Source of the DNA: Tagaea sp.
GTDB taxonomy: Bacteria; Pseudomonadota; Alphaproteobacteria; CACIAM-22H2
Assembly (NCBI GenBank): GCA_044356395.1
Contig: JBIKWI010000002.1
Span: 1,357 to 65,356 of the forward strand
DNA length: 64,000 nt
Direction of reading: 5' to 3'
Shown here: positions 1 through 64,000 of the stretch, piece after piece
Numbering within the stretch: position 1 is the stretch's first letter
Layout of the letters: the number at the start of each line of letters is the position of its first letter
Notes under the pieces: generated by a model
Databases searched by the model: none
Seen by the model: the letters and a program-made list of their open reading frames with translations, nothing else
What the model was told of the DNA's origin: nothing
Program-made: the position numbers and the translations under genes

Positions 1-36
1 CCGCGTATCGGAGCCGTGTTTAGTTTCCAAAAGAAA

Positions 37-73
37 GGCCCTGGCGACGCATCGCCAGGGCCTTGTTTTATTT
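37..73. terminator. GC-rich hairpin (GGCCCTGGCG-ACGCAT-CGCCAGGGCC) with a T-tract after it on + and an A-tract before it; likely bidirectional rho-independent terminator
   Basis: Perfect 10-bp inverted repeat at 37-62, followed by TTGTTTTATTT; the upstream AAAAGAAAGG reads as a T-tract on the minus strand. Confidence 0.5.
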
Positions 74-81
74 AGCCGATT

Positions 82-118
82 TGGTCGGAGCGACAGGATT
101 CGAACCTGCGCCCCCCAG
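82..118 (-). other. tRNA-Pro-like 3' fragment (about 37 nt: T-arm, acceptor 3' strand and CCA); 5' half missing; probable att-site remnant
   Basis: Reverse complement reads ...GGGGGGCGCAGGTTCGAATCCTGTCGCTCCGACCA: a T-loop TTCGAAT, a CGCTCCG acceptor strand (implying the Pro-specific C1-G72 pair), discriminator A and CCA. No matching 5' acceptor strand (CGGAGCG) or anticodon arm within 80 nt. Confidence 0.55.
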
Positions 119-384
119 TCCCCCAGATTTCCAGTTATTCAATGAGATCAACGGCAGTTTCCATAATTTCGGCAACGAAGGAAAAGGAGTGGAAACCAGC
201 GGTAATGAAGGCGCGTCGAAAGCCAAGCCTATCCCTGCCCTTCAATTCGTAAGCTCGACGATGTTTGAGAGGTACCGACCAAAGGAATATGACTCCTTCG
301 GTCCATAGTTCGTGTTCTCCATGGCGTACCGTAGCGGATGAAAGTGGGCATGACCGGCCCCCACCGAGTGGCCCGCTACGGATG

Positions 385-1224
385 TTAGTTTAGTCGCACA
401 GTTTGCGCTATTGCCGCGGTTGCCGGCATGACCAGCGCTTCCGGCGCCGGTGGTTGATAACCAAGCGACGAGTGCGGACGGATCGTATTGTAGTGCCGCC
501 GCCAGGCCTCGATGACGGTCTTGGCCTCTTTCAGGCTGTAGAAGATCTCGCCGTTCAGCAGCTCGTCGCGCAGCTTTCCATTGAAGCTTTCGCAGTAGCC
601 GTTCTCCCAGGGGCTACCGGGTTCGATGTAGGCGGTCTTTGCACCGACGGCAGCAATCCATTCGCGCAGCGCCAGCGCGACGAACTCCGGGCCATTGTCT
701 GAACGTATGTGCGCCGGCACGCCACGCAGGATGAACAGATCCGCCAGCGCCTCGATGACGTCCGCAGATTTGATCTTGCGGGCTACCCGGATGGCAAGAG
801 CCTCACGCGTGAACTCGTCGATGATGCACAGCATCCGGAAGGCCTTCCCGTCATGCGTACGGTCCGCGACGAAGTCGTAGGACCAGACGTGGTTTGGCCG
901 TAGCGGCCGCAGACGGACGCACGAGCCGTCATTGAGCCATAGACGCCCTCGCTTTGGCTGTTTGGCCGGTACTTTAAGCCCCTCACACCGCCAGATACGC
1001 TCGACACGCTTCTTGTTAACCACCCAACCGGCCCTTCGGAGCATTGCCGTGATCCGGCGGTATCCGTAGCGGCCATATTGGCGGGCAAGCTCGATGATGT
1101 CGGTCGTCAGAGCCGCTTCGTCGTCAGGTTCGGCTCGTACTTTGCGTTGTGTGGATCGATGCTGTCCAAGAGCCCGGCATGCCCGTCTCTCGGACACGCC
1201 CAGTTCATCGACGACATGATTCAC
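385..1224 (-). CDS. IS3-family transposase OrfB (DDE/rve integrase core), probably expressed as an OrfAB fusion by -1 frameshift
   Basis: 279 aa with integrase-core motifs (WSYDFV..., [28 protein letters not shown]); sits immediately downstream of orfA in the -1 frame. Confidence 0.85.
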
Positions 1225-1247
1225 ACAAGCGCGGCGGCGTGCGGGGC

Positions 1248-1553
1248 TTAGAAGTTTCCCTTTGCGGCCTCGGCCAGAATTAACTTGTCGAGCGTCAGGT
1301 CCGAGACCGCACGACGCAGCCGTGAGTTCTCGGTTTCAAGCTCCTTCAACCGCTTGACCTGGTCGCCCTTCAGCCCGCCGTACTCATTGCGCCACCGATA
1401 GTACGTAACTTCCGTTACCCCTATCGATCGCACAGCCTCCGCCACCGGTCGCCCCTGGGCCATCAGCACATCGACCTGCCGTAGCTTCGTAACGATCTCT
1501 TCCGCCGTATGTCTTTTCCTTGCCATTGCCTGTTCCTCCTTCTCCAAAACCAT
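1248..1553 (-). CDS. IS3-family transposase OrfA (HTH)
   Basis: 101 aa; typical IS3 OrfA N-terminal HTH and leucine-zipper sequence ([18 protein letters not shown]...[22 protein letters not shown]). Confidence 0.85.
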
Positions 1554-1620
1554 ACTTCAGGGAGGACCACTCAGTGGGGGCAGGTCAAAGGTTTGCGAGG
1601 ATGCAACTCAGCGCGGAGGC

Positions 1621-2472
1621 TTGATCTCCGCCGAGCTTGTTGCAGCGATGGCAAATGCGATGGGACGGCCGCTTCCTCCAGGCATTACAGACGAGGACGT
1701 CGCGCGCGCAAAAGAGAAATTCACACCCGATCTGCTGGATTGGCTGCGTGAGCGGGTCGGAACGCTGCAACTGACAGCACCGGTCACGCCTGAGTACTTG
1801 GTGGATCTCATTGCGGCCTTGTTGTTCCGCCAGTTCACCGACTACTCGGACTCTACCGGTCTCGTCTTTGCGGGATACGGCAGCTCCGAGTTCATGCCCT
1901 CTTTCATTTCGTACAATTGCTACGGCCACATCTACACGCACTTGCAGTATTCCGAGGACGGCCGTGATGCGGTTACGGAGTTTACGTCGTCCGTAATTCG
2001 CCCATTCGCGCAGTCTTCGATGATCGATACATTCGTCCTTGGGTTCAGCCAAGATGCGACGTACCAAGTTCAGACCGCATCGATAGATGCATTCAAGGAG
2101 TTGGCGGGCAAGGTCGCCGCGGATCTGAATGGAGCTGTGCCCGAAACTTTCGACGCATTTGCTGCCGATCTGGAAAAGCGGCATCGCAAGGTTTGGACAA
2201 AAAAACTGATCGAAAGTCATGCCGATCCGGTCCGGCGCGTAATTGGCTCTCTGCCCGTCGAAGAGATGGCGGAGTTGGCCGAGACGCTAATCCTGTTGCA
2301 ATCGCTCAAAGAAAAAGTAACTCTCCCGAGCGCTTCAGTTAGCGGACCAATCGATGTTGCGGCGATCTCCAAGAGCGACGGCTTCATTTGGATCAAGCGG
2401 AAGCACTACTTTAACCCTGCACTCAACCCACGCTTCTTCCAACGCCAACAAGCCCGGTATTTGGGAAACTGA
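1621..2472 (+). CDS. hypothetical protein, low-GC cargo gene; TTG start 34 nt after the IS right inverted repeat, so it may be 5'-truncated by the IS
   Basis: 283-aa ORF with no recognisable family. Local GC is roughly 55% against roughly 67% for the window. The frame stays open upstream into the IS end. Confidence 0.45.
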   Translation: MISAELVAAMANAMGRPLPPGITDEDVARAKEKFTPDLLDWLRERVGTLQLTAPVTPEYLVDLIAALLFRQFTDYSDSTGLVFAGYGSSEFMPSFISYNCYGHIYTHLQYSEDGRDAVTEFTSSVIRPFAQSSMIDTFVLGFSQDATYQVQTASIDAFKELAGKVAADLNGAVPETFDAFAADLEKRHRKVWTKKLIESHADPVRRVIGSLPVEEMAELAETLILLQSLKEKVTLPSASVSGPIDVAAISKSDGFIWIKRKHYFNPALNPRFFQRQQARYLGN

Positions 2473-2475
2473 ACA

Positions 2476-2670
2476 ATGGAAAATTTAGCGGAGGCCTATC
2501 AGCGCTTGCTGCATCAGGTTGACCGGCGTAGCCAAGTAAGGGATGGCTCTAAGACAAATCCACGACCTGACGCCAATGTCGCCGACCGCGGCGCTGAAAT
2601 TTATAAGGACATACTGGATGAGTTTCGACGCTCCGAGCCGGACAATCCGGTAGCTGCGTTTCGGGGCTAG
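2476..2670 (+). CDS. small hypothetical protein
   Basis: 64-aa ORF 3 nt downstream of the previous gene; no recognisable family. Confidence 0.2.
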   Translation: MENLAEAYQRLLHQVDRRSQVRDGSKTNPRPDANVADRGAEIYKDILDEFRRSEPDNPVAAFRG

Positions 2671-3064
2671 ACCGTTCGTAGGTGGGGCTATTGGCGCGCG
2701 GCACGCGCTTTCCCATCGGCAATGTCGGCATGCGACGGCGGCCCCTCGAACCCAACCTGATAGTCATGGATGCCGCCCGGTTCGTCATCGCCGACTTCCG
2801 CGGCCATGCCATCAACCATGCCCGCCGGGCGCTGCACCTCCGGCCAGTCGCCATCGTGCACAGTTACCGGCTTGCGCTCCCTCGTCACTATCGGCCTCCC
2901 GACGGGCGGGGGGGGATTAGGGGCCGCCCTGCTCCGATGATTTTCGCCTAGGACGGTGGTTAAGCGTCAGTCAGGGGCGTCCGGTGAAATCTTGGCCAAT
3001 GCTTCCGCCGTGCTTCCACGGTAGGTTTCCGGATCCGATAAATCTCCGTAACTTATTGAAATAA

Positions 3065-3141
3065 TGGCGAGCCCAGCTGGATTCGAACCAGCGACCTACA
3101 GCTTAGAAGGCTGTTGCTCTATCCAGCTGAGCTATGGGCCC
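3065..3141 (-). tRNA. tRNA-Arg (anticodon TCT)
   Basis: Reverse complement GGGCCCATAGCTCAGCTGGATAGAGCAACAGCCTTCTAAGCTGTAGGTCGCTGGTTCGAATCCAGCTGGGCTCGCCA gives a full cloverleaf, anticodon loop CTTCTAA and encoded CCA. Confidence 0.85.
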
Positions 3142-3157
3142 GTCCGGCGCGCGCCGA

Positions 3158-3457
3158 TCAGCGGATCCGGTCGAATTTGAAATTGTCGGCATATGCCTTC
3201 GGCCTGACGCGGACCGAATTGGCCACGCCGATCTCGTAGGCGATCCCGTGGCGGTCGGCATAGGCGATCGCCTCGTCCTGGCTGGCGAAGCGCAGTTGCA
3301 CCTGTCCTTGCGTATCGCCCGATCCTGCCCAGCCCATCAGCGCGTCGGGCCGCTTGGCGGCCGACGGCTCGAACTCGAGTACCCACGCCTTGCTCTTGGC
3401 GCGGCCCGACTGCATGGCGGTCTTGGTCGGCTTGAAGATGCGGGCGGGCTTGTTCAT
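3158..3457 (-). CDS. ETC complex I subunit-conserved-region protein (NDUFS4-like, about 99 aa)
   Basis: MNKPARIFKPTKTAMQSGRAKSKAWVLEFE...DPLMGW...QVQLRFASQDEAIAYADRHGIAYEI matches the alphaproteobacterial NDUFS4-like family. Start chosen at the internal ATG (3457), not the longer ORF. Confidence 0.65.
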   Translation of the reverse strand: MNKPARIFKPTKTAMQSGRAKSKAWVLEFEPSAAKRPDALMGWAGSGDTQGQVQLRFASQDEAIAYADRHGIAYEIGVANSVRVRPKAYADNFKFDRIR

Positions 3458-3587
3458 GGCGAGACGCTTTTCCCCTGTCGGACGGGGGACTTTACCATCG
3501 TTTGCCCGGCAGGCAACTCCCCGGCCGCAAACGCGAAAAGGGCCGGGTTTCCCCGGCCCTTCGTCCGTCGGCAAGCGCAAGGGCGGA

Positions 3588-4292
3588 TCAGGCCACCTTT
3601 GCCTTTACCGTGCCCACGCCTTCGCAGAAGCCTTCCATCACGTCGCCACGCTTGATCGCAGCCACGCCGGACGGCGTTCCCGACATGATCAGGTCGCCCG
3701 GCTGGAGCTCGAACAGCCCCGACAGGTACGCGATCATCTCCGGCACCTTCCAGATCAGCTGGTTGAGATCGCCCTGCTGCTTGAACTCGCCGTTGACCTT
3801 GAGCCAGATCGCGCCTTTGGAGGGATGGCCGATCTGGGCGGCGGGAACGATGTCGCTCATCGGCGCCGAATGATCAAACGCCTTGCCGATCTCCCACGGG
3901 CGGCCGGCCTTCTTGCATTCTTCCTGCAGGTCGCGACGCGTCATGTCGAGGCCGATCGCGTATCCGAAGACGTGTTCGAGCGCCTTGTCGACCGGAATGT
4001 CCTTGCCGCCCTTCGAAAGCGCCACGACCAGTTCGATCTCGTGGTGCACGTTGGCGGACTTCGCCGGATACGGAAAGTCGCCGTTGCCGAGGACGAGATT
4101 GTCGGGGTTCTTCTGGAAGAAGAACGGCGCCTCCCGGTTGGGATCGTGCCCCATCTCGATGGCATGTGCGGCGTAATTGCGGCCCACGCAGTAGATCCGG
4201 TGGACCGGGAAGCGCGCCATCGTGCCGCGCACCGGCACCGAGACGGCCGCCGGCGGCGTGAAGACGAAATTCGTAGGCGTTGCGACGTTCAT
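3588..4292 (-). CDS. fumarylacetoacetate hydrolase (FAH) family protein
   Basis: 234 aa; FAH-fold signatures (HAIEMGHD, HHEIELVVAL, GDLIMSGTPSGV). Confidence 0.8.
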   Translation of the reverse strand: MNVATPTNFVFTPPAAVSVPVRGTMARFPVHRIYCVGRNYAAHAIEMGHDPNREAPFFFQKNPDNLVLGNGDFPYPAKSANVHHEIELVVALSKGGKDIPVDKALEHVFGYAIGLDMTRRDLQEECKKAGRPWEIGKAFDHSAPMSDIVPAAQIGHPSKGAIWLKVNGEFKQQGDLNQLIWKVPEMIAYLSGLFELQPGDLIMSGTPSGVAAIKRGDVMEGFCEGVGTVKAKVA

Positions 4293-4320
4293 GGTTCTTT
4301 ACCCCCTCTTTCGAAACCGT

Positions 4321-5073
4321 TCAGCGGGACGAAGCGTAGTAGTCGACCTGGCGTTCGCACCATGCCAGCGCTTCGTTGATCGCGAATGCGAATGTGAAAA
4401 TCACGAGAATGAGCGCCCAGAAATGCTCCATCAGGAAATGCGACTGGTAGATCTCGAAGAGCGTCCCGAATCCGACCACCGAGACGAGCAGCTGGCCGAT
4501 GATGACCCCCTTGACCGCACGGATCATGCCCAGACGCACGCCGGCAAGGATTTCCGGCATGGCGGCCCGCACGTAGACGCGCGAGAACGCCTGCCACGGG
4601 CTAGCACCGAAGCAGCGCGCCATCTCGATCAGCGACGGCGTGATGCCCCGCACGCCCGCCCGCGAATTCAGCACGATGATCCATATCGCGAACAGCACGA
4701 CGGTCAGCACGACCGTCTGCTCGCCGATCCCGGCGAGAACCATGATGACAGGCACGAGCGCCGAAAGCGGCGCCGAAAGGAACAGGTTCACCCAAGGCAG
4801 CAGAAGGCGGTCGGCGATCGCGACCCGTCCCATCAGGATGCCCAACGGTATGCCGAAGGCGATCGCGATCAGGTTGCCGAGCACGAAAGCGCGTGCGGTG
4901 ATGAGAAGGGCATTCCCGAACGTCGGCGTCGGGACGATCTCGAACACGCGCCAGACGATCTTCGACAGCGGCGGCAGGATCAGGCCCGCATCCGTACGGC
5001 CGGCGATCTCCCACAGCACCGCCCAGACGATGAGAGCCGCGAAGAACGGAACCCGAATGCCGCCGATGACCAT
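4321..5073 (-). CDS. ABC transporter permease (NitT/TauT family)
   Basis: 250-aa polytopic membrane protein with the BPD-transporter EAA-like loop (EMARCFGASPWQAFSRVYVRAAMPEI). Confidence 0.8.
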   Translation of the reverse strand: MVIGGIRVPFFAALIVWAVLWEIAGRTDAGLILPPLSKIVWRVFEIVPTPTFGNALLITARAFVLGNLIAIAFGIPLGILMGRVAIADRLLLPWVNLFLSAPLSALVPVIMVLAGIGEQTVVLTVVLFAIWIIVLNSRAGVRGITPSLIEMARCFGASPWQAFSRVYVRAAMPEILAGVRLGMIRAVKGVIIGQLLVSVVGFGTLFEIYQSHFLMEHFWALILVIFTFAFAINEALAWCERQVDYYASSR

Positions 5074-5088
5074 CGCCCCCGCCCTTCC

Positions 5089-5901
5089 CTAGTCGAGATA
5101 ATGCTTGAGGGTCTGCCAGATGTTCTCGACCGCGTCGAGATAGGCAGGATGACGGCGGATCTTTTCGGGGTCGCCTTCCCGGGAAATCTGGGGCTCGATG
5201 ATCGCCGAGATCCGGCTCGGCCGGCGCGACAGCAGGACGATCCGGTCGGAGACGTATACCGCCTCCTCGATGCTGTGCGTGACGAAGATGAACGTCTTGC
5301 GCTCGTTCGCCACGAGTTCGAGCATGTCCTCCTGGAACTTCCGGCGCGTCTGCTCGTCGACCGCCGAAAAAGGCTCGTCCATCATCAGGACCTTGGCATC
5401 CACCGCAAGCGCCCGCGCCAGGCCCACGCGCTGGCGCATGCCGCCGGAAAGCTCGTGCGGGAATTTCCGCTCGAATCCCTTCAGACCGACGCGGGCGATG
5501 TACTTCGCCGCAACGGCCTCGCGCTCGGACAGCGCCACGCCCTTCAGTTCGAGACCGAAAGCCACGTTGCGCATCACGTCCGCCCACGGCATCAGGGCGA
5601 AATCCTGGAACACGAAAGCGCGCTCGGGACCCGGTCCCGATACCTTGCGCCCCTCGACGAGCACGTCGCCGCCGCTCGCCGGGATCAGGCCCGCGATGAT
5701 CTTCAGAAGCGTGGTTTTCCCGCAGCCGGAAGGTCCGAGAAGCGTCGTGAGCTTGCCTTCGGGGAACTCGAGCGAGATGCCGCTCAGGGCCTCGATCCCG
5801 CCGGGATACGTCTTGATGACGTTGCGGACCTCGACGATCGGCCTGGGCGCTGCCTGGCCGGCTCTCGGGATCGACGACAGCGATATCGCGGGTTGGGTCA
5901 T
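5089..5901 (-). CDS. ABC transporter ATP-binding protein (NitT/TauT family)
   Basis: Walker A GPSGCGKTT, signature LSGGMRQRV and Walker B VLMMDEPFSAVD. Start at internal ATG 5901 overlaps the upstream permease stop (ATGA). Confidence 0.85.
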   Translation of the reverse strand: MTQPAISLSSIPRAGQAAPRPIVEVRNVIKTYPGGIEALSGISLEFPEGKLTTLLGPSGCGKTTLLKIIAGLIPASGGDVLVEGRKVSGPGPERAFVFQDFALMPWADVMRNVAFGLELKGVALSEREAVAAKYIARVGLKGFERKFPHELSGGMRQRVGLARALAVDAKVLMMDEPFSAVDEQTRRKFQEDMLELVANERKTFIFVTHSIEEAVYVSDRIVLLSRRPSRISAIIEPQISREGDPEKIRRHPAYLDAVENIWQTLKHYLD

Positions 5902-6731
5902 GCGGCGCGCTTCTCCGGCCTGAACAGCATTGCTTCGATCCGCTCGAGCGTCTCGATGAAGACTACCGACATGACCACGATCGACAGGATCGCCGCATAC
6001 ATCTTCGGATAGTCCGCGACGGACTGGTTGTACGAGATGAGATCGCCGATCCCCGTCGGGGTTATCAGAAGTTCGGCAAGGATGATCCCGATGAAACCCG
6101 CGGCGCAGCCCAGCCGCAGCCCGACGAAGATCAGCGGGCTTGCAGAAGGCAGGATCACCTTGAGAACCACCTGTCGTCGCGACCCGAGGAACGAGCGGCA
6201 CATCTCGAGCAGCGAGCCCGGCGTGTTGCGGACGGCACCCAGCGAATTGAGCACGATCACGGGCATCGCCATGATGCACACGGTCAGGACCTTGGCCGTG
6301 ATACCGATTCCGTAGGCGAATGTCAGCACGGGGATAAGGGCTGCGAGCGGTGCGGCCTGCGCCACGACGAAGATCGGCGCGAACAGCCACTCGGACGGGC
6401 CGTGAAGCCCCATGAGCAGGCCGAGCGATACGCCGATGACGACCGATACCGCCAGGCCGATCGCCAGCGGATGCAGCGTCTTCGCGAACGCGGCGGCGAG
6501 CGAGCCGTCGCCGATCATCTCGGACAGTGCCGCGATCGTCTCGCCGAATGTCGGGAACGCGGCGCTGACCGGAATGCGCCCCGCATACTCCCACGCGATC
6601 AAAGCCAGGCCGAACGAAACGACCCGCAGCACATGCGCATGCGTGAGGAAACGAGCCAGACGGCCGCCGTCGCGCTCGGGAACGGCGGGCAACGGGACTT
6701 CAATTCGCGCGGAACTGCCGGGCGCAGACAT
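5898..6731 (-). CDS. ABC transporter permease (NitT/TauT family)
   Basis: 277-aa membrane protein with an EAA-like motif (LEMCRSFLGSRRQVVLKVILPSASP). Confidence 0.8.
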   Translation of the reverse strand: MSAPGSSARIEVPLPAVPERDGGRLARFLTHAHVLRVVSFGLALIAWEYAGRIPVSAAFPTFGETIAALSEMIGDGSLAAAFAKTLHPLAIGLAVSVVIGVSLGLLMGLHGPSEWLFAPIFVVAQAAPLAALIPVLTFAYGIGITAKVLTVCIMAMPVIVLNSLGAVRNTPGSLLEMCRSFLGSRRQVVLKVILPSASPLIFVGLRLGCAAGFIGIILAELLITPTGIGDLISYNQSVADYPKMYAAILSIVVMSVVFIETLERIEAMLFRPEKRAA

Positions 6732-6802
6732 CGATCAACCATCCACTTCTGGAAAAACCGGACCGGCGGCCGCCGCCATGCGATGGCCGCCGGTCCCGGA
6801 TG

Positions 6803-7798
6803 TCAGCCTCCGACGGCCCGGCGCGCCTTTTCGAGCGGTGCCAGGTACCAAAAGTCCTCGACCTTCAGCGAAGACGCGGGACCGGTCATCTGGCCCGCCT
6901 CGACATAGAACTCGAAGTCGCTCTGCGCGACGTCGGGCCCGCCGCCGGTCGGCGCGTAGATGCCCTCCTTCGTGCCGACCTGGTAGAACTTCGTGATCCC
7001 GTCGAGGATTTCCTTCGGCTGATCCGCCATCAGACGGCGCTTGGCCCGCTCGCGCTCGACGACCGACGGATCGGCGTTCATCTCGCGCCAGAGACGCAGG
7101 AACTCGGCCACGATCGTGTCGACCTGCTTCTCGTTGCGCTGCATCCAAGCCACCTGCCCGAAGATCGTCTCGTCCGACGCCGGATTGGCGACGCCGGGCA
7201 GGACATGGAAGCGGTCACCAGCCTTCTCGAGGAGCACGTTCTTGTTCGCGAGGTCGACGATCGTCGCCTTCATCTGGCCGCGCATCATCGCGATGATGCG
7301 GTTCTCCGACCCCGGAACGTAGCTGCGGTCGCCGAACTGGATGCCTTCGCGCTTGGCGATGATGTTGCCGATCGCCTCGGTGCCGGTGCCCCGCGCATGG
7401 AAGGTGAAGGGCTGTCCGTTCAGGTCCTTCCAGGTCTTGTAGGATTTGTCGGCGACGGGGAAGAAGACGAGACGCGTCGCCTGGAAGACGACGCGGAGCG
7501 GCGCGCGGCTCTTCTGGATCACCGAGTACGGGGTACCGACACCCAGGTCGGCCTGGCCGTTGAGCACCGCCTGGATCGCGAGTTCTTCCTTGGCGAAGAA
7601 GGTGATCTCGTAGTCGACGCCCTTTTCCTTGGCGCGCTCGAGTGCCACGACCATCGAAAGCGTTTCCGTCGACAGCACGTCGCCGAACGCGATGCGGACC
7701 TTCTGCTGCGCGTCTGCGGTCCCTGTCGAGAGTGCGACCGGAACCGAGAGGAGCGCCGCAACGACGGTACGCCTCAGAAATCCGAATGCTGTGCTCAT
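6803..7798 (-). CDS. ABC transporter substrate-binding protein (NMT1/THI5-like; nitrate/sulfonate/bicarbonate family)
   Basis: Signal peptide MSTAFGFLRRTVVAALLSVPVALSTGTADA followed by a periplasmic-binding fold. Start set at ATG 7798. Confidence 0.75.
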   Translation of the reverse strand: MSTAFGFLRRTVVAALLSVPVALSTGTADAQQKVRIAFGDVLSTETLSMVVALERAKEKGVDYEITFFAKEELAIQAVLNGQADLGVGTPYSVIQKSRAPLRVVFQATRLVFFPVADKSYKTWKDLNGQPFTFHARGTGTEAIGNIIAKREGIQFGDRSYVPGSENRIIAMMRGQMKATIVDLANKNVLLEKAGDRFHVLPGVANPASDETIFGQVAWMQRNEKQVDTIVAEFLRLWREMNADPSVVERERAKRRLMADQPKEILDGITKFYQVGTKEGIYAPTGGGPDVAQSDFEFYVEAGQMTGPASSLKVEDFWYLAPLEKARRAVGG

Positions 7799-8011
7799 TT
7801 GATTTCTCCCCATCAGCGGTTTTTGGCCCGAAGCGGCGGGCTTTGCGGATTCGGTTTCAACCAATCCGATACTTATGCACTACAATTCATGGGCGACAGA
7901 CAGTCAAGAATGAAACGAAACCTGTTGGCCGATTAATGATTTGCATCTGTGAATCTAAGATTTTCGAGATCTAGATACTAAAACCAAGTTTCGAATGGTT
8001 GCCCATGTTGG

Positions 8012-8749
8012 GTGACTATGGTATTCCCGTCGGCCATCCGGGATCTGGACAAGGGTAACGACATGGACGGCAGTCAGACGGTCAGGGAACGCACCGATGT
8101 GGTTACGGCGCTACGCGAATTCCTGGCCAGCGTGCAATTGCCCGACAACGGCCGATTGCCCAACGAACGCGACCTTGCGGCGCGCCTCGGCATCACGCGC
8201 GCGGAACTGCGGAAGGGACTGGCCGTTCTCGAAAGCGAAGGGCAGCTCTGGCGGCGCGTCGGAACGGGAACGTTCGTCGGTCCCAAGCCGCCGCAGATGC
8301 TCGACATCGCCGAACTGGCCGAGCGGACCAACGCACTTCAGATGATGCGCGCGCGCATCGCGCTCGAGCCGGAGCTTGCGCATCTCGCGGCCCTGAACAT
8401 TTCGGCGGCCGAGATCACGGAACTTCAGGCGCTGAACAGCGCCTGCCGGTCGGCGAAGAACTGGCGCGAGTACGAGGCCTACGACGCGCGCTTCCATCAC
8501 GGGATCGCCAAGGCTGCGCGCAACCCCGTCCTGCTCGCGATGCTGGATACGCTGAACGGCGTGCGGCGTGCGGTGACGTGGGGGCGTCCCCGCCCCGAAG
8601 GCGACCGGCCTTCGACCGCACATCACAGCTTCACCGACCACGACGCGATCGTCGATGCGATCTCGCATGGTGAGCCGCTCAAGGCGGCTGAAGCGATGCG
8701 ACGCCACCTCCAGACGGTCGAGGACCGGCTCGTCGGCCGCGTGCCCTAG
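8012..8749 (+). CDS. GntR-family transcriptional regulator (FadR/FCD subfamily)
   Basis: N-terminal wHTH (LPNERDLAARLGITRAELRKGLAVLESEGQLWRRVGTGTFV) and a C-terminal FCD-like helical domain; divergent from the ABC operon. Confidence 0.8.
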   Translation: MTMVFPSAIRDLDKGNDMDGSQTVRERTDVVTALREFLASVQLPDNGRLPNERDLAARLGITRAELRKGLAVLESEGQLWRRVGTGTFVGPKPPQMLDIAELAERTNALQMMRARIALEPELAHLAALNISAAEITELQALNSACRSAKNWREYEAYDARFHHGIAKAARNPVLLAMLDTLNGVRRAVTWGRPRPEGDRPSTAHHSFTDHDAIVDAISHGEPLKAAEAMRRHLQTVEDRLVGRVP

Positions 8750-10107
8750 CCGGAAAGCCCCGCGACTTCGCCGCCCTGCGGCACCGAACACGTCCATCCG
8801 AGCCGTCGCTCGATTTCGGCGCGCAGGGCTTCGGCAGCCGGCGGCTCGCCGTGCGTGACGAAACAGTGTTTCGGCCTGGCTTCGAATTTCGAGAGCCAGG
8901 CGAGGATCTCCTCGCGGTCCGCGTGCGCCGACAGCATGCCCAGATTGAACACGTCCGCCGCGATCGGGACCTGCACGCCGTGGATCTTCACGCTCCGCGC
9001 ACCGGCAACCATCGCCGCCCCGCGCGTCCCTGCCGCCTGGAAGCCCGCGAACAGGATCGTGTTTGCGGCATCGGGGCCGAGCGACTTCAGGTGATGCAGA
9101 ACGCGTCCGCCAGTCGCCATCCCGCTCGCCGACAGAATGATGCGCGGCACGCGGCTTTGTCCGAGCCGTTTCGACTCCTCGACGCTGTCGACATAGCGCG
9201 CCGTCGCGGCCAGGCCGGCACATTGGCGCGCATCGAGGCGATGCGCGCCGAGATGGCTGGCGAATACCTTGCTTGCCGCACTCGCCATCGGACTGTCGAC
9301 GAACACCGGAAGATCGGGAATGCGGCCCGCCAGCTTCAGCCGGTGGATATGGAGCAGAAGCGTCTGCACGCGCCCGACCGCGAAGGTCGGGATCAGGATG
9401 CTGCCGCCGCGACCGGCCGTCCGCACCACGATGTCGGCGATCGCGTCCTCGGGGTCGGTCGTCTCGTGGATCCGGTCGCCATAGGTCGACTCCACGACGA
9501 CATAGTCGGCCCGCCGGACGGCCTGCGGATCAAGCATCGTGGGACTGTCGGGCCTGCCGAGATCGCCGGAGAACAGGATGGTCCGACCGTTGGCGGACAG
9601 TTCGACCGTCGCCGCCCCCAGGATGTGACCGGCCGGCCGGAACCGCACCGAGATGCCGGGGACGGCTTCGAATGTCCGCTCGAACGGCTGCGGCTCGAAG
9701 CCGTCGAGGCTCGAGACCGCTTCCGCCGCCGTATAGAGCGGCAATGCCGGATGGTGCTTCGAAAACCCGTGCCGGTTGGCGTACTCGGCCTCTTTTTCCT
9801 GCAGATAGCCGCTGTCGGGAAGCAGGATCGCACAGAGGTCGCGCGTGGGCGCCGTGCAGTGGATCGGGCCGCGGAACCCGTCGCGGACCAGCAGCGGCAG
9901 ATAGCCCGAATGGTCGAGATGCGCGTGCGTGAGCACGACCGCGTCGATCCGGGCCGGCTCGACCGGGAGCGGCGCGCGGTTGCGTAGCCGCAGCTCCTTC
10001 AGGCCCTGGAACAGCCCGCAGTCGACGAGAATGCGCCGGCCTGAAGCCTCCACCAGGCACTTGGACCCGGTGACGGTCCCTGCCCCGCCCAGAAACGTCA
10101 GCCGCAT
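8746..10107 (-). CDS. MBL-fold metallo-hydrolase, beta-CASP RNA-metabolising family
   Basis: HAHLDHSG motif, beta-CASP region and a C-terminal RNA-specificity-like domain; 453 aa. Confidence 0.75.
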   Translation of the reverse strand: MRLTFLGGAGTVTGSKCLVEASGRRILVDCGLFQGLKELRLRNRAPLPVEPARIDAVVLTHAHLDHSGYLPLLVRDGFRGPIHCTAPTRDLCAILLPDSGYLQEKEAEYANRHGFSKHHPALPLYTAAEAVSSLDGFEPQPFERTFEAVPGISVRFRPAGHILGAATVELSANGRTILFSGDLGRPDSPTMLDPQAVRRADYVVVESTYGDRIHETTDPEDAIADIVVRTAGRGGSILIPTFAVGRVQTLLLHIHRLKLAGRIPDLPVFVDSPMASAASKVFASHLGAHRLDARQCAGLAATARYVDSVEESKRLGQSRVPRIILSASGMATGGRVLHHLKSLGPDAANTILFAGFQAAGTRGAAMVAGARSVKIHGVQVPIAADVFNLGMLSAHADREEILAWLSKFEARPKHCFVTHGEPPAAEALRAEIERRLGWTCSVPQGGEVAGLSG

Positions 10108-10116
10108 CGCGCGGCC

Positions 10117-11139
10117 TCAGCGCTTCTCGTTCAGCATCGGGAAACCGCGCTGGTGCCAGACCGGGTAGGCCGGCGTGACGTCGCTGGCGGCGTCGAGCGC
10201 CGCGCGATGCTCCGCCGACAGGTTCCAGCCCACCGCACCGAGATTTTCGACAAGCTGCTTCTCGTCGCGCGCCCCGATGATCAGCGTCGAGACCGTCTTC
10301 TGCTGGAGCAGCCAGTTCAGTGCCACTTGCGGGATCGTCTTGCCCGCCGCCTTCGCGACGGCGTCGAGCGCGTCGACGATGCGGTAGAGGCGCTCCGGCT
10401 CGAACTTCGGTCCGGTCTCGGGAATCTGGGCGGCGCGCGTTCCCGCCGGTGCCGGCTGGCCGCGCCGGATCCGGCCGGTGAGCTTGCCCCACCCAAGCGG
10501 GCTCCACACGACCGCGCCGACACCCTGGTCCTGTCCGAGCGGCATCAACTCCCACTCATAGTCGCGGTTGAGCAGCGAATAGTAGGCCTGATGCGCGACG
10601 TATCGCGGATAGCCGTAACGGTCAGACACGCCGAGCGACTTCATCAGATGCCAGCCCGAGAAGTTCGAGCAGCCGATGTAGCGGATCTTGCCGGCCTTCA
10701 CGAAACCGTCGAGCGTGGCGAGCGTCTCTTCGACCGGCGTGTTGTAGTCCTGGCCATGAAGCTGGAAGAGGTCGATATGGTCGATCCCCATCCGCTTCAG
10801 TGCCTTGTCGACCGCCTCGGTCAGGTACTGTCGCGACGAGCCGTAGTCGTTGGGGCCCGTTCCCGTCGGGAACGTCGCCTTGGTCGAGATCAGCACGCGC
10901 TCGCGCTTGCCCTTGATCGCCTGCCCCAGGATCGTCTCCGCCAGTCCCGCCGAATAGCCGGACGCGCTGTCGAACATCGAGACGCCATGGTCGAGGCAGA
11001 TGTCGACGAGCCGCGATGCGCCGGCCGCATCGGTGGACCCCCACGCCTTGAAGAAGTCGTTGCCGCCGCCGAACGTGCCGGTCCCGAAGCTGAGAGCCGG
11101 CACGCGCAGGCCCGAGTTGCCAAGGCGACGATATTCCAT
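10117..11139 (-). CDS. aldo/keto reductase family oxidoreductase
   Basis: MEYRRLGNSGLRVPALSFGTGTFGG..., catalytic-tetrad context and IGCSNFSGWHL; 340 aa. Confidence 0.85.
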   Translation of the reverse strand: MEYRRLGNSGLRVPALSFGTGTFGGGNDFFKAWGSTDAAGASRLVDICLDHGVSMFDSASGYSAGLAETILGQAIKGKRERVLISTKATFPTGTGPNDYGSSRQYLTEAVDKALKRMGIDHIDLFQLHGQDYNTPVEETLATLDGFVKAGKIRYIGCSNFSGWHLMKSLGVSDRYGYPRYVAHQAYYSLLNRDYEWELMPLGQDQGVGAVVWSPLGWGKLTGRIRRGQPAPAGTRAAQIPETGPKFEPERLYRIVDALDAVAKAAGKTIPQVALNWLLQQKTVSTLIIGARDEKQLVENLGAVGWNLSAEHRAALDAASDVTPAYPVWHQRGFPMLNEKR

Positions 11140-11253
11140 GTGGACGATCTCCCTCTCGGCGTCGAGGAGGCCAGACGGCCGGCGTGCTTGTCAACTCCGC
11201 GTAAGCAGTGCGAGAGTCGCTTGCCTCGAACAACCCGCAGAACCGATGACACG

Positions 11254-11892
11254 ATGACAGATTTACTCTGGCGCTCGCTCGCGATCGGCATCGGCGCGAC
11301 GGCACTCATGGACGCCTGGGCGATCTTCCTTAACCGCGCGTTCGGAAACCCGCTACCGAACTGGGCGCTCGCCGGCCGCTGGTTCTGCCACATGACCGAT
11401 GGCAGACTGTTCCACGACGACATCGCGGCGGCGGTTCCATGGCCGAACGAACTCGCCGTCGGCTGGATCGCGCACTATGCGATCGGCATCCTCTATGCCG
11501 GCATCCTGCTCGTCGCGGCGGGACCGGAATGGGCAGCCGCACCAAGCTTCCTGCCGGCCTGGATCCTCGGGCTCGTCACCGTGGGAGCGGGCTGGTTCCT
11601 CATGCAGCCCGGTATGGGTGCGGGCTGGGCGGCTTCGAAGAAGCCGAACCCGATGCAGATCCGCTTCCTCAACATCGTCGCGCACACCGTGTTCGCGGCC
11701 GGACTCTACGGGACGGCACGGCTGATCGCCTTAACGACTGACGTTGCCGTGGACCCGGAAATCCGGCGCCCTCTTCCGGGATGCGCCCAATCGAAGAAAG
11801 CTCAATCCAATCCAAGAAATCTCGCTCGAGGTCCTTCGGGTTGGCTCTTGTCTTTTCAAATCATATCGTCATACCGTTGTGTGCTTGGCTAA
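11254..11892 (+). CDS. DUF2938-like small membrane protein
   Basis: MTDLLWRSLAIGIGATALMDAWAIFLNRAFGNPLPNW... is hydrophobic. Only this 3' part of the long ORF 10153-11892 is plausible; the rest is antisense to the aldo/keto reductase. Confidence 0.45.
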   Translation: MTDLLWRSLAIGIGATALMDAWAIFLNRAFGNPLPNWALAGRWFCHMTDGRLFHDDIAAAVPWPNELAVGWIAHYAIGILYAGILLVAAGPEWAAAPSFLPAWILGLVTVGAGWFLMQPGMGAGWAASKKPNPMQIRFLNIVAHTVFAAGLYGTARLIALTTDVAVDPEIRRPLPGCAQSKKAQSNPRNLARGPSGWLLSFQIISSYRCVLG

Positions 11893-11987
11893 AGAAGCGG
11901 CATCGAGCTAGCAGCGGTTTCCCTGCGCAACAAAAACGCTGGTGCGACGCACGTTCCTCCGCCTGTACCGGTACGCACTAACGGGAG

Positions 11988-12884
11988 ATGCCCACGATGT
12001 CCGACGCCCCGGGCCATAGCCAGCCCGTGCCATTCACCATCCGTCCGCTTTCGGACAAGTTCGCCGCCGAGATCACCGGACTGGATCTGCGCGACCCGCT
12101 CGACGCTGCCACGCGCCGGGCCGTTCTGGACGCATTGATCCGCTACAAGGCGATCTGTTTCCGCGACCAGTCCCTCAGCGGGGAGCAGCAGGTCGTGTTC
12201 ACCCAGCAATTCGGCCCGCTGGAACTCTTCACCATCGCCAACCGGAGCATCGACAACCCCCTGCCGCTGCTGAACATCGTCAGCAACCTCGGCAAGGACG
12301 GCAAGCCGACCGGCAACCTGGAGACCCGGCGCTGGCACACCGACAAATCCTTCCTCGCCACGCCCTGCTTCGCAACCATCCTGCATCCGGTCATCCTGCC
12401 GCCGGCCGGCGGCGAGACCTGCTTTGCCGACATGAGTGCGGCCTACGAGGCGATGTCGGCGAAAGAAAAGGCCGAACTCGAGAACGTCCGCGTCGTCCAC
12501 AGCCGCGAATACTCGATGCGGCGGGCCGGAAAAGTGCCCACGCCCCAGGAGATCGAAGACGCAGGCCCGCCGATGGCGCATCCGCTGGTCCGCGTGAATC
12601 CCTACTCGGGGCGCAAGGGGCTGTTCATGGGCGAGCACGCCTCGCACCTTGAAGGCCGGGAAGATGAAGGCCGGGCGCCCATCGATGCCCTCGAAGCCTA
12701 TGCGACCCAGGAGAAGTTCGTGTACCGCCATGCTTGGCGCAAGGGCGACGTGCTGGTGTGGGACAACGGCAGCCTGCTGCACCGAGGGAACGACAATTTC
12801 AATGTCGGCCTGCAGCCGCGCGTCCTGCATCGTACCTGCCTGAGCGGGCTGCTGCCGAAGCTGGAGGTTGCGGCGGCTTCCTGA
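11988..12884 (+). CDS. TauD/TfdA-family Fe(II)/2-oxoglutarate-dependent dioxygenase
   Basis: HTD facial triad (RRWHTDKSF), distal His (HPLVRVNP) and a C-terminal R (VLVWDNGSLLHRG); 298 aa. Confidence 0.8.
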   Translation: MPTMSDAPGHSQPVPFTIRPLSDKFAAEITGLDLRDPLDAATRRAVLDALIRYKAICFRDQSLSGEQQVVFTQQFGPLELFTIANRSIDNPLPLLNIVSNLGKDGKPTGNLETRRWHTDKSFLATPCFATILHPVILPPAGGETCFADMSAAYEAMSAKEKAELENVRVVHSREYSMRRAGKVPTPQEIEDAGPPMAHPLVRVNPYSGRKGLFMGEHASHLEGREDEGRAPIDALEAYATQEKFVYRHAWRKGDVLVWDNGSLLHRGNDNFNVGLQPRVLHRTCLSGLLPKLEVAAAS

Positions 12885-12987
12885 GCCGCGAATCCGGACA
12901 CCGTATCGCTCCGCCCCCACGTTGCCGCAACACGCCATGCGCCACCCGTCGACGACATTCCCGGCTGAATTTGAAGGAGAAACCCCC

Positions 12988-13956
12988 ATGAAGCGACTCG
13001 TCAAACTGACCCGGCGCAGCCTGCTGTCCGCCGCCGTGCTGCTGAGTATTGCGCCCATGGCGCACGCACAGTCCTTTCCGACCCGCGAGATCACCCTCGT
13101 CATTCCCTTCGGCATCGGCGGATCGACCGACATCATCGGGCGGCAGTTCGCCGGCGAGCTGGCGAAGGTGCTGGGCGCGAAGATCAACGTCGAGAACAAG
13201 CCCGGCGGGACGGGCACGATCGGCAGCACCCAGGTCATCCAGTCCAAGCCGGACGGCTACACGATCGGCTTCGTCGCGAACGACGCGCTGGTGTTGCAGC
13301 CACTGCTGAACCCCGCCCTCGTCTTCAAGACGCCCGACGACTACCAGCCGATCGTCAAGCTGGGCTACCGCTCCGACGTGCTTTACGTGCGCGCCGAAGC
13401 CCCGTGGAAGACCTATGCCGAGTTCTTCGCCGAAGCCAAGCAGAACCCCGGCAAGATGCGCGTGGCCATCCCCGGCGTCGGCACGCTGGGCGAACTCACG
13501 ATCCAGAAGCTGAACAAGGTGGCGGGCGTGCGCATGGTGACGGTTCCCTTCAGCGGGGGCGGCGCCGAAGCGACGCTGGCCGTGCTGGGCGGACGCGTCG
13601 AAGCCAGTGCCGGCTCGGTCTCGGTGGGCGCCGGCCAGGTTGCCGCGGGCAAGCTGCGCGCGCTCGCGGTGTTCCAGCGCGGCAAGCACGCCGTGTTTCC
13701 GGATGCGTCGTCGATCGACGACGCCCACGGCGACGTGTCGCTGCTGGCCGAGTTCTATGTCTTCGCCCCGAAGGGATTGCCCAAGGACGTGCTCGACAAG
13801 CTCGTCGCTGCCTCGATGCAGGTCGGCCGCAGCGAGGAGTGGGCGGCGTTCGCCCGGAAGCAGGATTTCACGCCCGACGTGAAGGGACCCGACGCGACGA
13901 AGGAAGACCTGCTGAAGCAGGGCAAGGACTTCGCCGAACGCCTCGCCAACAGATAG
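12988..13956 (+). CDS. tctC: tripartite tricarboxylate transporter substrate-binding protein TctC (Bug family)
   Basis: Signal peptide MKRLVKLTRRSLLSAAVLLSIAPMAHA, Bug-family core (PGGTGTIGS, GVGTLGEL); RBS GAAGGAGA upstream of ATG 12988. Confidence 0.85.
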   Translation: MKRLVKLTRRSLLSAAVLLSIAPMAHAQSFPTREITLVIPFGIGGSTDIIGRQFAGELAKVLGAKINVENKPGGTGTIGSTQVIQSKPDGYTIGFVANDALVLQPLLNPALVFKTPDDYQPIVKLGYRSDVLYVRAEAPWKTYAEFFAEAKQNPGKMRVAIPGVGTLGELTIQKLNKVAGVRMVTVPFSGGGAEATLAVLGGRVEASAGSVSVGAGQVAAGKLRALAVFQRGKHAVFPDASSIDDAHGDVSLLAEFYVFAPKGLPKDVLDKLVAASMQVGRSEEWAAFARKQDFTPDVKGPDATKEDLLKQGKDFAERLANR

Positions 13957-13974
13957 GCGGAACGCGCGCCCGCG

Positions 13975-14448
13975 ATGAACGTCACCCGCCTCCAGAAGCG
14001 CAAGGGCTACATCGCCATCGGCGCAGGCGGGCTCGTGCTTGCGGCCGGATATCTGGGTATGTCGGTGCAGCTCCCCTTCGGGGAACTGGCCCGGCCCGGG
14101 GCCAGCCTTTTCCCGATCATGGTCGGCGTCATCCTCGTGTTCGCAAGCCTGAGCACGCTGTGGGAGGGTTGGCGGACGCCGATGTCGGAACAGGTGGAGT
14201 TCCCTGTCCGCCACGACCGCCTGCGCCTGCTGGTGCTGGTGGGCGCGCTGTTCGTGTACATCCTGGCGCTGCCTTGGCTGGGACAGATCATCGCGAGTTC
14301 GCTGTTCCTGATCCTGCTCATGCGCGTTCTGTCCGACGTGGGCTGGCCGCGCGTGATCGTCTATTCGCTGATCATTTCCGGCACGCTCTACGCCGTGTTC
14401 GTGCGTCTGCTCAACGTCCCGATGCCGCGCGGCATCGTGGATCTCTGA
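13975..14448 (+). CDS. tctB: tripartite tricarboxylate transporter TctB (small 4-TM subunit)
   Basis: 157-aa hydrophobic protein between tctC and tctA. Confidence 0.75.
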   Translation: MNVTRLQKRKGYIAIGAGGLVLAAGYLGMSVQLPFGELARPGASLFPIMVGVILVFASLSTLWEGWRTPMSEQVEFPVRHDRLRLLVLVGALFVYILALPWLGQIIASSLFLILLMRVLSDVGWPRVIVYSLIISGTLYAVFVRLLNVPMPRGIVDL

Positions 14449-14464
14449 CGGAAGCGGACGCCCC

Positions 14465-15973
14465 ATGGATTCCCTCGACGGTCTCTGGTACGGGCTGAGC
14501 CTCGCCTTCACGTACCAGAACCTGCTCGCCGCATTTGCGGGCGCATTTGCCGGCACCGCGATCGGCGTGTTGCCGGGTTTCGGCCCGACCGCGGGCCTGG
14601 CACTGCTGCTGCCCTTCACCTTCTCGATGGGCCCGAGCACCGGGCTCATCATGATGTCGAGCATGCTCTATGGCGCGATGTACGGCGGCTCGACCACGGC
14701 CATCCTGATGAACATGCCGGGCGAAGCCGCTTCGGTGATGACCTGCATCGACGGCTACAAGCTCACCAAGAAGGGACGCGCCGGCGCCGTGCTGTTCATC
14801 GTCGCCGCCGGCTCTTTCATCGGCGGAACGATCTCCATCGTTGGCGTCATGCTGTTCGTGCCGACGCTCTCGCAGCTGGCCATCATCTTCGGCCCGGGCG
14901 AGTTCTTCGCGCTGACTGCGGGCGGCCTGCTGATGCTGTCGCGCATCTCGGCCGGAACGGTGGCGGCCGGACTGCTGCCGATGGCGATCGGCCTCCTGCT
15001 CAGCACCATCGGCCAGGAAGCGGTGTCGGGACAGTACCGCTTCACCTTCGGGCTCAACGACCTCAGCCAGGGGCTGGAACTGGCCGTGCTGGCGGTCGGC
15101 ATCTACGGTATCGCCGAGATCATGTTCGTCGTCGAATCGCTGGCCGGCCAGCCCAAGCCGATGCGGGTGCGGGTGCGCGAGATGCTGCCGACGCGCGAGG
15201 AGATACGACGCTCCTGGGCGCCGATGGGCCGCGGCACGATCGTCGGCTTCCTGTTCGGGCTGATCCCGGGGCCGGCCACCACGCTGTCCACCTTCACCGC
15301 GTACCGCCTCGAGAAGGCGGTTTCCAAGTACAAGGACGAGATCGGCGAAGGCGCGATCGAGGGGGTCGCCGCGCCCGAGACGGCCAACAATGCGGCGGCG
15401 ACCTCGCTGATGGTGCCCCTGCTCGGCCTCGGCATCCCGTTCAGCTCGGCGACGGCGCTGATGCTGGGCGCCATGATGGTGCACAATGTGCAGCCCGGTC
15501 CGCTGCTGATGACCAGCCACCCGGAGATCTTCTGGACCGTCATCGCGTCGATGTTCGTGGGCAACGTCATGCTGGTGGTGATCAACGTGCCCATGATCGG
15601 GGTCTGGGTCAGCATGCTGCGCATTCCCGCGTACATCCTGCTGCCGACGATCCTGATGATGGCCATCATCGGCTCCTATAGCCTGCGCAACAGCATGTTC
15701 GACGTGTCGCTGCTGCTGGTGCTCGGCATCCTGGGCTACGTGCTGCGCAAGCTGGAATTCCAGCTCGCACCGCTTGTGGTCGGCGTGGTGCTCGGACCGA
15801 TGATCGAAAAGCACTTCCGCGAAGGGCTCTACATGAGCCAAGGCGACCTTTCGGTGTTCTGGAGCAGTCCGATCGCGATCGGGATCTGGAGCCTGGTCCT
15901 CGCCGTCATCGCGCTCGGCGGCTTGACGCGCCTGTGGAAGCAGGTCTTCCCGCCGGGCGAGCGGGAAGCCTAG
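14465..15973 (+). CDS. tctA: tripartite tricarboxylate transporter permease TctA
   Basis: 502 aa; conserved TctA motifs (LPGFGPTAGLALLLP, MYGGSTTAILMNMPGEAASV, GVAAPETANNAAA). Confidence 0.85.
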   Translation: MDSLDGLWYGLSLAFTYQNLLAAFAGAFAGTAIGVLPGFGPTAGLALLLPFTFSMGPSTGLIMMSSMLYGAMYGGSTTAILMNMPGEAASVMTCIDGYKLTKKGRAGAVLFIVAAGSFIGGTISIVGVMLFVPTLSQLAIIFGPGEFFALTAGGLLMLSRISAGTVAAGLLPMAIGLLLSTIGQEAVSGQYRFTFGLNDLSQGLELAVLAVGIYGIAEIMFVVESLAGQPKPMRVRVREMLPTREEIRRSWAPMGRGTIVGFLFGLIPGPATTLSTFTAYRLEKAVSKYKDEIGEGAIEGVAAPETANNAAATSLMVPLLGLGIPFSSATALMLGAMMVHNVQPGPLLMTSHPEIFWTVIASMFVGNVMLVVINVPMIGVWVSMLRIPAYILLPTILMMAIIGSYSLRNSMFDVSLLLVLGILGYVLRKLEFQLAPLVVGVVLGPMIEKHFREGLYMSQGDLSVFWSSPIAIGIWSLVLAVIALGGLTRLWKQVFPPGEREA

Positions 15974-15993
15974 CGGCGAAACGTACGAAACGG

Positions 15994-16030
15994 TGGTCGG
16001 AGCGGAGGGATTCGAACTCTCGACATCCAG
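15994..16030 (-). repeat. 37-nt direct repeat of the tRNA-Pro(TGG) 3' end (36/37 identical to 19933-19969); candidate distal att site
   Basis: TGGTCGGAGCGGAGGGATTCGAACTCTCGACATCCAG here versus CGGTCGGAGCGGAGGGATTCGAACTCTCGACATCCAG in the intact tRNA. The sequences diverge immediately beyond 16030/19969. Confidence 0.7.
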
Positions 16031-16227
16031 AGACGAAATTCTCGGGTTCTCACTTTCGTCTTCATTGGCGTGCCGTAGTGGATGTAATGAGAACATTTGA
16101 ATGGAATCAAATAAACACGGCGGGAACGCTGACTGAAGCAAGAAGGCTGCAAGTAGCGGTTACGAACGGCCGAGAAAATCGAAGATACTGACCGCCACCG
16201 TTCAAAACGCGCCCAATCGTAACTTCT

Positions 16228-18852
16228 TCAGCAGTCTGCTACCGAATTTTTTATGGCACAAAGAACGGTCTTTTCCAGTTCATCGACTTTGTACGGCTTT
16301 CGGACAACATCGACGCCCTTCAGAGAATCGGGCAGCACATGGCGGACTTCGTATCCCGTGCACAGGACAAACGGGATGCCGCGCGCCTTCAAGGCTGCGG
16401 CAACGTCCCACGACATTTCGCCGTCCAGATTGATGTCCAACAAGGCCAAATCGAAGGTTTCAGACTCGATCAGCGCCAGCGCTTGGCGAATGCGCGACGC
16501 AGGACCGACCATCGTCCACCCGAAACTTTCGAAAACCAGCTCGAGCATGCCGACGACCAGGAACGAATCCTCTACCACCAGAACACGGAGGCTTTTGACC
16601 GGGCGCTCGGGCGCCGTCTGGCTGTTCGGGAATTCCAAGGTCGGCAACGCGGAGACCGGTTGCGAATTGGCCATCGAAGCAGGCGGCATCTTCACGCTGC
16701 AAACCACGCCCGTGGGAAGGAAGCGCAACGCCGCCTCCCCATTCGTTTCCAAAGCAAGGGCGCGCTCGATCAACGTCGAGCCGAAGCCGCAACGGGCCGG
16801 TTCGACGACCAATGGGCCGCCCGTTTCGGTCCAGGCGAGTTCAAGGCTGCCGGTCAGGCTCAGTGTCCAGCCTATCGCCACGCGACCGCCGGGGACCGAA
16901 AGAGAGCCGAACTTCGCGGCATTTGTTGCCAGTTCATGGATCGCCAGCGACAGCGCAAGCGCCGATTTCGACGTCAGAATGACATCGGGCCCAAGCAGCG
17001 TGAACGAGACTGGGTCGTTTAAATACGGATCCAGTTCTTCCCTCAAAAGGCTATTGATAGACACCCCCTCCCACCGGTTTTGGGAGAGCAGGCTATGGGC
17101 CTTTGCCATTGACTGGATACGCGCCGCCAGATCCTCGACGAAAGTTGAGAGGGATTCGGCGCTGACGCTCGTCTGGACGACAAGCGCCGCGATGTTTGCC
17201 AGCGTATTTTTCACGCGATGGTCGAGTTCAGCCATCATCAGTCGATCGCGGTTCGTGGCGATCTGCCGTTCGCGCGCGACCTCTGTGATGCGGCGAAGCA
17301 CGACGTCGAGCAGCGAGGTGCGCAAGTCGCGCGCCGCGTCGAAGTCCGGTTGCGACCATGGCATGGCCCTGCCACGTACCGTTTCCTTCCAGATCTCGAA
17401 CGACTTCCGGGGGGTAAGCGTCTCGTCGTCTGCGAGGCCTTTTTCTGGGACTTTTCTCGGCTCCCCTGCCCAAGCGGTCGTACTGACGAGTTCCGGGCGA
17501 AACCAGATGATGAAGTCCGAAGGGTCCGGGGAGACAGAGATCGCGAGCAACCCGCTGGCAACGTCGGCGAAGCTTTTCGCCTCCTCCCAGATTTCGCCGA
17601 GACGATCGCTGGCGAACACGTCTTCGCCGCCCCGCATCTCAGTATCCAGCCATGCCACGAGCCGACCGATCTGGCCTTTGTCCGGCGTTTTCCCCAGAAG
17701 CGCCACTTTCCCTTTGATGATGACCGCGACACCGCCCTGTCGAACCCCATCGGCCGAATGCTTACCGCCGTGGATGTAGTCGAGAAGATTCGGCGACTGC
17801 TCGGTAAGGCCCTGCGCGTAATCTTCGGCGCCGGCCAGGTTCAGCATCAGTCGCTGGAGGACCGTGCGGCTCGCCAGTCGTTCGGAGAATTGCTCCCGCT
17901 TTTCCATGGCCTCGACCTGGTAGGAAAACATCGAGCCGAACAACTCGCAGATCGCGCGCAGATGCCGCGGCAGACGGCGCGGCGCGTAGTGATGGCAGGC
18001 CACCAGTCCCCACAGCTCGCCGCCGCAGATAATCGAGATGGACATCGAGGCGTCGATTCCCATGTTACGCAGATACTGCCGGTGGATCGGGGACACATCG
18101 CGCAGGATCGCTTGGCTCATATCAAGCGGCTTGCCGGTACGCGGATCGTCGGTCGGCTCGAGGCGCGCTGGCTCGTAGTTGACTTGTGCGATCAGGCGCA
18201 GGCCATTTTCTATGTAGAGAGCACGCGCCTGCCGAGGGATGTCCGAAGCCGGATAGTGCAGGTCGAGAAACGACGCGAGGCCATCCCGCTTGCTTTCCGC
18301 AATGACCCAGCCTGAGCCGTCCTGCATGAATCGATAGACCAGTACCCGGTCGTAGCCGGTTAGATCGCGCACGCCTTCGGAGGCCAACTGGCACAGATGC
18401 GCGACCGAGGTGGCTTCTTCCTGGCCGACGACCAGCTCGTGCACGGCGGCGAGCGGGTCGGCGACGAACTGATCGACAATGTCGGCCTCCTCGAACTCGA
18501 GAACCAGCGCCCCATCTGTGCGGTGCATGCTTGCGTCGAGTGGACGATCGGACGCAACGCGCATCTGCGGGTCGAGCATGTGGCGCGGCTTCAGGAGCGG
18601 CAGTTTTGAACTCAGCGCGCGCAGACTGTTGATCTGCTTCGGATTGAAAATCGTCGAAACGGAGCGACCCAACAGCTCCTCAGGCGGCATGCCGAGCAGG
18701 CCGATCAAGTCGCCGGCAACCTGCAGGACTTCGAAAGTCGCGTCGTCCACCACCAGCATGGCGCCGTGCGGCACGATGGCGCCGGGGATATGGATCTGCT
18801 CCCGGTCGCAATTGGTCAGGTCGGCGGCCTCGTGCCTCTTGAAAGTCTTCAT
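16228..18852 (-). CDS. bphP: bacteriophytochrome BphP: PAS-GAF-PHY photosensory module, HWE/HisKA_2 histidine kinase and C-terminal receiver
   Basis: N-terminus MKTFKRHEAADLTNCDREQIHIPGAIVPHG with the biliverdin-binding Cys. HWE-kinase H-box (ELDHRVKNTLANIAALV) and receiver domain (VLVVEDSFLVV...LDINLDG). Start trimmed to ATG 18852 because the longer ORF overlaps bphO. Confidence 0.85.
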   Translation of the reverse strand: MKTFKRHEAADLTNCDREQIHIPGAIVPHGAMLVVDDATFEVLQVAGDLIGLLGMPPEELLGRSVSTIFNPKQINSLRALSSKLPLLKPRHMLDPQMRVASDRPLDASMHRTDGALVLEFEEADIVDQFVADPLAAVHELVVGQEEATSVAHLCQLASEGVRDLTGYDRVLVYRFMQDGSGWVIAESKRDGLASFLDLHYPASDIPRQARALYIENGLRLIAQVNYEPARLEPTDDPRTGKPLDMSQAILRDVSPIHRQYLRNMGIDASMSISIICGGELWGLVACHHYAPRRLPRHLRAICELFGSMFSYQVEAMEKREQFSERLASRTVLQRLMLNLAGAEDYAQGLTEQSPNLLDYIHGGKHSADGVRQGGVAVIIKGKVALLGKTPDKGQIGRLVAWLDTEMRGGEDVFASDRLGEIWEEAKSFADVASGLLAISVSPDPSDFIIWFRPELVSTTAWAGEPRKVPEKGLADDETLTPRKSFEIWKETVRGRAMPWSQPDFDAARDLRTSLLDVVLRRITEVARERQIATNRDRLMMAELDHRVKNTLANIAALVVQTSVSAESLSTFVEDLAARIQSMAKAHSLLSQNRWEGVSINSLLREELDPYLNDPVSFTLLGPDVILTSKSALALSLAIHELATNAAKFGSLSVPGGRVAIGWTLSLTGSLELAWTETGGPLVVEPARCGFGSTLIERALALETNGEAALRFLPTGVVCSVKMPPASMANSQPVSALPTLEFPNSQTAPERPVKSLRVLVVEDSFLVVGMLELVFESFGWTMVGPASRIRQALALIESETFDLALLDINLDGEMSWDVAAALKARGIPFVLCTGYEVRHVLPDSLKGVDVVRKPYKVDELEKTVLCAIKNSVADC

Positions 18853-19472
18853 ATCGATGTCTCCCAATCTTTGAGCCAGATCTCGAAGACTTCGAAGGTT
18901 TCCGTCGCGGCACCGACCATGGCGGCACGATCGGCTGGTTTCTCTCCCGCCGCTGCAAGACGCGTCAGAAAGTTCGCCCAGACACGACCGGTTTCGGCGC
19001 CACGGCCGGCGAAGAAACGGCGGCCGTCGAGCGTTGCTGCACCGAGCAAATGGTCGAGACTGCGGCACAGTTGGCGGCCGCCCAATGCCGATCCCTCGGC
19101 CATATACAAAGCCCCTAGCCGACGTGCGAGGCTGCCGAGGCAAGGGATATCCGCGCAGCGGCGGATCTGGTCCAGTGCCGCCGTATCGACGCCCAGCCAA
19201 CCGAGATCCTGCCCGAGCCATTGCGTGCGGGTGCAGTCTTCGCCGAGCGCCCGTTCGAAGGGCTGGTAGAATCCGTAAAGACGCGCGAGCAGCGCGCGGT
19301 AGCTGGCAAGGCCGATCGTTCCGTCCTTAACGGCCGCAAAGCCAGAATGCAGATGCAGTCGTTCGTGGTGTAATTGCGTTGCGGCGCGCACTTCGTCGCG
19401 ACACGCAATTGGATCGATACGGTGGCTGTCCGCGACGAAAGCGACTTGGCTCAAGACGGCGGCACTCGACAA
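18849..19472 (-). CDS. bphO: heme oxygenase BphO (biliverdin-producing)
   Basis: 207 aa; heme-oxygenase-like helical protein (ATQLHHERLHLHSGFAAV...). TTG start; stop overlaps the bphP ATG (ATGA). Confidence 0.7.
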   Translation of the reverse strand: MSSAAVLSQVAFVADSHRIDPIACRDEVRAATQLHHERLHLHSGFAAVKDGTIGLASYRALLARLYGFYQPFERALGEDCTRTQWLGQDLGWLGVDTAALDQIRRCADIPCLGSLARRLGALYMAEGSALGGRQLCRSLDHLLGAATLDGRRFFAGRGAETGRVWANFLTRLAAAGEKPADRAAMVGAATETFEVFEIWLKDWETSI

Positions 19473-19933
19473 CCGGCTTCTGCGCTTTCAGTCATCGAGT
19501 ATGTCTTTCTTCTTTCTTGCATTAATCAAAAGTAGATTCACGATAGCAATTTTTTCCTGAAACCACGCGCGTGGCGGCGTTGCGGGATTGGCGAAATTTC
19601 GTTGGGCTAGCTAAGCTTTGAACCGGCAGACTTATTGCGTGGGATCGAGAATACCCCATCAATACTCGACACCAATTTGATGCAGTATATCGAGGTTCTG
19701 GCTCTCCAGTACGACAAATCGGTCAGTGATCGCCGGGACAAACTTGGAGAAGTGGCCTGCACTAGGTTCCGTAGACACACAGTTAAGCTATCTGTCTCTC
19801 GAAACAAATCTCCCAAAGGTTCAGTGGCGTGCTTGAATCGAACCTGTGACTTCCGGCCCTCCAGTTATCGATGCGCGGCGTCTGGAGCGCATCAACAAGA
19901 CATCTCCAACAACTTCAATTTTAAAAGTAAACC

Positions 19934-20009
19934 GGTCGGAGCGGAGGGATTCGAACTCTCGACATCCAGCTCCCAAAGCTGGCGCTCTACCAGGCTGAGC
20001 TACGCTCCG
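19934..20009 (-). tRNA. tRNA-Pro (anticodon TGG); 3'-terminal CC is encoded but the final A is not
   Basis: Reverse complement CGGAGCGTAGCTCAGCCTGGTAGAGCGCCAGCTTTGGGAGCTGGATGTCGAGAGTTCGAATCCCTCCGCTCCGACC has C1-G72, anticodon loop TTTGGGA and one A/C mismatch in the T stem. Confidence 0.8.
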
Positions 20010-20093
20010 GACCGGGCCTGCGAAGGCGCATGCACCTTCGCGCGATGTGATACACGAACCGGACCCTGTCCGGCAACCTGAAGGAATCCCCCC

Positions 20094-20756
20094 ATGTCGC
20101 GCGCGATGTTCGGTCTGCCTGCGGAGATCCGCACCTATATCCAGTCCGTGTCGCTGCGCGAGTCGCCGCTTCAGGAGCGACTGCGCGCGGAGACCGCAAA
20201 ACTGCCTATGGGCGGCATGCAGATCAGCCCCGAGCAGGGACAGTTAATGGCGCTTCTCGCCCGTCTGATCGACGCCCGTCTCTATGTCGAGGTCGGCACG
20301 TTCACGGGATACAGCGCGCTCAGCGTCGTCCAGGCGATGCCCGCGGACGGGCGCGCGATCTGCTGCGACGTCTCCGAGGAATGGACATCCGTCGCGCGGC
20401 GCTACTGGAAGGAAGCGGGAATTGCCGAACGCATCGATCTTCGTCTCGCACCCGCCGTCGGAACACTCGATGCCCTGCTTGCCGACGGCTACGAGGGCAA
20501 AGTCGATCTCGCCTTCGTCGATGCGGGCAAGACCGGCTATGCCGCCTATGTCGAGCGCATCGCCCGCCTGCTGCGGCCCAACGGGCTTCTGCTGATCGAC
20601 AACGTGCTGTGGGGCGGCAAGGTTGCCGACCCATCCGTCGCGAACGAGGATACGGTCGCCTTGCGCGAACTCAACCTGCGCCTGAAGGACGATCCGTGCT
20701 TCGACATCTCGATGCTGCCCGTCGGCGACGGGCTGACGCTGGCACGCAAACGCTAG
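20094..20756 (+). CDS. class I SAM-dependent O-methyltransferase (family 3, caffeoyl-CoA OMT-like)
   Basis: 220 aa; SAM-binding VEVGTFTGYSALS and the DLAFVDAGK motif. Confidence 0.8.
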   Translation: MSRAMFGLPAEIRTYIQSVSLRESPLQERLRAETAKLPMGGMQISPEQGQLMALLARLIDARLYVEVGTFTGYSALSVVQAMPADGRAICCDVSEEWTSVARRYWKEAGIAERIDLRLAPAVGTLDALLADGYEGKVDLAFVDAGKTGYAAYVERIARLLRPNGLLLIDNVLWGGKVADPSVANEDTVALRELNLRLKDDPCFDISMLPVGDGLTLARKR

Positions 20757-20757
20757 G

Positions 20758-21240
20758 TCAGCGGAACATCGCGTGGACGAGCCTGTCGCCTTTCTTCAAG
20801 CCCAGGCGCGCGACCGTTCCGCCGTTCAGTTCCAGCACCGCGCGCACGTTCTCTTCCGACGAAATGATGGCCTCGGACATCGGCACCGCGCGCTCGTGGA
20901 TGTGGCGCACGATCCCCTCCCGGTCGACGAACAGCATGTCGAGCGGGATGAGCGTGTTGCGCATCCACATCGCGACGGGCGAGTCGCGCTTGAAATCGAA
21001 CAGCATGCCCGCGTCGGCGGCCATCTGGCGCCGATGCATCAGGCCCAGCGTGCGCCGCTCGTCGTTGTCCGCGAACTCGACCGTGAAACGGTGCCGCTTC
21101 CCCCCGCTCTCGATCGTCAGCTCCGACTTTTCGAAGCGGACGTTCGGATTCTGCGCCGCCGCCGGCAAGCCGAACGCGAAGGCCAGTGTCAGCGCCATCA
21201 GGGTACGTCGTGTCGTCATCATCGGTACCTTTGCCTTCAT
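20758..21240 (-). CDS. DUF192-domain protein with signal peptide
   Basis: Signal peptide MKAKVPMMTTRRTLMALTLAFAFGLPAAA and a DUF192-like core (GLMHRRQMAADAGMLFDF...MWMRNTLIPLDMLFVD). Start ATG 21240 overlaps the AcuC stop. Confidence 0.6.
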   Translation of the reverse strand: MKAKVPMMTTRRTLMALTLAFAFGLPAAAQNPNVRFEKSELTIESGGKRHRFTVEFADNDERRTLGLMHRRQMAADAGMLFDFKRDSPVAMWMRNTLIPLDMLFVDREGIVRHIHERAVPMSEAIISSEENVRAVLELNGGTVARLGLKKGDRLVHAMFR

Positions 21241-22343
21241 GCCGCCCGGCGGACCATGTCGACGATCTCGGGGCGGACAGGGCCGCCCGCCGGCGCATCG
21301 CGCAACGTCGTGAACCACGCTTCCGGCCTGATTTGATCCTTTCGCCGGTGCCAGTGCAAGGCCCGGAGGATCGTCTCCGCCGGTGCCGGCAGACGCTCGG
21401 GAATCTCGAGGCCGTTCAACGTGGCCCACATGCCGCTCCACGCGCGCGCCACGCTCCAAGGATTGTAGCCCCCGCCGCCCGTCATCAGCATCGGCCGGTC
21501 GAGCGACATGAGGGCCGCGGCCGCGCGCCACAGCGCGTTGTTGGACAGCGCCAGGTTCGACAGCGGATCGTCGGCCAGCGCGTCCGCTCCGCCCTGCACG
21601 ACGAGCGCGCCCGGATCGAACGCCGCGACACACGGCAACACGACTTCGTCCATCAGCAAGGCGAATTCGTCGTCGTTCAGGCCTGCCGGAACCGGCAGGT
21701 TGACCAGCGTCGCCGGTGCCGCCGGATCGAAGACGCCTGTGTTCGGCCAGCGCCCGGCTTCGTGGATCGACACGACCAGCACGCGCGGATCGTCCGTAAA
21801 GGCCGCCTCGACCCCGTCGCAGTGATGCGCGTCGATGTCGACATAAGCGACGCGCGCGATGCCCCGGTCAAGCAGGCGCAGGATCGCCAGGACCGGATCG
21901 TTGAGATAGCAGAAGCCGCTCGCCGCCGCCTTCCGGCCGTGATGGGTTCCGCCGGCCGGCGAATAGACCGTCCGCACCTCGCCGCCTGCCAGCAGATCGG
22001 CCGCATGGAGCGACGCGCCGCACGCGGTCGCCGGCCTGCGGAAGATCTCGCCGAAGACCGGATTGCCGCCGCGCCCGATATTGAAGCGGACGGAAGACTC
22101 GGCATCGATCGCCTGCGCGGCTTCCGCCGCCTGCAGGGCCGCGACGTATTCCGGGTCGTGGAAGCGCGTCAGTTCGTCGGGCGTGGCGGTCGGACTGTCG
22201 ATGTAGACCGCGTCGGGAAGCCAACCGAGCGCCCGGCACAGGTCGATGCAGGTCGACACGCGCGGGATCGCCAGCGGATGGTTCGAGCCGTAGCGCGACC
22301 GACGGTATATGTCCGAGCCGATGAAGCGGGGGCGTGCCGGCAT
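21237..22343 (-). CDS. histone deacetylase-family protein (AcuC/acetoin-utilisation-like)
   Basis: 368 aa; HDAC-fold motifs (GGTHHGRKAAASGFCYLND, YVDIDAHHCDGVE, MLMTGGGGY). Confidence 0.75.
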   Translation of the reverse strand: MPARPRFIGSDIYRRSRYGSNHPLAIPRVSTCIDLCRALGWLPDAVYIDSPTATPDELTRFHDPEYVAALQAAEAAQAIDAESSVRFNIGRGGNPVFGEIFRRPATACGASLHAADLLAGGEVRTVYSPAGGTHHGRKAAASGFCYLNDPVLAILRLLDRGIARVAYVDIDAHHCDGVEAAFTDDPRVLVVSIHEAGRWPNTGVFDPAAPATLVNLPVPAGLNDDEFALLMDEVVLPCVAAFDPGALVVQGGADALADDPLSNLALSNNALWRAAAALMSLDRPMLMTGGGGYNPWSVARAWSGMWATLNGLEIPERLPAPAETILRALHWHRRKDQIRPEAWFTTLRDAPAGGPVRPEIVDMVRRAA

Positions 22344-22397
22344 GCGAAGGAGTTAGTGCCGCTTGCCATCTGCGTCAACGAGGCGCTATATCGGGAC

Positions 22398-22480
22398 GTT
22401 CGCACGGGGTGCCGGCAGTGTGCCGGCTGAGATCACACCCGAGAACCTGATCCGGTTCGTACCGGCGTAGGGATGCGCGC
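22398..22480 (+). promoter_or_regulatory. TPP (THI-box) riboswitch immediately upstream of the ABC importer start codon
   Basis: ACGGGGTGCC...GGCTGAGATCACACCC...GAACCTGATCCGGTTCGTACCGGCGTAGGGA matches the THI-element consensus (GGGGUGCC / CUGAGA / ACCC / CUGAUC...GCGUAGGGA). P1 pairs CGCA/TGCG; an AGGGA SD-like segment lies 7 nt before TTG 22481. Confidence 0.75.
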
Positions 22481-23239
22481 TTGACCTTCGACCGACCTCC
22501 TCCCGTTTTCGACGTCGATATCCGTGCCGCCGGCGTTGCGTACGACGGCGTCGCGCTGTTCGACGGGCTCGACCTGCACCTCGCGTCCGGGCGCATCGTC
22601 TGCCTTCTCGGACCTTCGGGCGTGGGTAAGAGCACGCTGCTGCGGCTCGTCGCAGGGCTTGCACCTGCCTCGCCGGGAACTCGGATCGTGGCCGGCGACG
22701 GACGGCCGCTCGACGGGCGCATCGCCTGGATGGCACAGCAGGACCTGCTCTGTCCGTGGCTCGATGTGCTGGAGAACGTGTCGCTCGGCAGCCGGCTGCG
22801 CGGCACGCCGCCAGACAGGGACCATGCCCTTGACCTGATCGGAAAGGTCGGGCTTGCCGACAAGATCCACGCGATGCCCACAACGCTGTCGGGCGGCCAG
22901 CGCCAGCGCGCGGCCCTCGCCCGTACGCTGATGGAGGACCGGCCGCTCGTGCTGATGGACGAGCCGTTCGCCGCCCTCGACACGATCACGCGCTGGCGAC
23001 TGCAGGAACTGGCCGCAACGCTGCTCGCCGGCCACACGGTTATGCTCGTCACGCACGATCCGCGCGAAGCACTGCGTCTGGGTCACGAGATCCGCGTGAT
23101 CTCCGGCCAGCCCGCGATGCTGGGGCCCGCCCTGCAGCCGCCCGGCCCCGTTCCGCGACCGGTGGACGCCCCCGATCTGCTGGCACTGGAGGCGAAGCTG
23201 ATCGGCGAGCTCGCCCGCGCCGCCGGTGCGTCCGCATGA
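22481..23239 (+). CDS. ABC transporter ATP-binding protein (NitT/TauT family; ThiZ-like)
   Basis: Walker A GPSGVGKST, signature LSGGQRQRA, Walker B LVLMDEPFAALD. TTG start directly follows the riboswitch. Confidence 0.8.
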   Translation: MTFDRPPPVFDVDIRAAGVAYDGVALFDGLDLHLASGRIVCLLGPSGVGKSTLLRLVAGLAPASPGTRIVAGDGRPLDGRIAWMAQQDLLCPWLDVLENVSLGSRLRGTPPDRDHALDLIGKVGLADKIHAMPTTLSGGQRQRAALARTLMEDRPLVLMDEPFAALDTITRWRLQELAATLLAGHTVMLVTHDPREALRLGHEIRVISGQPAMLGPALQPPGPVPRPVDAPDLLALEAKLIGELARAAGASA

Positions 23240-23991
23240 TGCGCGTCCTGCGCCCGCTCCTCGTCCTTGCCGGCGTGTGCATCGCATGGGAGCTCGTCGT
23301 GCGCGCGACCGGCGTGCCCCATTACATCCTGCCGGGGCCGATGCGTGTGGCGAACGCGCTTGCCAGCCAGTACGTATTCATTCTCGAAAATGCGGCGATC
23401 ACGCTGCTCGAAATGGTCCTCGGGCTGGTGCTGGGCGTGTCGTTCGGCATCTTCTGGGCGTTGCTGCTCGCCCAGTCGCGCGCTGCGCGGCGCTGGTTCC
23501 TGCCGCTCGTCCTGGCGAGCCAGGCGATCCCGGTCTTCGCGATCGCACCGCTTCTCGTCCTGTGGTTCGGCTTCGGCATCGCCTCGAAGGTGGCCGCCGC
23601 CGCCCTCATCATCTTCTTTCCCGTGACTTCGGCCTTCTACGACGGTCTGATGCGCGCCGACCGCGGGTGGCTCGATCTCGCGCACGTGATGGGCGCACGC
23701 CCGCTTGCGGTATTGCTGCGCCTGCGCGTGCCGGCGGCCCTGCCCGCCCTTGCTTCCGGCATTCGCGTGGCTGCCGCCGTCGCGCCCATCGGCGCCGTGA
23801 TCGGGGAATGGGTGGGCGCGTCCGCCGGCCTCGGCTTCCTGATGCTGCAGGCCAACGCGCAGATGCAGATCGACCTGCTGTTCGCCGGCCTCGTCGTCCT
23901 CGCCGTCTTCGCGATCGGCTTCTATGCCGTCATCGACCTTGCCTTGCGCCGTCTCGTGCCGTGGCAGCCCGTCACCGCCCGAACCGACTGA
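23236..23991 (+). CDS. ABC transporter permease (ThiX-like)
   Basis: 251-aa membrane protein overlapping the ATPase stop by 4 nt; BPD-transporter fold. Confidence 0.8.
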   Translation: MMRVLRPLLVLAGVCIAWELVVRATGVPHYILPGPMRVANALASQYVFILENAAITLLEMVLGLVLGVSFGIFWALLLAQSRAARRWFLPLVLASQAIPVFAIAPLLVLWFGFGIASKVAAAALIIFFPVTSAFYDGLMRADRGWLDLAHVMGARPLAVLLRLRVPAALPALASGIRVAAAVAPIGAVIGEWVGASAGLGFLMLQANAQMQIDLLFAGLVVLAVFAIGFYAVIDLALRRLVPWQPVTARTD

Positions 23992-24013
23992 ACTACCGGA
24001 AGGACCTTCAAAG

Positions 24014-24976
24014 ATGATTTCCCGACGCACCGCGATCGCCAGCGCCATCGCCGCACTCGCGGCCCCTGCCCTCGTCCGCACGGCGGCGGCGCAGGGCCAG
24101 CCCTTCACGCTGCTGCTCGACTGGTTCATCAACCCGAACCACGGGCCGATCCTGGCGGCACAGGAGCTCGGCTATTTCCGCGAGGCCGGGCTGGCGATTG
24201 CCATCGTGCCGCCGGCCGATCCGAACGACCCGCCGCGTCTCGTCGCGGCCGGTCGCGGCGACGTCGCGGTCAGCTATCCGCACACGCAGATCCGGCAGGC
24301 CGTCGACGACATCCCGACGATGCGCATCGGCGCGCTGATCGACACGCCTTTGTCGACCATCACGGTGCTGGCCGACGGGCCGATAAAGACGCTGGCGGAT
24401 TTCCGCGGCCGCAAGATCGGCTACTCCATTTCGGGCATCGAGGGGGCCCTGCTGCGCACCATGCTGGCCACGGCAGGCGTCGGGGCGAACGAGATCGAGC
24501 TGATCAACGTCAACTTCTCGCTGTCGCCGGCCCTGCTGAGCAAGCGCGTGGACGGCGTCATCGGCGCGTTCAGGAACTTCGAGCTGTTCCAGCTCGAGAT
24601 CGAGGGTTCGAAAGGTCGCGCCTTCTTCCTCGAGGAGCACGGCGTGCCGACCCACGACGCGCTCACCTTCACGGCGAACCGCGAGCGCGCCCGTGCGGGC
24701 GATCCGCGCCTACGCGCCTTCCTGGACGCGGTCGAGCGCGGCGCCCTCTATTGCACCAACAATCCCGATGCGGCATGGGGCCTGTTCATCAAGGGACGCG
24801 GACAGCTCGACAACGAGCTCAACCGCCGAGCCTGGCGGGCGAGCGTGCCGCGCTATGCGCACACGCCGGGCGCAGTCGACAAGGCACGCGAGCTGCGGTT
24901 CGCGAAATTCCTGCACGCCAACGGCATAATCCCGCACGTCCCGCCGATCGACAGCTTCGTCGCCCAGCTTGCCTGA
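24014..24976 (+). CDS. ABC substrate-binding protein, NMT1/THI5-like (ThiY-like, probable HMP/thiamine-precursor binding)
   Basis: Signal peptide MISRRTAIASAIAALAAPALVRTAAA and an NMT1/THI5-like fold (TLLLDWFINPNHGPILAAQELGYF). Confidence 0.75.
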   Translation: MISRRTAIASAIAALAAPALVRTAAAQGQPFTLLLDWFINPNHGPILAAQELGYFREAGLAIAIVPPADPNDPPRLVAAGRGDVAVSYPHTQIRQAVDDIPTMRIGALIDTPLSTITVLADGPIKTLADFRGRKIGYSISGIEGALLRTMLATAGVGANEIELINVNFSLSPALLSKRVDGVIGAFRNFELFQLEIEGSKGRAFFLEEHGVPTHDALTFTANRERARAGDPRLRAFLDAVERGALYCTNNPDAAWGLFIKGRGQLDNELNRRAWRASVPRYAHTPGAVDKARELRFAKFLHANGIIPHVPPIDSFVAQLA

Positions 24977-24979
24977 GGG

Positions 24980-26842
24980 CTACTTCGCGGCCTGCGGCGA
25001 TGCCGCGACCGCCTCGGCCTCGATGCGCGCCTGCGCCTCGCGCGTCTCGAGCTGCCGTCGCCACATCTGGGCATAGACGCCGTCGGCGGCGAGCAGGCCG
25101 GCATGCGTGCCGCGCTCGACGACGCTGCCCTTCTCGAGCACGACGATCTGGTCGGCATCGACGACCGTCGACAGCCGGTGCGCGATCGTCAGCGTCGTGA
25201 CGCCCACGGAAATCTGGCGCAGCGATTCCTGGATCGCCTTCTCGGTGCGCGTGTCGAGGGCACTGGTCGCCTCGTCAAACACCAGCAGCTTCGGACGCTT
25301 CAGGATCGTGCGCGCGATCGACACGCGCTGGCGCTCGCCGCCCGAAAGCTTCAGGCCGCGCTCGCCGACGCGCGTCTGGTAGCCGTCCGGCAGGGACAGC
25401 ACGAACTCGTGGATGCGCGCCAGACGCGCCGCCTCCTCCACCTCTTCCTTCGTCGCGGAGGGCCGGCCGTAGGCGATGTTGTAGTAGATCGTGTCGTTGA
25501 ACAGCACCGTATCCTGCGGGACGATGCCGATCGCCGCACGCACGGACGACTGCGTGACGTCGCGCAGGTCCTGCCCGTCGATCTTCACGGCGCCGCCGGT
25601 CACGTCGTAGAAACGGAACAGCAGGCGCGAGATCGTCGACTTGCCGGCGCCCGACGCGCCAACGATGGCGAGCGTCTTGCCGGGCGGCACATCGAGATCG
25701 ATGCCGTTGAGGATTGACCGGCGTTCGTCGTAGCCGAACGTCACGTTCTCGAACCGGACATGGGCGCCGGCGACCGCCAGCTCTGCGGCGTCCGGCTTGT
25801 CGACGACCTCGGCGTTCGCGTGCAGCAGCTTGAACATCGACTGCATGTCGATCAGCGCCTGGCGGATCTCGCGATAGACCATGCCGAGAAAGTTGAGCGG
25901 CAAATAGAGCTGGATCAGGTAGGCGTTGACCATCACGAAGCCGCCAACGGTCATTGCGCCCGCCGCCACGTCGAACGCGGCCAGCAGCATCACGAGCGTC
26001 AGGCCGATGGCGATGACGAAGCCTTGCCCGACATTGAGGATCGAGAGCGACGTCTTGGACAGCACCGCCGCGCGCTCGTAGGCCTCGAGCGAACGGTCGA
26101 AGCGGCGCGCCTCGTGGCCCTCGTTGCCGAAATACTTGACCGTCTCGTAGTTGAGCAGGCTGTCGACCGCCTTGGTCGACGCTTCGCCCTCGGCTTCCAG
26201 CATGGCGCGCCGGTAGCGGAGCCGCCACGCGGTGATCGCGAAAGTGTACGCTACGTAGAGCGCGATGGTGACGAACGTGACCGCCGCGAAGCGCCAGTCG
26301 TAGAGGTACCAGAGAATACCGCAGACGAGCGTGATCTCCAGGAATGTCGGCACCACCTGGAACAGCATGAAGTGCAGGAGGTTCTCGATACCCGCCGTCC
26401 CGCGCTCGATCGCGCGGTTGAGCCCGCCGGTCTGCCGGTCGAGATGGAAGCGCAGCGACAGGCGATGCAGGTGCTGGAAGGTTTCCAGGGCCACCTTGTG
26501 CATGGCCTGGTGCGCCACGCGGGCGAACACGATCTCGCGCAGCTCGCCGAAGGCCTGCGAGAGAATGCGCGCGCCGCCATAGGCGAGCACGATGCCGACC
26601 GGCACCACGACGGCAGCGCCGCCGGCGCTGGAAAGCGCGTCGACGGCGTGGCGGTAGAAAAACGGCACTATGATCGTGGCGAGTTTGGCGGCGACCAGCA
26701 GCAGCACGGCGGCCACGACGCGGACGCGGACTTCCGGCCGGTCCTTCGGCCAGAGATACGGGAGAAGCCGCGTGACGGTGCGGACTTCATGGTCGGCAAC
26801 GCCTGGGACGTGGAGTGGGTCGGCGGGATTCGCTCTGCGCAT
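24980..26842 (-). CDS. ABC transporter ATP-binding/permease fusion (Atm1/HMT1-like exporter)
   Basis: 620 aa; N-terminal 6-TM domain plus NBD (GASGAGKSTISRLLFRFYD, LSGGERQRVSIART, LVFDEATSALD). Confidence 0.8.
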   Translation of the reverse strand: MRRANPADPLHVPGVADHEVRTVTRLLPYLWPKDRPEVRVRVVAAVLLLVAAKLATIIVPFFYRHAVDALSSAGGAAVVVPVGIVLAYGGARILSQAFGELREIVFARVAHQAMHKVALETFQHLHRLSLRFHLDRQTGGLNRAIERGTAGIENLLHFMLFQVVPTFLEITLVCGILWYLYDWRFAAVTFVTIALYVAYTFAITAWRLRYRRAMLEAEGEASTKAVDSLLNYETVKYFGNEGHEARRFDRSLEAYERAAVLSKTSLSILNVGQGFVIAIGLTLVMLLAAFDVAAGAMTVGGFVMVNAYLIQLYLPLNFLGMVYREIRQALIDMQSMFKLLHANAEVVDKPDAAELAVAGAHVRFENVTFGYDERRSILNGIDLDVPPGKTLAIVGASGAGKSTISRLLFRFYDVTGGAVKIDGQDLRDVTQSSVRAAIGIVPQDTVLFNDTIYYNIAYGRPSATKEEVEEAARLARIHEFVLSLPDGYQTRVGERGLKLSGGERQRVSIARTILKRPKLLVFDEATSALDTRTEKAIQESLRQISVGVTTLTIAHRLSTVVDADQIVVLEKGSVVERGTHAGLLAADGVYAQMWRRQLETREAQARIEAEAVAASPQAAK

Positions 26843-26885
26843 CGGGGCAATCTAGGTGTGCGGGCGGGCCATTGCCAGCCCCTCG

Positions 26886-29836
26886 CTAGTCGGCAGCCTG
26901 CCCGGCCCGGCTGCCGGCGGCGGCAAGATGGCGCACGACGAGTGCGAGCAGCGCATCCTTGCGGAACGGCTTGGAGATGAAGTCGTCCATGCCGGCGGCT
27001 AGTGCGGCTTCCCGGTCCGTCTCGAACGCGTTCGCGGTGACCGCGACGATGGGTACGCCGGCCCCGTCGCCGTCGAGCGCCCGGATCGCGGCGGTCGCCG
27101 CGTAGCCGTCCATCTCCGGCATGTTGACGTCCATCAGGATCAGGTCGTAGGGCGCCACGCGCTGGGCTTCGACCGCCTCAAGTCCGTTGCCCGCCGTGTC
27201 GACGCGCAGGCCGATCGGCTCGAGCATCGCCGACACGATCAGCCGGTTGGTCTGGTTGTCCTCCGCCAGGAGGATGCGCAGCGGCCGGCTGCGCGCGCGC
27301 GAAAGCCGCTCGATCTCGCCGGCCCAGTCCACGTTGCCGGGCTTTGCGTCGCTCTCGACGCTCGCCTGGGTCAGCAGAACATCGAACAGGAAAACGCTTC
27401 CCTTGCCGGGGGTGCTTTCGGCCCGCAGCTCGCCGCCCATGCGCGCGACGAGACGGCGCGAGATGGCAAGGCCCAGACCCGTGCCGCCGAAGCGCCGCGC
27501 GATCGACCCGTCGAGCTGCTCGAACTCGCGGAACAGGCGCGGCAGGCGGTCGGCCGGAATGCCGATGCCGGTATCACGCACCGAGAACCAGCCGCGGATC
27601 CGCCCGTCGGGCTGCACGCGCGCCGACGCCTCGACCCGCACGCTGCCCTGCTCGGTGAACTTGATCGCGTTCGACAGCAGGTTGAGCAGCACCTGGCGCA
27701 GGCGGCCGGGATCGCCGCGCAGGCGCTCGGGAACGTCGCCGTTCATCTGCCACTCGAGCGTCAGGTTCTTCGCCTTCGCGCGCGCCGCGACGATTTCGAT
27801 GGTCGAACGGACGAGCGCGTTGAGGTCGAAGGCGAGATCCTCGAACTCCAGCCGTCCCGCCTCGAGCTTCGAGAAGTCGAGCACGTCGTTGATGATCTGC
27901 AGCAGCGAATCCGAGGCGTCGCGGATGGAATGCACGTAGAGCCGCTGCTGGGAATCGAGGGCGGTGTCCAGCAGCAGGCTCGCCATGCCCATCACGCCGT
28001 TGATCGGCGTGCGGACCTCGTGGCTCATCGTCGCGAGGAAGCGCGACTTGGCGTCGCTCGCCGCCTCGGCCGTTTCCTTGGCCTGCGTCAGCGCGCGGGT
28101 CGCCGCGATGTCGGCGGTCACGTCCTGCAGCAGGTGGATCTCGCCGCCGCTCGCCGTCGAGAAGCCGATCCCGCGGATCGTCGGCCATCGGCGAGATGCC
28201 GGTCGTAGGGCACGCCGCCGCGCACGACGAACGACAGCCGGTCGACGACCCACGCTTCGCGCTCCGCGGCCGGCACGGCGAACAGCGGGGCGGCGGCGTG
28301 CAGATGCATCAGGTCGTAGGCGAGCATGCCGACCTCGATCTGCCCGCGCACGTGCGGATACATCTCCTCGTACTTGCGGTTCCACATCAGGACCCGCCGG
28401 CTGGCGTCGAACATAAGGAAGGCGTCGCGCAGCGCCTCGATGCCGTCGCGCAGCGTGCGTTCGCTGTCCTCGGCGCGGATCTTCGCGATGGCGAGCGCCT
28501 GGCGCGCTTCCATCTCCTCGGTCATGTCGCGCCCGGAGCCGCGATAGCCCGCGAACCGTCCCGCGTCGTCGAAGATCGGCTTGCCGCTGATCGACAGGAA
28601 GCGGCGCCTTCCGATCGCGTCGAACCGCTCGTAGCGGAAGTCGCGGAACGCCTCGCGCCGTTCGAGCTGGGCGCGGTGCGCGGCCCACCCGCTTTCGTCC
28701 ACGCCCATCACGCCCAGCTCGTCGCGCCGCATGCCGTACTGCGATTCCGGCTGCGTGCCGGAAAGCCGGTAGTTGGAATCCGAAAGAAACGTGAAGCGCA
28801 GATCGGCGTCCTGCTCCCAGAACCAGTCGGCGGTCGTCTCGGCGAAATCGCGGAAGCGCCGCTCGCGGTCCAGGATCGCGTGCTGGGCGGACTCCAGCTC
28901 GTCGAGCCGTCGGCGCAGCAGCCAGGCCATCGCGAATACCGCCAGCGAGGCAAGCAGGGCGGCCCCCACGATAGGCACGTCCATGGCCCGCGCGTGCGCC
29001 GCCATGTCGGCGGCGGCGATCTCGACGAAGATGGCGATTGGCCATTCGCCGATCCATTCGAAGGCCGCCAGCCGGTCGACGCCGTCGATCGGCGTCGGCG
29101 CGCGCACGAGGGCACCGCCGTCGGCGACGAGTGCCGCCCACGCCGCATGGCCGCGAAGATCGTGGACAGTGGCATCGACATTGCCGCCGGAGGAAACGCG
29201 TACGCGCGTCAGCCCATCCTGCCCGACCAGGCCGACGGCGCCGTCGCTGCCGAGATCGACCGCCGAAGCGATCGCGAGAAGGCGCGCCGGCATCATCGAG
29301 ACCACGACGACGCCCTCGAACGCGCCCGACGGGCCGTCGATGCGCCGCGACAGCGGGATCGAATTGTTGTTCGACACGCGGCTCACGCGCGGCGCGCCGA
29401 GGAACGGAACGTCGCCGGTGCCGTCGCGATGGAAGACGAAGAAGTCCCGGTCCGCGACGTCGGCCGTTGCGGCGCTCGTGCCCGACACGGCGACGAGATT
29501 GCCGGCAGCGTCGGCGACGGCGACGAAGTCGATCAGCCCCGGCGCCGAGGCGGCGAGACGGTCGAGCAGCTCGGCGTCGAGACCCGACATGCGCCGATGG
29601 AAGGTGACGGCAAGCCGGGCGATGCGGTCGACCGATTCGAGCGTGCGCTCGACGCTCTCGCGCGAAAGCCGGCACGTCTCCATCAGCGACTGCGTGGCGG
29701 CTTCGACGGAATGCGTGCGCTGCGAATGGAGGGCGACACCGGCAAGCGCCCAGATCATGCCGGCGACGGCCAACGCGATCGCCAGCACCCGATCCACGCG
29801 CACATGCACGAAGGAGGCCCGGCGCGGAACGCTCAT
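26886..29836 (-). pseudogene. hybrid sensor histidine kinase/response regulator (Cache-TM-PAS-HisKA-HATPase-REC) interrupted by a -1 frameshift near 28185-28200
   Basis: N-terminal part (29836-28118: dCache-like periplasmic domain, TM, PAS) ends ...RHLADGRRSAG* in one frame. The kinase continues in the -1 frame as ...TIRGIGFSTASGGEIHLLQDV...ATMSHEVRTPINGV... through HATPase and receiver to 26886. No start codon is available for the downstream part. Confidence 0.6.
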
Positions 29837-30022
29837 GATCGATGCACCCGCATAATCCCCCGCACATCGTCGAGGATAGGCTTTCGAGCCTAACGGGGCA
29901 AGTTCCGCGACGCGGCCCGTACTTGCACGCGATTTGCCCCTCCGCTACAACCCGTACGACCGGGGATGGCGCGAAAGAACCATGTTTTCAGCGCCCCCGC
30001 AGGCACAAAACGGGAGGAAACC

Positions 30023-31003
30023 ATGACGATCCAGAATCTGAGCCGACGTTCGCTTCTCCAGTACTCCGCCGCGGCGGCGGCACTGGCGGGCGTGCCGGGC
30101 ATCGCCGACGCCCAGACCATCGACCGCCTGCGCATGTACATCCCCGCGGCACCGGGCGGCGGCTGGGACCAGACGGGCCGCTCGATCGAGCAGGTCATGC
30201 GCGCCGCCGGCATCATGTCCAACTTCCAGTTCGAGAACGTGCCGGGTGCCGGCGGTGCGGTCGGCCTGCCCCGCTTCCTCGCCATGCGCGGCCAGGGCGA
30301 CATGCTGATGGTCGGCGGCATGGTGATGGTCGGCTCGCTGATCGCGAACAAGAGCCCGGTCAAGATCACCGACGCGACCGCGATCGCGCGCCTGACCGGC
30401 GAGTTCCAGGTCGTCGTCGTGCCGCCCAACTCGCCGCACAAGGACATGAAGAGCCTCGCCGCCGCCGTCAAGGCGAACCCGGGTTCTGTCTCGTGGGCCG
30501 GCGGTTCGGCCGGCGGCACCGACCACATCCTCGTGGGCATGATCGGCCAGTCGCTCGGCGTCGAGCCCAAGGCGATGAGCTACGTCGCGTTCTCCGGCGG
30601 CGGTCCCGCCCAGGCTGCGATCCTCGGCGGACAGACGACCTGCGGCGTGTCCGGCTGGGGCGAGTTCGCCGAACAGGTCAAGGCCGGCCGCCTGCGCGCC
30701 ATCGCGATCTCGGCGCCGAACCGCCAGGCCGGCATCGACGTGCCGACGCTGATCGAGCAGGGCATCAACGTCGAGCTGTTCAACTGGCGCGGCGTGTTCG
30801 CCACGCCGGGCGTCAGTGCCGCACAGCGCACCGCGCTTCTCGGCCTCGTCGACCGCATGGCCAAGAGCAGCCAGTGGAAGGAAGAGTGCGAGAAGCGCGA
30901 CTGGACCCAGATCTACCAAGCGGGCGACGATTTCGGGAACTACGTGAAGGCCGAAGTCACGCGCATCGAAGGCGTGCTGCGCGGTCTGGGCCTCGCGGCC
31001 TGA
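30023..31003 (+). CDS. tctC: TctC (Bug-family) substrate-binding protein, second copy
   Basis: Tat/Sec-like signal peptide MTIQNLSRRSLLQYSAAAAALAGVPGIADA, Bug-family core; RBS GGGAGGAAA upstream. Confidence 0.85.
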   Translation: MTIQNLSRRSLLQYSAAAAALAGVPGIADAQTIDRLRMYIPAAPGGGWDQTGRSIEQVMRAAGIMSNFQFENVPGAGGAVGLPRFLAMRGQGDMLMVGGMVMVGSLIANKSPVKITDATAIARLTGEFQVVVVPPNSPHKDMKSLAAAVKANPGSVSWAGGSAGGTDHILVGMIGQSLGVEPKAMSYVAFSGGGPAQAAILGGQTTCGVSGWGEFAEQVKAGRLRAIAISAPNRQAGIDVPTLIEQGINVELFNWRGVFATPGVSAAQRTALLGLVDRMAKSSQWKEECEKRDWTQIYQAGDDFGNYVKAEVTRIEGVLRGLGLAA

Positions 31004-31076
31004 CCGGGATCGACTGAAGGCAAGTCACGGCGCGGGCCGGAAGACGGCCCGCGCCGTTCCGTTTCGGGGGGAATGG

Positions 31077-31550
31077 ATGTCGTTGCGACTGTCGGCCGAG
31101 TTCTGGTGCGGCCTGTGCGTGCTCGGCTTCGCCGCGATCGTCGGCTACGAGGCATCGCTGATCCCGACATCGCTCTACGCGCGCGTGGGTCCGCAGGTGG
31201 TCCCCTTCGCGGTCGCGGGCGGGCTTGCGCTGCTGGGCATCGTCCTGCTCGTGCAGAACGCGCGCGGCACATGGGACACGTCGGGCGATCCGGAACTCAC
31301 CCTGCCGATCGACTGGCGCAGTGCCCGCTGGCTGCTGCTGGGCCTGGCACTCAACCTTTCGCTGATCGCCGACGCGGGCTTCATCGTCGCGTCGAGCCTG
31401 CTGTTCGCGTGCACCGCGCGCTGCTTCGGCAGTGCCAACCCGCTCAAGGACGTGGCCCTCGGCATCGTCCTTTCGGCGACGGCGTATTTCGGTTTCTCAA
31501 AGGGCCTCGGCATCAATATCGGCGCCGGGCCGATCGAGGCGCTTTTCTAG
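31077..31550 (+). CDS. tctB: TctB small membrane subunit, second copy
   Basis: 157-aa hydrophobic protein between tctC and tctA. Confidence 0.7.
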
Positions 31551-31551
31551 G

Positions 31552-33039
31552 ATGGACACGCTCGCATCACTCGCCGACGGCTTCGCGGTCGCGCTCACCG
31601 CCCACAATTTGATGTTCGCACTGCTGGGCACGTTCCTGGGCACGGCCATCGGCGTGCTGCCCGGCCTCGGGCCGGCACTGACCATCGCGCTGCTGCTGCC
31701 CATCACCTACAAGGTCGACGCGACGGGCGCCTTCATCCTGTTCGCGGGCATCTATTACGGCGCCATGTACGGTGGCTCGACGACGTCGATCCTGCTGAAC
31801 ACGCCGGGCGAGAGTGCCACCATCGTGACGGCCCTCGAAGGCAACAAGATGGCCAAGCGCGGGCGCGCGGGTGCCGCCCTTGCCACCTCGGCGATCGGCA
31901 GCTTCGTCGCCGGAACCATCGGCACGATCGGCATCACGTTCCTTGCCCCCATCGTCGTGGAGCTGGCGCTGAAGTTCGGCCCGGCCGAGTATTTCTGCCT
32001 GATGGTGCTGGCCTTCGTGACCGTGTCGGCCGTGCTCGGCAACTCGACCTCGCGCGGCCTCGTGTCGCTGTTCTTCGGTATCTGGCTCGGTCTCATCGGC
32101 ATCGACCTGCAGACCGGCCAGCCGCGCTTCACGTTCGGCCTGCTCGAACTGCTCGACGGCATCAACGTGATCGTCGTGGCCGTGGGCCTGTTCGCGGTCG
32201 GCGAGACGCTGTGGCTCGCCTCGCGCCATGCGCACGGCAAGGACGAGCTGCTGGCGCTGTCCGGCTCGCTGTGGATGACCAAGGAAGAGTGGAAGCGCAG
32301 CTGGAAGCCTTGGTTCCGCGGCACAGGCCTCGGCTTTTCCATCGGCGCGCTGCCGGCGGGCGGTGCGGAAATCCCGACTTTCCTTTCGTACTATCTGGAG
32401 AAGAAGCTGTCGGTGAAGCCCGAGGAGTTCGGCCACGGCGCCATCGAAGGCGTCGCCGGTCCCGAGGCCGCCAACAACGCGTCGGCCGCCGGCGTGCTGG
32501 TTCCCATGCTCACGCTCGGCCTGCCCACGTCGGCCACTGCCGCGATCATGCTGTCGGCCTTCCAGAGCTACGGCATCCAGCCCGGCCCGCTGCTGTTCCA
32601 GAACCAGGCCACGCTCGTGTGGGGCCTGATCGCCTCGCTCTACATCGCCAACGTGATGCTGCTGGTGATGAACCTGCCGCTGGTGCCGCTGTGGGTGAAG
32701 ATCCTCGCAATCCCCAAGCCGTGGCTCTATGGCGGCATCCTCGTTTTCGCGACGATCGGCACCTACGGCATCAGCCAGAGCGTGATCGACCTCGTGTTGC
32801 TCTACGCGGTCGGCCTGATCGGCTACGCGATGCGCCGGTTCGACTTCCCCTCCGCACCCGTCATCATCGGCATGATCCTCGGACCGCTGGCCGAGCAGGA
32901 GCTGCGCCGCGCGCTGACAATCAGCCAAGGCGACTGGACCGTGTTCCTCACCCGCCCGCTGTCGGCCACGCTGATCGCCATCGCCCTGCTCGCCCTCGCC
33001 GGCCCGCAGATCTGGGCCGCCTTCCAGCGCCGGAAATAG
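31552..33039 (+). CDS. tctA: TctA permease, second copy
   Basis: 495 aa; TctA motifs ([50 protein letters not shown]). ATG 31552 directly follows the tctB stop. Confidence 0.85.
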
Positions 33040-33047
33040 GTTACGAC

Positions 33048-33062
33048 AGGTTACGGTAACCT
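33048..33062. repeat. perfect 15-nt palindrome AGGTTACGGTAACCT with an adjacent GGTTACG direct repeat, 9 nt after the tctA stop
   Basis: Read directly from the sequence: 7-bp arms around a central G; GGTTACG occurs at 33039-33045 and 33049-33055. Confidence 0.4.
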
Positions 33063-33264
33063 ATTTAAGCCTTTGAAATGGAAAGAAGGTAACGTCCGCG
33101 CGCGTGACGTGCGACGTGCCGTCCGACGGGCGCAGTTCCGCAACCGCCTCGACCGCGCGACCCAGGTTCCCCATTCACGATGTCAAACAGCACAGGCTTG
33201 CGCCCTGTTCTGCATCATAGGTATGTTTGCTGAAATAGGAATGCGCACAATCGTAGGCAATCGA

Positions 33265-33654
33265 TCAACGATGCGCGACATCCGCATAGGCCACGCCGTG
33301 GCCCAGCGACCAGTCTTCGGCGCCGTTCTCGACCAATGCCACGAAGATGTCGTCGCCGGCGAAGCCGGCCGCCACGGCACCGTCGGCGATCGCGCGGAAC
33401 AGCAGGCGCTTCTGCTCGCGCGTGCGGCCCTTCAGGAACGCGATCTCGACAACGCATGCATCCCGCGTGCGCGCGACGTCTGGAAATGTCGGATCGAGGA
33501 TCATCATGCCGTCCGCGAAGCGCGTCACGAGCTGGAAGCGGTCCTTCTCCGGTACGTTGCAGGTGCCGACAAGGCCGCGATGGACCGCGTCGGCGAGGGC
33601 GCGGACTTTCTCCGCCGGCAGATGGTGCGGGACGGCGATGCGGGCGAGCGGCAT
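33265..33654 (-). CDS. tautomerase-family protein (4-oxalocrotonate tautomerase-like, long form)
   Basis: 129 aa beginning MPLARIAV (Pro-1 catalytic after Met removal); tautomerase fold. Confidence 0.6.
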   Translation of the reverse strand: MPLARIAVPHHLPAEKVRALADAVHRGLVGTCNVPEKDRFQLVTRFADGMMILDPTFPDVARTRDACVVEIAFLKGRTREQKRLLFRAIADGAVAAGFAGDDIFVALVENGAEDWSLGHGVAYADVAHR

Positions 33655-33786
33655 GTCGGATTCTCCTTCGTCGGTTACGTGCCCTTCTAACAGCGCACGT
33701 ACATACGACTAGCCCGCCGCGCGGCACATCATCCGTGCCCCGGGTTCACGAATTCGCGGCCCTCGCAGAACGAAGCGGCGAGCCCC

Positions 33787-36150
33787 CTAGGCCGCCGCCA
33801 CCCTTCGCGTGCGCATCCAGTGCAGCCCCAGCCCGACCGCCAGCAGCACCGCACCCGCGATGTCGGCGGTCGTGTCGGCGGCGATCAGCAGGATGCCGCC
33901 GACGAGGCACAGCACGCGCTCGATCGCGTTTGCGTGCGCGCGGGCATAGCCGGTGATGCCGGTGCACAGCCCGACGAGCGCCAGGCACGAGGTCAGCGTC
34001 GTCTCGGCGATGCCCCACCAGTCGCCGAAGCTCGCCGGCCATTTCGCGTCGGGCGTGAGCATCAGCAGCTGGAGGCCTTCGGGCGTCAGGCAGAACATGA
34101 TCGGCACGACGAACGCCGGCAGCGTGTATTTCCATGCCTGCATCATCGTGGGGAACGGCCGCCCGCCGGTGATCGCCGACGCGGCGAACGGTGCCAGGGC
34201 CGTGGGCGGCGAAACGTCGGCGAGCACGGCATAGTAGAACATGAACATGTGCGCGGCCGGTGCCGGGATGCCGACCTTGGCGAGTGCGGGCACGAGCATC
34301 ACGGCCGCGATGATGTAGCTCGCCGTGACCGGGACCGCGAGGCCGAGCACCCACATGGCGAGGGCCGCCAATGCGATGACCGGCAGACGCTCGCCGCCGC
34401 CCAGCGCCACGATTATCGACGACAGCGTCAGGCCGAGCCCCGTGAGGTTGACGATGCCGACGATGAGACCGGCGCACGCGCACGTCGCGACGATGCCGAG
34501 GGTCGAGCGCGTGCCGTCGACCAGTGCTTCGATCATGCGCGTGGCGGCCGGATCGGGTTCGCGGCCCGCGCGCGCGGCGGCAAGCGCCTGCGCGCCCGAA
34601 ACCGCGATCGCCGCCACCATGCCCCAGAAGATCGAAGCCGAGATGCGCCCGTCGAACAGTTCGTGCAGGCCCATCGCCTCGGGCATGTCCGACACGCCGA
34701 AGCCCCAGGCCGCGGCCGCCGCCGCCACGCCGGCGAAGAAGGCCGGCACGGTCACAAGCCGGCTGTCCTCGCGGATCATCGACAGGCCGAACGCGATGGC
34801 GATCGACCAGAAGACCGCGAGGAACGAGGTGAAGCCGAGCACGAGGAAAAACGCGATCGCCGCCAGCGACAGGAAATGGTAGCCGTGCCCCAGCGTGAGC
34901 GCCCACAGCGAGGCATCCGACGTCTTCATCGGCGCGATCTTGAGGCGACGGGAATCCGCCTCGGTCATCAGCCAGCACGACACGTAGTAGAGCAGCGTCG
35001 GGATCGTCGCGTAGACGAGGACGATCAGGTAGTCGATGTCGAGATATTCGGCGATGATGAAGGCCGCCGCCCCCAGCGTGGGCGGCGACAGCGTGGCGCC
35101 GATGCCCGCCGCCGACAGCATGCCGCCGGCGACGGTCGCGGGATATCCGGCCTTCTTCAGCATCGGCCAGGCGAGCGAGGCGACCGTCACGGTCGTTGCC
35201 ACGCCGGATCCCGACACGGTCCCGAGCAGGAAGCCCGACGCCACGACCGCGCGCCCCGGTGCCGAGGCCGACGGCTTCTTGCCGAAGAGCGCGAACGCCC
35301 AGTCGATGAAGAACTTGCCCGCCCCGCCCCGGTCGAGCACGGCGCCGTAGAGCGTGAACAGGATGATGAAGGTCGCCGCCACGTCCATCGGCGTGGCGAA
35401 GATGCCCTCGAGCGTCAGGTAGTTCTGGCCGATGATGCGGTTGAGCGAGAAGCCGCGATGGTCGAACGGCTCGGGGATGTAGGGACCGAAATAGCCGTAG
35501 ATCAGGACCAGGATCGTGACGAAGGGCAGGATCCAGCCGATCGTGCGGCGCGTGCATTCGAGGATCAGCAGGGCGAGCGTTGCGCCGAGCACAAGTTCGT
35601 CGGCGGACGGGCGCGTGGGGCGCGACTTGTACTCGTCCACGTTCGCCGCAAGGTACCACGCCGTCCAGATCGCGAACGCGACGAAGATCCAGTCGACGAG
35701 CTGCGTGCGCGCGAGGAAGCGGTTCGACACGATCAGCGGATAGGCGGCGAAGGACAGCGCCACGATCACCAGCATGCCGCCGGCGAACGGAGCGCGCTCG
35801 AAGATGCGCCCTTCGGTGTAGAGCGCGAGCATGGCGCCGAGACCGAGGGCGGCAACGCACCATTCCTCGATCGTGGCGCGGCGCAAGCTCGCATCGACGC
35901 GCACGAGCGGGTAGAGGATCAGGATCAGCGCCAGCGCCACCGCCAGGAAGCTCGAGCGGTAGAAGGTCGTGTTGACCGCGAACTGGGTCCAGAACAGCGA
36001 ATAGCCGCCAAGCCCGAACGCCACGGCCCCGGTCAGCCAGCCCAGCCAGCCCGACAGGCGCTGTGCTGGCCCGCCCTCGCTGTCCGAGGACAGCCGCTCG
36101 AGTTCCTCGGCGGTCAGTTCGACCTTATCCAGTCCTGCGGAGTTCGCCAT
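33787..36150 (-). CDS. TRAP transporter fused permease (TAXI-type, DctQ-DctM fusion)
   Basis: 787-aa polytopic protein. Start set at ATG 36150 (MANSAGLDK...); the longer Arg-rich extension is rejected. Confidence 0.75.
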   Translation of the reverse strand: MANSAGLDKVELTAEELERLSSDSEGGPAQRLSGWLGWLTGAVAFGLGGYSLFWTQFAVNTTFYRSSFLAVALALILILYPLVRVDASLRRATIEEWCVAALGLGAMLALYTEGRIFERAPFAGGMLVIVALSFAAYPLIVSNRFLARTQLVDWIFVAFAIWTAWYLAANVDEYKSRPTRPSADELVLGATLALLILECTRRTIGWILPFVTILVLIYGYFGPYIPEPFDHRGFSLNRIIGQNYLTLEGIFATPMDVAATFIILFTLYGAVLDRGGAGKFFIDWAFALFGKKPSASAPGRAVVASGFLLGTVSGSGVATTVTVASLAWPMLKKAGYPATVAGGMLSAAGIGATLSPPTLGAAAFIIAEYLDIDYLIVLVYATIPTLLYYVSCWLMTEADSRRLKIAPMKTSDASLWALTLGHGYHFLSLAAIAFFLVLGFTSFLAVFWSIAIAFGLSMIREDSRLVTVPAFFAGVAAAAAAWGFGVSDMPEAMGLHELFDGRISASIFWGMVAAIAVSGAQALAAARAGREPDPAATRMIEALVDGTRSTLGIVATCACAGLIVGIVNLTGLGLTLSSIIVALGGGERLPVIALAALAMWVLGLAVPVTASYIIAAVMLVPALAKVGIPAPAAHMFMFYYAVLADVSPPTALAPFAASAITGGRPFPTMMQAWKYTLPAFVVPIMFCLTPEGLQLLMLTPDAKWPASFGDWWGIAETTLTSCLALVGLCTGITGYARAHANAIERVLCLVGGILLIAADTTADIAGAVLLAVGLGLHWMRTRRVAAA

Positions 36151-36290
36151 GCCGCCCCTGTCCCCTGTCGCGCTGCGGCCGCTCGACGGGGCCGCTTGAC
36201 GCCGACGCACTCTAGCCGTTCGCAGGCCGGATAAGCAAAAGGCCCGGACGTCGCCGTCCGGGCCCCTTGCCGAAACCGATCCGGCTTCGA

Positions 36291-37271
36291 TCAGCTCATC
36301 ACGCCCTTGGCCCTGAAATAGGCCTCGGCCGCCGGGTGGTAGGGGATCGCGGCCTTGCCCGCCGCACCCGCCAGCGTCAGGCGGCGCGCTTCGGGATGGA
36401 TCGCCTGCACCTCGGCGAGGTTGTCGAACATCGCCTCCAGCATCGCGGTCACGAGGGCCGCCGGCGCCTTCGAAGACACGACCAGCACGTTGGCGACGCC
36501 AAGGCCCGACACCGCTTCCGGCTGGTTGGCATAGGCGTTCGCCGGCAGCGTGATCGGGCGGTAGAGGTTGGGCCACTTGGCGTCGAGGACCGCCAGTTCG
36601 CGCGTGGTGGGCACGAAACGGATGGGCGGCTGGCCGCCGGTGGCCAGTTCGCGCACGGCGGCCGTCGGGATGCCGCCGATCCAGAAGAAGGCGGCGATCT
36701 TGCCGTCCTTGATGGCGCCGGCGGATTCCGCCACGCCGAGATTGTCGCGCGTGATGTCGCGCTTGAAGTCGAGGCCGCCGGCCTCGAGCACGCGGTCGGT
36801 GATCGATTCAGTCGCCGAGCCGACCGAGCCGACGCCGATGCGCTTGCCCTTCATGCTGGCGATGTTGGTGACACCCGACGACTGGCTGGCGACGACATGG
36901 AAGAACGAATCGTAGAGCAGCGCCATCACGCGGACGTCCTGCTTGCCGTCCTTGGCATAGGCCTCGACGCCCATGTAGGCGTCGTAGGCGCTGTCCATCG
37001 TCGAGAAGCCGAGTTCGGCGTCGCCCGAATGAAGCAGCTTGATGTTGTCGATCGAACCGCCGGTGACCTGGCCCGTCGCCTGCGTGTTCGCCATTTTCTC
37101 GGAGAACAGCTTGGCGAGGCCGCCGCCATAGGGATAGAAGACGCCGCCGGTCCCGCCGGTGACGACGGTAATGCGCCGGCGGCCTTGGGCGATCGCCGGG
37201 GCGGATGCGGCGAATGCGGCGCCGGCCCCCAGTGCGAGGGCGGTTCGGCGGCTGATCGTGATCTTGGACAT
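36291..37271 (-). CDS. TAXI-family TRAP transporter solute-binding subunit
   Basis: Signal peptide MSKITISRRTALALGAGAAFAASAPAIA and the TAXI signature (ITVVTGGTGGVFYPYGGGLAKLF). Confidence 0.8.
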   Translation of the reverse strand: MSKITISRRTALALGAGAAFAASAPAIAQGRRRITVVTGGTGGVFYPYGGGLAKLFSEKMANTQATGQVTGGSIDNIKLLHSGDAELGFSTMDSAYDAYMGVEAYAKDGKQDVRVMALLYDSFFHVVASQSSGVTNIASMKGKRIGVGSVGSATESITDRVLEAGGLDFKRDITRDNLGVAESAGAIKDGKIAAFFWIGGIPTAAVRELATGGQPPIRFVPTTRELAVLDAKWPNLYRPITLPANAYANQPEAVSGLGVANVLVVSSKAPAALVTAMLEAMFDNLAEVQAIHPEARRLTLAGAAGKAAIPYHPAAEAYFRAKGVMS

Positions 37272-37443
37272 GCGGTTCTCTTGCTCCCTTTGACGGCGCG
37301 AAACGCGCTATTGTTTGATCTTCCACGTCGGCAATCCGGGGGCGCCGACTTCGTTGCGCCTAATATGGTAAAATCGTATGGAATTTCCACGTTTTTTTGC
37401 TTAACACCGTCCTTCCCAGACAAATCCAACCGGCGAGCGTGAA

Positions 37444-38043
37444 ATGAATCTGAGCGGCGAATATCGCCTTCCCCTGCCCCGCGAGACCGTCTGGGCCGGT
37501 CTCAACGATCCCGAGATCCTCAAGCAGTGCATTCCGGGATGCGACGAGCTGGTCAAGAATTCCGATACCGAGCTTTCGGCCAAGGTCGGCCTCAAGATCG
37601 GTCCGATGACGGCGAAGTTCACCGGGAAGGTCACGCTTTCCGATCTCGACCCGCCCAACGGCTACAAGATCGCCGGCGAGGGCCAGGGCGGCGTGGCAGG
37701 CTTCGGCAAGGGTTCGGCGGTCGTCACGCTCGAAGACGACGGATCGGGCGGCACGATCCTGCGCTACACGGCCGACAGCCAGGTCGGCGGCAAGATGGCG
37801 CAGCTCGGCTCGCGCCTGATCGACGCAACGGCCAAGAAGCTCGCCGACGAATTCTTCGGCAAGTTCGCCGAGGTCGTCGCGGTTCCGGCAGCCGCTGCCG
37901 ATGCCGGTACCGTTCCCGCACCTGCACAGGAAGCCCCGGTTCCCGCTCCGGCCGCCGATGCCGGCGGCCTGCCGCAGACGGTCTGGATCGCCGCCCTCGT
38001 GGTCGCGGTCGGCGTTTTGCTGTGGCTGGTGCTCGGGGGCTGA
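37444..38043 (+). CDS. coxG: carbon monoxide dehydrogenase subunit G (SRPBCC/CoxG family)
   Basis: 199 aa; CoxG-like N-terminal SRPBCC domain ([33 protein letters not shown]) with an Ala/Pro-rich tail and a C-terminal TM helix. Confidence 0.75.
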
Positions 38044-38158
38044 ACCGTCACACCGGTTTGGCTTGACGTCCTACAGCGGCGGGCGTGAAACTCGCGCCCA
38101 ATCAATGCGGTCGGCCCGGCTGGGCGCCCGCCCGATATCCAGACGAAGGGGAGAGACG

Positions 38159-38632
38159 ATGCCCAAGGTTTCCATGACCGTGAACGGCAAGAACGTGTCG
38201 GCCGAGGTCGAGAGCCGCACGCTGCTCGTGCAGATGCTGCGCGACAAGCTCGGAATGACCGGAACGCATGTGGGCTGCGACACCAGCCAGTGCGGGGCCT
38301 GCGTCGTCCATGTCGACGGCAAGTCGGTCAAGAGCTGCACGATGCTCGCGGTCCAGGCCGAAGGCGCCAAGATCACGACCATCGAGGGCCTCGCCACCGG
38401 CAACGACCTCCACCCCATGCAGGCCGCCTTCAAGGAGCATCACGGCCTGCAGTGCGGCTTCTGCACGCCGGGCATGGTGATGAGCGCCATCGAGCTGGCC
38501 AAGCACAATCCGGACCCCAGCGAGCACGACGTGCGCGAATGGCTCGAAGGCAACATCTGCCGCTGCACGGGCTACCACAACATCGTGAAGTCGGTTCAGG
38601 CCGGCGCCAAGGCGATGGCGGCCGCAAAGTAA
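38159..38632 (+). CDS. coxS: (2Fe-2S)-binding small subunit of a molybdenum hydroxylase (CoxS)
   Basis: Two Fe-S cysteine motifs ([15 protein letters not shown] and [15 protein letters not shown]...CRCTGY); RBS GAAGGGGAGA upstream. Confidence 0.85.
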
Positions 38633-38675
38633 GCACAATCGCGAAAACGCGAAACGCTTTACGGGAGGAATTACC

Positions 38676-41057
38676 ATGGCAGTCGACGGGATCGGCGCTC
38701 CGGTTCGCCGCAAGGAAGACTTCAGGTTCCTGACGGGTCGCGGCAACTACACCGACGACATCGACCGCCCGAACCAGACCCACGTCTACATCCTGCGTTC
38801 GCAGAGCGCGCACGCGAAGCTCGGCAAGATCGACACGTCGAAGGCGTCGAAGGCGCCCGGCGTGGTCGCCGTGTTCACCGGGGCCGATCTCGCGGCCGAC
38901 AACGTGGGCGGCCTGCCCTGCGGCTGGGGCATCAAGAACAAGGACGGCTCGCCGATGCACGAGCCGCCGCACCCCGTGCTGGCGCAAGGCAAGGTGCGCC
39001 ATGTCGGCGATCCCATCGCCGCCGTGATCGCCGAGACGCTCGAGCAGGCCAAGGATGCGGCCGAGCTGATCAAGGTCGAGCTTTCCGAACTGCCCGCGAT
39101 CTCGCAGGTGCGCGACGCGATCAAGCCCGGTGCCCCCGTCGTCAACGACGGCGGCCCCAACGGCAACATCAGCTTCGACTGGCATATCGGCGATGCCGAC
39201 GCGGTCGCCGCCGCCTTCAAGAAGGCGCACAAGGTCGCGAAGATCGACCTCGTCAACAACCGCCTGATTGCCAACGCGATGGAGCCGCGCGCGGCCATCG
39301 GCGAGTTCGACCGCGCCACGGGCGACTACACGCTCTTCACCACCAGCCAGAACCCGCACGTGATCCGCCTGCTGATGGGCGCCTTCGTGCTGCACATCCC
39401 GGAGAGCAAGCTTCGCGTGTTCGCGCCCGACGTTGGCGGCGGATTCGGCTCGAAGATCTACCACTATGCCGAGGAAGCGCTCGTCACCTGGGCGGCGGCC
39501 AAGGTCGGCCGGCCGGTAAAGTGGACCGCCGAACGCAGCGAATCGTTCCTGTCCGACGCGCATGGCCGCGACCATGTGAGCCACGCCGAACTCGCCCTCG
39601 ACAAGGACGGCAAGTTCCTGGCGCTCAAGGTCTCGACGCTTTCGAACATGGGTGCGTATCTCTCGACCTTCGCGCCCGCGATCCCCACCTATCTCTACGC
39701 CACGCTGCTCGCGGGCGTGTACACCACGCCGGCCATCTATGCGGAAGTGAAGGCGATCTTCACCAACACCGTGCCCGTCGACGCCTATCGCGGGGCCGGC
39801 CGCCCCGAGGCGGCGTTCCTGATCGAGCGCCTCGTCGACATCGCGGCGGCCGAGATGGGGATGGACCGCGTCGAGATCCGCAAGCGCAACTTCATTCCGA
39901 CCGACGCGTTCCCCTACCAGACGCCGGTCGCCCTGCAGTACGACAGCGGCGACTATTTCGCCACGCTCGACGGTGCCATGAAGCTCTCGGACTATTCGGG
40001 CTTCGAGGCGCGCCGGGCGGAAGCCAAGAAGCGCGGCAAGCTGCGCGGCATCGGCATCTCGACCTATGTGGAAGCGTGCGGCATCGCGCCGTCCAACATC
40101 GCGGGCGCACTGGGTGCGCGCGCGGGCCTGTTCGAATGCGCGCAGGTGCGCGTCCATCCGACCGGATCGGTGACACTCTTCACCGGCTGCCACAGCCACG
40201 GCCAGGGCCACGAGACGACCTACGCCCAGCTCATCGCCGAGCGGCTCGGGATCGACATCGGCCAGATCGAGGTCGTCCACGGCGACACCGACAAGATCCC
40301 GTTCGGCATGGGCACCTACGGCTCGCGTTCGCTCGCGGTCGGCGGGACGGCGGTGGTCAAGGCGCTCGACAAGATCGTCGACAAGGCCAAGAAGATCGCC
40401 GCCCACCTGATGGAAGCCGCCGAGGCCGACATCGAGTTCAAGGACGGCAAGTTCTCGGTCGCCGGCACGGACAAGTCCAAGGCGTTCGGCGAGATAGCAC
40501 TCACGGCCTACGTGCCCCACAATTTCCCGCTCGAAACGCTCGAGCCCGGCCTCGACGAGACGGCGTTCTACGATCCGAAGAACTTCACCTTCCCCGGCGG
40601 GGCGCACATCTGCGAGGTCGAGATCGATCCGGACACCGGCGTCACGAAGGTCGTCAATTTCACCGCCGTCGACGACGTGGGCCGTGTCATCAACCCGATG
40701 ATCGTCGAAGGCCAGGTCCATGGCGGCGTGGCGCAGGGCATCGGCCAGGCGCTGCTCGAGAACTGCAACTACGACGACGTGGGCCAGCTGCGCTCGGGCT
40801 CGTACATGGACTACACGATGCCGCGCGCGGACGACCTGCCCTCGTTCAAGGTCGCCACGTCGGTCACGCTGTGCACGCACAATCCTCTTGGCGTCAAAGG
40901 TGTCGGCGAAGTCGGCGCCATCGGCTCGCCGCCGGCGGTCATCAACGCGGTCGTCGACGCGCTGAAGGACTACGGCGTGCGCCACATCGACATGCCCGCC
41001 ACGCCCCAGAAGGTCTGGGCGATCTGCAATTCCGGCAGCCGCATGGCCGCCGAGTAA
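38676..41057 (+). CDS. coxL: molybdopterin-binding large subunit, form II CO-dehydrogenase-like (CoxL)
   Basis: 793 aa in the xanthine dehydrogenase family. Active-site-loop motif AYRGAGR ([16 protein letters not shown]) is the form II signature, as opposed to AYRCSFR in form I. Confidence 0.8.
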
Positions 41058-41077
41058 TCCGAGCACGGAGAAACCCC

Positions 41078-41872
41078 ATGTACGATTTCGCCTATCACAA
41101 GCCCGCTTCCGTCGCCGACGCCGTCAAGCTGCTCGGGGCCGACGGCGACGCCAAGGCGATGGCCGGCGGCCAGACGCTGATCCCGACGCTCAAGCAGCGT
41201 CTCGCCAGGCCCAGCGCCGTCGTCGACCTGTCGGCGATCAAGGACCTCACGGGCATCTCCGTGTCGGGCGGCAAGGTCACGATCGGCGCGATGACGCGCC
41301 ACGTCGACGTCGCGAGCTCGGCCGACGTGAAGAAGGCCCTGCCCGCCCTCGCCGCCCTCGCCGACGGGATCGGCGATCCGCAGGTGCGCAACCGCGGCAC
41401 GATCGGCGGCTCCATCGCCAACAACGATCCGGCGGCCGACTATCCGGCGGCGTGCCTTGCCCTCGGCGCCACGATCAAGACGGACAAGCGCGAGATCCCC
41501 GCCGACGAGTTCTTCAAGGGCATGTTCGAGACCGCCCTCAAGCCCGGCGAGCTGATCGTGTCGGTGAGCTTCCCGGTGGCCGAGAAGGCCGCCTACATGA
41601 AGTTCGGCCAGCCCGCCTCGCGCTACGCGCTGGTCGGCGTGTTCGTCGCCAAGGGCCCGGCCGGAGCCCGCGTCGCCGTCACCGGTGCGGCCGCAGCCGT
41701 GTTCCGCTGGAAGGAAGCCGAAGCCGCACTCGCCAAGTCGTGGTCGGCGTCGGCGATCGAGGGGCTGAAGGTCCAGGCCTCCGGTCTCAACGGCGACATC
41801 CACGCGGGGCCGGAATATCGCGCCCACCTGATCGGCGTGATGGCAAAGCGGGCGCTGGCCGCCGCCGGCTGA
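41078..41872 (+). CDS. coxM: FAD-binding medium subunit (CoxM)
   Basis: 264 aa; FAD-binding PCMH fold (AGGQTLIPTLKQRLARPSAVVDL, RNRGTIGGSIANNDPAADYP). Confidence 0.8.
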   Translation: MYDFAYHKPASVADAVKLLGADGDAKAMAGGQTLIPTLKQRLARPSAVVDLSAIKDLTGISVSGGKVTIGAMTRHVDVASSADVKKALPALAALADGIGDPQVRNRGTIGGSIANNDPAADYPAACLALGATIKTDKREIPADEFFKGMFETALKPGELIVSVSFPVAEKAAYMKFGQPASRYALVGVFVAKGPAGARVAVTGAAAAVFRWKEAEAALAKSWSASAIEGLKVQASGLNGDIHAGPEYRAHLIGVMAKRALAAAG

Positions 41873-41879
41873 CGCGGCG

Positions 41880-42701
41880 TCAGCGCAGGAAGCCCAGGAT
41901 CGCCTGCGGATCTGAATTGGCGATCGACAGCGCCTGCACCCCGAGCTGCTTCTTGACCTGAAGCGCCTGCGAGGCGGCTGCCGCCTTGCCGAGATCAGCG
42001 TCGACGAGCGCGCCGAGGCCCAGCGTCGACGCATCGGACATGTTCGCGACGAACTGGCCCTGCAGGCGCAGCGTGCGCGTGTCCGAAGCGTTCTGCGCCA
42101 GCGAGGTCGCGACGACCTGCGCGAACGTCGCGAGGCAGCCCAGCCCGATCACGGCAAGCGAAGCCGTCGTGAAGTAGTCGGTCCCGACCAGCGTCGTATG
42201 GTAGGCCCCGACGCTCGACTGCGCCGACATCGTGATCGACGATGCGTCGGCATCGGCGAGAAACGTCTTCGAGGTCGAGGCGAGCGACAGCAGGTTGGCG
42301 CCGTTGTAGTTCGCCTGCGCGATGAAATTGCCGAGCTGGCCTTCCATCGCGATGACATCGGCGGTGTAGATGCTGCGCTGGGAAGCGCTGATCGAGCCGT
42401 CGGCAAGCTGGGTCACTTTCGCCTGCATGTTGTTGAGCAGGTTCGAGATGCCCGTCAGCGCCGACTGCGTGACCCCGCCGAGCCCCACCCCGTTGGCAAG
42501 CGAGGCCTGCACGGCCTGGAAGGCCTGGAGGTTGCCGCGAATGCCCTGGGCCACCGAGAAGACCGAGGCGTCGTCGCGCGCATCCGCGACGCGGTACCCG
42601 GTCTGGACCCGTTTCTCGGCATCGCCGAGCACGGCATCCGTCGTGCGCAGCGAAGCCAGGGCGGCGATCGCGCCGATGTTGGTGTTGACGGAGTTCGACA
42701 T
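41880..42701 (-). CDS. fliC: flagellin (short alphaproteobacterial type, 273 aa)
   Basis: Conserved flagellin N-terminus MSNSVNTNIGAIAALASLRTT...AQGIRGNL and C-terminus QALSIANSDPQAILGFLR. Start at internal ATG 42701. Confidence 0.8.
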   Translation of the reverse strand: MSNSVNTNIGAIAALASLRTTDAVLGDAEKRVQTGYRVADARDDASVFSVAQGIRGNLQAFQAVQASLANGVGLGGVTQSALTGISNLLNNMQAKVTQLADGSISASQRSIYTADVIAMEGQLGNFIAQANYNGANLLSLASTSKTFLADADASSITMSAQSSVGAYHTTLVGTDYFTTASLAVIGLGCLATFAQVVATSLAQNASDTRTLRLQGQFVANMSDASTLGLGALVDADLGKAAAASQALQVKKQLGVQALSIANSDPQAILGFLR

Positions 42702-42741
42702 GGGGGATGCCGTCCTCGAATCGGTGGGAAATAGATTATTA

Positions 42742-43617
42742 CTATCTACGATATGCCGCCGGTCGATCAAGTGCCGAGGCGAGGAAGTCCGAGATGTCGT
42801 CCATCATCCGGAGATCGCCCGCGAAGTTCGTGGTCAGGCCGAGCATGATGTCGGCATGGCCGGTCGCGGGATAGAGGATGTCGCGCGCCTTCCCGCCGCC
42901 CGCGCGGATCGCGGCGGCGAGTGCGGCCGACTGGCGCGACGAAACCACCACGTCGGTCTCGCCGTGCAGCAGCAGGAAGGGCGGAAGATCGCGCGTCGGC
43001 CCGGCTTTCGCGAGGGCGAGCGGCTGCGTCGCCGCATTGTCGGCGACATGGCCGAAGGCGGCCAGCAGGGCGCGCCCCCGCTTGGGATCGAAATCGGCGG
43101 GGCCGGAGATCGCGACGACGCCCGCGATGCGCGCCGGCGGCACCTTGCGCCCCAGCACCGCCATCGTCGCGTTGTAGGCCCCGGCCGAGTGGCCGATCAG
43201 CAGCACGCGCGCATCCTTGCCGCCGTGGTGCCGGACATTGGCCAGCGTCCAGTCGACGGCTGCGGCCGCATCGTCGACGAATTCGGGGAAGCGGACCGAC
43301 GGGGTGAGCCGATAGTCGGGCAGCACCACGACGAAACCGCGGCGCACCAGCGCTTCGGCCACGAACCGGTACTGCGCCTTGCTGCCCGACGCCCACGACC
43401 CGCCGTACCAGAAGATCGCGACGGGCGCGCCCGAAGCCCCTTCCGGCGCGTAGACGTCCAGCTTCTGGCGCGGATCGGGACCGTAGGCGATGTCCCGGCT
43501 CGCCACGTAGCCGTCGGTCGGCGTGAGCGCGTCGAGCAGCCCGAGCCCCGAGCACGCGGACAGGAAGGCGGCGCACAGCGCCGCAAACGCCACCCTTCCG
43601 AAAGCCCGTACGGTCAT
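42742..43617 (-). CDS. alpha/beta-hydrolase (esterase/lipase fold-3) lipoprotein
   Basis: Lipobox FLSAC, oxyanion-hole/nucleophile motifs (GGSWASG, GHSAGAY); 291 aa. Confidence 0.75.
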   Translation of the reverse strand: MTVRAFGRVAFAALCAAFLSACSGLGLLDALTPTDGYVASRDIAYGPDPRQKLDVYAPEGASGAPVAIFWYGGSWASGSKAQYRFVAEALVRRGFVVVLPDYRLTPSVRFPEFVDDAAAAVDWTLANVRHHGGKDARVLLIGHSAGAYNATMAVLGRKVPPARIAGVVAISGPADFDPKRGRALLAAFGHVADNAATQPLALAKAGPTRDLPPFLLLHGETDVVVSSRQSAALAAAIRAGGGKARDILYPATGHADIMLGLTTNFAGDLRMMDDISDFLASALDRPAAYRR

Positions 43618-43668
43618 GCCATTCTGTTCCTTCGTTCCTGATACGATCCCTGACCCCAAGAAGATCAC

Positions 43669-44583
43669 ATGAATCCGAAGCCGACCCTGCCGGCAAGCGT
43701 CGATGCCACGCTCGCCCTGCTCGCCGAACATCGCTATATCGCCGACCGGAGCCTCGCGACGGCGCTCTATCTGTCGCTGAAGCTGGGAAGACCGCTGTTC
43801 CTGGAGGGCGAGCCGGGCACCGGCAAGACCGAGATCGCCAAGGTCCTGGCCGCCGCCCTCGGCCGGCGCCTCATCCGCCTGCAGTGCTACGAGGGGCTCG
43901 ACGCGAGCACGGCCGTCTATGAGTGGAACTACCCACGCCAGATGATGGAGATCCGGCTGGCGGAAGCGGCCGGAACCAGCCGCCAGACTCTCGACGAGGC
44001 GATCTTCTCCGAGCGCTTCCTGATCCGCCGCCCGCTGCTCGAAGCGCTGTCGCCCGATCCCGCCGGCCCGCCGGTCCTGCTGATCGACGAGCTCGACCGC
44101 GCGGACGAGCCGTTCGAGGCCTATCTGCTGGAAGTGCTCGGCGACTGGCAGGTGACGATCCCGGAGCTGGGCACGATCAAGGCCCCCGCCCCGCCGCTCG
44201 CCATCGTCACGTCCAACCGCACGCGCGAGGTCCACGACGCGCTCAAGCGCCGCTGCTTCTACGCCTGGGTCGATTTTCCGACCGCCGAGCGCGAACTCGC
44301 CATCGTGCGCACCAAGTGCCCGGGCGTGGGCGAAGCGCTGTCGGCGCAGGTCGTCGCGTTCGTGCAGAAGCTGCGCGGCGAGGAACTGTTCAAGCTGCCG
44401 GGCGTGGCCGAAACGCTCGACTGGACCAACGCGCTCGTGGCGCTGGACCGCATCGCCCTCGACCCCGCCACGATCGACGACACGCTGGGCGCGTTGCTCA
44501 AGTATCAGGACGACATCGCCAAGATCCGCGGCACGACGGCCCTGAAACTCCTCAAAGAGGTGGAGGCCGGAGCCGGCGCATGA
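43669..44583 (+). CDS. coxD: MoxR-type AAA+ ATPase CoxD (CODH maturation)
   Basis: Walker A GEPGTGKTE, Walker B LLIDELDRAD; 304 aa. Confidence 0.8.
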   Translation: MNPKPTLPASVDATLALLAEHRYIADRSLATALYLSLKLGRPLFLEGEPGTGKTEIAKVLAAALGRRLIRLQCYEGLDASTAVYEWNYPRQMMEIRLAEAAGTSRQTLDEAIFSERFLIRRPLLEALSPDPAGPPVLLIDELDRADEPFEAYLLEVLGDWQVTIPELGTIKAPAPPLAIVTSNRTREVHDALKRRCFYAWVDFPTAERELAIVRTKCPGVGEALSAQVVAFVQKLRGEELFKLPGVAETLDWTNALVALDRIALDPATIDDTLGALLKYQDDIAKIRGTTALKLLKEVEAGAGA

Positions 44584-45791
44584 GCGAGGCGGGAACGCTG
44601 CTGGAAAACGTCGTGCGCTTCACGCGCCTGTTGCGCGCCGCCGGCCTGCCGGTCGGGCCGGGCCGCGGGATCGAGGCGGCGCGCGCGGTCGAGGCGGCGG
44701 GTCTTTCGCGCAAGGTCGACCTCTACTGGGCACTGCACGCCACGCTGGTCAACCGGCGCGAACAGCACGAGATCTTCGACCAGGCGTTCCGGCTGTTCTG
44801 GCGCGATCCCAAGCTGCTCGAACGCGCGATGGGCATGCTGCTACCCAGTGCGGTCGACCCCGATGCGGACGAGCCCAAGGACCCGACGCTGCGCCGCGTG
44901 GCCGAAGCCTTCCACCGCCCGCCGCCCGCCGGCAGCGACGGCACGCCGGAAGACCGCACCGACTTCGACGCCGCGATGACGTGGTCGGACAGCGAGCTTC
45001 TGCAGAAAAAGGATTTCGAGCAGATGAGCGCGGAGGAGATGGCCGCCGCCACGCGCGCCCTGCGGCACTTCGCGGCCCCCTTCCCCGAGCGCGCGACACG
45101 CCGCTTCCGCATCGGCACCGGCGGAAGGCGGCTCGATCCGCGCGCAACGATGCGCGCGATGCTGCGCTCGGGCGGCGATCTCGTGCATCTGCGCTTCAAG
45201 GAGCGGCGCACCGAGCACCCGCCGCTGGTCGTGCTGCTCGACATCTCCGGCTCGATGGAACGCTATGCGCGAGTCTTCCTGCATTTCGTCCATCTGCTGG
45301 TCAACGACCGCGAGCGCGTCCACGTCTTCCTGTTCGGCACGCGGCTGACCAACGTGACGCGCGCACTGCGCCGCAAGGACATCGACCTTGCGCTGGCGAA
45401 AGTGAGCGAACTGGTCGACGACTGGTCCGGCGGGACGCGCATCGGTGCGTGCCTGCACGAGTTCAACTGGCACTGGAGCCGGCGCGTGCTGGCGCGCAGC
45501 CCGACGGTGCTGCTGGTCACCGACGGGCTCGACCGCGAGGGCGGCCAGGGACTGTCGCGCGAGGTCGAGCGGCTCGCCAAGTCTTCCGGGCGTCTGGTAT
45601 GGCTCAACCCGCTCTTGCGCTTCAGCGGATTCCAGCCCAAATCATTGGGCGTGCGGGCCATCCTGCCGCATGTCGACGAGTTCCGCCCGGTGCACAACCT
45701 CGCCAGCCTCGCGGGCCTCGTCGAGGCGCTCGCGGCCCCGCCGGGTCCGCGGCGCACGGGCCGCTTCGAATGGAAGGGAATGGCCGCATGA
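44580..45791 (+). CDS. coxE: VWA-domain protein CoxE
   Basis: 403 aa; VWA MIDAS (DISGSM...FGTRLT...TDGLDREG). ATGA overlap with coxD. Confidence 0.75.
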   Translation: MSEAGTLLENVVRFTRLLRAAGLPVGPGRGIEAARAVEAAGLSRKVDLYWALHATLVNRREQHEIFDQAFRLFWRDPKLLERAMGMLLPSAVDPDADEPKDPTLRRVAEAFHRPPPAGSDGTPEDRTDFDAAMTWSDSELLQKKDFEQMSAEEMAAATRALRHFAAPFPERATRRFRIGTGGRRLDPRATMRAMLRSGGDLVHLRFKERRTEHPPLVVLLDISGSMERYARVFLHFVHLLVNDRERVHVFLFGTRLTNVTRALRRKDIDLALAKVSELVDDWSGGTRIGACLHEFNWHWSRRVLARSPTVLLVTDGLDREGGQGLSREVERLAKSSGRLVWLNPLLRFSGFQPKSLGVRAILPHVDEFRPVHNLASLAGLVEALAAPPGPRRTGRFEWKGMAA

Positions 45792-46102
45792 GCGACGATG
45801 TCCTCGATCAGGCCGCCGGCTGGCGCCGGGAAGGTCGCAAGGTCGCCCTCGCCACCGTCGTCACCACATGGGGTTCCTCCCCGCGACCGGTGGGCTCGCA
45901 GCTTGCCGTCGACGGTACGGGCAAGTTCGTCGGCTCGGTGTCCGGCGGCTGCATCGAAGGAGCAGTCATCAAGGAAGCGCTCGACGCCATCGGCACCGGG
46001 CGGCCGCGGCTGCTCGATTTCGGCGTGACGAACGAGCAGGCCTGGGACGTGGGCCTCGCGTGCGGCGGCAAGGTGCAGGTCTATGTCGAGAGGCTCGACT
46101 AG
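45788..46102 (+). CDS. xdhC: XdhC/CoxF-family accessory protein, N-terminal domain only (104 aa)
   Basis: XdhC_CoxI N-domain sequence (ALATVVTTWGSSPRPVGSQLAVDGTGKFVGSVSGGCIEGA). Ends at an in-frame TAG, in the same frame as the next ORF. Confidence 0.65.
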   Translation: MSDDVLDQAAGWRREGRKVALATVVTTWGSSPRPVGSQLAVDGTGKFVGSVSGGCIEGAVIKEALDAIGTGRPRLLDFGVTNEQAWDVGLACGGKVQVYVERLD

Positions 46103-46105
46103 GCC

Positions 46106-46798
46106 ATGAAGCCGGAAATCCTCGAATCGCTCCAGAAGGCGCGTGCCGCCAAGCGGCCGGTGGCCCTCGCCACGAACCTGAAATCGGGCGAACAGAAGCT
46201 GATCTTCGAGACCGAGAGCGAGGGGCCGCTGTGCCTCGACGTGGACATGCTGGCGGGCGCCGCCGACATGCTGAAGCGCGACGAGAGCGGCACGCTCCAG
46301 ACCGGGGCCGGCCCGGTCTTCATCCATGCCTTCAATCCGCCGCCGCGCCTGATCGTCGTGGGGGCCGTGCACATTGCCGATCCGCTGGCGCGCATCGCCA
46401 CGCTTGCCGGCTACGGCACCACGCTCGTCGATCCGCGCCGCGCCTTCGCGGGCTCCCAGAAATTCGAAGGCTACGAGATCTCGACCGCCTGGCCGGACGA
46501 GGCGATGGCGGTCCTGAAGCCCGACGTGCGCACGGCGATCGTAACGCTGACGCACGATCCCAAGATCGACGATCCCGCACTCGAAGCGGCCCTCAACTCG
46601 CCCGCGTTCTATGTGGGCGCACTCGGTTCGCGCAAGACGCATGCCGCGCGCCTCGAGCGGCTGAAGGAACGCGGATTCACCGAGGCCCAGCTCGCGCGCA
46701 TCCGCGGGCCCGTCGGGCTTGCCATCGGCGCCCTGTCGCCGGCCGAGATCGCCGTGTCGATCGTCGCCGAGATCACCAAGATCCGTCGCGGGGAATGA
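46106..46798 (+). CDS. xdhC: XdhC/CoxF-family accessory protein, C-terminal Rossmann-like domain (230 aa)
   Basis: XdhC_C-like (PRLIVVGAVHIADPLARIATLAGYGTTLVDPR...FYVGALGSRKTHAARL); begins 1 codon after the TAG of the preceding ORF in the same frame. Confidence 0.65.
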   Translation: MKPEILESLQKARAAKRPVALATNLKSGEQKLIFETESEGPLCLDVDMLAGAADMLKRDESGTLQTGAGPVFIHAFNPPPRLIVVGAVHIADPLARIATLAGYGTTLVDPRRAFAGSQKFEGYEISTAWPDEAMAVLKPDVRTAIVTLTHDPKIDDPALEAALNSPAFYVGALGSRKTHAARLERLKERGFTEAQLARIRGPVGLAIGALSPAEIAVSIVAEITKIRRGE

Positions 46799-46802
46799 CG
46801 CG

Positions 46803-48422
46803 ATGCGTTTCGGCCCCACCCGCATCGACGAGGTCGAAGGGGCGATCCTCGCGCACGGGCTGAAGCTGCCCGGCATCGCCTTTCGCAAGGGCCGCGTGCT
46901 GTCGGCCGAAGACGTCGCGGCCCTTCGCGCCGCCGGGATCGGCGAGGTGGTCGCCGCCCGTCTGGAAGCCGACGACGTACCGGAGAACGAGGCGGCCCAC
47001 GCGCTCGCCAAGGCGATCGGCGGCGAAGGCGTGGATGTGGCTGCCCCGTTCACCGGGCGGTGCAACCTGTTCGCGCGGGCGGGCGGTCTCTCGCGCATCG
47101 ATGCGGCCCTCGTGGCGGCCCTCAATTCGGTCGACGAGGCGATCACCGTCGCCACGCTCGACGACTTCGCGCCCGTGCCTGCGCGTGGCATGCTGGCGAC
47201 CATCAAGATCATCCCGTTCGCGGCCCCGCGTGCCGCCTTGCGCAAGTGCCTGGCGCTGGCCGCGGCGTCGAAGGCCGTGTCGCTCGCCCCCTATTGCGCA
47301 CGGCGCGCGGCCCTCCTCCAGACCACGCTGCCCGGCCTGAAACCCTCGATCCTCGAGAACACCGAGGCCGCGACCCGCGCGCGGCTTGCCGCACTGGGCG
47401 GCGAACTTGCGGTCGCGAAGACCTGCGATCATGCGGTGGGTGCCGTGGCGGCGCGCCTGCGCGAACTTGCCGGACAGGGCTTCGATCCGATCCTCGTCCT
47501 GGGCGCTTCGGCCGTCGTCGACCGGCGCGACGTGATCCCGGCCGCGATCGAGGCGGCGGGCGGGAAGATCGAACGTTTCGGCATGCCGGTCGATCCCGGC
47601 AATCTCCTGCTCCTCGCTTCCATCGGCACGCAGCGCGTGATCGGCCTGCCGGGCTGCGCGCGTTCGCCCAAGCTGAACGGGTTCGACTGGATCCTGCAGC
47701 GCCATGCCGCCGGCATCGCCGTCGACGGCGCGGCCGTCGCTTCGCTCGGCGTCGGCGGGCTTCTGGCCGAAATCCCGCGCCCGGCACCGCGCGCCGGCAC
47801 GGCGGCGCCCACGGCACCGCGCATCTGCGCGATCGTGCTGGCGGCCGGGAAGTCGTCGCGCATGGCGCCCGCCAACAAGCTGTTCGTCGAGATCGACGGG
47901 CTCAGCCTGCTCGACCGCGCGGTCGAGGCGGCGACGGGCTCCGCCTGCGTGGAAACGGTCGTGGTGATCGGCAACGAGGCGGCGCGCGCGCGCGCCGGCC
48001 TTGCCGGGCGCAAGGTGCGCATCGTCGAGAACCGGGATTTCGCGCAAGGCCTCGCCACGTCGCTGCGCGCGGGCCTCGGCGCCGTGTCCGCCGACTGCGA
48101 CGGCGTCGTCGTGCTGCTGGGCGACATGCCGCAGGTGACGGCAGCGCATGTCGACAGGCTCGTCGCGGCCTTCGCCCCGCACGAGGACCGCGCGATCTGC
48201 GTGGCCACGCACACCGGAAAGCGCGGCAATCCGGTCCTGTGGGCACGGCGCTTCTTCGACGAGATGATGGCGCTGGACGGCGACCAGGGGGCCCGCTCGC
48301 TGGTCCGGCGGCACGAGGACAAGGTCTGCGAGGTCGAGATGGACGACGACGCCGTCCTCGTCGACCTCGACACGCCCGAAGCGCTTGCCGCGTTCCGCGC
48401 GGCCCAGGAGAAGCGCGCATGA
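46803..48422 (+). CDS. molybdopterin-binding (MoCF-biosynthesis-like) domain fused to a MobA/MocA-like nucleotidyltransferase
   Basis: N-terminal MoeA/CinA-like molybdopterin-binding region and a C-terminal NTP-transferase domain (ICAIVLAAGKSSRMAPANKLFVEIDGLSLLD); 539 aa. Confidence 0.65.
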   Translation: MRFGPTRIDEVEGAILAHGLKLPGIAFRKGRVLSAEDVAALRAAGIGEVVAARLEADDVPENEAAHALAKAIGGEGVDVAAPFTGRCNLFARAGGLSRIDAALVAALNSVDEAITVATLDDFAPVPARGMLATIKIIPFAAPRAALRKCLALAAASKAVSLAPYCARRAALLQTTLPGLKPSILENTEAATRARLAALGGELAVAKTCDHAVGAVAARLRELAGQGFDPILVLGASAVVDRRDVIPAAIEAAGGKIERFGMPVDPGNLLLLASIGTQRVIGLPGCARSPKLNGFDWILQRHAAGIAVDGAAVASLGVGGLLAEIPRPAPRAGTAAPTAPRICAIVLAAGKSSRMAPANKLFVEIDGLSLLDRAVEAATGSACVETVVVIGNEAARARAGLAGRKVRIVENRDFAQGLATSLRAGLGAVSADCDGVVVLLGDMPQVTAAHVDRLVAAFAPHEDRAICVATHTGKRGNPVLWARRFFDEMMALDGDQGARSLVRRHEDKVCEVEMDDDAVLVDLDTPEALAAFRAAQEKRA

Positions 48423-49615
48423 CGTCCGCGCTTCGTCGCCAGTTCCCGATCCTGGGCGACGGGATCGCGTATCTCGACAGTGCGGCAAGCGCGCAGATGC
48501 CGTTCGGCGTGCTGGGGGCGGTGCGCGATTTCGAAACCGCGCACCGCGCCAACGTCAAGCGCGGCGTCCACCGGCTTGCCGAGGCGGCGACGGAAGCCTA
48601 CGCGCAGGCGCGCGTCCGGGTCGCCTCGTACCTTTCGGTGCCCGCCGACGAGATCGTGTTCACCGGCGGCACGACAGGGTCGATCAATCTCGTGGCGCAT
48701 TCGTTCGGCGCGACGCTCGCACCGGGCGACGAGATCGTGCTGAGCGGTCTCGAACACCATTCCAACATCGTGCCGTGGCAGATGCTGGCGGCGCGCGGCG
48801 GCATTGTCCTGCGGTTCCTTCCCGTCACCGACGAAGGCCGCATCGACGTTTCCGCCCTGCCCGCCCTGCTCGGTCCGCGCACGAAGCTGGTGGCGCTGGC
48901 GCACGTGTCGAATGTCACGGGTGCCGTGCTCGATCCCGCCCCGGTCGTCGCGGCGGCGCATGCGGCGGGCGCACGCGTGCTGCTCGACGGGGCGCAGCGC
49001 GTTCCGCACGGCCCCGTCGATCTCCCCGCCCTCGGCGTCGATTTCTACGCCTTCAGCGGCCACAAGCTGTACGCGCCGCACGGGATCGGCGTGCTGTGGG
49101 CCAAGGCCGAACTCCTCGACGCGATGCCGCCCTTCATGGGCGGGGGTGAGATGATCGCGCGTGTCGAGCTTTCGGGGAGTACGTGGGCAAAGCCGCCGGC
49201 GAAATTCGAAGCGGGCACGCCGCCCATCGGGGCCGCCATCGGCCTGGGTGCGGCATGCGACTGGCTTTCGGGCCTGCCCTGGACCGCGATCGCGGCGCAA
49301 GAAGCCCGCCTTGCCCAGCGCCTGCTCGACGGGCTGCAGGCCACACCGGGCATCCGCATCCTCGGACCTTCGGGCCTGCAGGCGCGTGCCCCGGTCGTGT
49401 CGTTCGACATGGCGGGGGCCCACCCGCACGACGTCTGCCAGATCATGGACGGCAAGGGCGTGGCGCTGCGCGGCGGGCACCACTGCGCGCAGCCGCTGCA
49501 CGCGCGCTTCGACCTTGCCGGCACGACGCGCGCCTCGCTCGCCCTCTACAGCGACGATTCCGACATCGACCGTTTCTTCGAAGGGCTTGCCGAAGCAAGG
49601 CGCGTGCTTCTGTGA
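48419..49615 (+). CDS. cysteine desulfurase (class V aminotransferase; Csd/SufS-like)
   Basis: PLP-lysine motif FSGHKLYAPHGIGVL and active-site Cys in GGHHCAQPL; ATGA overlap with the upstream gene. Confidence 0.8.
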   Translation: MTSALRRQFPILGDGIAYLDSAASAQMPFGVLGAVRDFETAHRANVKRGVHRLAEAATEAYAQARVRVASYLSVPADEIVFTGGTTGSINLVAHSFGATLAPGDEIVLSGLEHHSNIVPWQMLAARGGIVLRFLPVTDEGRIDVSALPALLGPRTKLVALAHVSNVTGAVLDPAPVVAAAHAAGARVLLDGAQRVPHGPVDLPALGVDFYAFSGHKLYAPHGIGVLWAKAELLDAMPPFMGGGEMIARVELSGSTWAKPPAKFEAGTPPIGAAIGLGAACDWLSGLPWTAIAAQEARLAQRLLDGLQATPGIRILGPSGLQARAPVVSFDMAGAHPHDVCQIMDGKGVALRGGHHCAQPLHARFDLAGTTRASLALYSDDSDIDRFFEGLAEARRVLL

Positions 49616-50013
49616 GCGACGCGCTCTATCACGACGAGATCCTGGCACGCGCCAAGGACACCGCGCGCGAAGGAAGGCTCGAAGCGCCCGACCGCACCGC
49701 CACGCTCGACAACCCGCTGTGCGGCGACCGGGTGACGCTCGATTTCGCGCTGTCGGACGGGCGCATCGACAAGGTCCGCCATTTCGTACGCGGCTGCGCC
49801 TTGTGCCGCGCGTCGGCCGCCACGCTGGCCGCCATCCTCGAAGGCGGAACGAAGGCGACGGTCGAGAGCGCGGCGGGCGGACTGGATGCCGTTCTTGCCG
49901 GCGGAACCGACGCGGCCGGCTGGCAGGTCTTCGCCCCCGTGGGCCGGCACAAGAGCCGCCACGACTGCGTGCGCCTGCCGATCGCCGCCGCGAAGGCCGC
50001 CTTCGAGGCTTGA
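49612..50013 (+). CDS. SufU/IscU-like (NifU N-terminal type) sulfur-transfer/scaffold protein
   Basis: Conserved DNPLCGDRV and GCALCRAS Cys motifs; GTG start overlaps the desulfurase stop (GTGA). Confidence 0.6.
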   Translation: MSDALYHDEILARAKDTAREGRLEAPDRTATLDNPLCGDRVTLDFALSDGRIDKVRHFVRGCALCRASAATLAAILEGGTKATVESAAGGLDAVLAGGTDAAGWQVFAPVGRHKSRHDCVRLPIAAAKAAFEA

Positions 50014-50069
50014 TTTGCCGGTCCGACCCCGGTACAAGCAGCCCGCTTTCGATGCCGGCAACGGCCGAC

Positions 50070-50145
50070 GTTCCCTTCGTCTAGAGGCCTAGGACACCAC
50101 CCTTTCACGGTGGATACAGGGGTTCGAATCCCCTAGGGAACGCCA
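50070..50145 (+). tRNA. tRNA-Glu (anticodon TTC)
   Basis: GTTCCCTTCGTCTAGAGGCCTAGGACACCACCCTTTCACGGTGGATACAGGGGTTCGAATCCCCTAGGGAACGCCA gives a full cloverleaf, anticodon loop CTTTCAC and encoded CCA. Confidence 0.85.
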
Positions 50146-50242
50146 ATTTTTACAGATACTTGCGATCTATATCTACTTTGAATTATAAGGTTGTTTGGCC
50201 GCCCTCTGGCGGTGCGAATCCGCGTAGATCGGGAAGCGGCCG

Positions 50243-51454
50243 ATGAAGCCCGCGAACATCCTTTTCCTGCACCAGAACTTCCCCGGCCAGTACCGGCAGC
50301 TCGCCCCGGCGCTTGCCGCGCGCGGGCACCGCGTGCGTTCCCTGTCGATCCGCCGGAACGCGCCGCTCGACGGCGTCGTGTCGGAAACCTATGCGCCCAC
50401 ACGCGGCACGATGCGCGAGGCGCACCCGTGGGCACAGGATTTCGAGACCAAGATCCTGCGCGGCGAGGCCTGCGCGCAGGCCATCGGCAGGATGGCGGCC
50501 GGCGGCTTCGTGCCCGACATCGTGTGCGCCAATCCCGGCTGGGGCGAGGCGATGTTCGTCAAGGACGTGCTGCCCGACGCGCGCCTGCATCTCTATCTCG
50601 AATTCTTCTATCCCACGCGCGGCGGCGACACCGGCTTCGACCCGGAATTCGCACCCGACAGCGTGGGTGCCCGCGCGCACGCGCGCTCCAAGCGGGCCGC
50701 CCAGCTCCTGTCGCTCGACGCGATGGACAGCGCCGTCGCCCCGACGCGATGGCAGCGCGACACGTTCCCGGCGGTCTATCGCGACCGCATCGAGGTGTGC
50801 TTCGACGGCGTGGATACCGGCACCGTGCGGCCCGATCCGGCGGCGACGCTCGAACATGGCGGCCACACGTTCCGCGCGGGCGATCCGGTCGTCACGTTCG
50901 TCAGCCGCAATCTCGAGCCCTACCGCGGCTACCACGTGTTCATGCGCGCGTTGCCGCGCCTGCTGGCGGAGATGCCCGACGCGCATGTCCTCGTCGTCGG
51001 CGGCGATGGCGTCAGCTACGGGGCCGCACCGAAGGACGGCATATCGTACCGAAAGCGCTTCTTCGACGAGGTCGCCGGCCGCATCGATCCGGGCCGCGTC
51101 CATTTCCTCGGCACGGTCCCCTATCCGACCTTCCTGCGCGTGCTGCAGGTCTCGGCCGCGCACGTCTACCTCACCTATCCGTTCGTGCTGTCGTGGTCGA
51201 TGGTCGAGGCGATGGCCGCCGGCTGCCTCGTCGTGGGCTCGCGCACCGGGCCGGTCGAGGAAGTGATCCGCGACGGCGTCAACGGCCGGCTCGTCGATTT
51301 CTTCGATGCCGAAGCGCTTGCCGGCACGCTCGCGCGTGCTCTGCGCGATCCCGGCGCCCAGCGTGCCCTTCGCGCGGAGGCCCGCAGGACGGCCGTCGGG
51401 AACTACGATCTCGCCGCCTGCCTCGCGCGCCAGGTGGCGCTCGTTGAAGCCTGA
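50243..51454 (+). CDS. glycosyltransferase family 4 (GT-B fold)
   Basis: 403 aa; C-terminal GT4 region (AHVYLTYPFVLSWSMVEAMAAGCLVVGSRTGPVEEVI). Confidence 0.7.
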   Translation: MKPANILFLHQNFPGQYRQLAPALAARGHRVRSLSIRRNAPLDGVVSETYAPTRGTMREAHPWAQDFETKILRGEACAQAIGRMAAGGFVPDIVCANPGWGEAMFVKDVLPDARLHLYLEFFYPTRGGDTGFDPEFAPDSVGARAHARSKRAAQLLSLDAMDSAVAPTRWQRDTFPAVYRDRIEVCFDGVDTGTVRPDPAATLEHGGHTFRAGDPVVTFVSRNLEPYRGYHVFMRALPRLLAEMPDAHVLVVGGDGVSYGAAPKDGISYRKRFFDEVAGRIDPGRVHFLGTVPYPTFLRVLQVSAAHVYLTYPFVLSWSMVEAMAAGCLVVGSRTGPVEEVIRDGVNGRLVDFFDAEALAGTLARALRDPGAQRALRAEARRTAVGNYDLAACLARQVALVEA

Positions 51455-51458
51455 AGGA

Positions 51459-52190
51459 TCAGCCCCAGACCGGCGGCGGCGGAATGCTCGCCACGAGGCT
51501 CGACAGGCCGTCGGAATAGCGCTTGCGCAGTTCCATCCAGTAGGGATCGTCCTTCTCGAGCGTGGCGAAGTTCTTCGCCGAGAAACTGTCGGCGGCGTAG
51601 CGCAGCAGGTCGATGGGCGCGTCGACCGAGAGGTTGCTGCGCATCGTGGCGTCGAAGGACAGCAGCGAGAGCTTCGCCGCCTCGTCGAGCGTGCTGTTCC
51701 CGGTGAGCGCGCGGTCGAGGATCGGCTTGCCGTACTTGGTCTCGCCGAGCTGGAGGAAGCGCGAGCGGTCCGACGCCTCGACGAAGTTGCCGGCCGAATA
51801 GATGTGGAACAGGCGCGGCGGCTCGCCGGCGATCTGGCCGCCGACGAGGAAGTTGCCGTTCGGATCGCCGAAGGGCTGCACGAAACTGCCGTCGCGTCCG
51901 ATCACCTCGCGCAGCTTGGCCCCGACCATCATCGCCACGTCGAACATGGTGTTGGCGCCGTGGAGGTCCTGGCCGTAGAGGCCGGTCCCCGCCGTCTCGC
52001 GGAACGCGCTGACGACGGCCTGCGTCGTGGCGAGGTTTCCCGCCGACAGGATCGCGATGACGCGCCGGCCGGGCACTTCGAAAATGGCGAGCTTCTTGAC
52101 CAGCGCCACCTGGTCGACGCCGGCATTCGAACGCGAGTCCGAGGCGAGCACGAGCCCCGCCGGCAGCAGGATCCCAAGGCAATACGTCAT
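51459..52190 (-). CDS. proteasome-type (Ntn-hydrolase) protease, Anbu-like
   Basis: N-terminus [24 protein letters not shown] places a Thr after the initiator Met, as in Anbu/HslV-type Ntn proteases; about 243 aa. Start chosen at the second Met. Confidence 0.5.
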
Positions 52191-52290
52191 CGACATCCCC
52201 CAATGCTCCGGCTTCGCGCCGGTTCACCCAAGCATCGACTTTGGCGGCGGAAGCTGCAAGTCTTGTCGCGACTTCGGGGGAGGTGACGGC

Positions 52291-53223
52291 GTGACGGGCA
52301 AACACGATCTGGCGGGCCTCGTCGCGTCCGTGCGCGAAGACATCGCGCCGCAGTTCGGCAGCGGCAAGGTCGCCGACTACATCCCGGCCCTCGCCCGCGT
52401 CGATCCGCGCCATTTCGGCATCGCCATCTCGACCTGCGACGGCGAGACCGCCGCGGCCGGAGATGCGGACGTCCCGTTCTCGATCCAGAGCGTGTCCAAG
52501 GTCTTTACGCTGACGCTGGCGCTCGGCCGCGTGGGCGACGCGCTCTGGCGCAGGGTCGGGCGCGAGCCGTCGGGTTCGCCGTTCAACTCGATCGTCCAGC
52601 TCGAACGCGAACAGGGCATCCCGCGCAACCCGCTGATCAATGCCGGCGCGCTCGTCGTCACCGACGCGATCCTCGCCGGGCGGCGGCCGGAGATCGCGGT
52701 CGCCGAGATCCTGACGTATCTGCGCGAGCTTGCCGACGATGCCGGCGTCAGCGTCGACCGCGAGGTCGCGCGCTCGGAAGCGGAGACCGGCTTCCGCAAC
52801 GCCAGCCTCGCCAACTTCATCCGCGCCTTCGGCAACATCGCGAACCCCGTGGGCAACGTGCTCGAGACCTATTTCAACCAGTGCGCGCTCGCGATGAGCT
52901 GCCGCCAGCTCGCCCATGCCGGGCTGTTCCTGGCCAACGGCGGCATCGATCCGGTCGGCGGCCGGCGCGTCGTGGGACCGGACGAGGCGCGGCGCATCAA
53001 CGCGATCATGATGACCTGCGGCCACTACGACGCGTCGGGCGACTTCGCGTTCCGCGTCGGCCTGCCGGGCAAGAGCGGCGTGGGCGGCGGCATCCTCGCG
53101 ATCGCGCCGCGCCGGGCGGCGATCGCGGTATGGTCACCGGGCCTCAACGCCTCGGGAAACTCGCTGGTGGGGGCGCTGGCGCTGGAAAGCCTGTCGCGGC
53201 GGACCGGCTGGTCGGTGTTCTAG
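52291..53223 (+). CDS. glsA: glutaminase A
   Basis: Serine-beta-lactamase-like glutaminase motifs ([26 protein letters not shown]); GTG start with RBS GGGGGAGG. Confidence 0.8.
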
Positions 53224-53672
53224 ATCTCGACGAGCGCCACGACGATCATCGACACGCCGGTCCCGTTCTCCGACAGCGGCAGCATCAGCGTCTCGCTGGC
53301 GATCCGCCTTCCGTCGAGATGCAGCGTGCGCGCGAAGACCAGCGGGCGGCGCGCGGCGACGACGCGGTCGTAGGCGGTGCGCACGGCCTGGCGCTGCTTC
53401 TCGAAAGGCCATTCGTCGACCCACATGCCCGTCGCCTCGACGCCGAACTTCTCGCGCCACCATGTGCCGACGAGCCGCCAGCGATAGACGCGCGGATCGT
53501 CGTGGATCTCGACGAGCGCCACGTTCCCCAGAAGATACGCGAAGTCGATCGGATCGATGTCGGCACGCCGCGGCATCTCGCGCCCGGCCCGGCACTTTTC
53601 CCAATAGGCCAGCAGGCGACGCAGCCGCTCGTCTCCGACGGACGCCGGATCGAGGCTTTCCGGCGCGCTCAC
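53220..53672 (-). CDS. PAS_5-like single-domain protein (about 150 aa)
   Basis: [40 protein letters not shown]...YRWRLVGT matches the alphaproteobacterial PAS_5 family pattern. GTG start overlaps the upstream gene stop (GTGA). Confidence 0.5.
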
Positions 53673-54544
53673 AGGATGTCCACGCAGCCGAGCACGGCCT
53701 GCACGCCCGAGGCGTCCCCGAAGGGAAGCATCAGCCGGCGGTACCGGAGCAGCAGGAAACCCTCGATGCCCTTGACGGCCCGATAGTGCGGCACGCGCTG
53801 CGTCAGCACGCGCTCGTAGGCCGGCAGGGCGTAGCGCCGGTGCAAATAGGACTGCTCGTCGACATGCTCGCCGATCGGATCGTGCGCGAACTTCGCGAGG
53901 ATGTCGGCACCGACGTAGGAATAGCGGAGCCTCGATGCGGGCGGCACGACGTCGACGACGAAGACCGTCCGGTCGAACGGCGCCTGGCGCTCGATGCCCC
54001 AGCCCTTCAGCATCGCGGGCGGCGGGATCGTGCCGTCGGTCCGCCCGATGCGCCAGATGTCGAACACGGCTTGCATGCGCTCGGACGCCTCGCGCCGGAA
54101 CGCGGTACCCTCCCCGGTCCGCAGCCAGATGCGGTTCGCGTATCCGGGGTCGCGCTGGAGCGTGCCGGCCAGCTTCTCGAGAAGCTGGGCCGGCGACAGC
54201 GGCTTGACGACATAGGCCGAGATGTCGCGGGCGCGTGCTTCGGCGACCGCGCGCTCGCGCGCGTCCCCGGTGACGAGCAGGAACGGCACGTCCGGATCGA
54301 TCGCGCGGATCGCCTCGAACAGCTCGAAGCCGTTGCGCTTGGGCATGTGCAGGTCCGAGACGACCGCGTCGATCTTCGCCGTGCCGGAGGCGAAGATCGC
54401 CAGCGCCTCTTCGCCGTCCGCCGCGAGCAGCACGTTGCCGATGCCGATCCCTTCGAGAATCTTCCGGATCAGGGTCCGGGCAAAGGCGTCGTCGTCGGCG
54501 ACCAGCACGACGAGGTCGGAGGGAAAGGTATCGGGAAGGCGCAT
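53669..54544 (-). CDS. response regulator with an N-terminal receiver and a C-terminal PAS_5-like domain
   Basis: Receiver domain (LVVLVADDDAFARTLIRKILE...DAVVSDLHMPKRNGFELF...KP) and a C-terminal region paralogous to the downstream PAS_5 protein (RLRYSYVGADI...). Confidence 0.65.
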   Translation of the reverse strand: MRLPDTFPSDLVVLVADDDAFARTLIRKILEGIGIGNVLLAADGEEALAIFASGTAKIDAVVSDLHMPKRNGFELFEAIRAIDPDVPFLLVTGDARERAVAEARARDISAYVVKPLSPAQLLEKLAGTLQRDPGYANRIWLRTGEGTAFRREASERMQAVFDIWRIGRTDGTIPPPAMLKGWGIERQAPFDRTVFVVDVVPPASRLRYSYVGADILAKFAHDPIGEHVDEQSYLHRRYALPAYERVLTQRVPHYRAVKGIEGFLLLRYRRLMLPFGDASGVQAVLGCVDIL

Positions 54545-54782
54545 CGGTCAACTCTTGCCAGTGCCCCGTCGGGGATTCAACGGTCAGTCCGGCAATGCAG
54601 AAACGAAGCGTCGAATTCACTTTAATATTGGAATATAATATCTTGTTATATCATCATAATAATACGTTTATTGACGCAAACAATTCAAATTTTAGGGAAC
54701 CTTTAACTTTATTGCTCTAGTTATCCACAGTTGGAAACGTGGGGCTCGACGGAGGTCCCCGCGCATTCCGGGAGTCCGCGAA

Positions 54783-56960
54783 TTGCCTGCCAGTGCCAGC
54801 CAGATCCCGCCGTCCATCGGCAGCCAGCCCTGCGTCGACCCGCCACGCGGATCGCTTGCGCAATGCTTCGCGCACATGATCCGGCATTTCGACCTCGCGG
54901 ACGCCGCCGAGAACATGCCGGCACCGCCCGAAACGCCGGGCGCCTTCGTCGATGCCTGCGCCAAGATGGGGCTCGAGGCCGAAGCGCGGACCATCATGGT
55001 CGAGGCCGTGCCGCGCCAGCCGATGCCCGTGGTGCTGATGCTGAAAGGCGCGCAGGCGGCGATCGCGACCGAAGCGCGGCCGGAATCGCTGCGCGTTCTG
55101 GCACCCGCGACGGGGCGCAGCGAATGGCTCGACATGGCCGAACTCAACGCGCTTTACGCCGGGGCGGCCATCTTCGTGCAGCCGCGCCGCGAAGCCGCAC
55201 AGACCGATCCGGCCGACGAGATCGAGAAGCCCAAGAGGAAGCGCTGGTTCTGGCAGGCGCTGTTCCTCGCCTGGCCTTCGTACATCCATGTCGTGCTCGG
55301 CTCGATCCTGATCAACGTGCTGGCCATGCTGGCCCCGCTCTATTCGATGACGGTCTACGACCGCGTCGTGCCCAACGCCGCGATCGAGACGCTGTGGGTC
55401 ATGTCGACCGGCATCCTGCTCGTCTACCTGTTCGATTTCGCGATCCGCATGCTGCGCGGCTATTTCGTCGACTTCGCCGGCAAGCGGGTCGACGCCCTGC
55501 TCGCCTCGCGCATCTTCGACCAGGTCATCCGCATCCGGCTCGAGAGCCGCCCGTCTTCGGCCGGCGGATTCGCCAACAACCTGCGCGAATTCGAGACGCT
55601 GCGCGAATTCTTCTCTTCGGCGACGGTCACCACACTCGTCGACCTGCCCTTCGTCGTGATGTTCCTCGCGGGCATCTGGTTCATCGGCGGCTGGCTCGTG
55701 CTCACGCCGCTGTTCGCGTTCCCGATCGTGCTGCTCGTGGGCCTCGCGATCCAGATCCCGCTCGAACGCGTCGTCAAGCAGGCCATGGCGCTGGGTGCGA
55801 TCCGTCACGCCGTCCTCGTCGAGACCGTCGCGGGCCTCGAGACGATCAAGACCGTGGGTGCGGGCGACCGCATGCAGAACCGCTGGGAAGCCTCGGTCGA
55901 AGCGTCGGCGGGTGCGGCCGTCACCTCGAAGGTCTATTCGTCGCTCGCCATCAACTTCTCGATGCTGGCGCAGAACCTCGTGACGATGCTCATCATCATG
56001 CACGGCGTCTACCTGTTCACCGAGAACATGCTGACCACCGGCGCCCTGATCGCCTGCACGATGCTGGCCGGCCGCGCGATGGCGCCGCTGGGGCAGATCG
56101 CCGGCATCCTCACCCGCCTCAAGCAGAGCCAGGCCTCGCTCGACACGCTCGACGGGATAATGGCGCTGCCCAAGGAAGGCGACGCGCGCCGGCGCTATCT
56201 GGAACGCGAGAACCTGACCGGCGAGATCGAATTCCGCAACGTCTCGTTCGCCTATCCGGGCCAGGGCAACGAGGTGCTGCGCAACGTCAGCTTCACGATC
56301 CGCGCGGGCGAGCGCGTGGGCATCGTCGGTCCGATCGGCTCGGGCAAGAGCTCGATCCTGAAGCTGCTGCTCGGCCTGTACCGCGCCAAGGAAGGCCAGA
56401 TCATGGTCGGCGGGGCCGACATCCGCCAGCTCGATCCGGACGACCTGCGCAAGCACATCGGCGCGGTCCCGCAGGACGTGATCCTGTTCGCGGGCTCCGT
56501 GCGCGACAACATCGCGGTCGGCGTGCCCTATGCCGAGGACAAGGAAATCCTCGAAGCCGCACAGCTCGCCGGCGTCGACGAGTTCGTGCGCCAGCATCCC
56601 GAGGGCTACGACTGGGCCGTCGGCGAGCGCGGCGAGCGCCTTTCCGGCGGACAGCGCCAGGCGATCGCGATGGCCCGCGCCGTGCTCCCCCGTCCCCGGA
56701 TCCTCGCGATGGATGAGCCGACGAGCGCCATGGACCAGGGCTCCGAACAGGCGATGAAGATCCGCCTCGAGGAGATGCTCGAAGGCCGCACGCTCGTGCT
56801 CGTCGCGCACCGGCCGTCGATGCTTACGCTTGTCACGCGGCTCATCGTCATCGACCGCGGCCGCATCATCGCCGACGGGCCGCGCGAGAGGGTCCTCGAA
56901 GCGCTCGGCCGCCGCCGCCCGCAGGGCGGCGCTTCGCGCAGCGTCGAGCGGGTCGACTGA
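54783..56960 (+). CDS. type I secretion system permease/ATPase (HlyB/PrtD family) with an N-terminal C39-like domain
   Basis: 725 aa; about 130-aa N-terminal domain containing a Cys (LAQCFAHMIRHF), 6-TM domain and NBD (GPIGSGKSS, LSGGQRQAIAMARA, LAMDEPTSAMD). Confidence 0.8.
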   Translation: MPASASQIPPSIGSQPCVDPPRGSLAQCFAHMIRHFDLADAAENMPAPPETPGAFVDACAKMGLEAEARTIMVEAVPRQPMPVVLMLKGAQAAIATEARPESLRVLAPATGRSEWLDMAELNALYAGAAIFVQPRREAAQTDPADEIEKPKRKRWFWQALFLAWPSYIHVVLGSILINVLAMLAPLYSMTVYDRVVPNAAIETLWVMSTGILLVYLFDFAIRMLRGYFVDFAGKRVDALLASRIFDQVIRIRLESRPSSAGGFANNLREFETLREFFSSATVTTLVDLPFVVMFLAGIWFIGGWLVLTPLFAFPIVLLVGLAIQIPLERVVKQAMALGAIRHAVLVETVAGLETIKTVGAGDRMQNRWEASVEASAGAAVTSKVYSSLAINFSMLAQNLVTMLIIMHGVYLFTENMLTTGALIACTMLAGRAMAPLGQIAGILTRLKQSQASLDTLDGIMALPKEGDARRRYLERENLTGEIEFRNVSFAYPGQGNEVLRNVSFTIRAGERVGIVGPIGSGKSSILKLLLGLYRAKEGQIMVGGADIRQLDPDDLRKHIGAVPQDVILFAGSVRDNIAVGVPYAEDKEILEAAQLAGVDEFVRQHPEGYDWAVGERGERLSGGQRQAIAMARAVLPRPRILAMDEPTSAMDQGSEQAMKIRLEEMLEGRTLVLVAHRPSMLTLVTRLIVIDRGRIIADGPRERVLEALGRRRPQGGASRSVERVD

Positions 56961-58294
56961 TGGCCAACAAGTCGCCCGCCCTCGCTCGCCGCCAGGCCGC
57001 GGTCCCCGACCGCCTTGCCGGCACGCGCATTTCGCCGCCGGCCTGGGGCGCGTTGTTCTTCGTACTCGTCGCGGCCTTCATGGCGGCGGCGATCGTTTGG
57101 GCCAGCGTCGGTCGCGTCGACACATACGCGAGCGGCCTTGGCAAGGTCGTGCCGTCGCTTCAGGTCCAGCGCGTCCAGAACCTCGAAGGCGGGATCCTGA
57201 GCCAGCTTCTGGTCGGCGAAGGCGACAAGGTCGCCGAAGGCCAGATCGTCGCGCGCATCGACGACGTGGCGTTCGCGTCCGAGTTCCAGCAGAACCGCCA
57301 GCGCTATCTCGCCCTGTCGGCGGCCGTCAGCCGCCTCAAGGCCGAGATCACCGGGTCGCCCGCCCCCGAGTTCACCGACGAGACGCTCCTCGACGGCAAG
57401 GCATTTGTCGAAGCCGAGCGCGGCCTGTTCCAGAGCCGACGTCAGGAGCTGGAGTCCGCGCGGGAAGGCCTGCTGCGCCTGCTCACCCAGCGCCAGCAGG
57501 AACTCCGCACCTTCCAGGACCGCGAGAACTGGCTGACTCGCAGCCATGAACTTTCGAACAGGGAACTCGAGATCGTGCGCGAGGTGGCCGAACGCGGCTA
57601 CCGCTCGCAGCTCGACCTGATCCGCCTGCAGCGCCAGTCGAACGAGATCGACGGCCAGCTTCGTGCCGCACGCCTGGCCATCCCCGGCTCGCGCGCGGCG
57701 ATCGCCGAGATCGAGGCACGCCTAGCGGAGCGCGAGCGCGCCTACCGCCGCGAGGCGTCGGTCGAGCTTGCCCAGCGCGGCTCGGAACTGGCCACGACGG
57801 CGGAGATCCTACGCTCGATGGCCGACCGGGTGGCGCGGCGCGACGTGCGCGCGCCCACGTCGGGTACCGTCAAGCAGATCGCGCAGCGCACCATCGGCGG
57901 CGTGCTCGAACCGGGCAGCGTCATCATGGAGATCGTGCCGAGCGAGGACGAACTTCTCGTCGAGGCCCGCATCCGGCCCAGCGACATCGCCTTCGTACAT
58001 GTCGGCCAGACCGCGCTTGTGAAGATCACGGCCTACGACTTCTCGATCTATGGCGGCATCCACGCGACGGTCGCCCGGATCAGCGCCGACACGATCCCGG
58101 ACGAGCGCGGCGAGCCGTGGTTCATCGTGCGGGTCCGGGCCGACCGGATGAGCCTGGGCGATGCCGAACGGCCGCTGCCGATTTCGTCGGGAATGACCGC
58201 GATGGTCGATATCGTTACTGGCCAGCGGACCGTCTTGCAGTATCTTCTGAAGCCGATCCTCAAGGCGACGGACAGGGCGCTGACGGAGCGCTGA
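56960..58294 (+). CDS. HlyD-family type I secretion periplasmic adaptor
   Basis: 444 aa; N-terminal TM helix, long coiled-coil and C-terminal beta-domain; start overlaps the ABC stop by 1 nt. Confidence 0.8.
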   Translation: MANKSPALARRQAAVPDRLAGTRISPPAWGALFFVLVAAFMAAAIVWASVGRVDTYASGLGKVVPSLQVQRVQNLEGGILSQLLVGEGDKVAEGQIVARIDDVAFASEFQQNRQRYLALSAAVSRLKAEITGSPAPEFTDETLLDGKAFVEAERGLFQSRRQELESAREGLLRLLTQRQQELRTFQDRENWLTRSHELSNRELEIVREVAERGYRSQLDLIRLQRQSNEIDGQLRAARLAIPGSRAAIAEIEARLAERERAYRREASVELAQRGSELATTAEILRSMADRVARRDVRAPTSGTVKQIAQRTIGGVLEPGSVIMEIVPSEDELLVEARIRPSDIAFVHVGQTALVKITAYDFSIYGGIHATVARISADTIPDERGEPWFIVRVRADRMSLGDAERPLPISSGMTAMVDIVTGQRTVLQYLLKPILKATDRALTER

Positions 58295-58336
58295 CCGACC
58301 GCCCCCAGAGGACCGACGCCAGACAACGCGAACCCC

Positions 58337-59158
58337 GTGGGACCGATGCCAGATCCGAAGAAGCCGACCGCTCGCCCCGCAGCACCCGCACCTGCACCCG
58401 CCCCCGAGAATTCCGGCCTGCCGCCGCTCTACCAGCGGGTCCGGCCGATCGAGCCCGCGCGCCATGCCGAATGGGGAATCGCCGACCTGCGTTCGTACAC
58501 TTTCGCGGCCAAGTCGCGCGCGATCCCGATTACCGGCGCGGAGTTCCCCACGGCGGCGCGCGACTATCCCATTGTGTTCGTCACCAAACCTACGCCGATG
58601 GCGGCGATCCTCGTCGGGCTGCGGCCCGACGAGAACCTGTTCGTCGACGGCAAGGGCACGTGGCGCCCGGGCAGCTACATGCCCGCCTACCTGCGCCGCT
58701 ATCCCTTCCTGATCGCCCAGTCGCCCGACGGCGACCGCCTGATCCTGTGCGTCGACGAAGGCAGCGAACTGGTTTCCGACAAGGCGCCGCTGCGCTTCTT
58801 CGAGGACGGAAAGCGCTCGAAATATCTCGACCGGATGCTGCAGCTCGGGGCCGACATCCACCGCGATCAGGTGCGCACGGCGCAGATCGTCCTGCTTCTC
58901 GAAAAGCTCGGCCTGCTGATCGAACGGCGGATCGAGGTCGGCCTGCCGGGGGGCGAGCGCATCGGATTCCAGGGCTTCGGCGTGGTCGACGAGCGCAAGC
59001 TCAACGAACTGCCCGACGACAAGTTCCTCGAGCTGCGCCGCTCGGGCGGGCTCGGGCTCGTCTATCTCCATCTCGTGTCGTTCGCGAACCTGCGCCAGCT
59101 CGGCGACATCGCCGCCGAGCGCAAGCCCGCCCCCGAGAAACCCACGAAAGCCGGCTAG
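58337..59158 (+). CDS. SapC-family protein
   Basis: SapC signature (AIPITGAEFPTAARDYPIVFV ... YMPAYLRRYPFLIAQ); 273 aa. Confidence 0.7.
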   Translation: MGPMPDPKKPTARPAAPAPAPAPENSGLPPLYQRVRPIEPARHAEWGIADLRSYTFAAKSRAIPITGAEFPTAARDYPIVFVTKPTPMAAILVGLRPDENLFVDGKGTWRPGSYMPAYLRRYPFLIAQSPDGDRLILCVDEGSELVSDKAPLRFFEDGKRSKYLDRMLQLGADIHRDQVRTAQIVLLLEKLGLLIERRIEVGLPGGERIGFQGFGVVDERKLNELPDDKFLELRRSGGLGLVYLHLVSFANLRQLGDIAAERKPAPEKPTKAG

Positions 59159-59200
59159 GGCCGGATCCGTCCGCCGGACGCGAGGTATCGCAGGCCCGGC

Positions 59201-62200
59201 TCAGACCTGGTTCTGGCTCGCCGTCAGCAGCAGGTCGTCGAGGCTGTTGACGGTCGTGTTCGCCAGCAGCAGCGACCATTCCGGGGCGCCCGGTGCCGCG
59301 TTGTCGACGCCGATATAGGCGCCCGCCGCCGTGTTCTCGAGCGTCAGATGCGCCGCCCAGTCGGACGGTACCGTGCCGCCGAATACAGCCGTGAAGTCGA
59401 TGCGGTCTTCCGTCTGGTCGAAGCCCACCACCACGTCAGGCGTGTCGCTCGCGGCCGAGGCCATGACCACGTCGACGCCCGCCCCCATCGTGACGGTGAC
59501 CTGGCCGGGCGACGTGTCGTGGACGGTCGGTGCGGGTGCGATCTCGATCGTCGCGATGGCCGTCGTCGAGTAGCCGAGCGCGTCGGTGACGTAGTAGCTG
59601 AAGCTGTCGGTGCCGGAGAAGCCGTTGGCGGGCACGTAGACATAGGTGCCGTCCTGGGCGACCTGCAGGGCGCCGTGCGCCGGACCACTCGCCATGCCGA
59701 ACGACAGCGCATCGCCGTCCGGATCGAACGCGTCGAGCTGGCCGGCCGCGGCAGACCCGCCTTCGACCGCGATATGCTCGTCCAGCGCCGTCGGTCCGTT
59801 GTTCGCGGCGACGCCGAAGCTGTAGATCTTCTCCGAACTCGTTCCGTCGATCGGATCGAAGGTCTGGATCATGAAGCTGTCCTGACCCGAGAACGTGATC
59901 GGCGGGTTGTAGGTGAACGTCCCGTCGACATTCAGCGTCAGGCGGCCCGAATTGGCCGCATCGCCGATCGCGTAGAACTGCAGCGGGCCGTTCCCGTCCG
60001 TGGCGCTGATCTGGCCGGAAATCGGCACGCCCGAGCGCACGGCGTCGAATTCCGGCTGGTCGCCCCACACGGTGGGCAGTGCCACGAGGTTCATGTGGAC
60101 CGACGCCGTTCCGGCGTTGGAAACGACGCCGTTGGCGTCGGTGACCTGGTACTGGAACGAATCCCAGCCCGTGTAGCCGTTGTTCGGCGTGTAGACGTAG
60201 TCGCCGTTGGCGTCGATCGTGACGGTGCCATGCGCCGCCTGCTGCGCCACGCTCCACACGAGATCGGCCTGCGCGGTCTCGATATCGGAACCGAGTGCGG
60301 CGAGGTTGCCCGAAAGGGGCGTGTTCATCGGCGAATAGCCGTTGGTGCCGAGCGCGTAGTCGCCCACGACCGAAGGCGCGTAGTTGACCGCCTCGAGCGT
60401 GATCGTGATGTAGGCCGGCTGTTCGGAGACGTTGCCGTCTCTATCGACCGCGCGCAGCTCGACCTGGAACGTACCCGACCAGTGCAGCGTCGGCCGGAAC
60501 ACGAATTCGCCGGTGTTGGTATTGATGAGTTCGAAGAGGCCGCCGCCCTGGCCCTGCGTGACGACCGGATCGAGCAGGTAGTACTGCCAGAGGGGCGTAT
60601 CGGGATCGTACATCGGCACGGTGCCGTAGACGTACTGGTCCTGCAGGCCGGTGTACTCGACCGACTGGACGACCGGCTCGTTGCCGATGGGCGAAATGCC
60701 GACCGTCGCGGTGTACTCGGCCGAAGCGCCGTGCTCGTCGGTGATCGAATAGCGGAACGTGTCGGTGCCGTACCAGTCGGAATCGGGCACGTAGCCGTAC
60801 TGCCCGCTGCCGAGATCGGTCAGCGTGCCGTGCGCGGGATTGCCGACGATCGCGAAGTTCGCGACCGCATCGCCCTCGATGTCGTAGGCCTCGAGAACGA
60901 TCCGGACCCACTGGTCCTCGACCGTGAAGAAGGTGTCGATCAGCGGACGCGGCGCATCGTTGACCGGCGCGATGCCGATGTCGATCGTGCCGGACGTCCA
61001 CGTCCGGAAGCCGTCGTTGCTGACCTCGTAGACCACGTGGTCCTGGCCGCTGATGTCGGGGCCCGAGACGTAGGTGAACCCGGCTTCGCCGTTGATCGTG
61101 AAGGTGCCGAGCGCCGGCGCCGAGACGACGCGATACTGAAGCGACGTGCCGTCGGGATTGATCGTCGCCCACGGCATGTTGAGCGGCGTGTCTTCGAGCG
61201 TCGCGGCGACGAGGTTGGCCGCCGTCGGCGTGTCGTGGACGGGTGCCACGGCCAGCGTGATGGTCTGGGTCGACGCGGCGCCGTACTGGTCGAGCATGCG
61301 CACGACGAAGCTGTCGGGGCCGTTGTAGTTGGCGTCCGGCGTATAGACGAAGCGGCCGTCGGGCTCGACCGTCACGACGCCGTGCTGCGGGCCCTGCCCG
61401 TCCGCGAGGCTGACCGTGAACTGGTCGCCCTCGACGTCGCGCGCCTGGATGTTGCCGGCAAGGACCGTGTCCTCGGCGAGCGCGAACTGGGTCGCCTGCG
61501 CGCCCGGCGCGTCGTTGGTCTCGTTGATCAGGATCGCGACGGTGGCCGACGCGGTGCCGCCGCGGCCATCGGACACGCTGAAGGTGAACGTTTCCGGCCC
61601 CATGTAGTTGAAGCCGGGCGTGTAGACGAACGTGCCGTCCGGATTGATCTGAAGGTCGCCGTTCGACGGGCCGCCGTTGTTCGCGACCGAGAAGGTCAGC
61701 GCATCGCCGTCGATGTCGCTCGCGACGAGCTGGCCGGTGAGCGGGACGTCCTGGCGCGAGAGATACGCCGCGACCGCCGCGACCGGCGGATCGTTCAGGT
61801 TCGTCACGCCGATCTGCTGCACCACCGTGACCGGCGGCGACTTGCCGTCGGTGACCGTGTAGCTGAAGCTGTCGGCACCGACGAAATTGGCGGCCGGCGT
61901 ATAGGTGAACGAGCCGTCGGGTTGCAGCGTAAGCGTGCCGTGCGCGGGCCCCTGGCCGGGCACGAGCGCGTAGGCGAGCGTATCGCCGTCGACGTCGGTC
62001 ACGGCAAGCTGGCCGGTCGTCACGCTGTCTTCGCCTGCCTGGATGGTCGCGGTTTCGCCGGACGGCGCGTCGTTGACCGAGGCGATGCCGACCGTGATCG
62101 TCGCCGTCGACGTGCCGCCGTTGCCGTCCGAGACGGTGTAGCTGAACGTGTCGCTGCCGAAGTAATTGGCACCCGGCGTGTAGGTGTAGGTGCCGTCAAG

Positions 62201-64000
62201 GCCGATGACGACCGAACCGTGCGCCGGCGCGCCGTTGGGCGCCACGGTGAAGCTCAGCGTGTCGCCGTCGGCATCGCTCGCGACGAGTTGGCCGACGATG
62301 GCCGTATCCTCGTCGCCCGATGCCGTACCGGCGACGGCGACCGGACCGTCGTTGATGCCGGCGACCGACAACGCGACGGTGCCCGTCGCGAAACCGCCCT
62401 TGCCGTCCGACACGGTGTAGGTGAACGAGTCCGTGCCGCTGAAGTCGGCGGCCGGCATGTAGGTGTAGGAACCGTCGAGATTGAGCGTGACGGTGCCGTG
62501 CGCCGGGCCGCCATTGTCGGCAAGCGCGTAGCTGAGGGAGTCGCCGTCGGCATCGGTCGCGGAGAGCTGGCCGGCGATCGCCGTTTCCTCCACCGTCGCC
62601 GCCGCTTCGTCCGCAGGAACCGGCGTGTCGTTGACCGACGCGACCGAAAGGTCGACCGAGCCGGTCGCGAAGCCGCCCTTGCCGTCCGAGACGGTGTAGG
62701 TGAACGAGTCCGCGCCGAAATAGTCCGCATCCGGCGTGTAGGTGTAGGAACCGTCGAGGTTCAGCGTGACGGTGCCGTGCGCCGGCCCGTTCTCGAGCGA
62801 ATAGGCGAGCGCGTCGCCGTCGGCATCGGTCGCGGCGAGCTGGCCCGCGATGGCCGTGTCCTCGTCGCCCGCATCCGCCGCGTCGACGCCGACCGGCGTG
62901 TCGTTGACCGCACCGACCGAGACCGAGATCGTGCCGGTCGTCGTGCCGCCGTTGCCGTCGGAAACGGTGTAGGTGAAGCTGTCGGTGCCGTTGAAGTCGG
63001 CGGCCGGCGTATAGGTGTAGCTGCCGTCGGGCGCGATCGAGACCGTGCCGTTCGCAGGCCCGCCGTTCGCCGCCAGGCCGAACGTCAGCGCATCGCCTTC
63101 GATGTCGCTCGCGACGAGCTGCCCCGTGACCGTGCCGTCTTCCATTCCGTCGGCGGTACCGCCCGCCGTGGTCGGCCCGTCATTGACCGCACCGACCGAG
63201 ACGCTGATCGTGCCGGTCGCCGTCCCGCCCTTGCCGTCCGAGACGGTGTAGGTGAACGAGTCCGTGCCGTTGAAGTTGGCGTTCGGCGTGTAGGTGTAGC
63301 TGCCGTCGGGCGCGATGGAGACCGTACCGTTGGCAGGGCCGCCGTTCGCCGGGATCGCGTAGCTCAGCACGTCGCCGTCGATATCGCTGGCGACGATCTG
63401 GCCCATGACGGTGCCGTCCTCGTTGCCGCTCGCCGTCGCGTCGCTCGTGGTCGGTCCGTCGTTCGTGCCGCCGACCACGACAGATATCGTGCCGGTCGCC
63501 GTGCCGCCGTTGCCGTCCGAGACGGTATAGGTGAACGTATCCGTGCCGTTGAAGTTGGCGTTCGGCGTGTAGGTGTAGCTGCCGTCGGGCGCGATGGAGA
63601 CCGTGCCGTTGGCAGGGCCGCCGTTCGCCGGGACCGCATAACTCAGCGTGTCGCCGTCGACGTCGCTGGCGGCGATCTGGCCGGTGACGATGCCGTCTTC
63701 CGTGCCGGTCGCGGAACCGCTCGTCGTCGTCGGCCCGTCGTTCACGGAGGCGACCTCAAGCGCGATCGTGCCGGTCGTCGTCCCGCCCTTGCCGTCCGAG
63801 ACGGTGTAGGTGAACGAGTCCGTGCCGTTGAAGTTGGCGTTCGGCGTATAGGTATAGCTGCCGTCGGGCGCGATGGAGACCGTGCCGTTCGCAGGGCCGC
63901 CATTCGCCGCCAGGCCGAAGTCCAGTGCATCGCCGTCCACGTCGCTGGCGACGATCTGGCCGGCGATCGTGCCGTCCTCGTTGCCGGTGGACGAACCGCC
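59201..64000 (-). CDS. giant T1SS-type adhesin with about 93-aa tandem cadherin/Ig-like (VCBS/tandem-95-like) repeats; partial, N-terminus lies beyond the window end
   Basis: At least 1579 aa in the window. Repeating unit ...APDGSYTYTPNANFNGTDSFTYTVSDGKGGTATGTI...VNDGPT...; non-repetitive Asp/Gly-rich C-terminus, typical of type I secretion signals. Confidence 0.8.
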   Translation of the reverse strand, partial: GGSSTGNEDGTIAGQIVASDVDGDALDFGLAANGGPANGTVSIAPDGSYTYTPNANFNGTDSFTYTVSDGKGGTTTGTIALEVASVNDGPTTTSGSATGTEDGIVTGQIAASDVDGDTLSYAVPANGGPANGTVSIAPDGSYTYTPNANFNGTDTFTYTVSDGNGGTATGTISVVVGGTNDGPTTSDATASGNEDGTVMGQIVASDIDGDVLSYAIPANGGPANGTVSIAPDGSYTYTPNANFNGTDSFTYTVSDGKGGTATGTISVSVGAVNDGPTTAGGTADGMEDGTVTGQLVASDIEGDALTFGLAANGGPANGTVSIAPDGSYTYTPAADFNGTDSFTYTVSDGNGGTTTGTISVSVGAVNDTPVGVDAADAGDEDTAIAGQLAATDADGDALAYSLENGPAHGTVTLNLDGSYTYTPDADYFGADSFTYTVSDGKGGFATGSVDLSVASVNDTPVPADEAAATVEETAIAGQLSATDADGDSLSYALADNGGPAHGTVTLNLDGSYTYMPAADFSGTDSFTYTVSDGKGGFATGTVALSVAGINDGPVAVAGTASGDEDTAIVGQLVASDADGDTLSFTVAPNGAPAHGSVVIGLDGTYTYTPGANYFGSDTFSYTVSDGNGGTSTATITVGIASVNDAPSGETATIQAGEDSVTTGQLAVTDVDGDTLAYALVPGQGPAHGTLTLQPDGSFTYTPAANFVGADSFSYTVTDGKSPPVTVVQQIGVTNLNDPPVAAVAAYLSRQDVPLTGQLVASDIDGDALTFSVANNGGPSNGDLQINPDGTFVYTPGFNYMGPETFTFSVSDGRGGTASATVAILINETNDAPGAQATQFALAEDTVLAGNIQARDVEGDQFTVSLADGQGPQHGVVTVEPDGRFVYTPDANYNGPDSFVVRMLDQYGAASTQTITLAVAPVHDTPTAANLVAATLEDTPLNMPWATINPDGTSLQYRVVSAPALGTFTINGEAGFTYVSGPDISGQDHVVYEVSNDGFRTWTSGTIDIGIAPVNDAPRPLIDTFFTVEDQWVRIVLEAYDIEGDAVANFAIVGNPAHGTLTDLGSGQYGYVPDSDWYGTDTFRYSITDEHGASAEYTATVGISPIGNEPVVQSVEYTGLQDQYVYGTVPMYDPDTPLWQYYLLDPVVTQGQGGGLFELINTNTGEFVFRPTLHWSGTFQVELRAVDRDGNVSEQPAYITITLEAVNYAPSVVGDYALGTNGYSPMNTPLSGNLAALGSDIETAQADLVWSVAQQAAHGTVTIDANGDYVYTPNNGYTGWDSFQYQVTDANGVVSNAGTASVHMNLVALPTVWGDQPEFDAVRSGVPISGQISATDGNGPLQFYAIGDAANSGRLTLNVDGTFTYNPPITFSGQDSFMIQTFDPIDGTSSEKIYSFGVAANNGPTALDEHIAVEGGSAAAGQLDAFDPDGDALSFGMASGPAHGALQVAQDGTYVYVPANGFSGTDSFSYYVTDALGYSTTAIATIEIAPAPTVHDTSPGQVTVTMGAGVDVVMASAASDTPDVVVGFDQTEDRIDFTAVFGGTVPSDWAAHLTLENTAAGAYIGVDNAAPGAPEWSLLLANTTVNSLDDLLLTASQNQV
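61500..64000. repeat. coding tandem DNA repeats of about 275-280 bp, near-identical between 62950 and 64000
   Basis: The motif CCGTCCGAGACGGTGTAGGTGAACGAGTCCGTGCC recurs at about 62405, 62680, 62955, 63232, 63512 and 63792. Confidence 0.8.

Follow-up and report, generated by a model that had tools for sequence, protein, structure and literature searches.

Within the 64,000-nt window (the whole stretch of DNA analysed here), the interval 15995–19933 is best read as a decayed integrative element, a ‘CIME-type’ islet (CIME, cis-mobilizable element) that was site-specifically inserted into the 3′ end of a tRNA-Pro(UGG) gene; we put the probability of this reading at roughly two in three. The first-pass annotation had already suggested a degraded, tRNA-integrated element delivering a light-sensing module, and that suggestion is supported both by relatives that lack the bphO-bphP pair (bphOP) and by a repeat that does not belong to any longer duplication of the tRNA. 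The islet is the inner, tRNA-proximal portion of a variable region of 8.8 kb (11156–19930), whose features are collected in Table 1 together with the content found at the same place in related genomes.

Table 1. Features of the variable region, and what relatives carry in the interval that separates the aldo-keto reductase gene from tRNA-Pro
Feature	Position	Strand	Details
Outer part of variable region (DUF2938, TauD, TctC/B/A)	11156–15994	plus	host-like GC3; no terminal repeat
DR1	15995–16030	minus	exact 36-nt copy of tRNA-Pro positions 40–75; distal attR-like scar
Distal non-coding arm	16031–16227		197 nt, 48% GC
bphP	16228–18852	minus	874 aa; PAS_2-GAF-PHY-HWE_HK-Response_reg, receiver C-terminal; GC3 0.75
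bphO	18849–19454	minus	heme oxygenase, 201 aa; PF01126, E-value 6.5e-14; GC3 0.67
Proximal spacer	19455–19933		479 nt, 48% GC; usual place for an integrase gene
attL-like repeat copy	19934–19969	minus	3′ 36 nt of tRNA-Pro
Intact tRNA-Pro(UGG)	19934–20009	minus	ARAGORN; Rfam 65.5 bits
Content in L037			pentapeptide-repeat protein
Content in L038			168-aa ORF
Content in L039			Amidohydro_2
Content in L041 and L042			Amidohydro_2 and polysaccharide lyase

The two copies of the repeat, 15995–16030 and 19934–19969, match at 36 of 36 positions and lie 3.9 kb apart in the same orientation; an arrangement that follows the canonical order of tRNA, island and repeat. The 36-nt sequence is present only twice in the window and in none of 100 shuffled versions, the expected number of chance copies being zero. 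It had been described beforehand as a 37-nt repeat with 36 identities: the repeat is real and 36 nt of it are exact, but the remaining base differs (T at 15994, C at 19933), and the second copy of the 37-mer occupies 19933–19969 rather than 19934–19970, an immaterial shift of one base. Position 15994 is also the base that gives DR1 its CCA reading. The difference noted between the trinucleotide ends holds—the distal copy runs ...CCGACCA and the intact gene ...CCGACCG—but it says less about an end supplied by the incoming element than had been claimed: because all relatives without the islet have a CCG end, as does the present tRNA-Pro, it is the distal CCA that is unusual, and to explain it the trailer of the tRNA must have been replaced at an earlier time, for instance by whatever brought in TauD-TctCBA. 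A longer tandem duplication of the tRNA, which the first-pass annotation had named as grounds against its own reading, is ruled out, as the repeat reaches only as far as tRNA position 40, in the anticodon stem. A search for older, degenerate fragments of tRNA-Pro, with a tolerance of 12 mismatches over 44 nt or 9 over 36 nt, found none in the relatives or at the left edge of the variable region.

Six loci (L037–L042) from five related genomes, with synteny kept on both sides and flanking proteins 78–98% identical to those of the window, lack bphOP at this position. Similarity to the window ends just 1–3 nt past the tRNA-Pro 3′ end (19930–19932), or about 18 nt past it (19916) in the case of L037. 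One locus (L040) is a fully empty site, its aldo-keto reductase gene lying 35 nt from tRNA-Pro; the others hold the various genes listed in Table 1, and beyond A/ACC there is no homology among the tRNA-proximal DNA of the window, that of the relatives and that of a new insert found in the metagenomes (see below). The tRNA-Pro 3′ end is a hot spot, with different DNA in every related genome. The empty site sought by the first-pass annotation, tctA followed directly by tRNA-Pro, was borne out in part: relatives without bphOP exist, and one of them is empty, but no junction of tctA with the full tRNA turned up. Such a strict junction is hinted at only by L030, a contig whose terminal 2 nt agree with the tRNA body and not with the islet. 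Matches to TctA at 91–93% identity (genome contigs; Tagaea, Telmatospirillum and Acetobacteraceae MAGs) are uninformative as evidence for an empty site, because they have only the TauD-TctCBA block in common with the window and no tRNA-Pro downstream. A further contig, carrying a 98%-identical methyltransferase, is too short to reach the tRNA.

The repeat copies flank only two genes, bphO and bphP, and two spacers, just as the first-pass annotation had it for the genes; at 3.9 kb between repeat copies the islet is smaller than 10 kb, as is the 8.8-kb variable region as a whole. The bphO gene lies directly upstream of bphP, the stop of the former overlapping the start of the latter by 4 nt. Assignment of BphP rests on its Pfam domains (PAS_2, 3e-21; GAF, 3e-15; PHY, 4e-50) and on matches to bacteriophytochromes in the PDB, with E-values down to 1e-118; near its N-terminus, Cys15, going by the family the putative site of biliverdin attachment, lies within DLTNCDREQIHIPG (sequence TNCDREQIH). 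The GC content of the islet is 59.4% vs 66.7% for the window, and the GC3 of both its genes lies moderately below that of flanking genes (0.845 ± 0.054). Two features mark the distal arm: an 8-nt inverted repeat (16031–16038 / 16054–16061) and, at 16067–16086, the repeated motif GGCGTGCCGTAGTGGATGTA. We considered the latter as the end of an insertion sequence, and ruled this out, since another copy of the motif (323–342) lies outside the IS at the start of the window, whose inverted repeats are at 351–374 and 1564–1587. The closest homologue of BphP outside this population is 74% identical and is found in other genomic contexts; no BphP of identity between 74% and 100% is present in a collection of 5.8 billion proteins, which includes the genomes of the bphOP-less relatives, and exact matches to BphO come only from window-like contigs. 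The bphO-bphP pair itself is widespread among Rhodospirillales-like genomes.

Both junctions of the islet are reproduced in independent metagenome contigs (L015, L017, L027, L028 and others) at 99.95–100% identity; the tctA-side junction by at least seven independent contigs from different samples, and the tRNA-side junction by two (L015 and L017) that run across it uninterrupted. Another metagenome contig collection, which does not contain this population, gave no match to the exact tctA–DR1 junction pattern. In sample ERZ27272100 the tRNA end has a second arrangement: in one contig (L016) the full tRNA adjoins new DNA at 19931, and in another (L025/L027) the islet spacer is joined to a tRNA fragment of only 44 nt (19934–19977), with other new DNA beyond it, so that the additional insert makes a 47-nt tRNA-derived repeat (19931–19977). 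Because the interior of this insert is unassembled, we infer, rather than read directly, that these two junctions are the attL/attR pair of a single further insertion. The new arm adjoining the tRNA contains three tandem CCTGTATAAA-like repeats, which resemble arm-type sites. An ORF in the insert, at its tRNA-proximal end, was considered as the N-terminus of an integrase and dropped, no homologue or family being detected for it in Pfam, NCBIfam, PHROGs, a tblastn search of plasmids, the 5.8-billion-protein search or viral contigs; neither did the two new junction sequences match any viral contig. As the tRNA end abuts different DNA in these contigs while the displaced 47-nt fragment adjoins the bphOP spacer, the tRNA-Pro end appears to be still taking up DNA, the proposed insertion process still operating at this site. 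Other population contigs carry an IS3-family element in the proximal spacer (at 19755/19756; at least four contigs) or in bphP (at 18284).

The statement that integrase and excisionase genes are missing holds for all ORFs and for six-frame fragments of the spacers searched with Pfam; no integrase relics are detectable in either spacer, and the only traces related to mobility are the IS insertions in population variants. No phage structural, conjugation or recombinase genes lie within 15995–19933, which by gene content is neither prophage nor ICE. Further afield, none of 38 related bphP loci adjoins tRNA-Pro, no intact bphOP element with an integrase was identified at those loci (the scan for integrases covering the neighbouring genes of a minority of them at most) or in viral contigs, and the contigs that we fetched contain no attP-type junction. 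Since no recombinase was identified in either the islet or the new insert, integrase-mediated insertion is something that we infer, with a tyrosine-type enzyme as the presumed agent and bphOP as the presumed cargo.

On this basis, the islet may have formed as follows. The incoming element would have brought its own copy of the terminal 36 nt of the tRNA, and recombination inside this stretch would have rebuilt the tRNA gene at the proximal end (attL, 19934–19969), leaving the displaced tRNA end beside tctA as DR1 (attR, 15995–16030). The recombinase gene would later have been lost, or may have acted in trans, so that the remaining cargo would be the intact bphO-bphP operon; BphO is predicted to convert heme to biliverdin, and BphP to bind biliverdin and signal through its HWE histidine kinase and fused receiver. 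In part of the population, tandem accretion would then have placed a further element between the tRNA and the islet, with IS elements entering the spacer and bphP.

Other histories can be written for the same sequences. DR1 might be the scar of some other, vanished element, with bphOP arriving independently beside the tRNA—by IS-mediated transfer, illegitimate recombination or homologous replacement. Neither an integrase nor an attP-like partner ties bphOP to the repeat, IS elements have been active in and around the islet, as has a repeated but unexplained motif, and a locus where every relative has different content is a hot spot for replacement, all of which favour this account; we nonetheless think it unlikely, as bphOP and its low-GC arms exactly fill the interval between the repeats with nothing else inside, and as a perfect DR1 copy and a GC3 that has not ameliorated both point to a single recent event. 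Somewhat less probable still is import of the whole 8.8-kb block by homologous recombination in its flanks, from a donor in which the element had already integrated and with no site-specific event here. The relatives do lack TauD-TctCBA as well as bphOP (the outer part is missing from their loci, save for a truncated DUF2938 in L037), and the CCA trailer of DR1, set against the CCG of every relative, looks as if the junction of tctA and tRNA came from another background. Against this, GC3 is host-like in TauD-TctCBA (0.85–0.92) and not in bphOP, which suggests different residence times, and the DUF2938 common to L037 and the window is 91% identical between them, hence part of the block is ancestral; moreover, such an import merely shifts the integration event into the donor.

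An ancestral presence of bphOP at this locus, followed by repeated loss in the relatives and with DR1 left over from partial duplication of the tRNA, would suit the wide occurrence of the gene pair in Rhodospirillales-like genomes, yet we hold it to be very improbable: it requires at least four to five independent losses, each ending at the tRNA 3′ end, it must accommodate the gap in BphP identity above 74% and the deviant GC3, and the repeat stops at tRNA position 40, in keeping with the identity block typical of integrase targets. Misassembly or a chimera at the repeated tRNA sequence, to which the many metagenome contigs that break in or near the region might point, we reject, given that both junctions are independently reproduced at near-perfect identity and that the breaks are explained by real variants (IS, new insert).

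A bolder extension of the decayed-element reading is that the islet is still a functional, cis-mobilizable cassette, excised together with the new tRNA-Pro element through the outermost repeats (DR1 and the copy in the tRNA) and spreading a photoreceptor module among freshwater Rhodospirillales; a speculation we would not bet on. If it were true, the metagenomes would capture a cycle of accretion and mobilization in an environmental alphaproteobacterium, and the helper's homologue-less tRNA-proximal ORF could encode a recombinase, or a recombination directionality factor, not described before. Independently of this, the locus offers a clean, well-bounded case in which a complete light sensor and the enzyme that makes its chromophore were probably added through a tRNA integration hot spot, and the contigs seem to show the stages side by side: empty site, different cargoes, decayed islet, fresh accretion and IS erosion. 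As such it should be useful for teaching, for annotating genomic islands without integrases and for work on why bacteriophytochromes are distributed so patchily.

The cargo has familiar counterparts. Its architecture is presumably that of Agrobacterium Agp2, with HWE-kinase and receiver output; as in operons of that type, the predicted product combines PAS_2-GAF-PHY, an N-terminal Cys, HWE_HK and a receiver behind an overlapping upstream heme oxygenase gene, the difference being that this BphP shares no more than 74% identity with the nearest relatives in the databases. Genomic islands and islets linked to tRNA genes were reportedly treated by Hacker and Kaper in 2000, and an anticodon-loop class of tRNA integration sites is said to go back to Williams in 2002, a paper that PMC2704930 cites. 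Like sites of that class, the new insert's 47-nt repeat starts in the anticodon loop and extends 3 nt beyond the end of the tRNA; DR1 reaches from the anticodon stem to CC. With tRNA-linked islands and islets (Juhas et al. 2009, PMC2704930) the bphOP islet shares its site at a tRNA 3′ end, direct repeats, deviant GC, absence from close relatives, a size below 10 kb and IS elements nearby; it differs in having no integrase, and in a repeat of 36 nt vs the 16–20 bp often quoted.

The closest parallel is with the CIMEs of the Streptococcus thermophilus ICESt1 family, for which a published model (PMC5704250) has three steps: integration, decay into a CIME and then accretion at tRNA or other att sites. 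The pattern seen here appears to match that model (PMC5704250). Like CIMEs, the islet has attL-/attR-like repeats that stem from the target gene's 3′ end, no genes for integration or transfer (only bphO and bphP lie inside), and two candidate att repeats that are intact and identical; the order of tRNA, new element, repeat, old islet and repeat likewise seems to be that of CIME accretion. It differs in its host, a Rhodospirillales-like alphaproteobacterium from freshwater metagenomes, in its cargo, a photoreceptor operon, and in that no related intact ICE/IME or integrase has been identified. The bphOP islet is, in sum, an ordinary kind of genomic islet, and leaves current concepts unchanged.

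Working from the tRNA-Pro(tgg) gene inwards, we see that its 3' portion is repeated exactly, and in the same orientation, beside tctA; the 36-nt repeat covers tRNA positions 40–75 (starting in the anticodon stem, on its 3' strand, and ending at CC) and occurs just twice within the window and in none of 100 shuffles. At the inner edge of the repeat, similarity is lost abruptly (AGACGAAA versus CTCCCAAA), which rules out the longer tRNA duplication that the first-pass annotation had raised as the opposing explanation. The order tRNA, island, tRNA 3'-end copy, with the copy in tRNA orientation, is the canonical geometry, the attL/attR-like arrangement described earlier. The base following the repeat differs, T at 15994 versus C at 19933, such that the distal copy (DR1) ends in CCA and the intact gene in CCG.

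Coordinates of features in the window and of tRNA genes beside related bphP genes
Feature	Position	Strand	Details
IS3-family IS	window start; inverted repeats 351–374 and 1564–1587		OrfA HTH_Tnp_1, OrfB rve
ABC-transporter/FAA-hydrolase cluster	3558–7990		
Variable region	11156–19930		8.8 kb
TauD-TctCBA module	11922–15974		
Direct repeat	15995–16030 = 19934–19969	same orientation	36 nt, exact
Distal spacer			197 nt, 48% GC
bphP	16228–18852	minus	874 aa; PAS_2, GAF, PHY, HWE_HK, Response_reg
bphO	18849–19454	minus	heme oxygenase
69-aa spacer ORF	19607–19816	minus	
Proximal spacer			479 nt, 48% GC
tRNA-Pro(tgg)	19934–20009	minus	ARAGORN, confirmed by Rfam
Sensor kinase gene	26886–29837		dCache/PAS/HisKA/receiver
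tRNA-Trp, locus L055	3476–3553		near bphP stop
tRNA-Leu, locus L060	2947–3030		near bphP stop
tRNA-Leu, locus L065	2687–2770		near bphP stop
tRNA-Arg, locus L062	2264–2340		near bphP stop

Between the repeat copies lie the bphP/bphO pair, as previously described, and two spacers, both of low GC. The N-terminal Cys of BphP is found within TNCDREQIH, and its sensory core matches solved bacteriophytochrome structures with E-values down to 1e-118. The islet ORFs and the spacers, the latter read as six-frame fragments, give no match to an integrase or excisionase, bearing out the earlier statement. The proximal spacer holds a 69-aa ORF without a family match, for which one metagenome contig (L129) carries a gene call and which may be spurious. 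The islet has a GC content of 59.4% versus 66.7% for the window, with GC3 values of 0.75 (bphP) and 0.67 (bphO) versus 0.845 +/- 0.054 for flanking genes.

Related genomes were reached through homologues of the O-methyltransferase adjoining the tRNA, yielding six loci from five genomes (L037–L042) in which synteny is kept on both sides, flanking proteins are 78–98% identical and tRNA-Pro(tgg) is followed by the methyltransferase; as the proposed comparison had anticipated, bphOP is missing from the locus in all six. Similarity to the window breaks at 19930–19932, 1–3 nt beyond the tRNA 3' end (at 19916 in the closest relative, L037), and returns only at an aldo-keto reductase gene (about 11140–11155; in L037, after DUF2938). 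Between reductase gene and tRNA-Pro we find a 168-aa ORF (L038), an amidohydrolase (L039), an amidohydrolase plus polysaccharide lyase (L041, L042), a truncated DUF2938 plus pentapeptide-repeat protein (L037), or nothing at all, the reductase start codon of L040 lying 35 nt from the tRNA. The tRNA-proximal sequences compared share no relatedness beyond A/ACC, and none of the six loci carries a second tRNA-Pro fragment. Since this intervening content differs and is unrelated across relatives, we read the tRNA-Pro 3' end as a hot spot of replacement; the islet is the inner, repeat-bounded portion of the variable region. An empty site is seen in L040, between reductase gene and tRNA, but the strict form, with tctA directly on a full tRNA, is not found among the contigs examined; one near-identical metagenome contig (L030), stopping two bases beyond DR1 with CT, the bases of the tRNA body and not those of the islet, offers only a hint of it. 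A TctA scan, tried as another route to relatives, returned only distant genera sharing the TauD-TctCBA block (about 84% nt) and nothing else.

That module is about 84% identical in nucleotide sequence (TctA 91–93% in amino acids) to those found in MAGs of Tagaea, Telmatospirillum and Acetobacteraceae, which lack flanking synteny, and it is missing at this locus in the five related genomes. It may have been gained horizontally at an earlier time, although it has no terminal repeat and is host-like in GC3 (0.85–0.92). The ABC-transporter/FAA-hydrolase cluster, present in the window and L038 and missing from L037, L039, L040 and L041, is another presence/absence segment of the same neighbourhood. 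Further upstream, the similarity of all relatives sets in precisely where the 3' end of tRNA-Arg(tct) lies (3064/3065), beyond which the window carries an IS and ORFs without family match where relatives carry Cys_Met_Meta_PP/PRA-CH genes; window 1–3141 looks like a second tRNA-linked island, continuing past the left end. The sensor kinase gene is odd for the genome in composition (GC1 0.81, GC2 0.62, GC3 0.68), yet conserved and syntenic in all relatives.

Near-identical metagenome contigs reveal further variation at the tRNA. Two of these (L016, L022) match the window to 19931 and then enter unrelated DNA, which holds a CCTGTATAAA-like repeat in three tandem copies as well as an ORF directed away from the tRNA, for which no library or collection tried gave a match. 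Contig L025/L027, from the same sample as L016 (ERZ27272100), runs tctA-DR1-bphP-bphO-spacer, then tRNA positions 32–75 only (19934–19977), then other unrelated DNA. The L016 and L025 junctions would be the attL and attR left when another element inserted into this tRNA, creating a 47-nt repeat (19931–19977); the order would then be tRNA, new element, repeat, bphOP islet, DR1, tctA. The site appears to be still active in the population. An IS3-family element (OrfA with HTH_Tnp_1, MPRKGFTEEQIAF...) occupies the bphO–tRNA-Pro spacer at 19755/19756 in at least four contigs (L018, L019, L021, L023) and six similar ones, accounting for many contig breaks. In L029 (JGI 3300037508), bphP is broken at window 18284 by a degenerate IS3-like fragment (L029 13821–14059), which inactivates the photoreceptor in part of the population. 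The motif GGCGTRCCGTAGYGGATG recurs near mobile-DNA junctions: immediately outside the window-start IS (323–342), 36 nt inside DR1 (16067–16086) and after the IS-like fragment (L029 13979–14014); we rejected it as an IS terminus, the first copy lying outside the inverted repeats.

The most economical account, to which we assign a probability of roughly two in three, is that a bphOP-carrying element integrated site-specifically into tRNA-Pro and later lost its recombination module, leaving a CIME-like islet (CIME, cis-mobilizable element) at a hot spot that would go on accreting DNA. Here the enzyme is inferred, as are the connection of DR1 with the bphOP cargo and the location of both new junctions on one molecule. 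The weightiest rival dispenses with the DR1–cargo link, bphOP having arrived independently beside an unrelated scar; next comes delivery of the entire 8.8-kb block from a donor by homologous recombination and, below it, an ancestral bphOP lost repeatedly. Lowest is an assembly artefact, effectively excluded, as both islet junctions recur in independent contigs: exact-protein look-ups led to near-identical (99.9–100%) metagenome contigs in several samples of JGI, ENA and Logan origin. The tctA-DR1-bphP junction is crossed by at least seven independent contigs, and two (L015, L017) span the spacer-tRNA-methyltransferase junction uninterrupted.

As to ancestry, the closest BphP from beyond the population reaches 74% identity in a 5.8-billion-protein collection that includes the relatives' genomes, with none between 74% and 100%, whereas flanking proteins have relatives at 78–98%. 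The 73–74% homologues occupy different contexts, the pair having a photolyase-related gene on one side and guaA on the other in a Telmatospirillum MAG and being flanked by polA/DTW and PIN genes in another genome. Taken with the GC/GC3 deviation, this identity gap and these contexts suggest a foreign origin for bphOP. In four of 38 BphP-relative loci, a tRNA gene lies no more than 160 nt from the stop codon of bphP, above chance on a rough estimate and hinting that the module often occupies tRNA-linked variable sites. Within the site-specific integration account, the trailers call for comment. The CCA/CCG difference was correctly noted at first pass, but the unusual end is the CCA of DR1, not that of the present tRNA, because every relative has CCG. 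DR1 would in the standard model be the displaced host end, so the host trailer before integration would already have been unlike that of relatives; plausibly, earlier placement of TauD-TctCBA was its source.

The features agree with the published definition of tRNA-linked genomic islets, except that an integrase is absent here (PMC2704930), and with that of CIMEs, for which the missing integrase is the distinguishing trait; the three-step CIME model, in which integration is followed by decay to a CIME and then by accretion, likewise fits the population variants at tRNA-Pro (PMC5704250). An earlier case of photoreceptor genes on a genomic island is that of Psychroflexus torquis, with its bacteriophytochrome-like sensors (PMC3914696). 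The main value of the present locus lies in the snapshot it gives of a population in which a single tRNA undergoes accretion and erosion.

Follow-up and report, generated by a model that had tools for sequence, protein, structure and literature searches.

The window analysed here, a 64-kb stretch of DNA (64,000 nucleotides) from an uncultured Tagaea-like alphaproteobacterium, contains a TPP riboswitch followed directly by three successive genes on the same strand, which overlap or are closely spaced and encode an ABC ATPase, an ABC permease and an NMT1/THI5-type binding protein. The genes are named thiZ, thiX and thiY below. The features of the locus are as follows:

22363-22391, + strand: putative sigma-70-type promoter (-35 TTGCCA at 22363-22368, 17-nt spacer, -10 CTATAT at 22386-22391)
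22395-22490, + strand: TPP riboswitch aptamer (THI element), RF00059, with the paired core at 22398-22480
22398-22404 with 22474-22480, + strand: aptamer helix P1
22405-22410 with 22438-22444, + strand: aptamer helix P2
22411-22415 with 22422-22426, + strand: aptamer helix P3
22427-22432, + strand: CUGAGA, ligand-sensor sequence 3' of P3, read from the sequence
22446-22471, + strand: aptamer helices of the P4/P5 arm
22445-22455, + strand: ACCUGAUCCGG, sensor sequence of the P4/P5 arm, read likewise
22465-22473, + strand: GCGUAGGGA, sensor sequence of the P4/P5 arm, read likewise
22469-22473, + strand: SD-like AGGGA within the universally conserved UAGGGA of the aptamer, 7 nt 5' of the TTG, with a putative SD role
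22481-23239, + strand: thiZ, ABC ATPase subunit of 252 aa (PF00005, ABC_tran, 2.3e-25), with its TTG start right after P1
23236-23991, + strand: thiX, ABC permease of 251 aa (PF00528, BPD_transp_1, 4.5e-30), whose ATG overlaps the thiZ stop (ATGA)
24014-24976, + strand: thiY, exported NMT1/THI5-type substrate-binding protein of 320 aa (PF09084, 2.1e-63), with its own SD GGAAGGA at 24001-24007

The preliminary description of this DNA had proposed a canonical THI element in the 5' leader and had named an Rfam covariance-model scan as a way to check it. In a cmscan run at gathering thresholds, the TPP family RF00059 matched 22395-22490 on the + strand with 66.2 bits (gathering score 54.3 bits; E = 8.7e-11), and the match covers the complete model from position 1 to 105. 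In the resulting alignment P1, P2, P3, P4 and P5 are all paired, the conserved P2-P5 pairings included, and the sole non-canonical pair of the aptamer is the outermost one of P1 (U22400-C22478). Of all elements, the optional P3a hairpin alone is absent. Both sensor sequences of the TPP class are present, CUGAGA after P3 and ACCUGAUC...GCGUAGGGA in the P4/P5 arm, and the unconstrained MFE fold of 22398-22500 is exactly the aptamer fold. An alignment of 54 related aptamers showed that the core motif columns are invariant, while one P5 pair reads C-G in 47 of them and U-A in the other 7. The pairing of P1 is kept despite sequence change, with at least six different complementary pairs across the loci (for example UCACUG/CAGUGA, CGCA/UGCG, ACUC/GAGU, CCAC/GUGG and ACAUCG/CGGUGU); this conservation was scored by script, as the MAFFT alignment was too poor there and at P3 to allow a formal statistic of covariation. 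RNAalifold on that alignment recovered only P2, P4 and P5, because P1 and P3 are misaligned by MAFFT. The region 22398-22480 is thus confirmed as a canonical TPP riboswitch by model score, helices, sensor sequences and compensatory change, as had been claimed.

The order ATPase, permease, binding protein given in the preliminary description is borne out by the Pfam domains in the three existing ORFs. For thiY, the start is most likely the ATG at 24014 rather than the listed 23924, since GGAAGGA lies 7 nt upstream and a twin-arginine signal then stands at the N-terminus. This N-terminus (MISRRTAIASAIAALAAPALVRTAAAQ), read by eye, contains a twin-arginine motif and an A-x-A site, and the RR motif is kept in the family consensus; the protein is therefore predicted to be exported by a Tat-like signal peptide. 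The best sequence match of ThiY in the PDB is 3IX1, the formylaminopyrimidine-binding ThiY of Bacillus halodurans (E = 9.6e-33). The AF2 model of the window protein (pLDDT 89.3) also has 3IX1 as its top fold match in Foldseek (TM 0.80/0.84), at an identity of only about 26%, and the best SsuA structure is 3KSX (TM 0.68/0.75, 8.3e-16). The assignment of the binding protein to the NMT1/THI5-like proteins, made earlier from the letters of the DNA, is upheld by the PF09084 domain and by 3IX1 as the nearest relative in both sequence and fold.

The top NCBIfam names for the ATPase and the permease are sulfonate/taurine models, and Pfam NMT1 also takes in the THI5 enzymes, so that the genes could be read as a sulfonate, taurine or nitrate importer behind a TPP-like sequence, or the NMT1 protein as a THI5-type HMP-P synthase. 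All these NCBIfam scores are far below their cut-offs (ATPase 149.6 vs 395; permease 73.7 vs 347; ThiY against SsuA_fam 40.7 vs 163.5). The THI5 PLP-lysine, which we take to be K62 of yeast THI5, aligns with Ser87 of ThiY, a residue invariant across the family, and the twin-arginine signal peptide also speaks against an enzyme of this type. Furthermore, a TPP aptamer is associated with at least 66 of the 80 orthologous transporter loci. The other NMT1/SsuA-like binding protein of the window, at 6803-7864, is unrelated to ThiY (E = 0.72) and has no riboswitch. Scores, signal peptide, Ser87 and the recurrence of the riboswitch together effectively refute both readings, which we regard as extremely improbable, and the view of the preliminary description that this is not a nitrate/sulfonate system stands.

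The substrate is predicted to be the pyrimidine moiety of thiamine, that is HMP, formylaminopyrimidine (FAMP) or a close vitamer. The literature places thiXYZ under THI-element regulation and describes the binding of formylaminopyrimidine by ThiY, and in the rhizosphere Rhizobium leguminosarum requires its homologue along with thiD and thiM. Orthologues are named 'putative hydroxymethylpyrimidine transport system substrate-binding protein' by JGI, and in Desulfobulbales they stand in the TPP-led operons thiM-AIRS-thiD-thiZXY and thiM-thiE-thiZXY. Another reading is the uptake of intact thiamine, or of thiamine and precursors, rather than of the pyrimidine moiety only: the structure 4NMY from Clostridium difficile, which has the same fold as ThiY (TM 0.76/0.81; sequence 2.2e-15), was solved with thiamine bound, and 'Pyrimidine(/B1) transport' is the entry for thiY in a marine study. 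The FAMP-binding 3IX1 is, however, much nearer to ThiY by E-value than 4NMY and comes first by fold, and the enzymes with which the orthologues share operons (ThiD, ThiM, ThiE) are those for using precursors, not intact thiamine. We therefore consider the uptake of intact thiamine quite unlikely. Most probably, 22481-24976 is a thiZ-thiX-thiY operon for an ABC importer of the pyrimidine moiety, repressed by TPP through the canonical riboswitch.

A check of 26 large ORFs of the window showed no thiD, tenA, thiC, YlmB-type deformylase or other thiamine gene. The divergent HDAC-like gene at 21237-22343 was considered as the missing formylaminopyrimidine deformylase and rejected, being of the AcuC/HDLP type (1C3R, 1.4e-71). 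It is adjacent to the transporter genes in 26 of the 80 loci, and this adjacency is read as lineage synteny because DUF192 and MsbA-like neighbours come along with it and because it occurs in Rhodospirillales-type loci only.

The predicted leader of the operon is short. From the upstream stop to the Walker A motif of thiZ, TTG 22481 is the sole in-frame ATG, GTG or TTG, and it is kept in the closest locus (L001) while the following eight codons diverge. The last base of the extended P1, 22480, immediately precedes this TTG, and the element does abut the start codon as the preliminary description had stated. That description had also put the SD-like AGGGA inside the P1/J region, which needs correcting: the GA lies at the P4/P1 junction, the AGG belongs to the 3' strand of P4, and neither is in P1. 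AGGGA is a conserved segment of the aptamer and the sole SD-like element of the thiZ leader, and its function as an SD is putative. A strict E. coli-type promoter scan found no promoter at the leader. The putative promoter at 22363-22391 resembles what we take to be the alphaproteobacterial consensus (CTTGAC-N17-CTATAT), and a TATA-like hexamer 11-14 nt 5' of P1 recurs in the alignment of related loci. Transcription from such a promoter would begin where P1 has its 5' end (about 22397-22399), and the 5' UTR of thiZXY would be approximately the aptamer alone, with a leader of 83 nt. A 3-codon mini-ORF with its AUG at 22473 overlaps the TTG start. No terminator-like site was found in 22200-25200, and P1 and the start codon are too close together for a separate expression platform to fit in.

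[quoted passage not shown] AGGGA (22469-22473), the 3' strand of P1 (22474-22480) and TTG 22481 follow each other, with neither a terminator nor a sequestering hairpin. Direct translation attenuation of thiZ, by TPP-dependent occlusion, is thus the most likely mode of control that the leader sequence predicts. The binding of TPP would lock P1, P4 and the three-way junction and so keep the 30S subunit from the SD-like element and the start codon. At low levels of TPP, P1, a short helix of four core pairs and two more, would breathe and thiZ would be translated; thiX, coupled in translation at the ATGA overlap, would follow, and thiY would use its own SD.

Several points weigh against direct occlusion as the whole explanation. 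TTG is a weak start codon. The AGG of the putative SD is paired in P4 in both the ligand-free and the ligand-bound models, and its unpaired probability in the unconstrained ensemble is 0.14-0.29. The same riboswitch and operon might be controlled mainly by strand exchange with the early coding region, or by Rho-dependent termination and mRNA decay after the block of translation; a review from 2024 counts TPP riboswitches among those with strand exchange and mentions dual translation/Rho control. In the MFE fold of a longer transcript of 161 nt, the SD region (22462-22474) pairs with coding positions 22517-22533, but this fold is no more stable than those of shuffled sequences and in fact less so (z = +1.5). 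The partner segment encodes a conserved peptide, and the pairing was dismissed as chance. Over positions +13 to +72 past the aptamer, CU-rich, anti-SD-like 4-mers show a 3.2-fold enrichment in 37 of the 41 loci of the direct type, and the window has such a stretch, CCUCCUCCC, at 22496-22504. Its predicted duplexes with the 5' or 3' part of the aptamer are, however, no stronger than those that control windows of the same gene would form; a better duplex than the control was found in only 15 of the 41 loci, a result with p = 0.07-0.12 in the wrong direction. For this reason the CU-rich stretch is not proposed as a switching partner. Relatives in which thiY comes first use a classical SD-sequestering hairpin (CCCGGAUCUCC...GGAGAUCC, for example in L033 and L036), a design for which the thiZ leader of the window has no room. 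Control by something other than direct occlusion alone is, on balance, rather unlikely, and direct attenuation remains our preferred reading.

The direct form is the dominant thiZXY leader type in the alphaproteobacterial order Rhodospirillales. In-frame starts no more than 15 nt from GGGA or GGAA occur in 27 of the 33 thiZ-first loci that a pattern search found, in another 8 that were found with Rfam and in one thiY-first locus of Pelagibacterales, which gives about 36 related loci altogether. In the remaining six thiZ-first loci, all from Azospirillum, an AUG at +7 in the extended P1 opens a short uORF of 14-20 codons that is coupled to thiZ. In two close relatives of the window locus (L002 and L003) an AUG start stands directly 3' of GGGA, at a spacing of 0 that rules out AGGGA as their SD. 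The 80 loci thus contain three leader designs in one transporter family: direct, uORF-coupled and with an SD-sequestering hairpin. A broader proposal, possible yet doubtful, is that the thiZXY leaders of Rhodospirillales form a coherent platform-free class of TPP riboswitches. In this class the start would lie at or inside P1 (with the coupled uORF in Azospirillum and the mini-ORF over the TTG in the window), and the only single-stranded landing site of the ribosome, as a standby or S1 site, would be a conserved stretch rich in pyrimidines within the first ~20 codons. If this is true, these leaders of 83 nt would offer a minimal model from nature for a riboswitch with a three-way junction that acts by direct occlusion.

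The pairing of a TPP riboswitch with thiXYZ has been known since 2002 and the arrangement is ordinary; both this pairing and platform-free 'direct' TPP control were predicted about 20 years ago. For the genome at hand, three generically named ABC genes gain a confidently predicted label, thiZXY for TPP-repressed uptake of the thiamine pyrimidine, which is of use where auxotrophy for vitamin B1 and the exchange of vitamers are to be predicted from environmental genomes. The modest added value lies in the survey of the 80 loci, whose three leader designs in one family make them convenient for tests of whether a TPP riboswitch acts by direct occlusion.

For the binding protein of Bacillus, a Gram-positive anchor is expected; unlike it, the ThiY of the window has a Tat-type signal for the Gram-negative periplasm. 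The gene order Z-X-Y also differs from that of ThiXYZ in Bacillus halodurans, which KEGG lists as thiX/thiY/thiZ, and no neighbouring genes for salvage (a YlmB-type deformylase, TenA) are seen among the large ORFs checked in the 64-kb window. The three components are otherwise the same, with a binding protein of the NMT1/THI5 family and a THI element predicted for thiXYZ in the literature. With the yeast THI5/NMT1 HMP-P synthases (4H65, 4ESX), ThiY has in common the fold and an LDW-x-N-x-x-H-like N-terminal motif. The yeast proteins are cytosolic suicide enzymes that use the PLP-lysine and a histidine, whereas ThiY is exported and has a serine at the lysine position. The thiM riboswitch of E. 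coli belongs to the same aptamer class, likewise without P3a, and is an OFF switch on translation initiation, as is predicted here. The thiM switch has a downstream platform where the SD is paired with an anti-SD; the window leader lacks such a platform, while the thiY-first relatives have one. Close counterparts, too, are the direct-attenuation TPP riboswitches (Rodionov et al., 2002; PMC2258182). Particular to the window is the TTG start abutting an extended P1. In both, the mechanism is a computational prediction, and the two share the lack of a platform, the purine-rich 3' end as RBS and the start right after P1.

A scan of the whole window against Rfam at gathering thresholds returned four matches, three tRNAs and one TPP riboswitch:

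22395–22490, + strand, TPP riboswitch RF00059 (66.2 bits, with the gathering threshold at 54.3; E = 8.7e-11; model positions 1–105)
3068–3141, − strand, tRNA (71.5 bits)
19936–20009, − strand, tRNA (65.5 bits)
50070–50142, + strand, tRNA (59.9 bits)

P1, P2, P3, P4 and P5 all form in the Rfam alignment, among them the P2–P5 pairings on which the preliminary description depended, and the minimum-energy structure of an unconstrained fold of 22398–22500 is exactly the aptamer fold, with P1 extended by U22399-G22479 and G22398-C22480. With the covariance-model score above threshold, the helices paired and this fold, the canonical THI element claimed there therefore stands. Only two departures from the TPP consensus were found: the outermost P1 pair, U22400-C22478, is non-canonical, and the optional P3a hairpin between UGAGA and ACCC is absent. 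P3a is missing in 355 of 907 aptamers (Barrick and Breaker, 2007; PMC2258182). Four related loci, given as L022, L038 and two in L071, likewise carry minus-strand tRNA genes at one end.

The aptamer had been described as abutting a TTG start, which the coordinates bear out: the 3' strand of P1 occupies 22474–22480, so thiZ starts directly after it, at TTG 22481. From the preceding stop codon to Walker A there is no other ATG, GTG or TTG in frame, and this TTG is kept in the closest locus although the following eight codons diverge. The sole SD-like element, AGGGA (22469–22473), lies 7 nt upstream of the TTG within the invariant aptamer UAGGGA. Its presence was correctly described but its placement in P1/J needs a slight correction, as AGG falls in P4 and GA in the junction. 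A promoter candidate read from the sequence (TTGCCA-N17-CTATAT, 22363–22391) would start the transcript at P1, and the whole ~83-nt 5' UTR would then be aptamer. A mini-ORF of three codons (22473–22484, AUG-CGC-GCU-UGA, MRA and stop) takes its AUG from the final A of GGGA and the two bases with which the 3' strand of P1 begins, and its UGA overlaps the thiZ TTG; the closest locus, L001, has the same arrangement.

Three successive plus-strand ORFs follow the aptamer, in agreement with the claimed ATPase-permease-binding protein operon, and both of its neighbours are on the minus strand:

21237–22343, − strand, AcuC/HDLP-type histone-deacetylase family (HDAC-like) gene, divergent, upstream of thiZ
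22481–23239, + strand, thiZ, ABC_tran ATPase (2.3e-25)
23236–23991, + strand, thiX, BPD_transp_1 permease (4.5e-30)
24014–24976, + strand, thiY, NMT1/THI5-like binding protein as claimed (PF09084, 2.1e-63), preferred start ATG 24014
24980–26842, − strand, MsbA-like exporter, convergent, downstream of thiY

The thiX ATG overlaps the ATPase stop codon (ATGA). The mechanical ORF of the binding protein begins at 23924, within the permease gene. A start at ATG 24014 is the more plausible, because GGAAGGA lies 7 nt upstream and the protein then opens with a twin-arginine signal, MISRRTAIASAIAALAAPALVRTAAAQ, whose RR motif is kept in the family consensus. No terminator-like site was found in 22200–25200. 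In the PDB the product of the HDAC-like gene is closest to Aquifex HDLP 1C3R (1.4e-71), and the ATG of the gene lies 20 nt from the putative −35 of the thiZ promoter. Of the 80 loci, 26 have this gene near thiZXY, accompanied by DUF192 and MsbA-like genes; all 26 are of the Rhodospirillales type, and the adjacency probably comes from synteny within the lineage and not from a shared function. A listed 291-aa ORF (20758–21633, − strand) overlaps it, with the DUF192 domain confined to residues 183–286; the true DUF192 gene is probably much shorter, with a start near 21200.

In NCBIfam the ATPase and permease come nearest to sulfonate/taurine models, but all scores are far under cut-off (149.6 against 395; 73.7 against 347), as is SsuA_fam on the binding protein (40.7 against 163.5). 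A sulfonate/nitrate importer was rejected, its defining features being absent. The nearest solved sequence of the binding protein is 3IX1 (9.6e-33), the N-formyl-4-amino-5-aminomethyl-2-methylpyrimidine-binding protein ThiY of Bacillus halodurans, which together with the NCBIfam scores agrees with the earlier view that a nitrate/sulfonate system is the less likely. The yeast THI5/THI13 enzymes come after it (~1e-16 to 5e-20). In an AlphaFold model built from a 21-sequence alignment (pLDDT 89.3), the predicted fold matches 3IX1 best (TM 0.80/0.84), then Thi5, then 4NMY, with SsuA and TauA lower. A THI5-type enzyme was rejected, since the protein is exported and carries Ser87, invariant in the family, at the PLP-lysine of THI5, which we take to be K62. 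Database relatives number in the thousands, many named by JGI 'putative hydroxymethylpyrimidine transport system substrate-binding protein'. Published work accords with precursor salvage: thiXYZ was found by way of THI elements, ThiY binds formylaminopyrimidine, and the Rhizobium leguminosarum homologue is needed in the rhizosphere, as are thiD and thiM. Homology cannot fix the exact substrate, because the fold family spans thiamine-bound 4NMY and RibXY, which is linked to an FMN riboswitch.

Taking one genome per species, 80 orthologous loci were returned, the nearest from a Tagaea sp. MAG of the Rhodospirillales (identity: ThiY 88%, HDAC-like 85%, MsbA-like 90%). The aptamer-core pattern was found in 56 and Rfam added 10, so that 66 or more of the 80 have a TPP aptamer; among the rest, several are truncated contigs. 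In Desulfobulbales the aptamer lies 1.5–3 kb upstream of the transporter genes:

L012, 1495–6900, TPP aptamer, thiM, AIRS-family (ThiL-like) gene, thiD, thiZXY
L056, 2802–6891, TPP aptamer, thiM, thiE, thiZXY

Of the evidence from gene context, what speaks most strongly for precursor salvage is this co-transcription with enzymes that use HMP and thiazole, namely the kinases and the coupling enzyme. In the loci where thiY comes first (L014, L021, L033, L036, L055, L068, L074), the same aptamer class precedes thiY alone. Their leaders carry a 90–210-nt platform in which a conserved CCCGGAUCUCC can pair with GGAGAUCC(G) of the SD region, a classical sequestering hairpin. A single transporter family thus has no fewer than three types of leader.

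The leader geometry of the window is widespread: 27 of 33 pattern-found thiZ-first loci and 8 further Rfam-found loci have an in-frame start no more than 15 nt from GGGA, and a Pelagibacterales thiY-first locus has one at +7. P1 pairing is maintained across loci by differing complementary sequences. In L002 and L003, one additional A brings the mini-ORF AUG in frame with thiZ, of which it is likely the start; AGGGA cannot be the SD there, because the AUG directly follows GGGA. In six Azospirillum loci (L018, L020, L041, L042, L044, L061), an AUG at +7 opens a uORF of 14–20 codons (~+7 to +67, counted after the aptamer GGGA). Four of these loci have the AUG within an extended P1 (CAGUGAUGG(C) paired with GCC-UUCACUG). 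The stop codon of the uORF and the AUG of thiZ overlap (AUGA) in four of the six; in the other two the stop is just upstream. The arrangement suggests that the riboswitch may control a leader peptide translationally coupled to thiZ.

The leader geometry in the window fits what Barrick and Breaker (2007; PMC2258182) term 'direct translation attenuation'. In their account, TPP, preQ1 and SAM-I are the classes where the RBS most commonly lies buried in the core of the aptamer, and the purine-rich conserved 3' region of TPP aptamers replaces the RBS (crediting Rodionov, 2002). TPP binding would lock P1, P4 and the junction, and the locked aptamer would deny the 30S subunit the SD-like AGGGA and the start codon; thiX translation would follow by coupling, and thiY would be translated from its own SD. 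We infer that this occlusion best explains thiZXY control. Two observations weigh against it: AGG is mostly paired even without ligand in the thermodynamic model, and the AUG of L002 and L003 comes right after GGGA. By strand exchange, the CU-rich stretch after the start (CCUCCUCCC at 22496–22504 in the window) would instead pair with an aptamer segment as a switching strand. Relative to the remainder of the gene, the first ~20 thiZ codons (+13 to +72) show a 3.2-fold enrichment of CU-rich, anti-SD-like 4-mers (CTCC/TCCC/CCTC/TCCG), which is seen in 37 of 41 loci of the direct type (Wilcoxon p = 3e-7, although these loci are not independent). However, the stretch is predicted to pair with aptamer segments no better than do control windows taken from the same gene, and is thus not evidence for strand exchange. 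It is a real compositional feature, and may serve as an unstructured ribosome landing site.

A second NMT1/SsuA-like ABC system (4321–7864, − strand), in contrast to thiZXY, is without a riboswitch and offers a useful internal contrast; the two binding proteins are unrelated in sequence (E = 0.72). It and other genes of the window are:

4321–5073 and 5898–6731, − strand, permeases of the second system
6803–7864, − strand, its binding protein
8012–8749, + strand, adjoining GntR/FCD regulator
11988–15973 and 29966–33039, two tripartite tricarboxylate transporter sets (TctC/TctB/TctA), the first adjoined by a TauD-family dioxygenase
26886–29867, − strand, hybrid histidine kinase, 993 aa

Every testable defining feature of a TPP riboswitch, of ThiXYZ and of the direct-attenuation type is present, and those of THI5 enzymes and sulfonate/nitrate importers are lacking. 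It is a tentative and rather doubtful proposal that the Rhodospirillales thiZXY leaders form a minimal direct-occlusion class, marked by starts or uORFs embedded in P1 and by a standby stretch rich in pyrimidines. A 2024 review puts TPP under strand exchange only, which points to the direct type being under-studied experimentally; the type itself is not new. Furthermore, thiZXY with a TPP riboswitch has been a known kind from 2002 on, and existing pipeline annotation gives its orthologues matching names (HMP transport).
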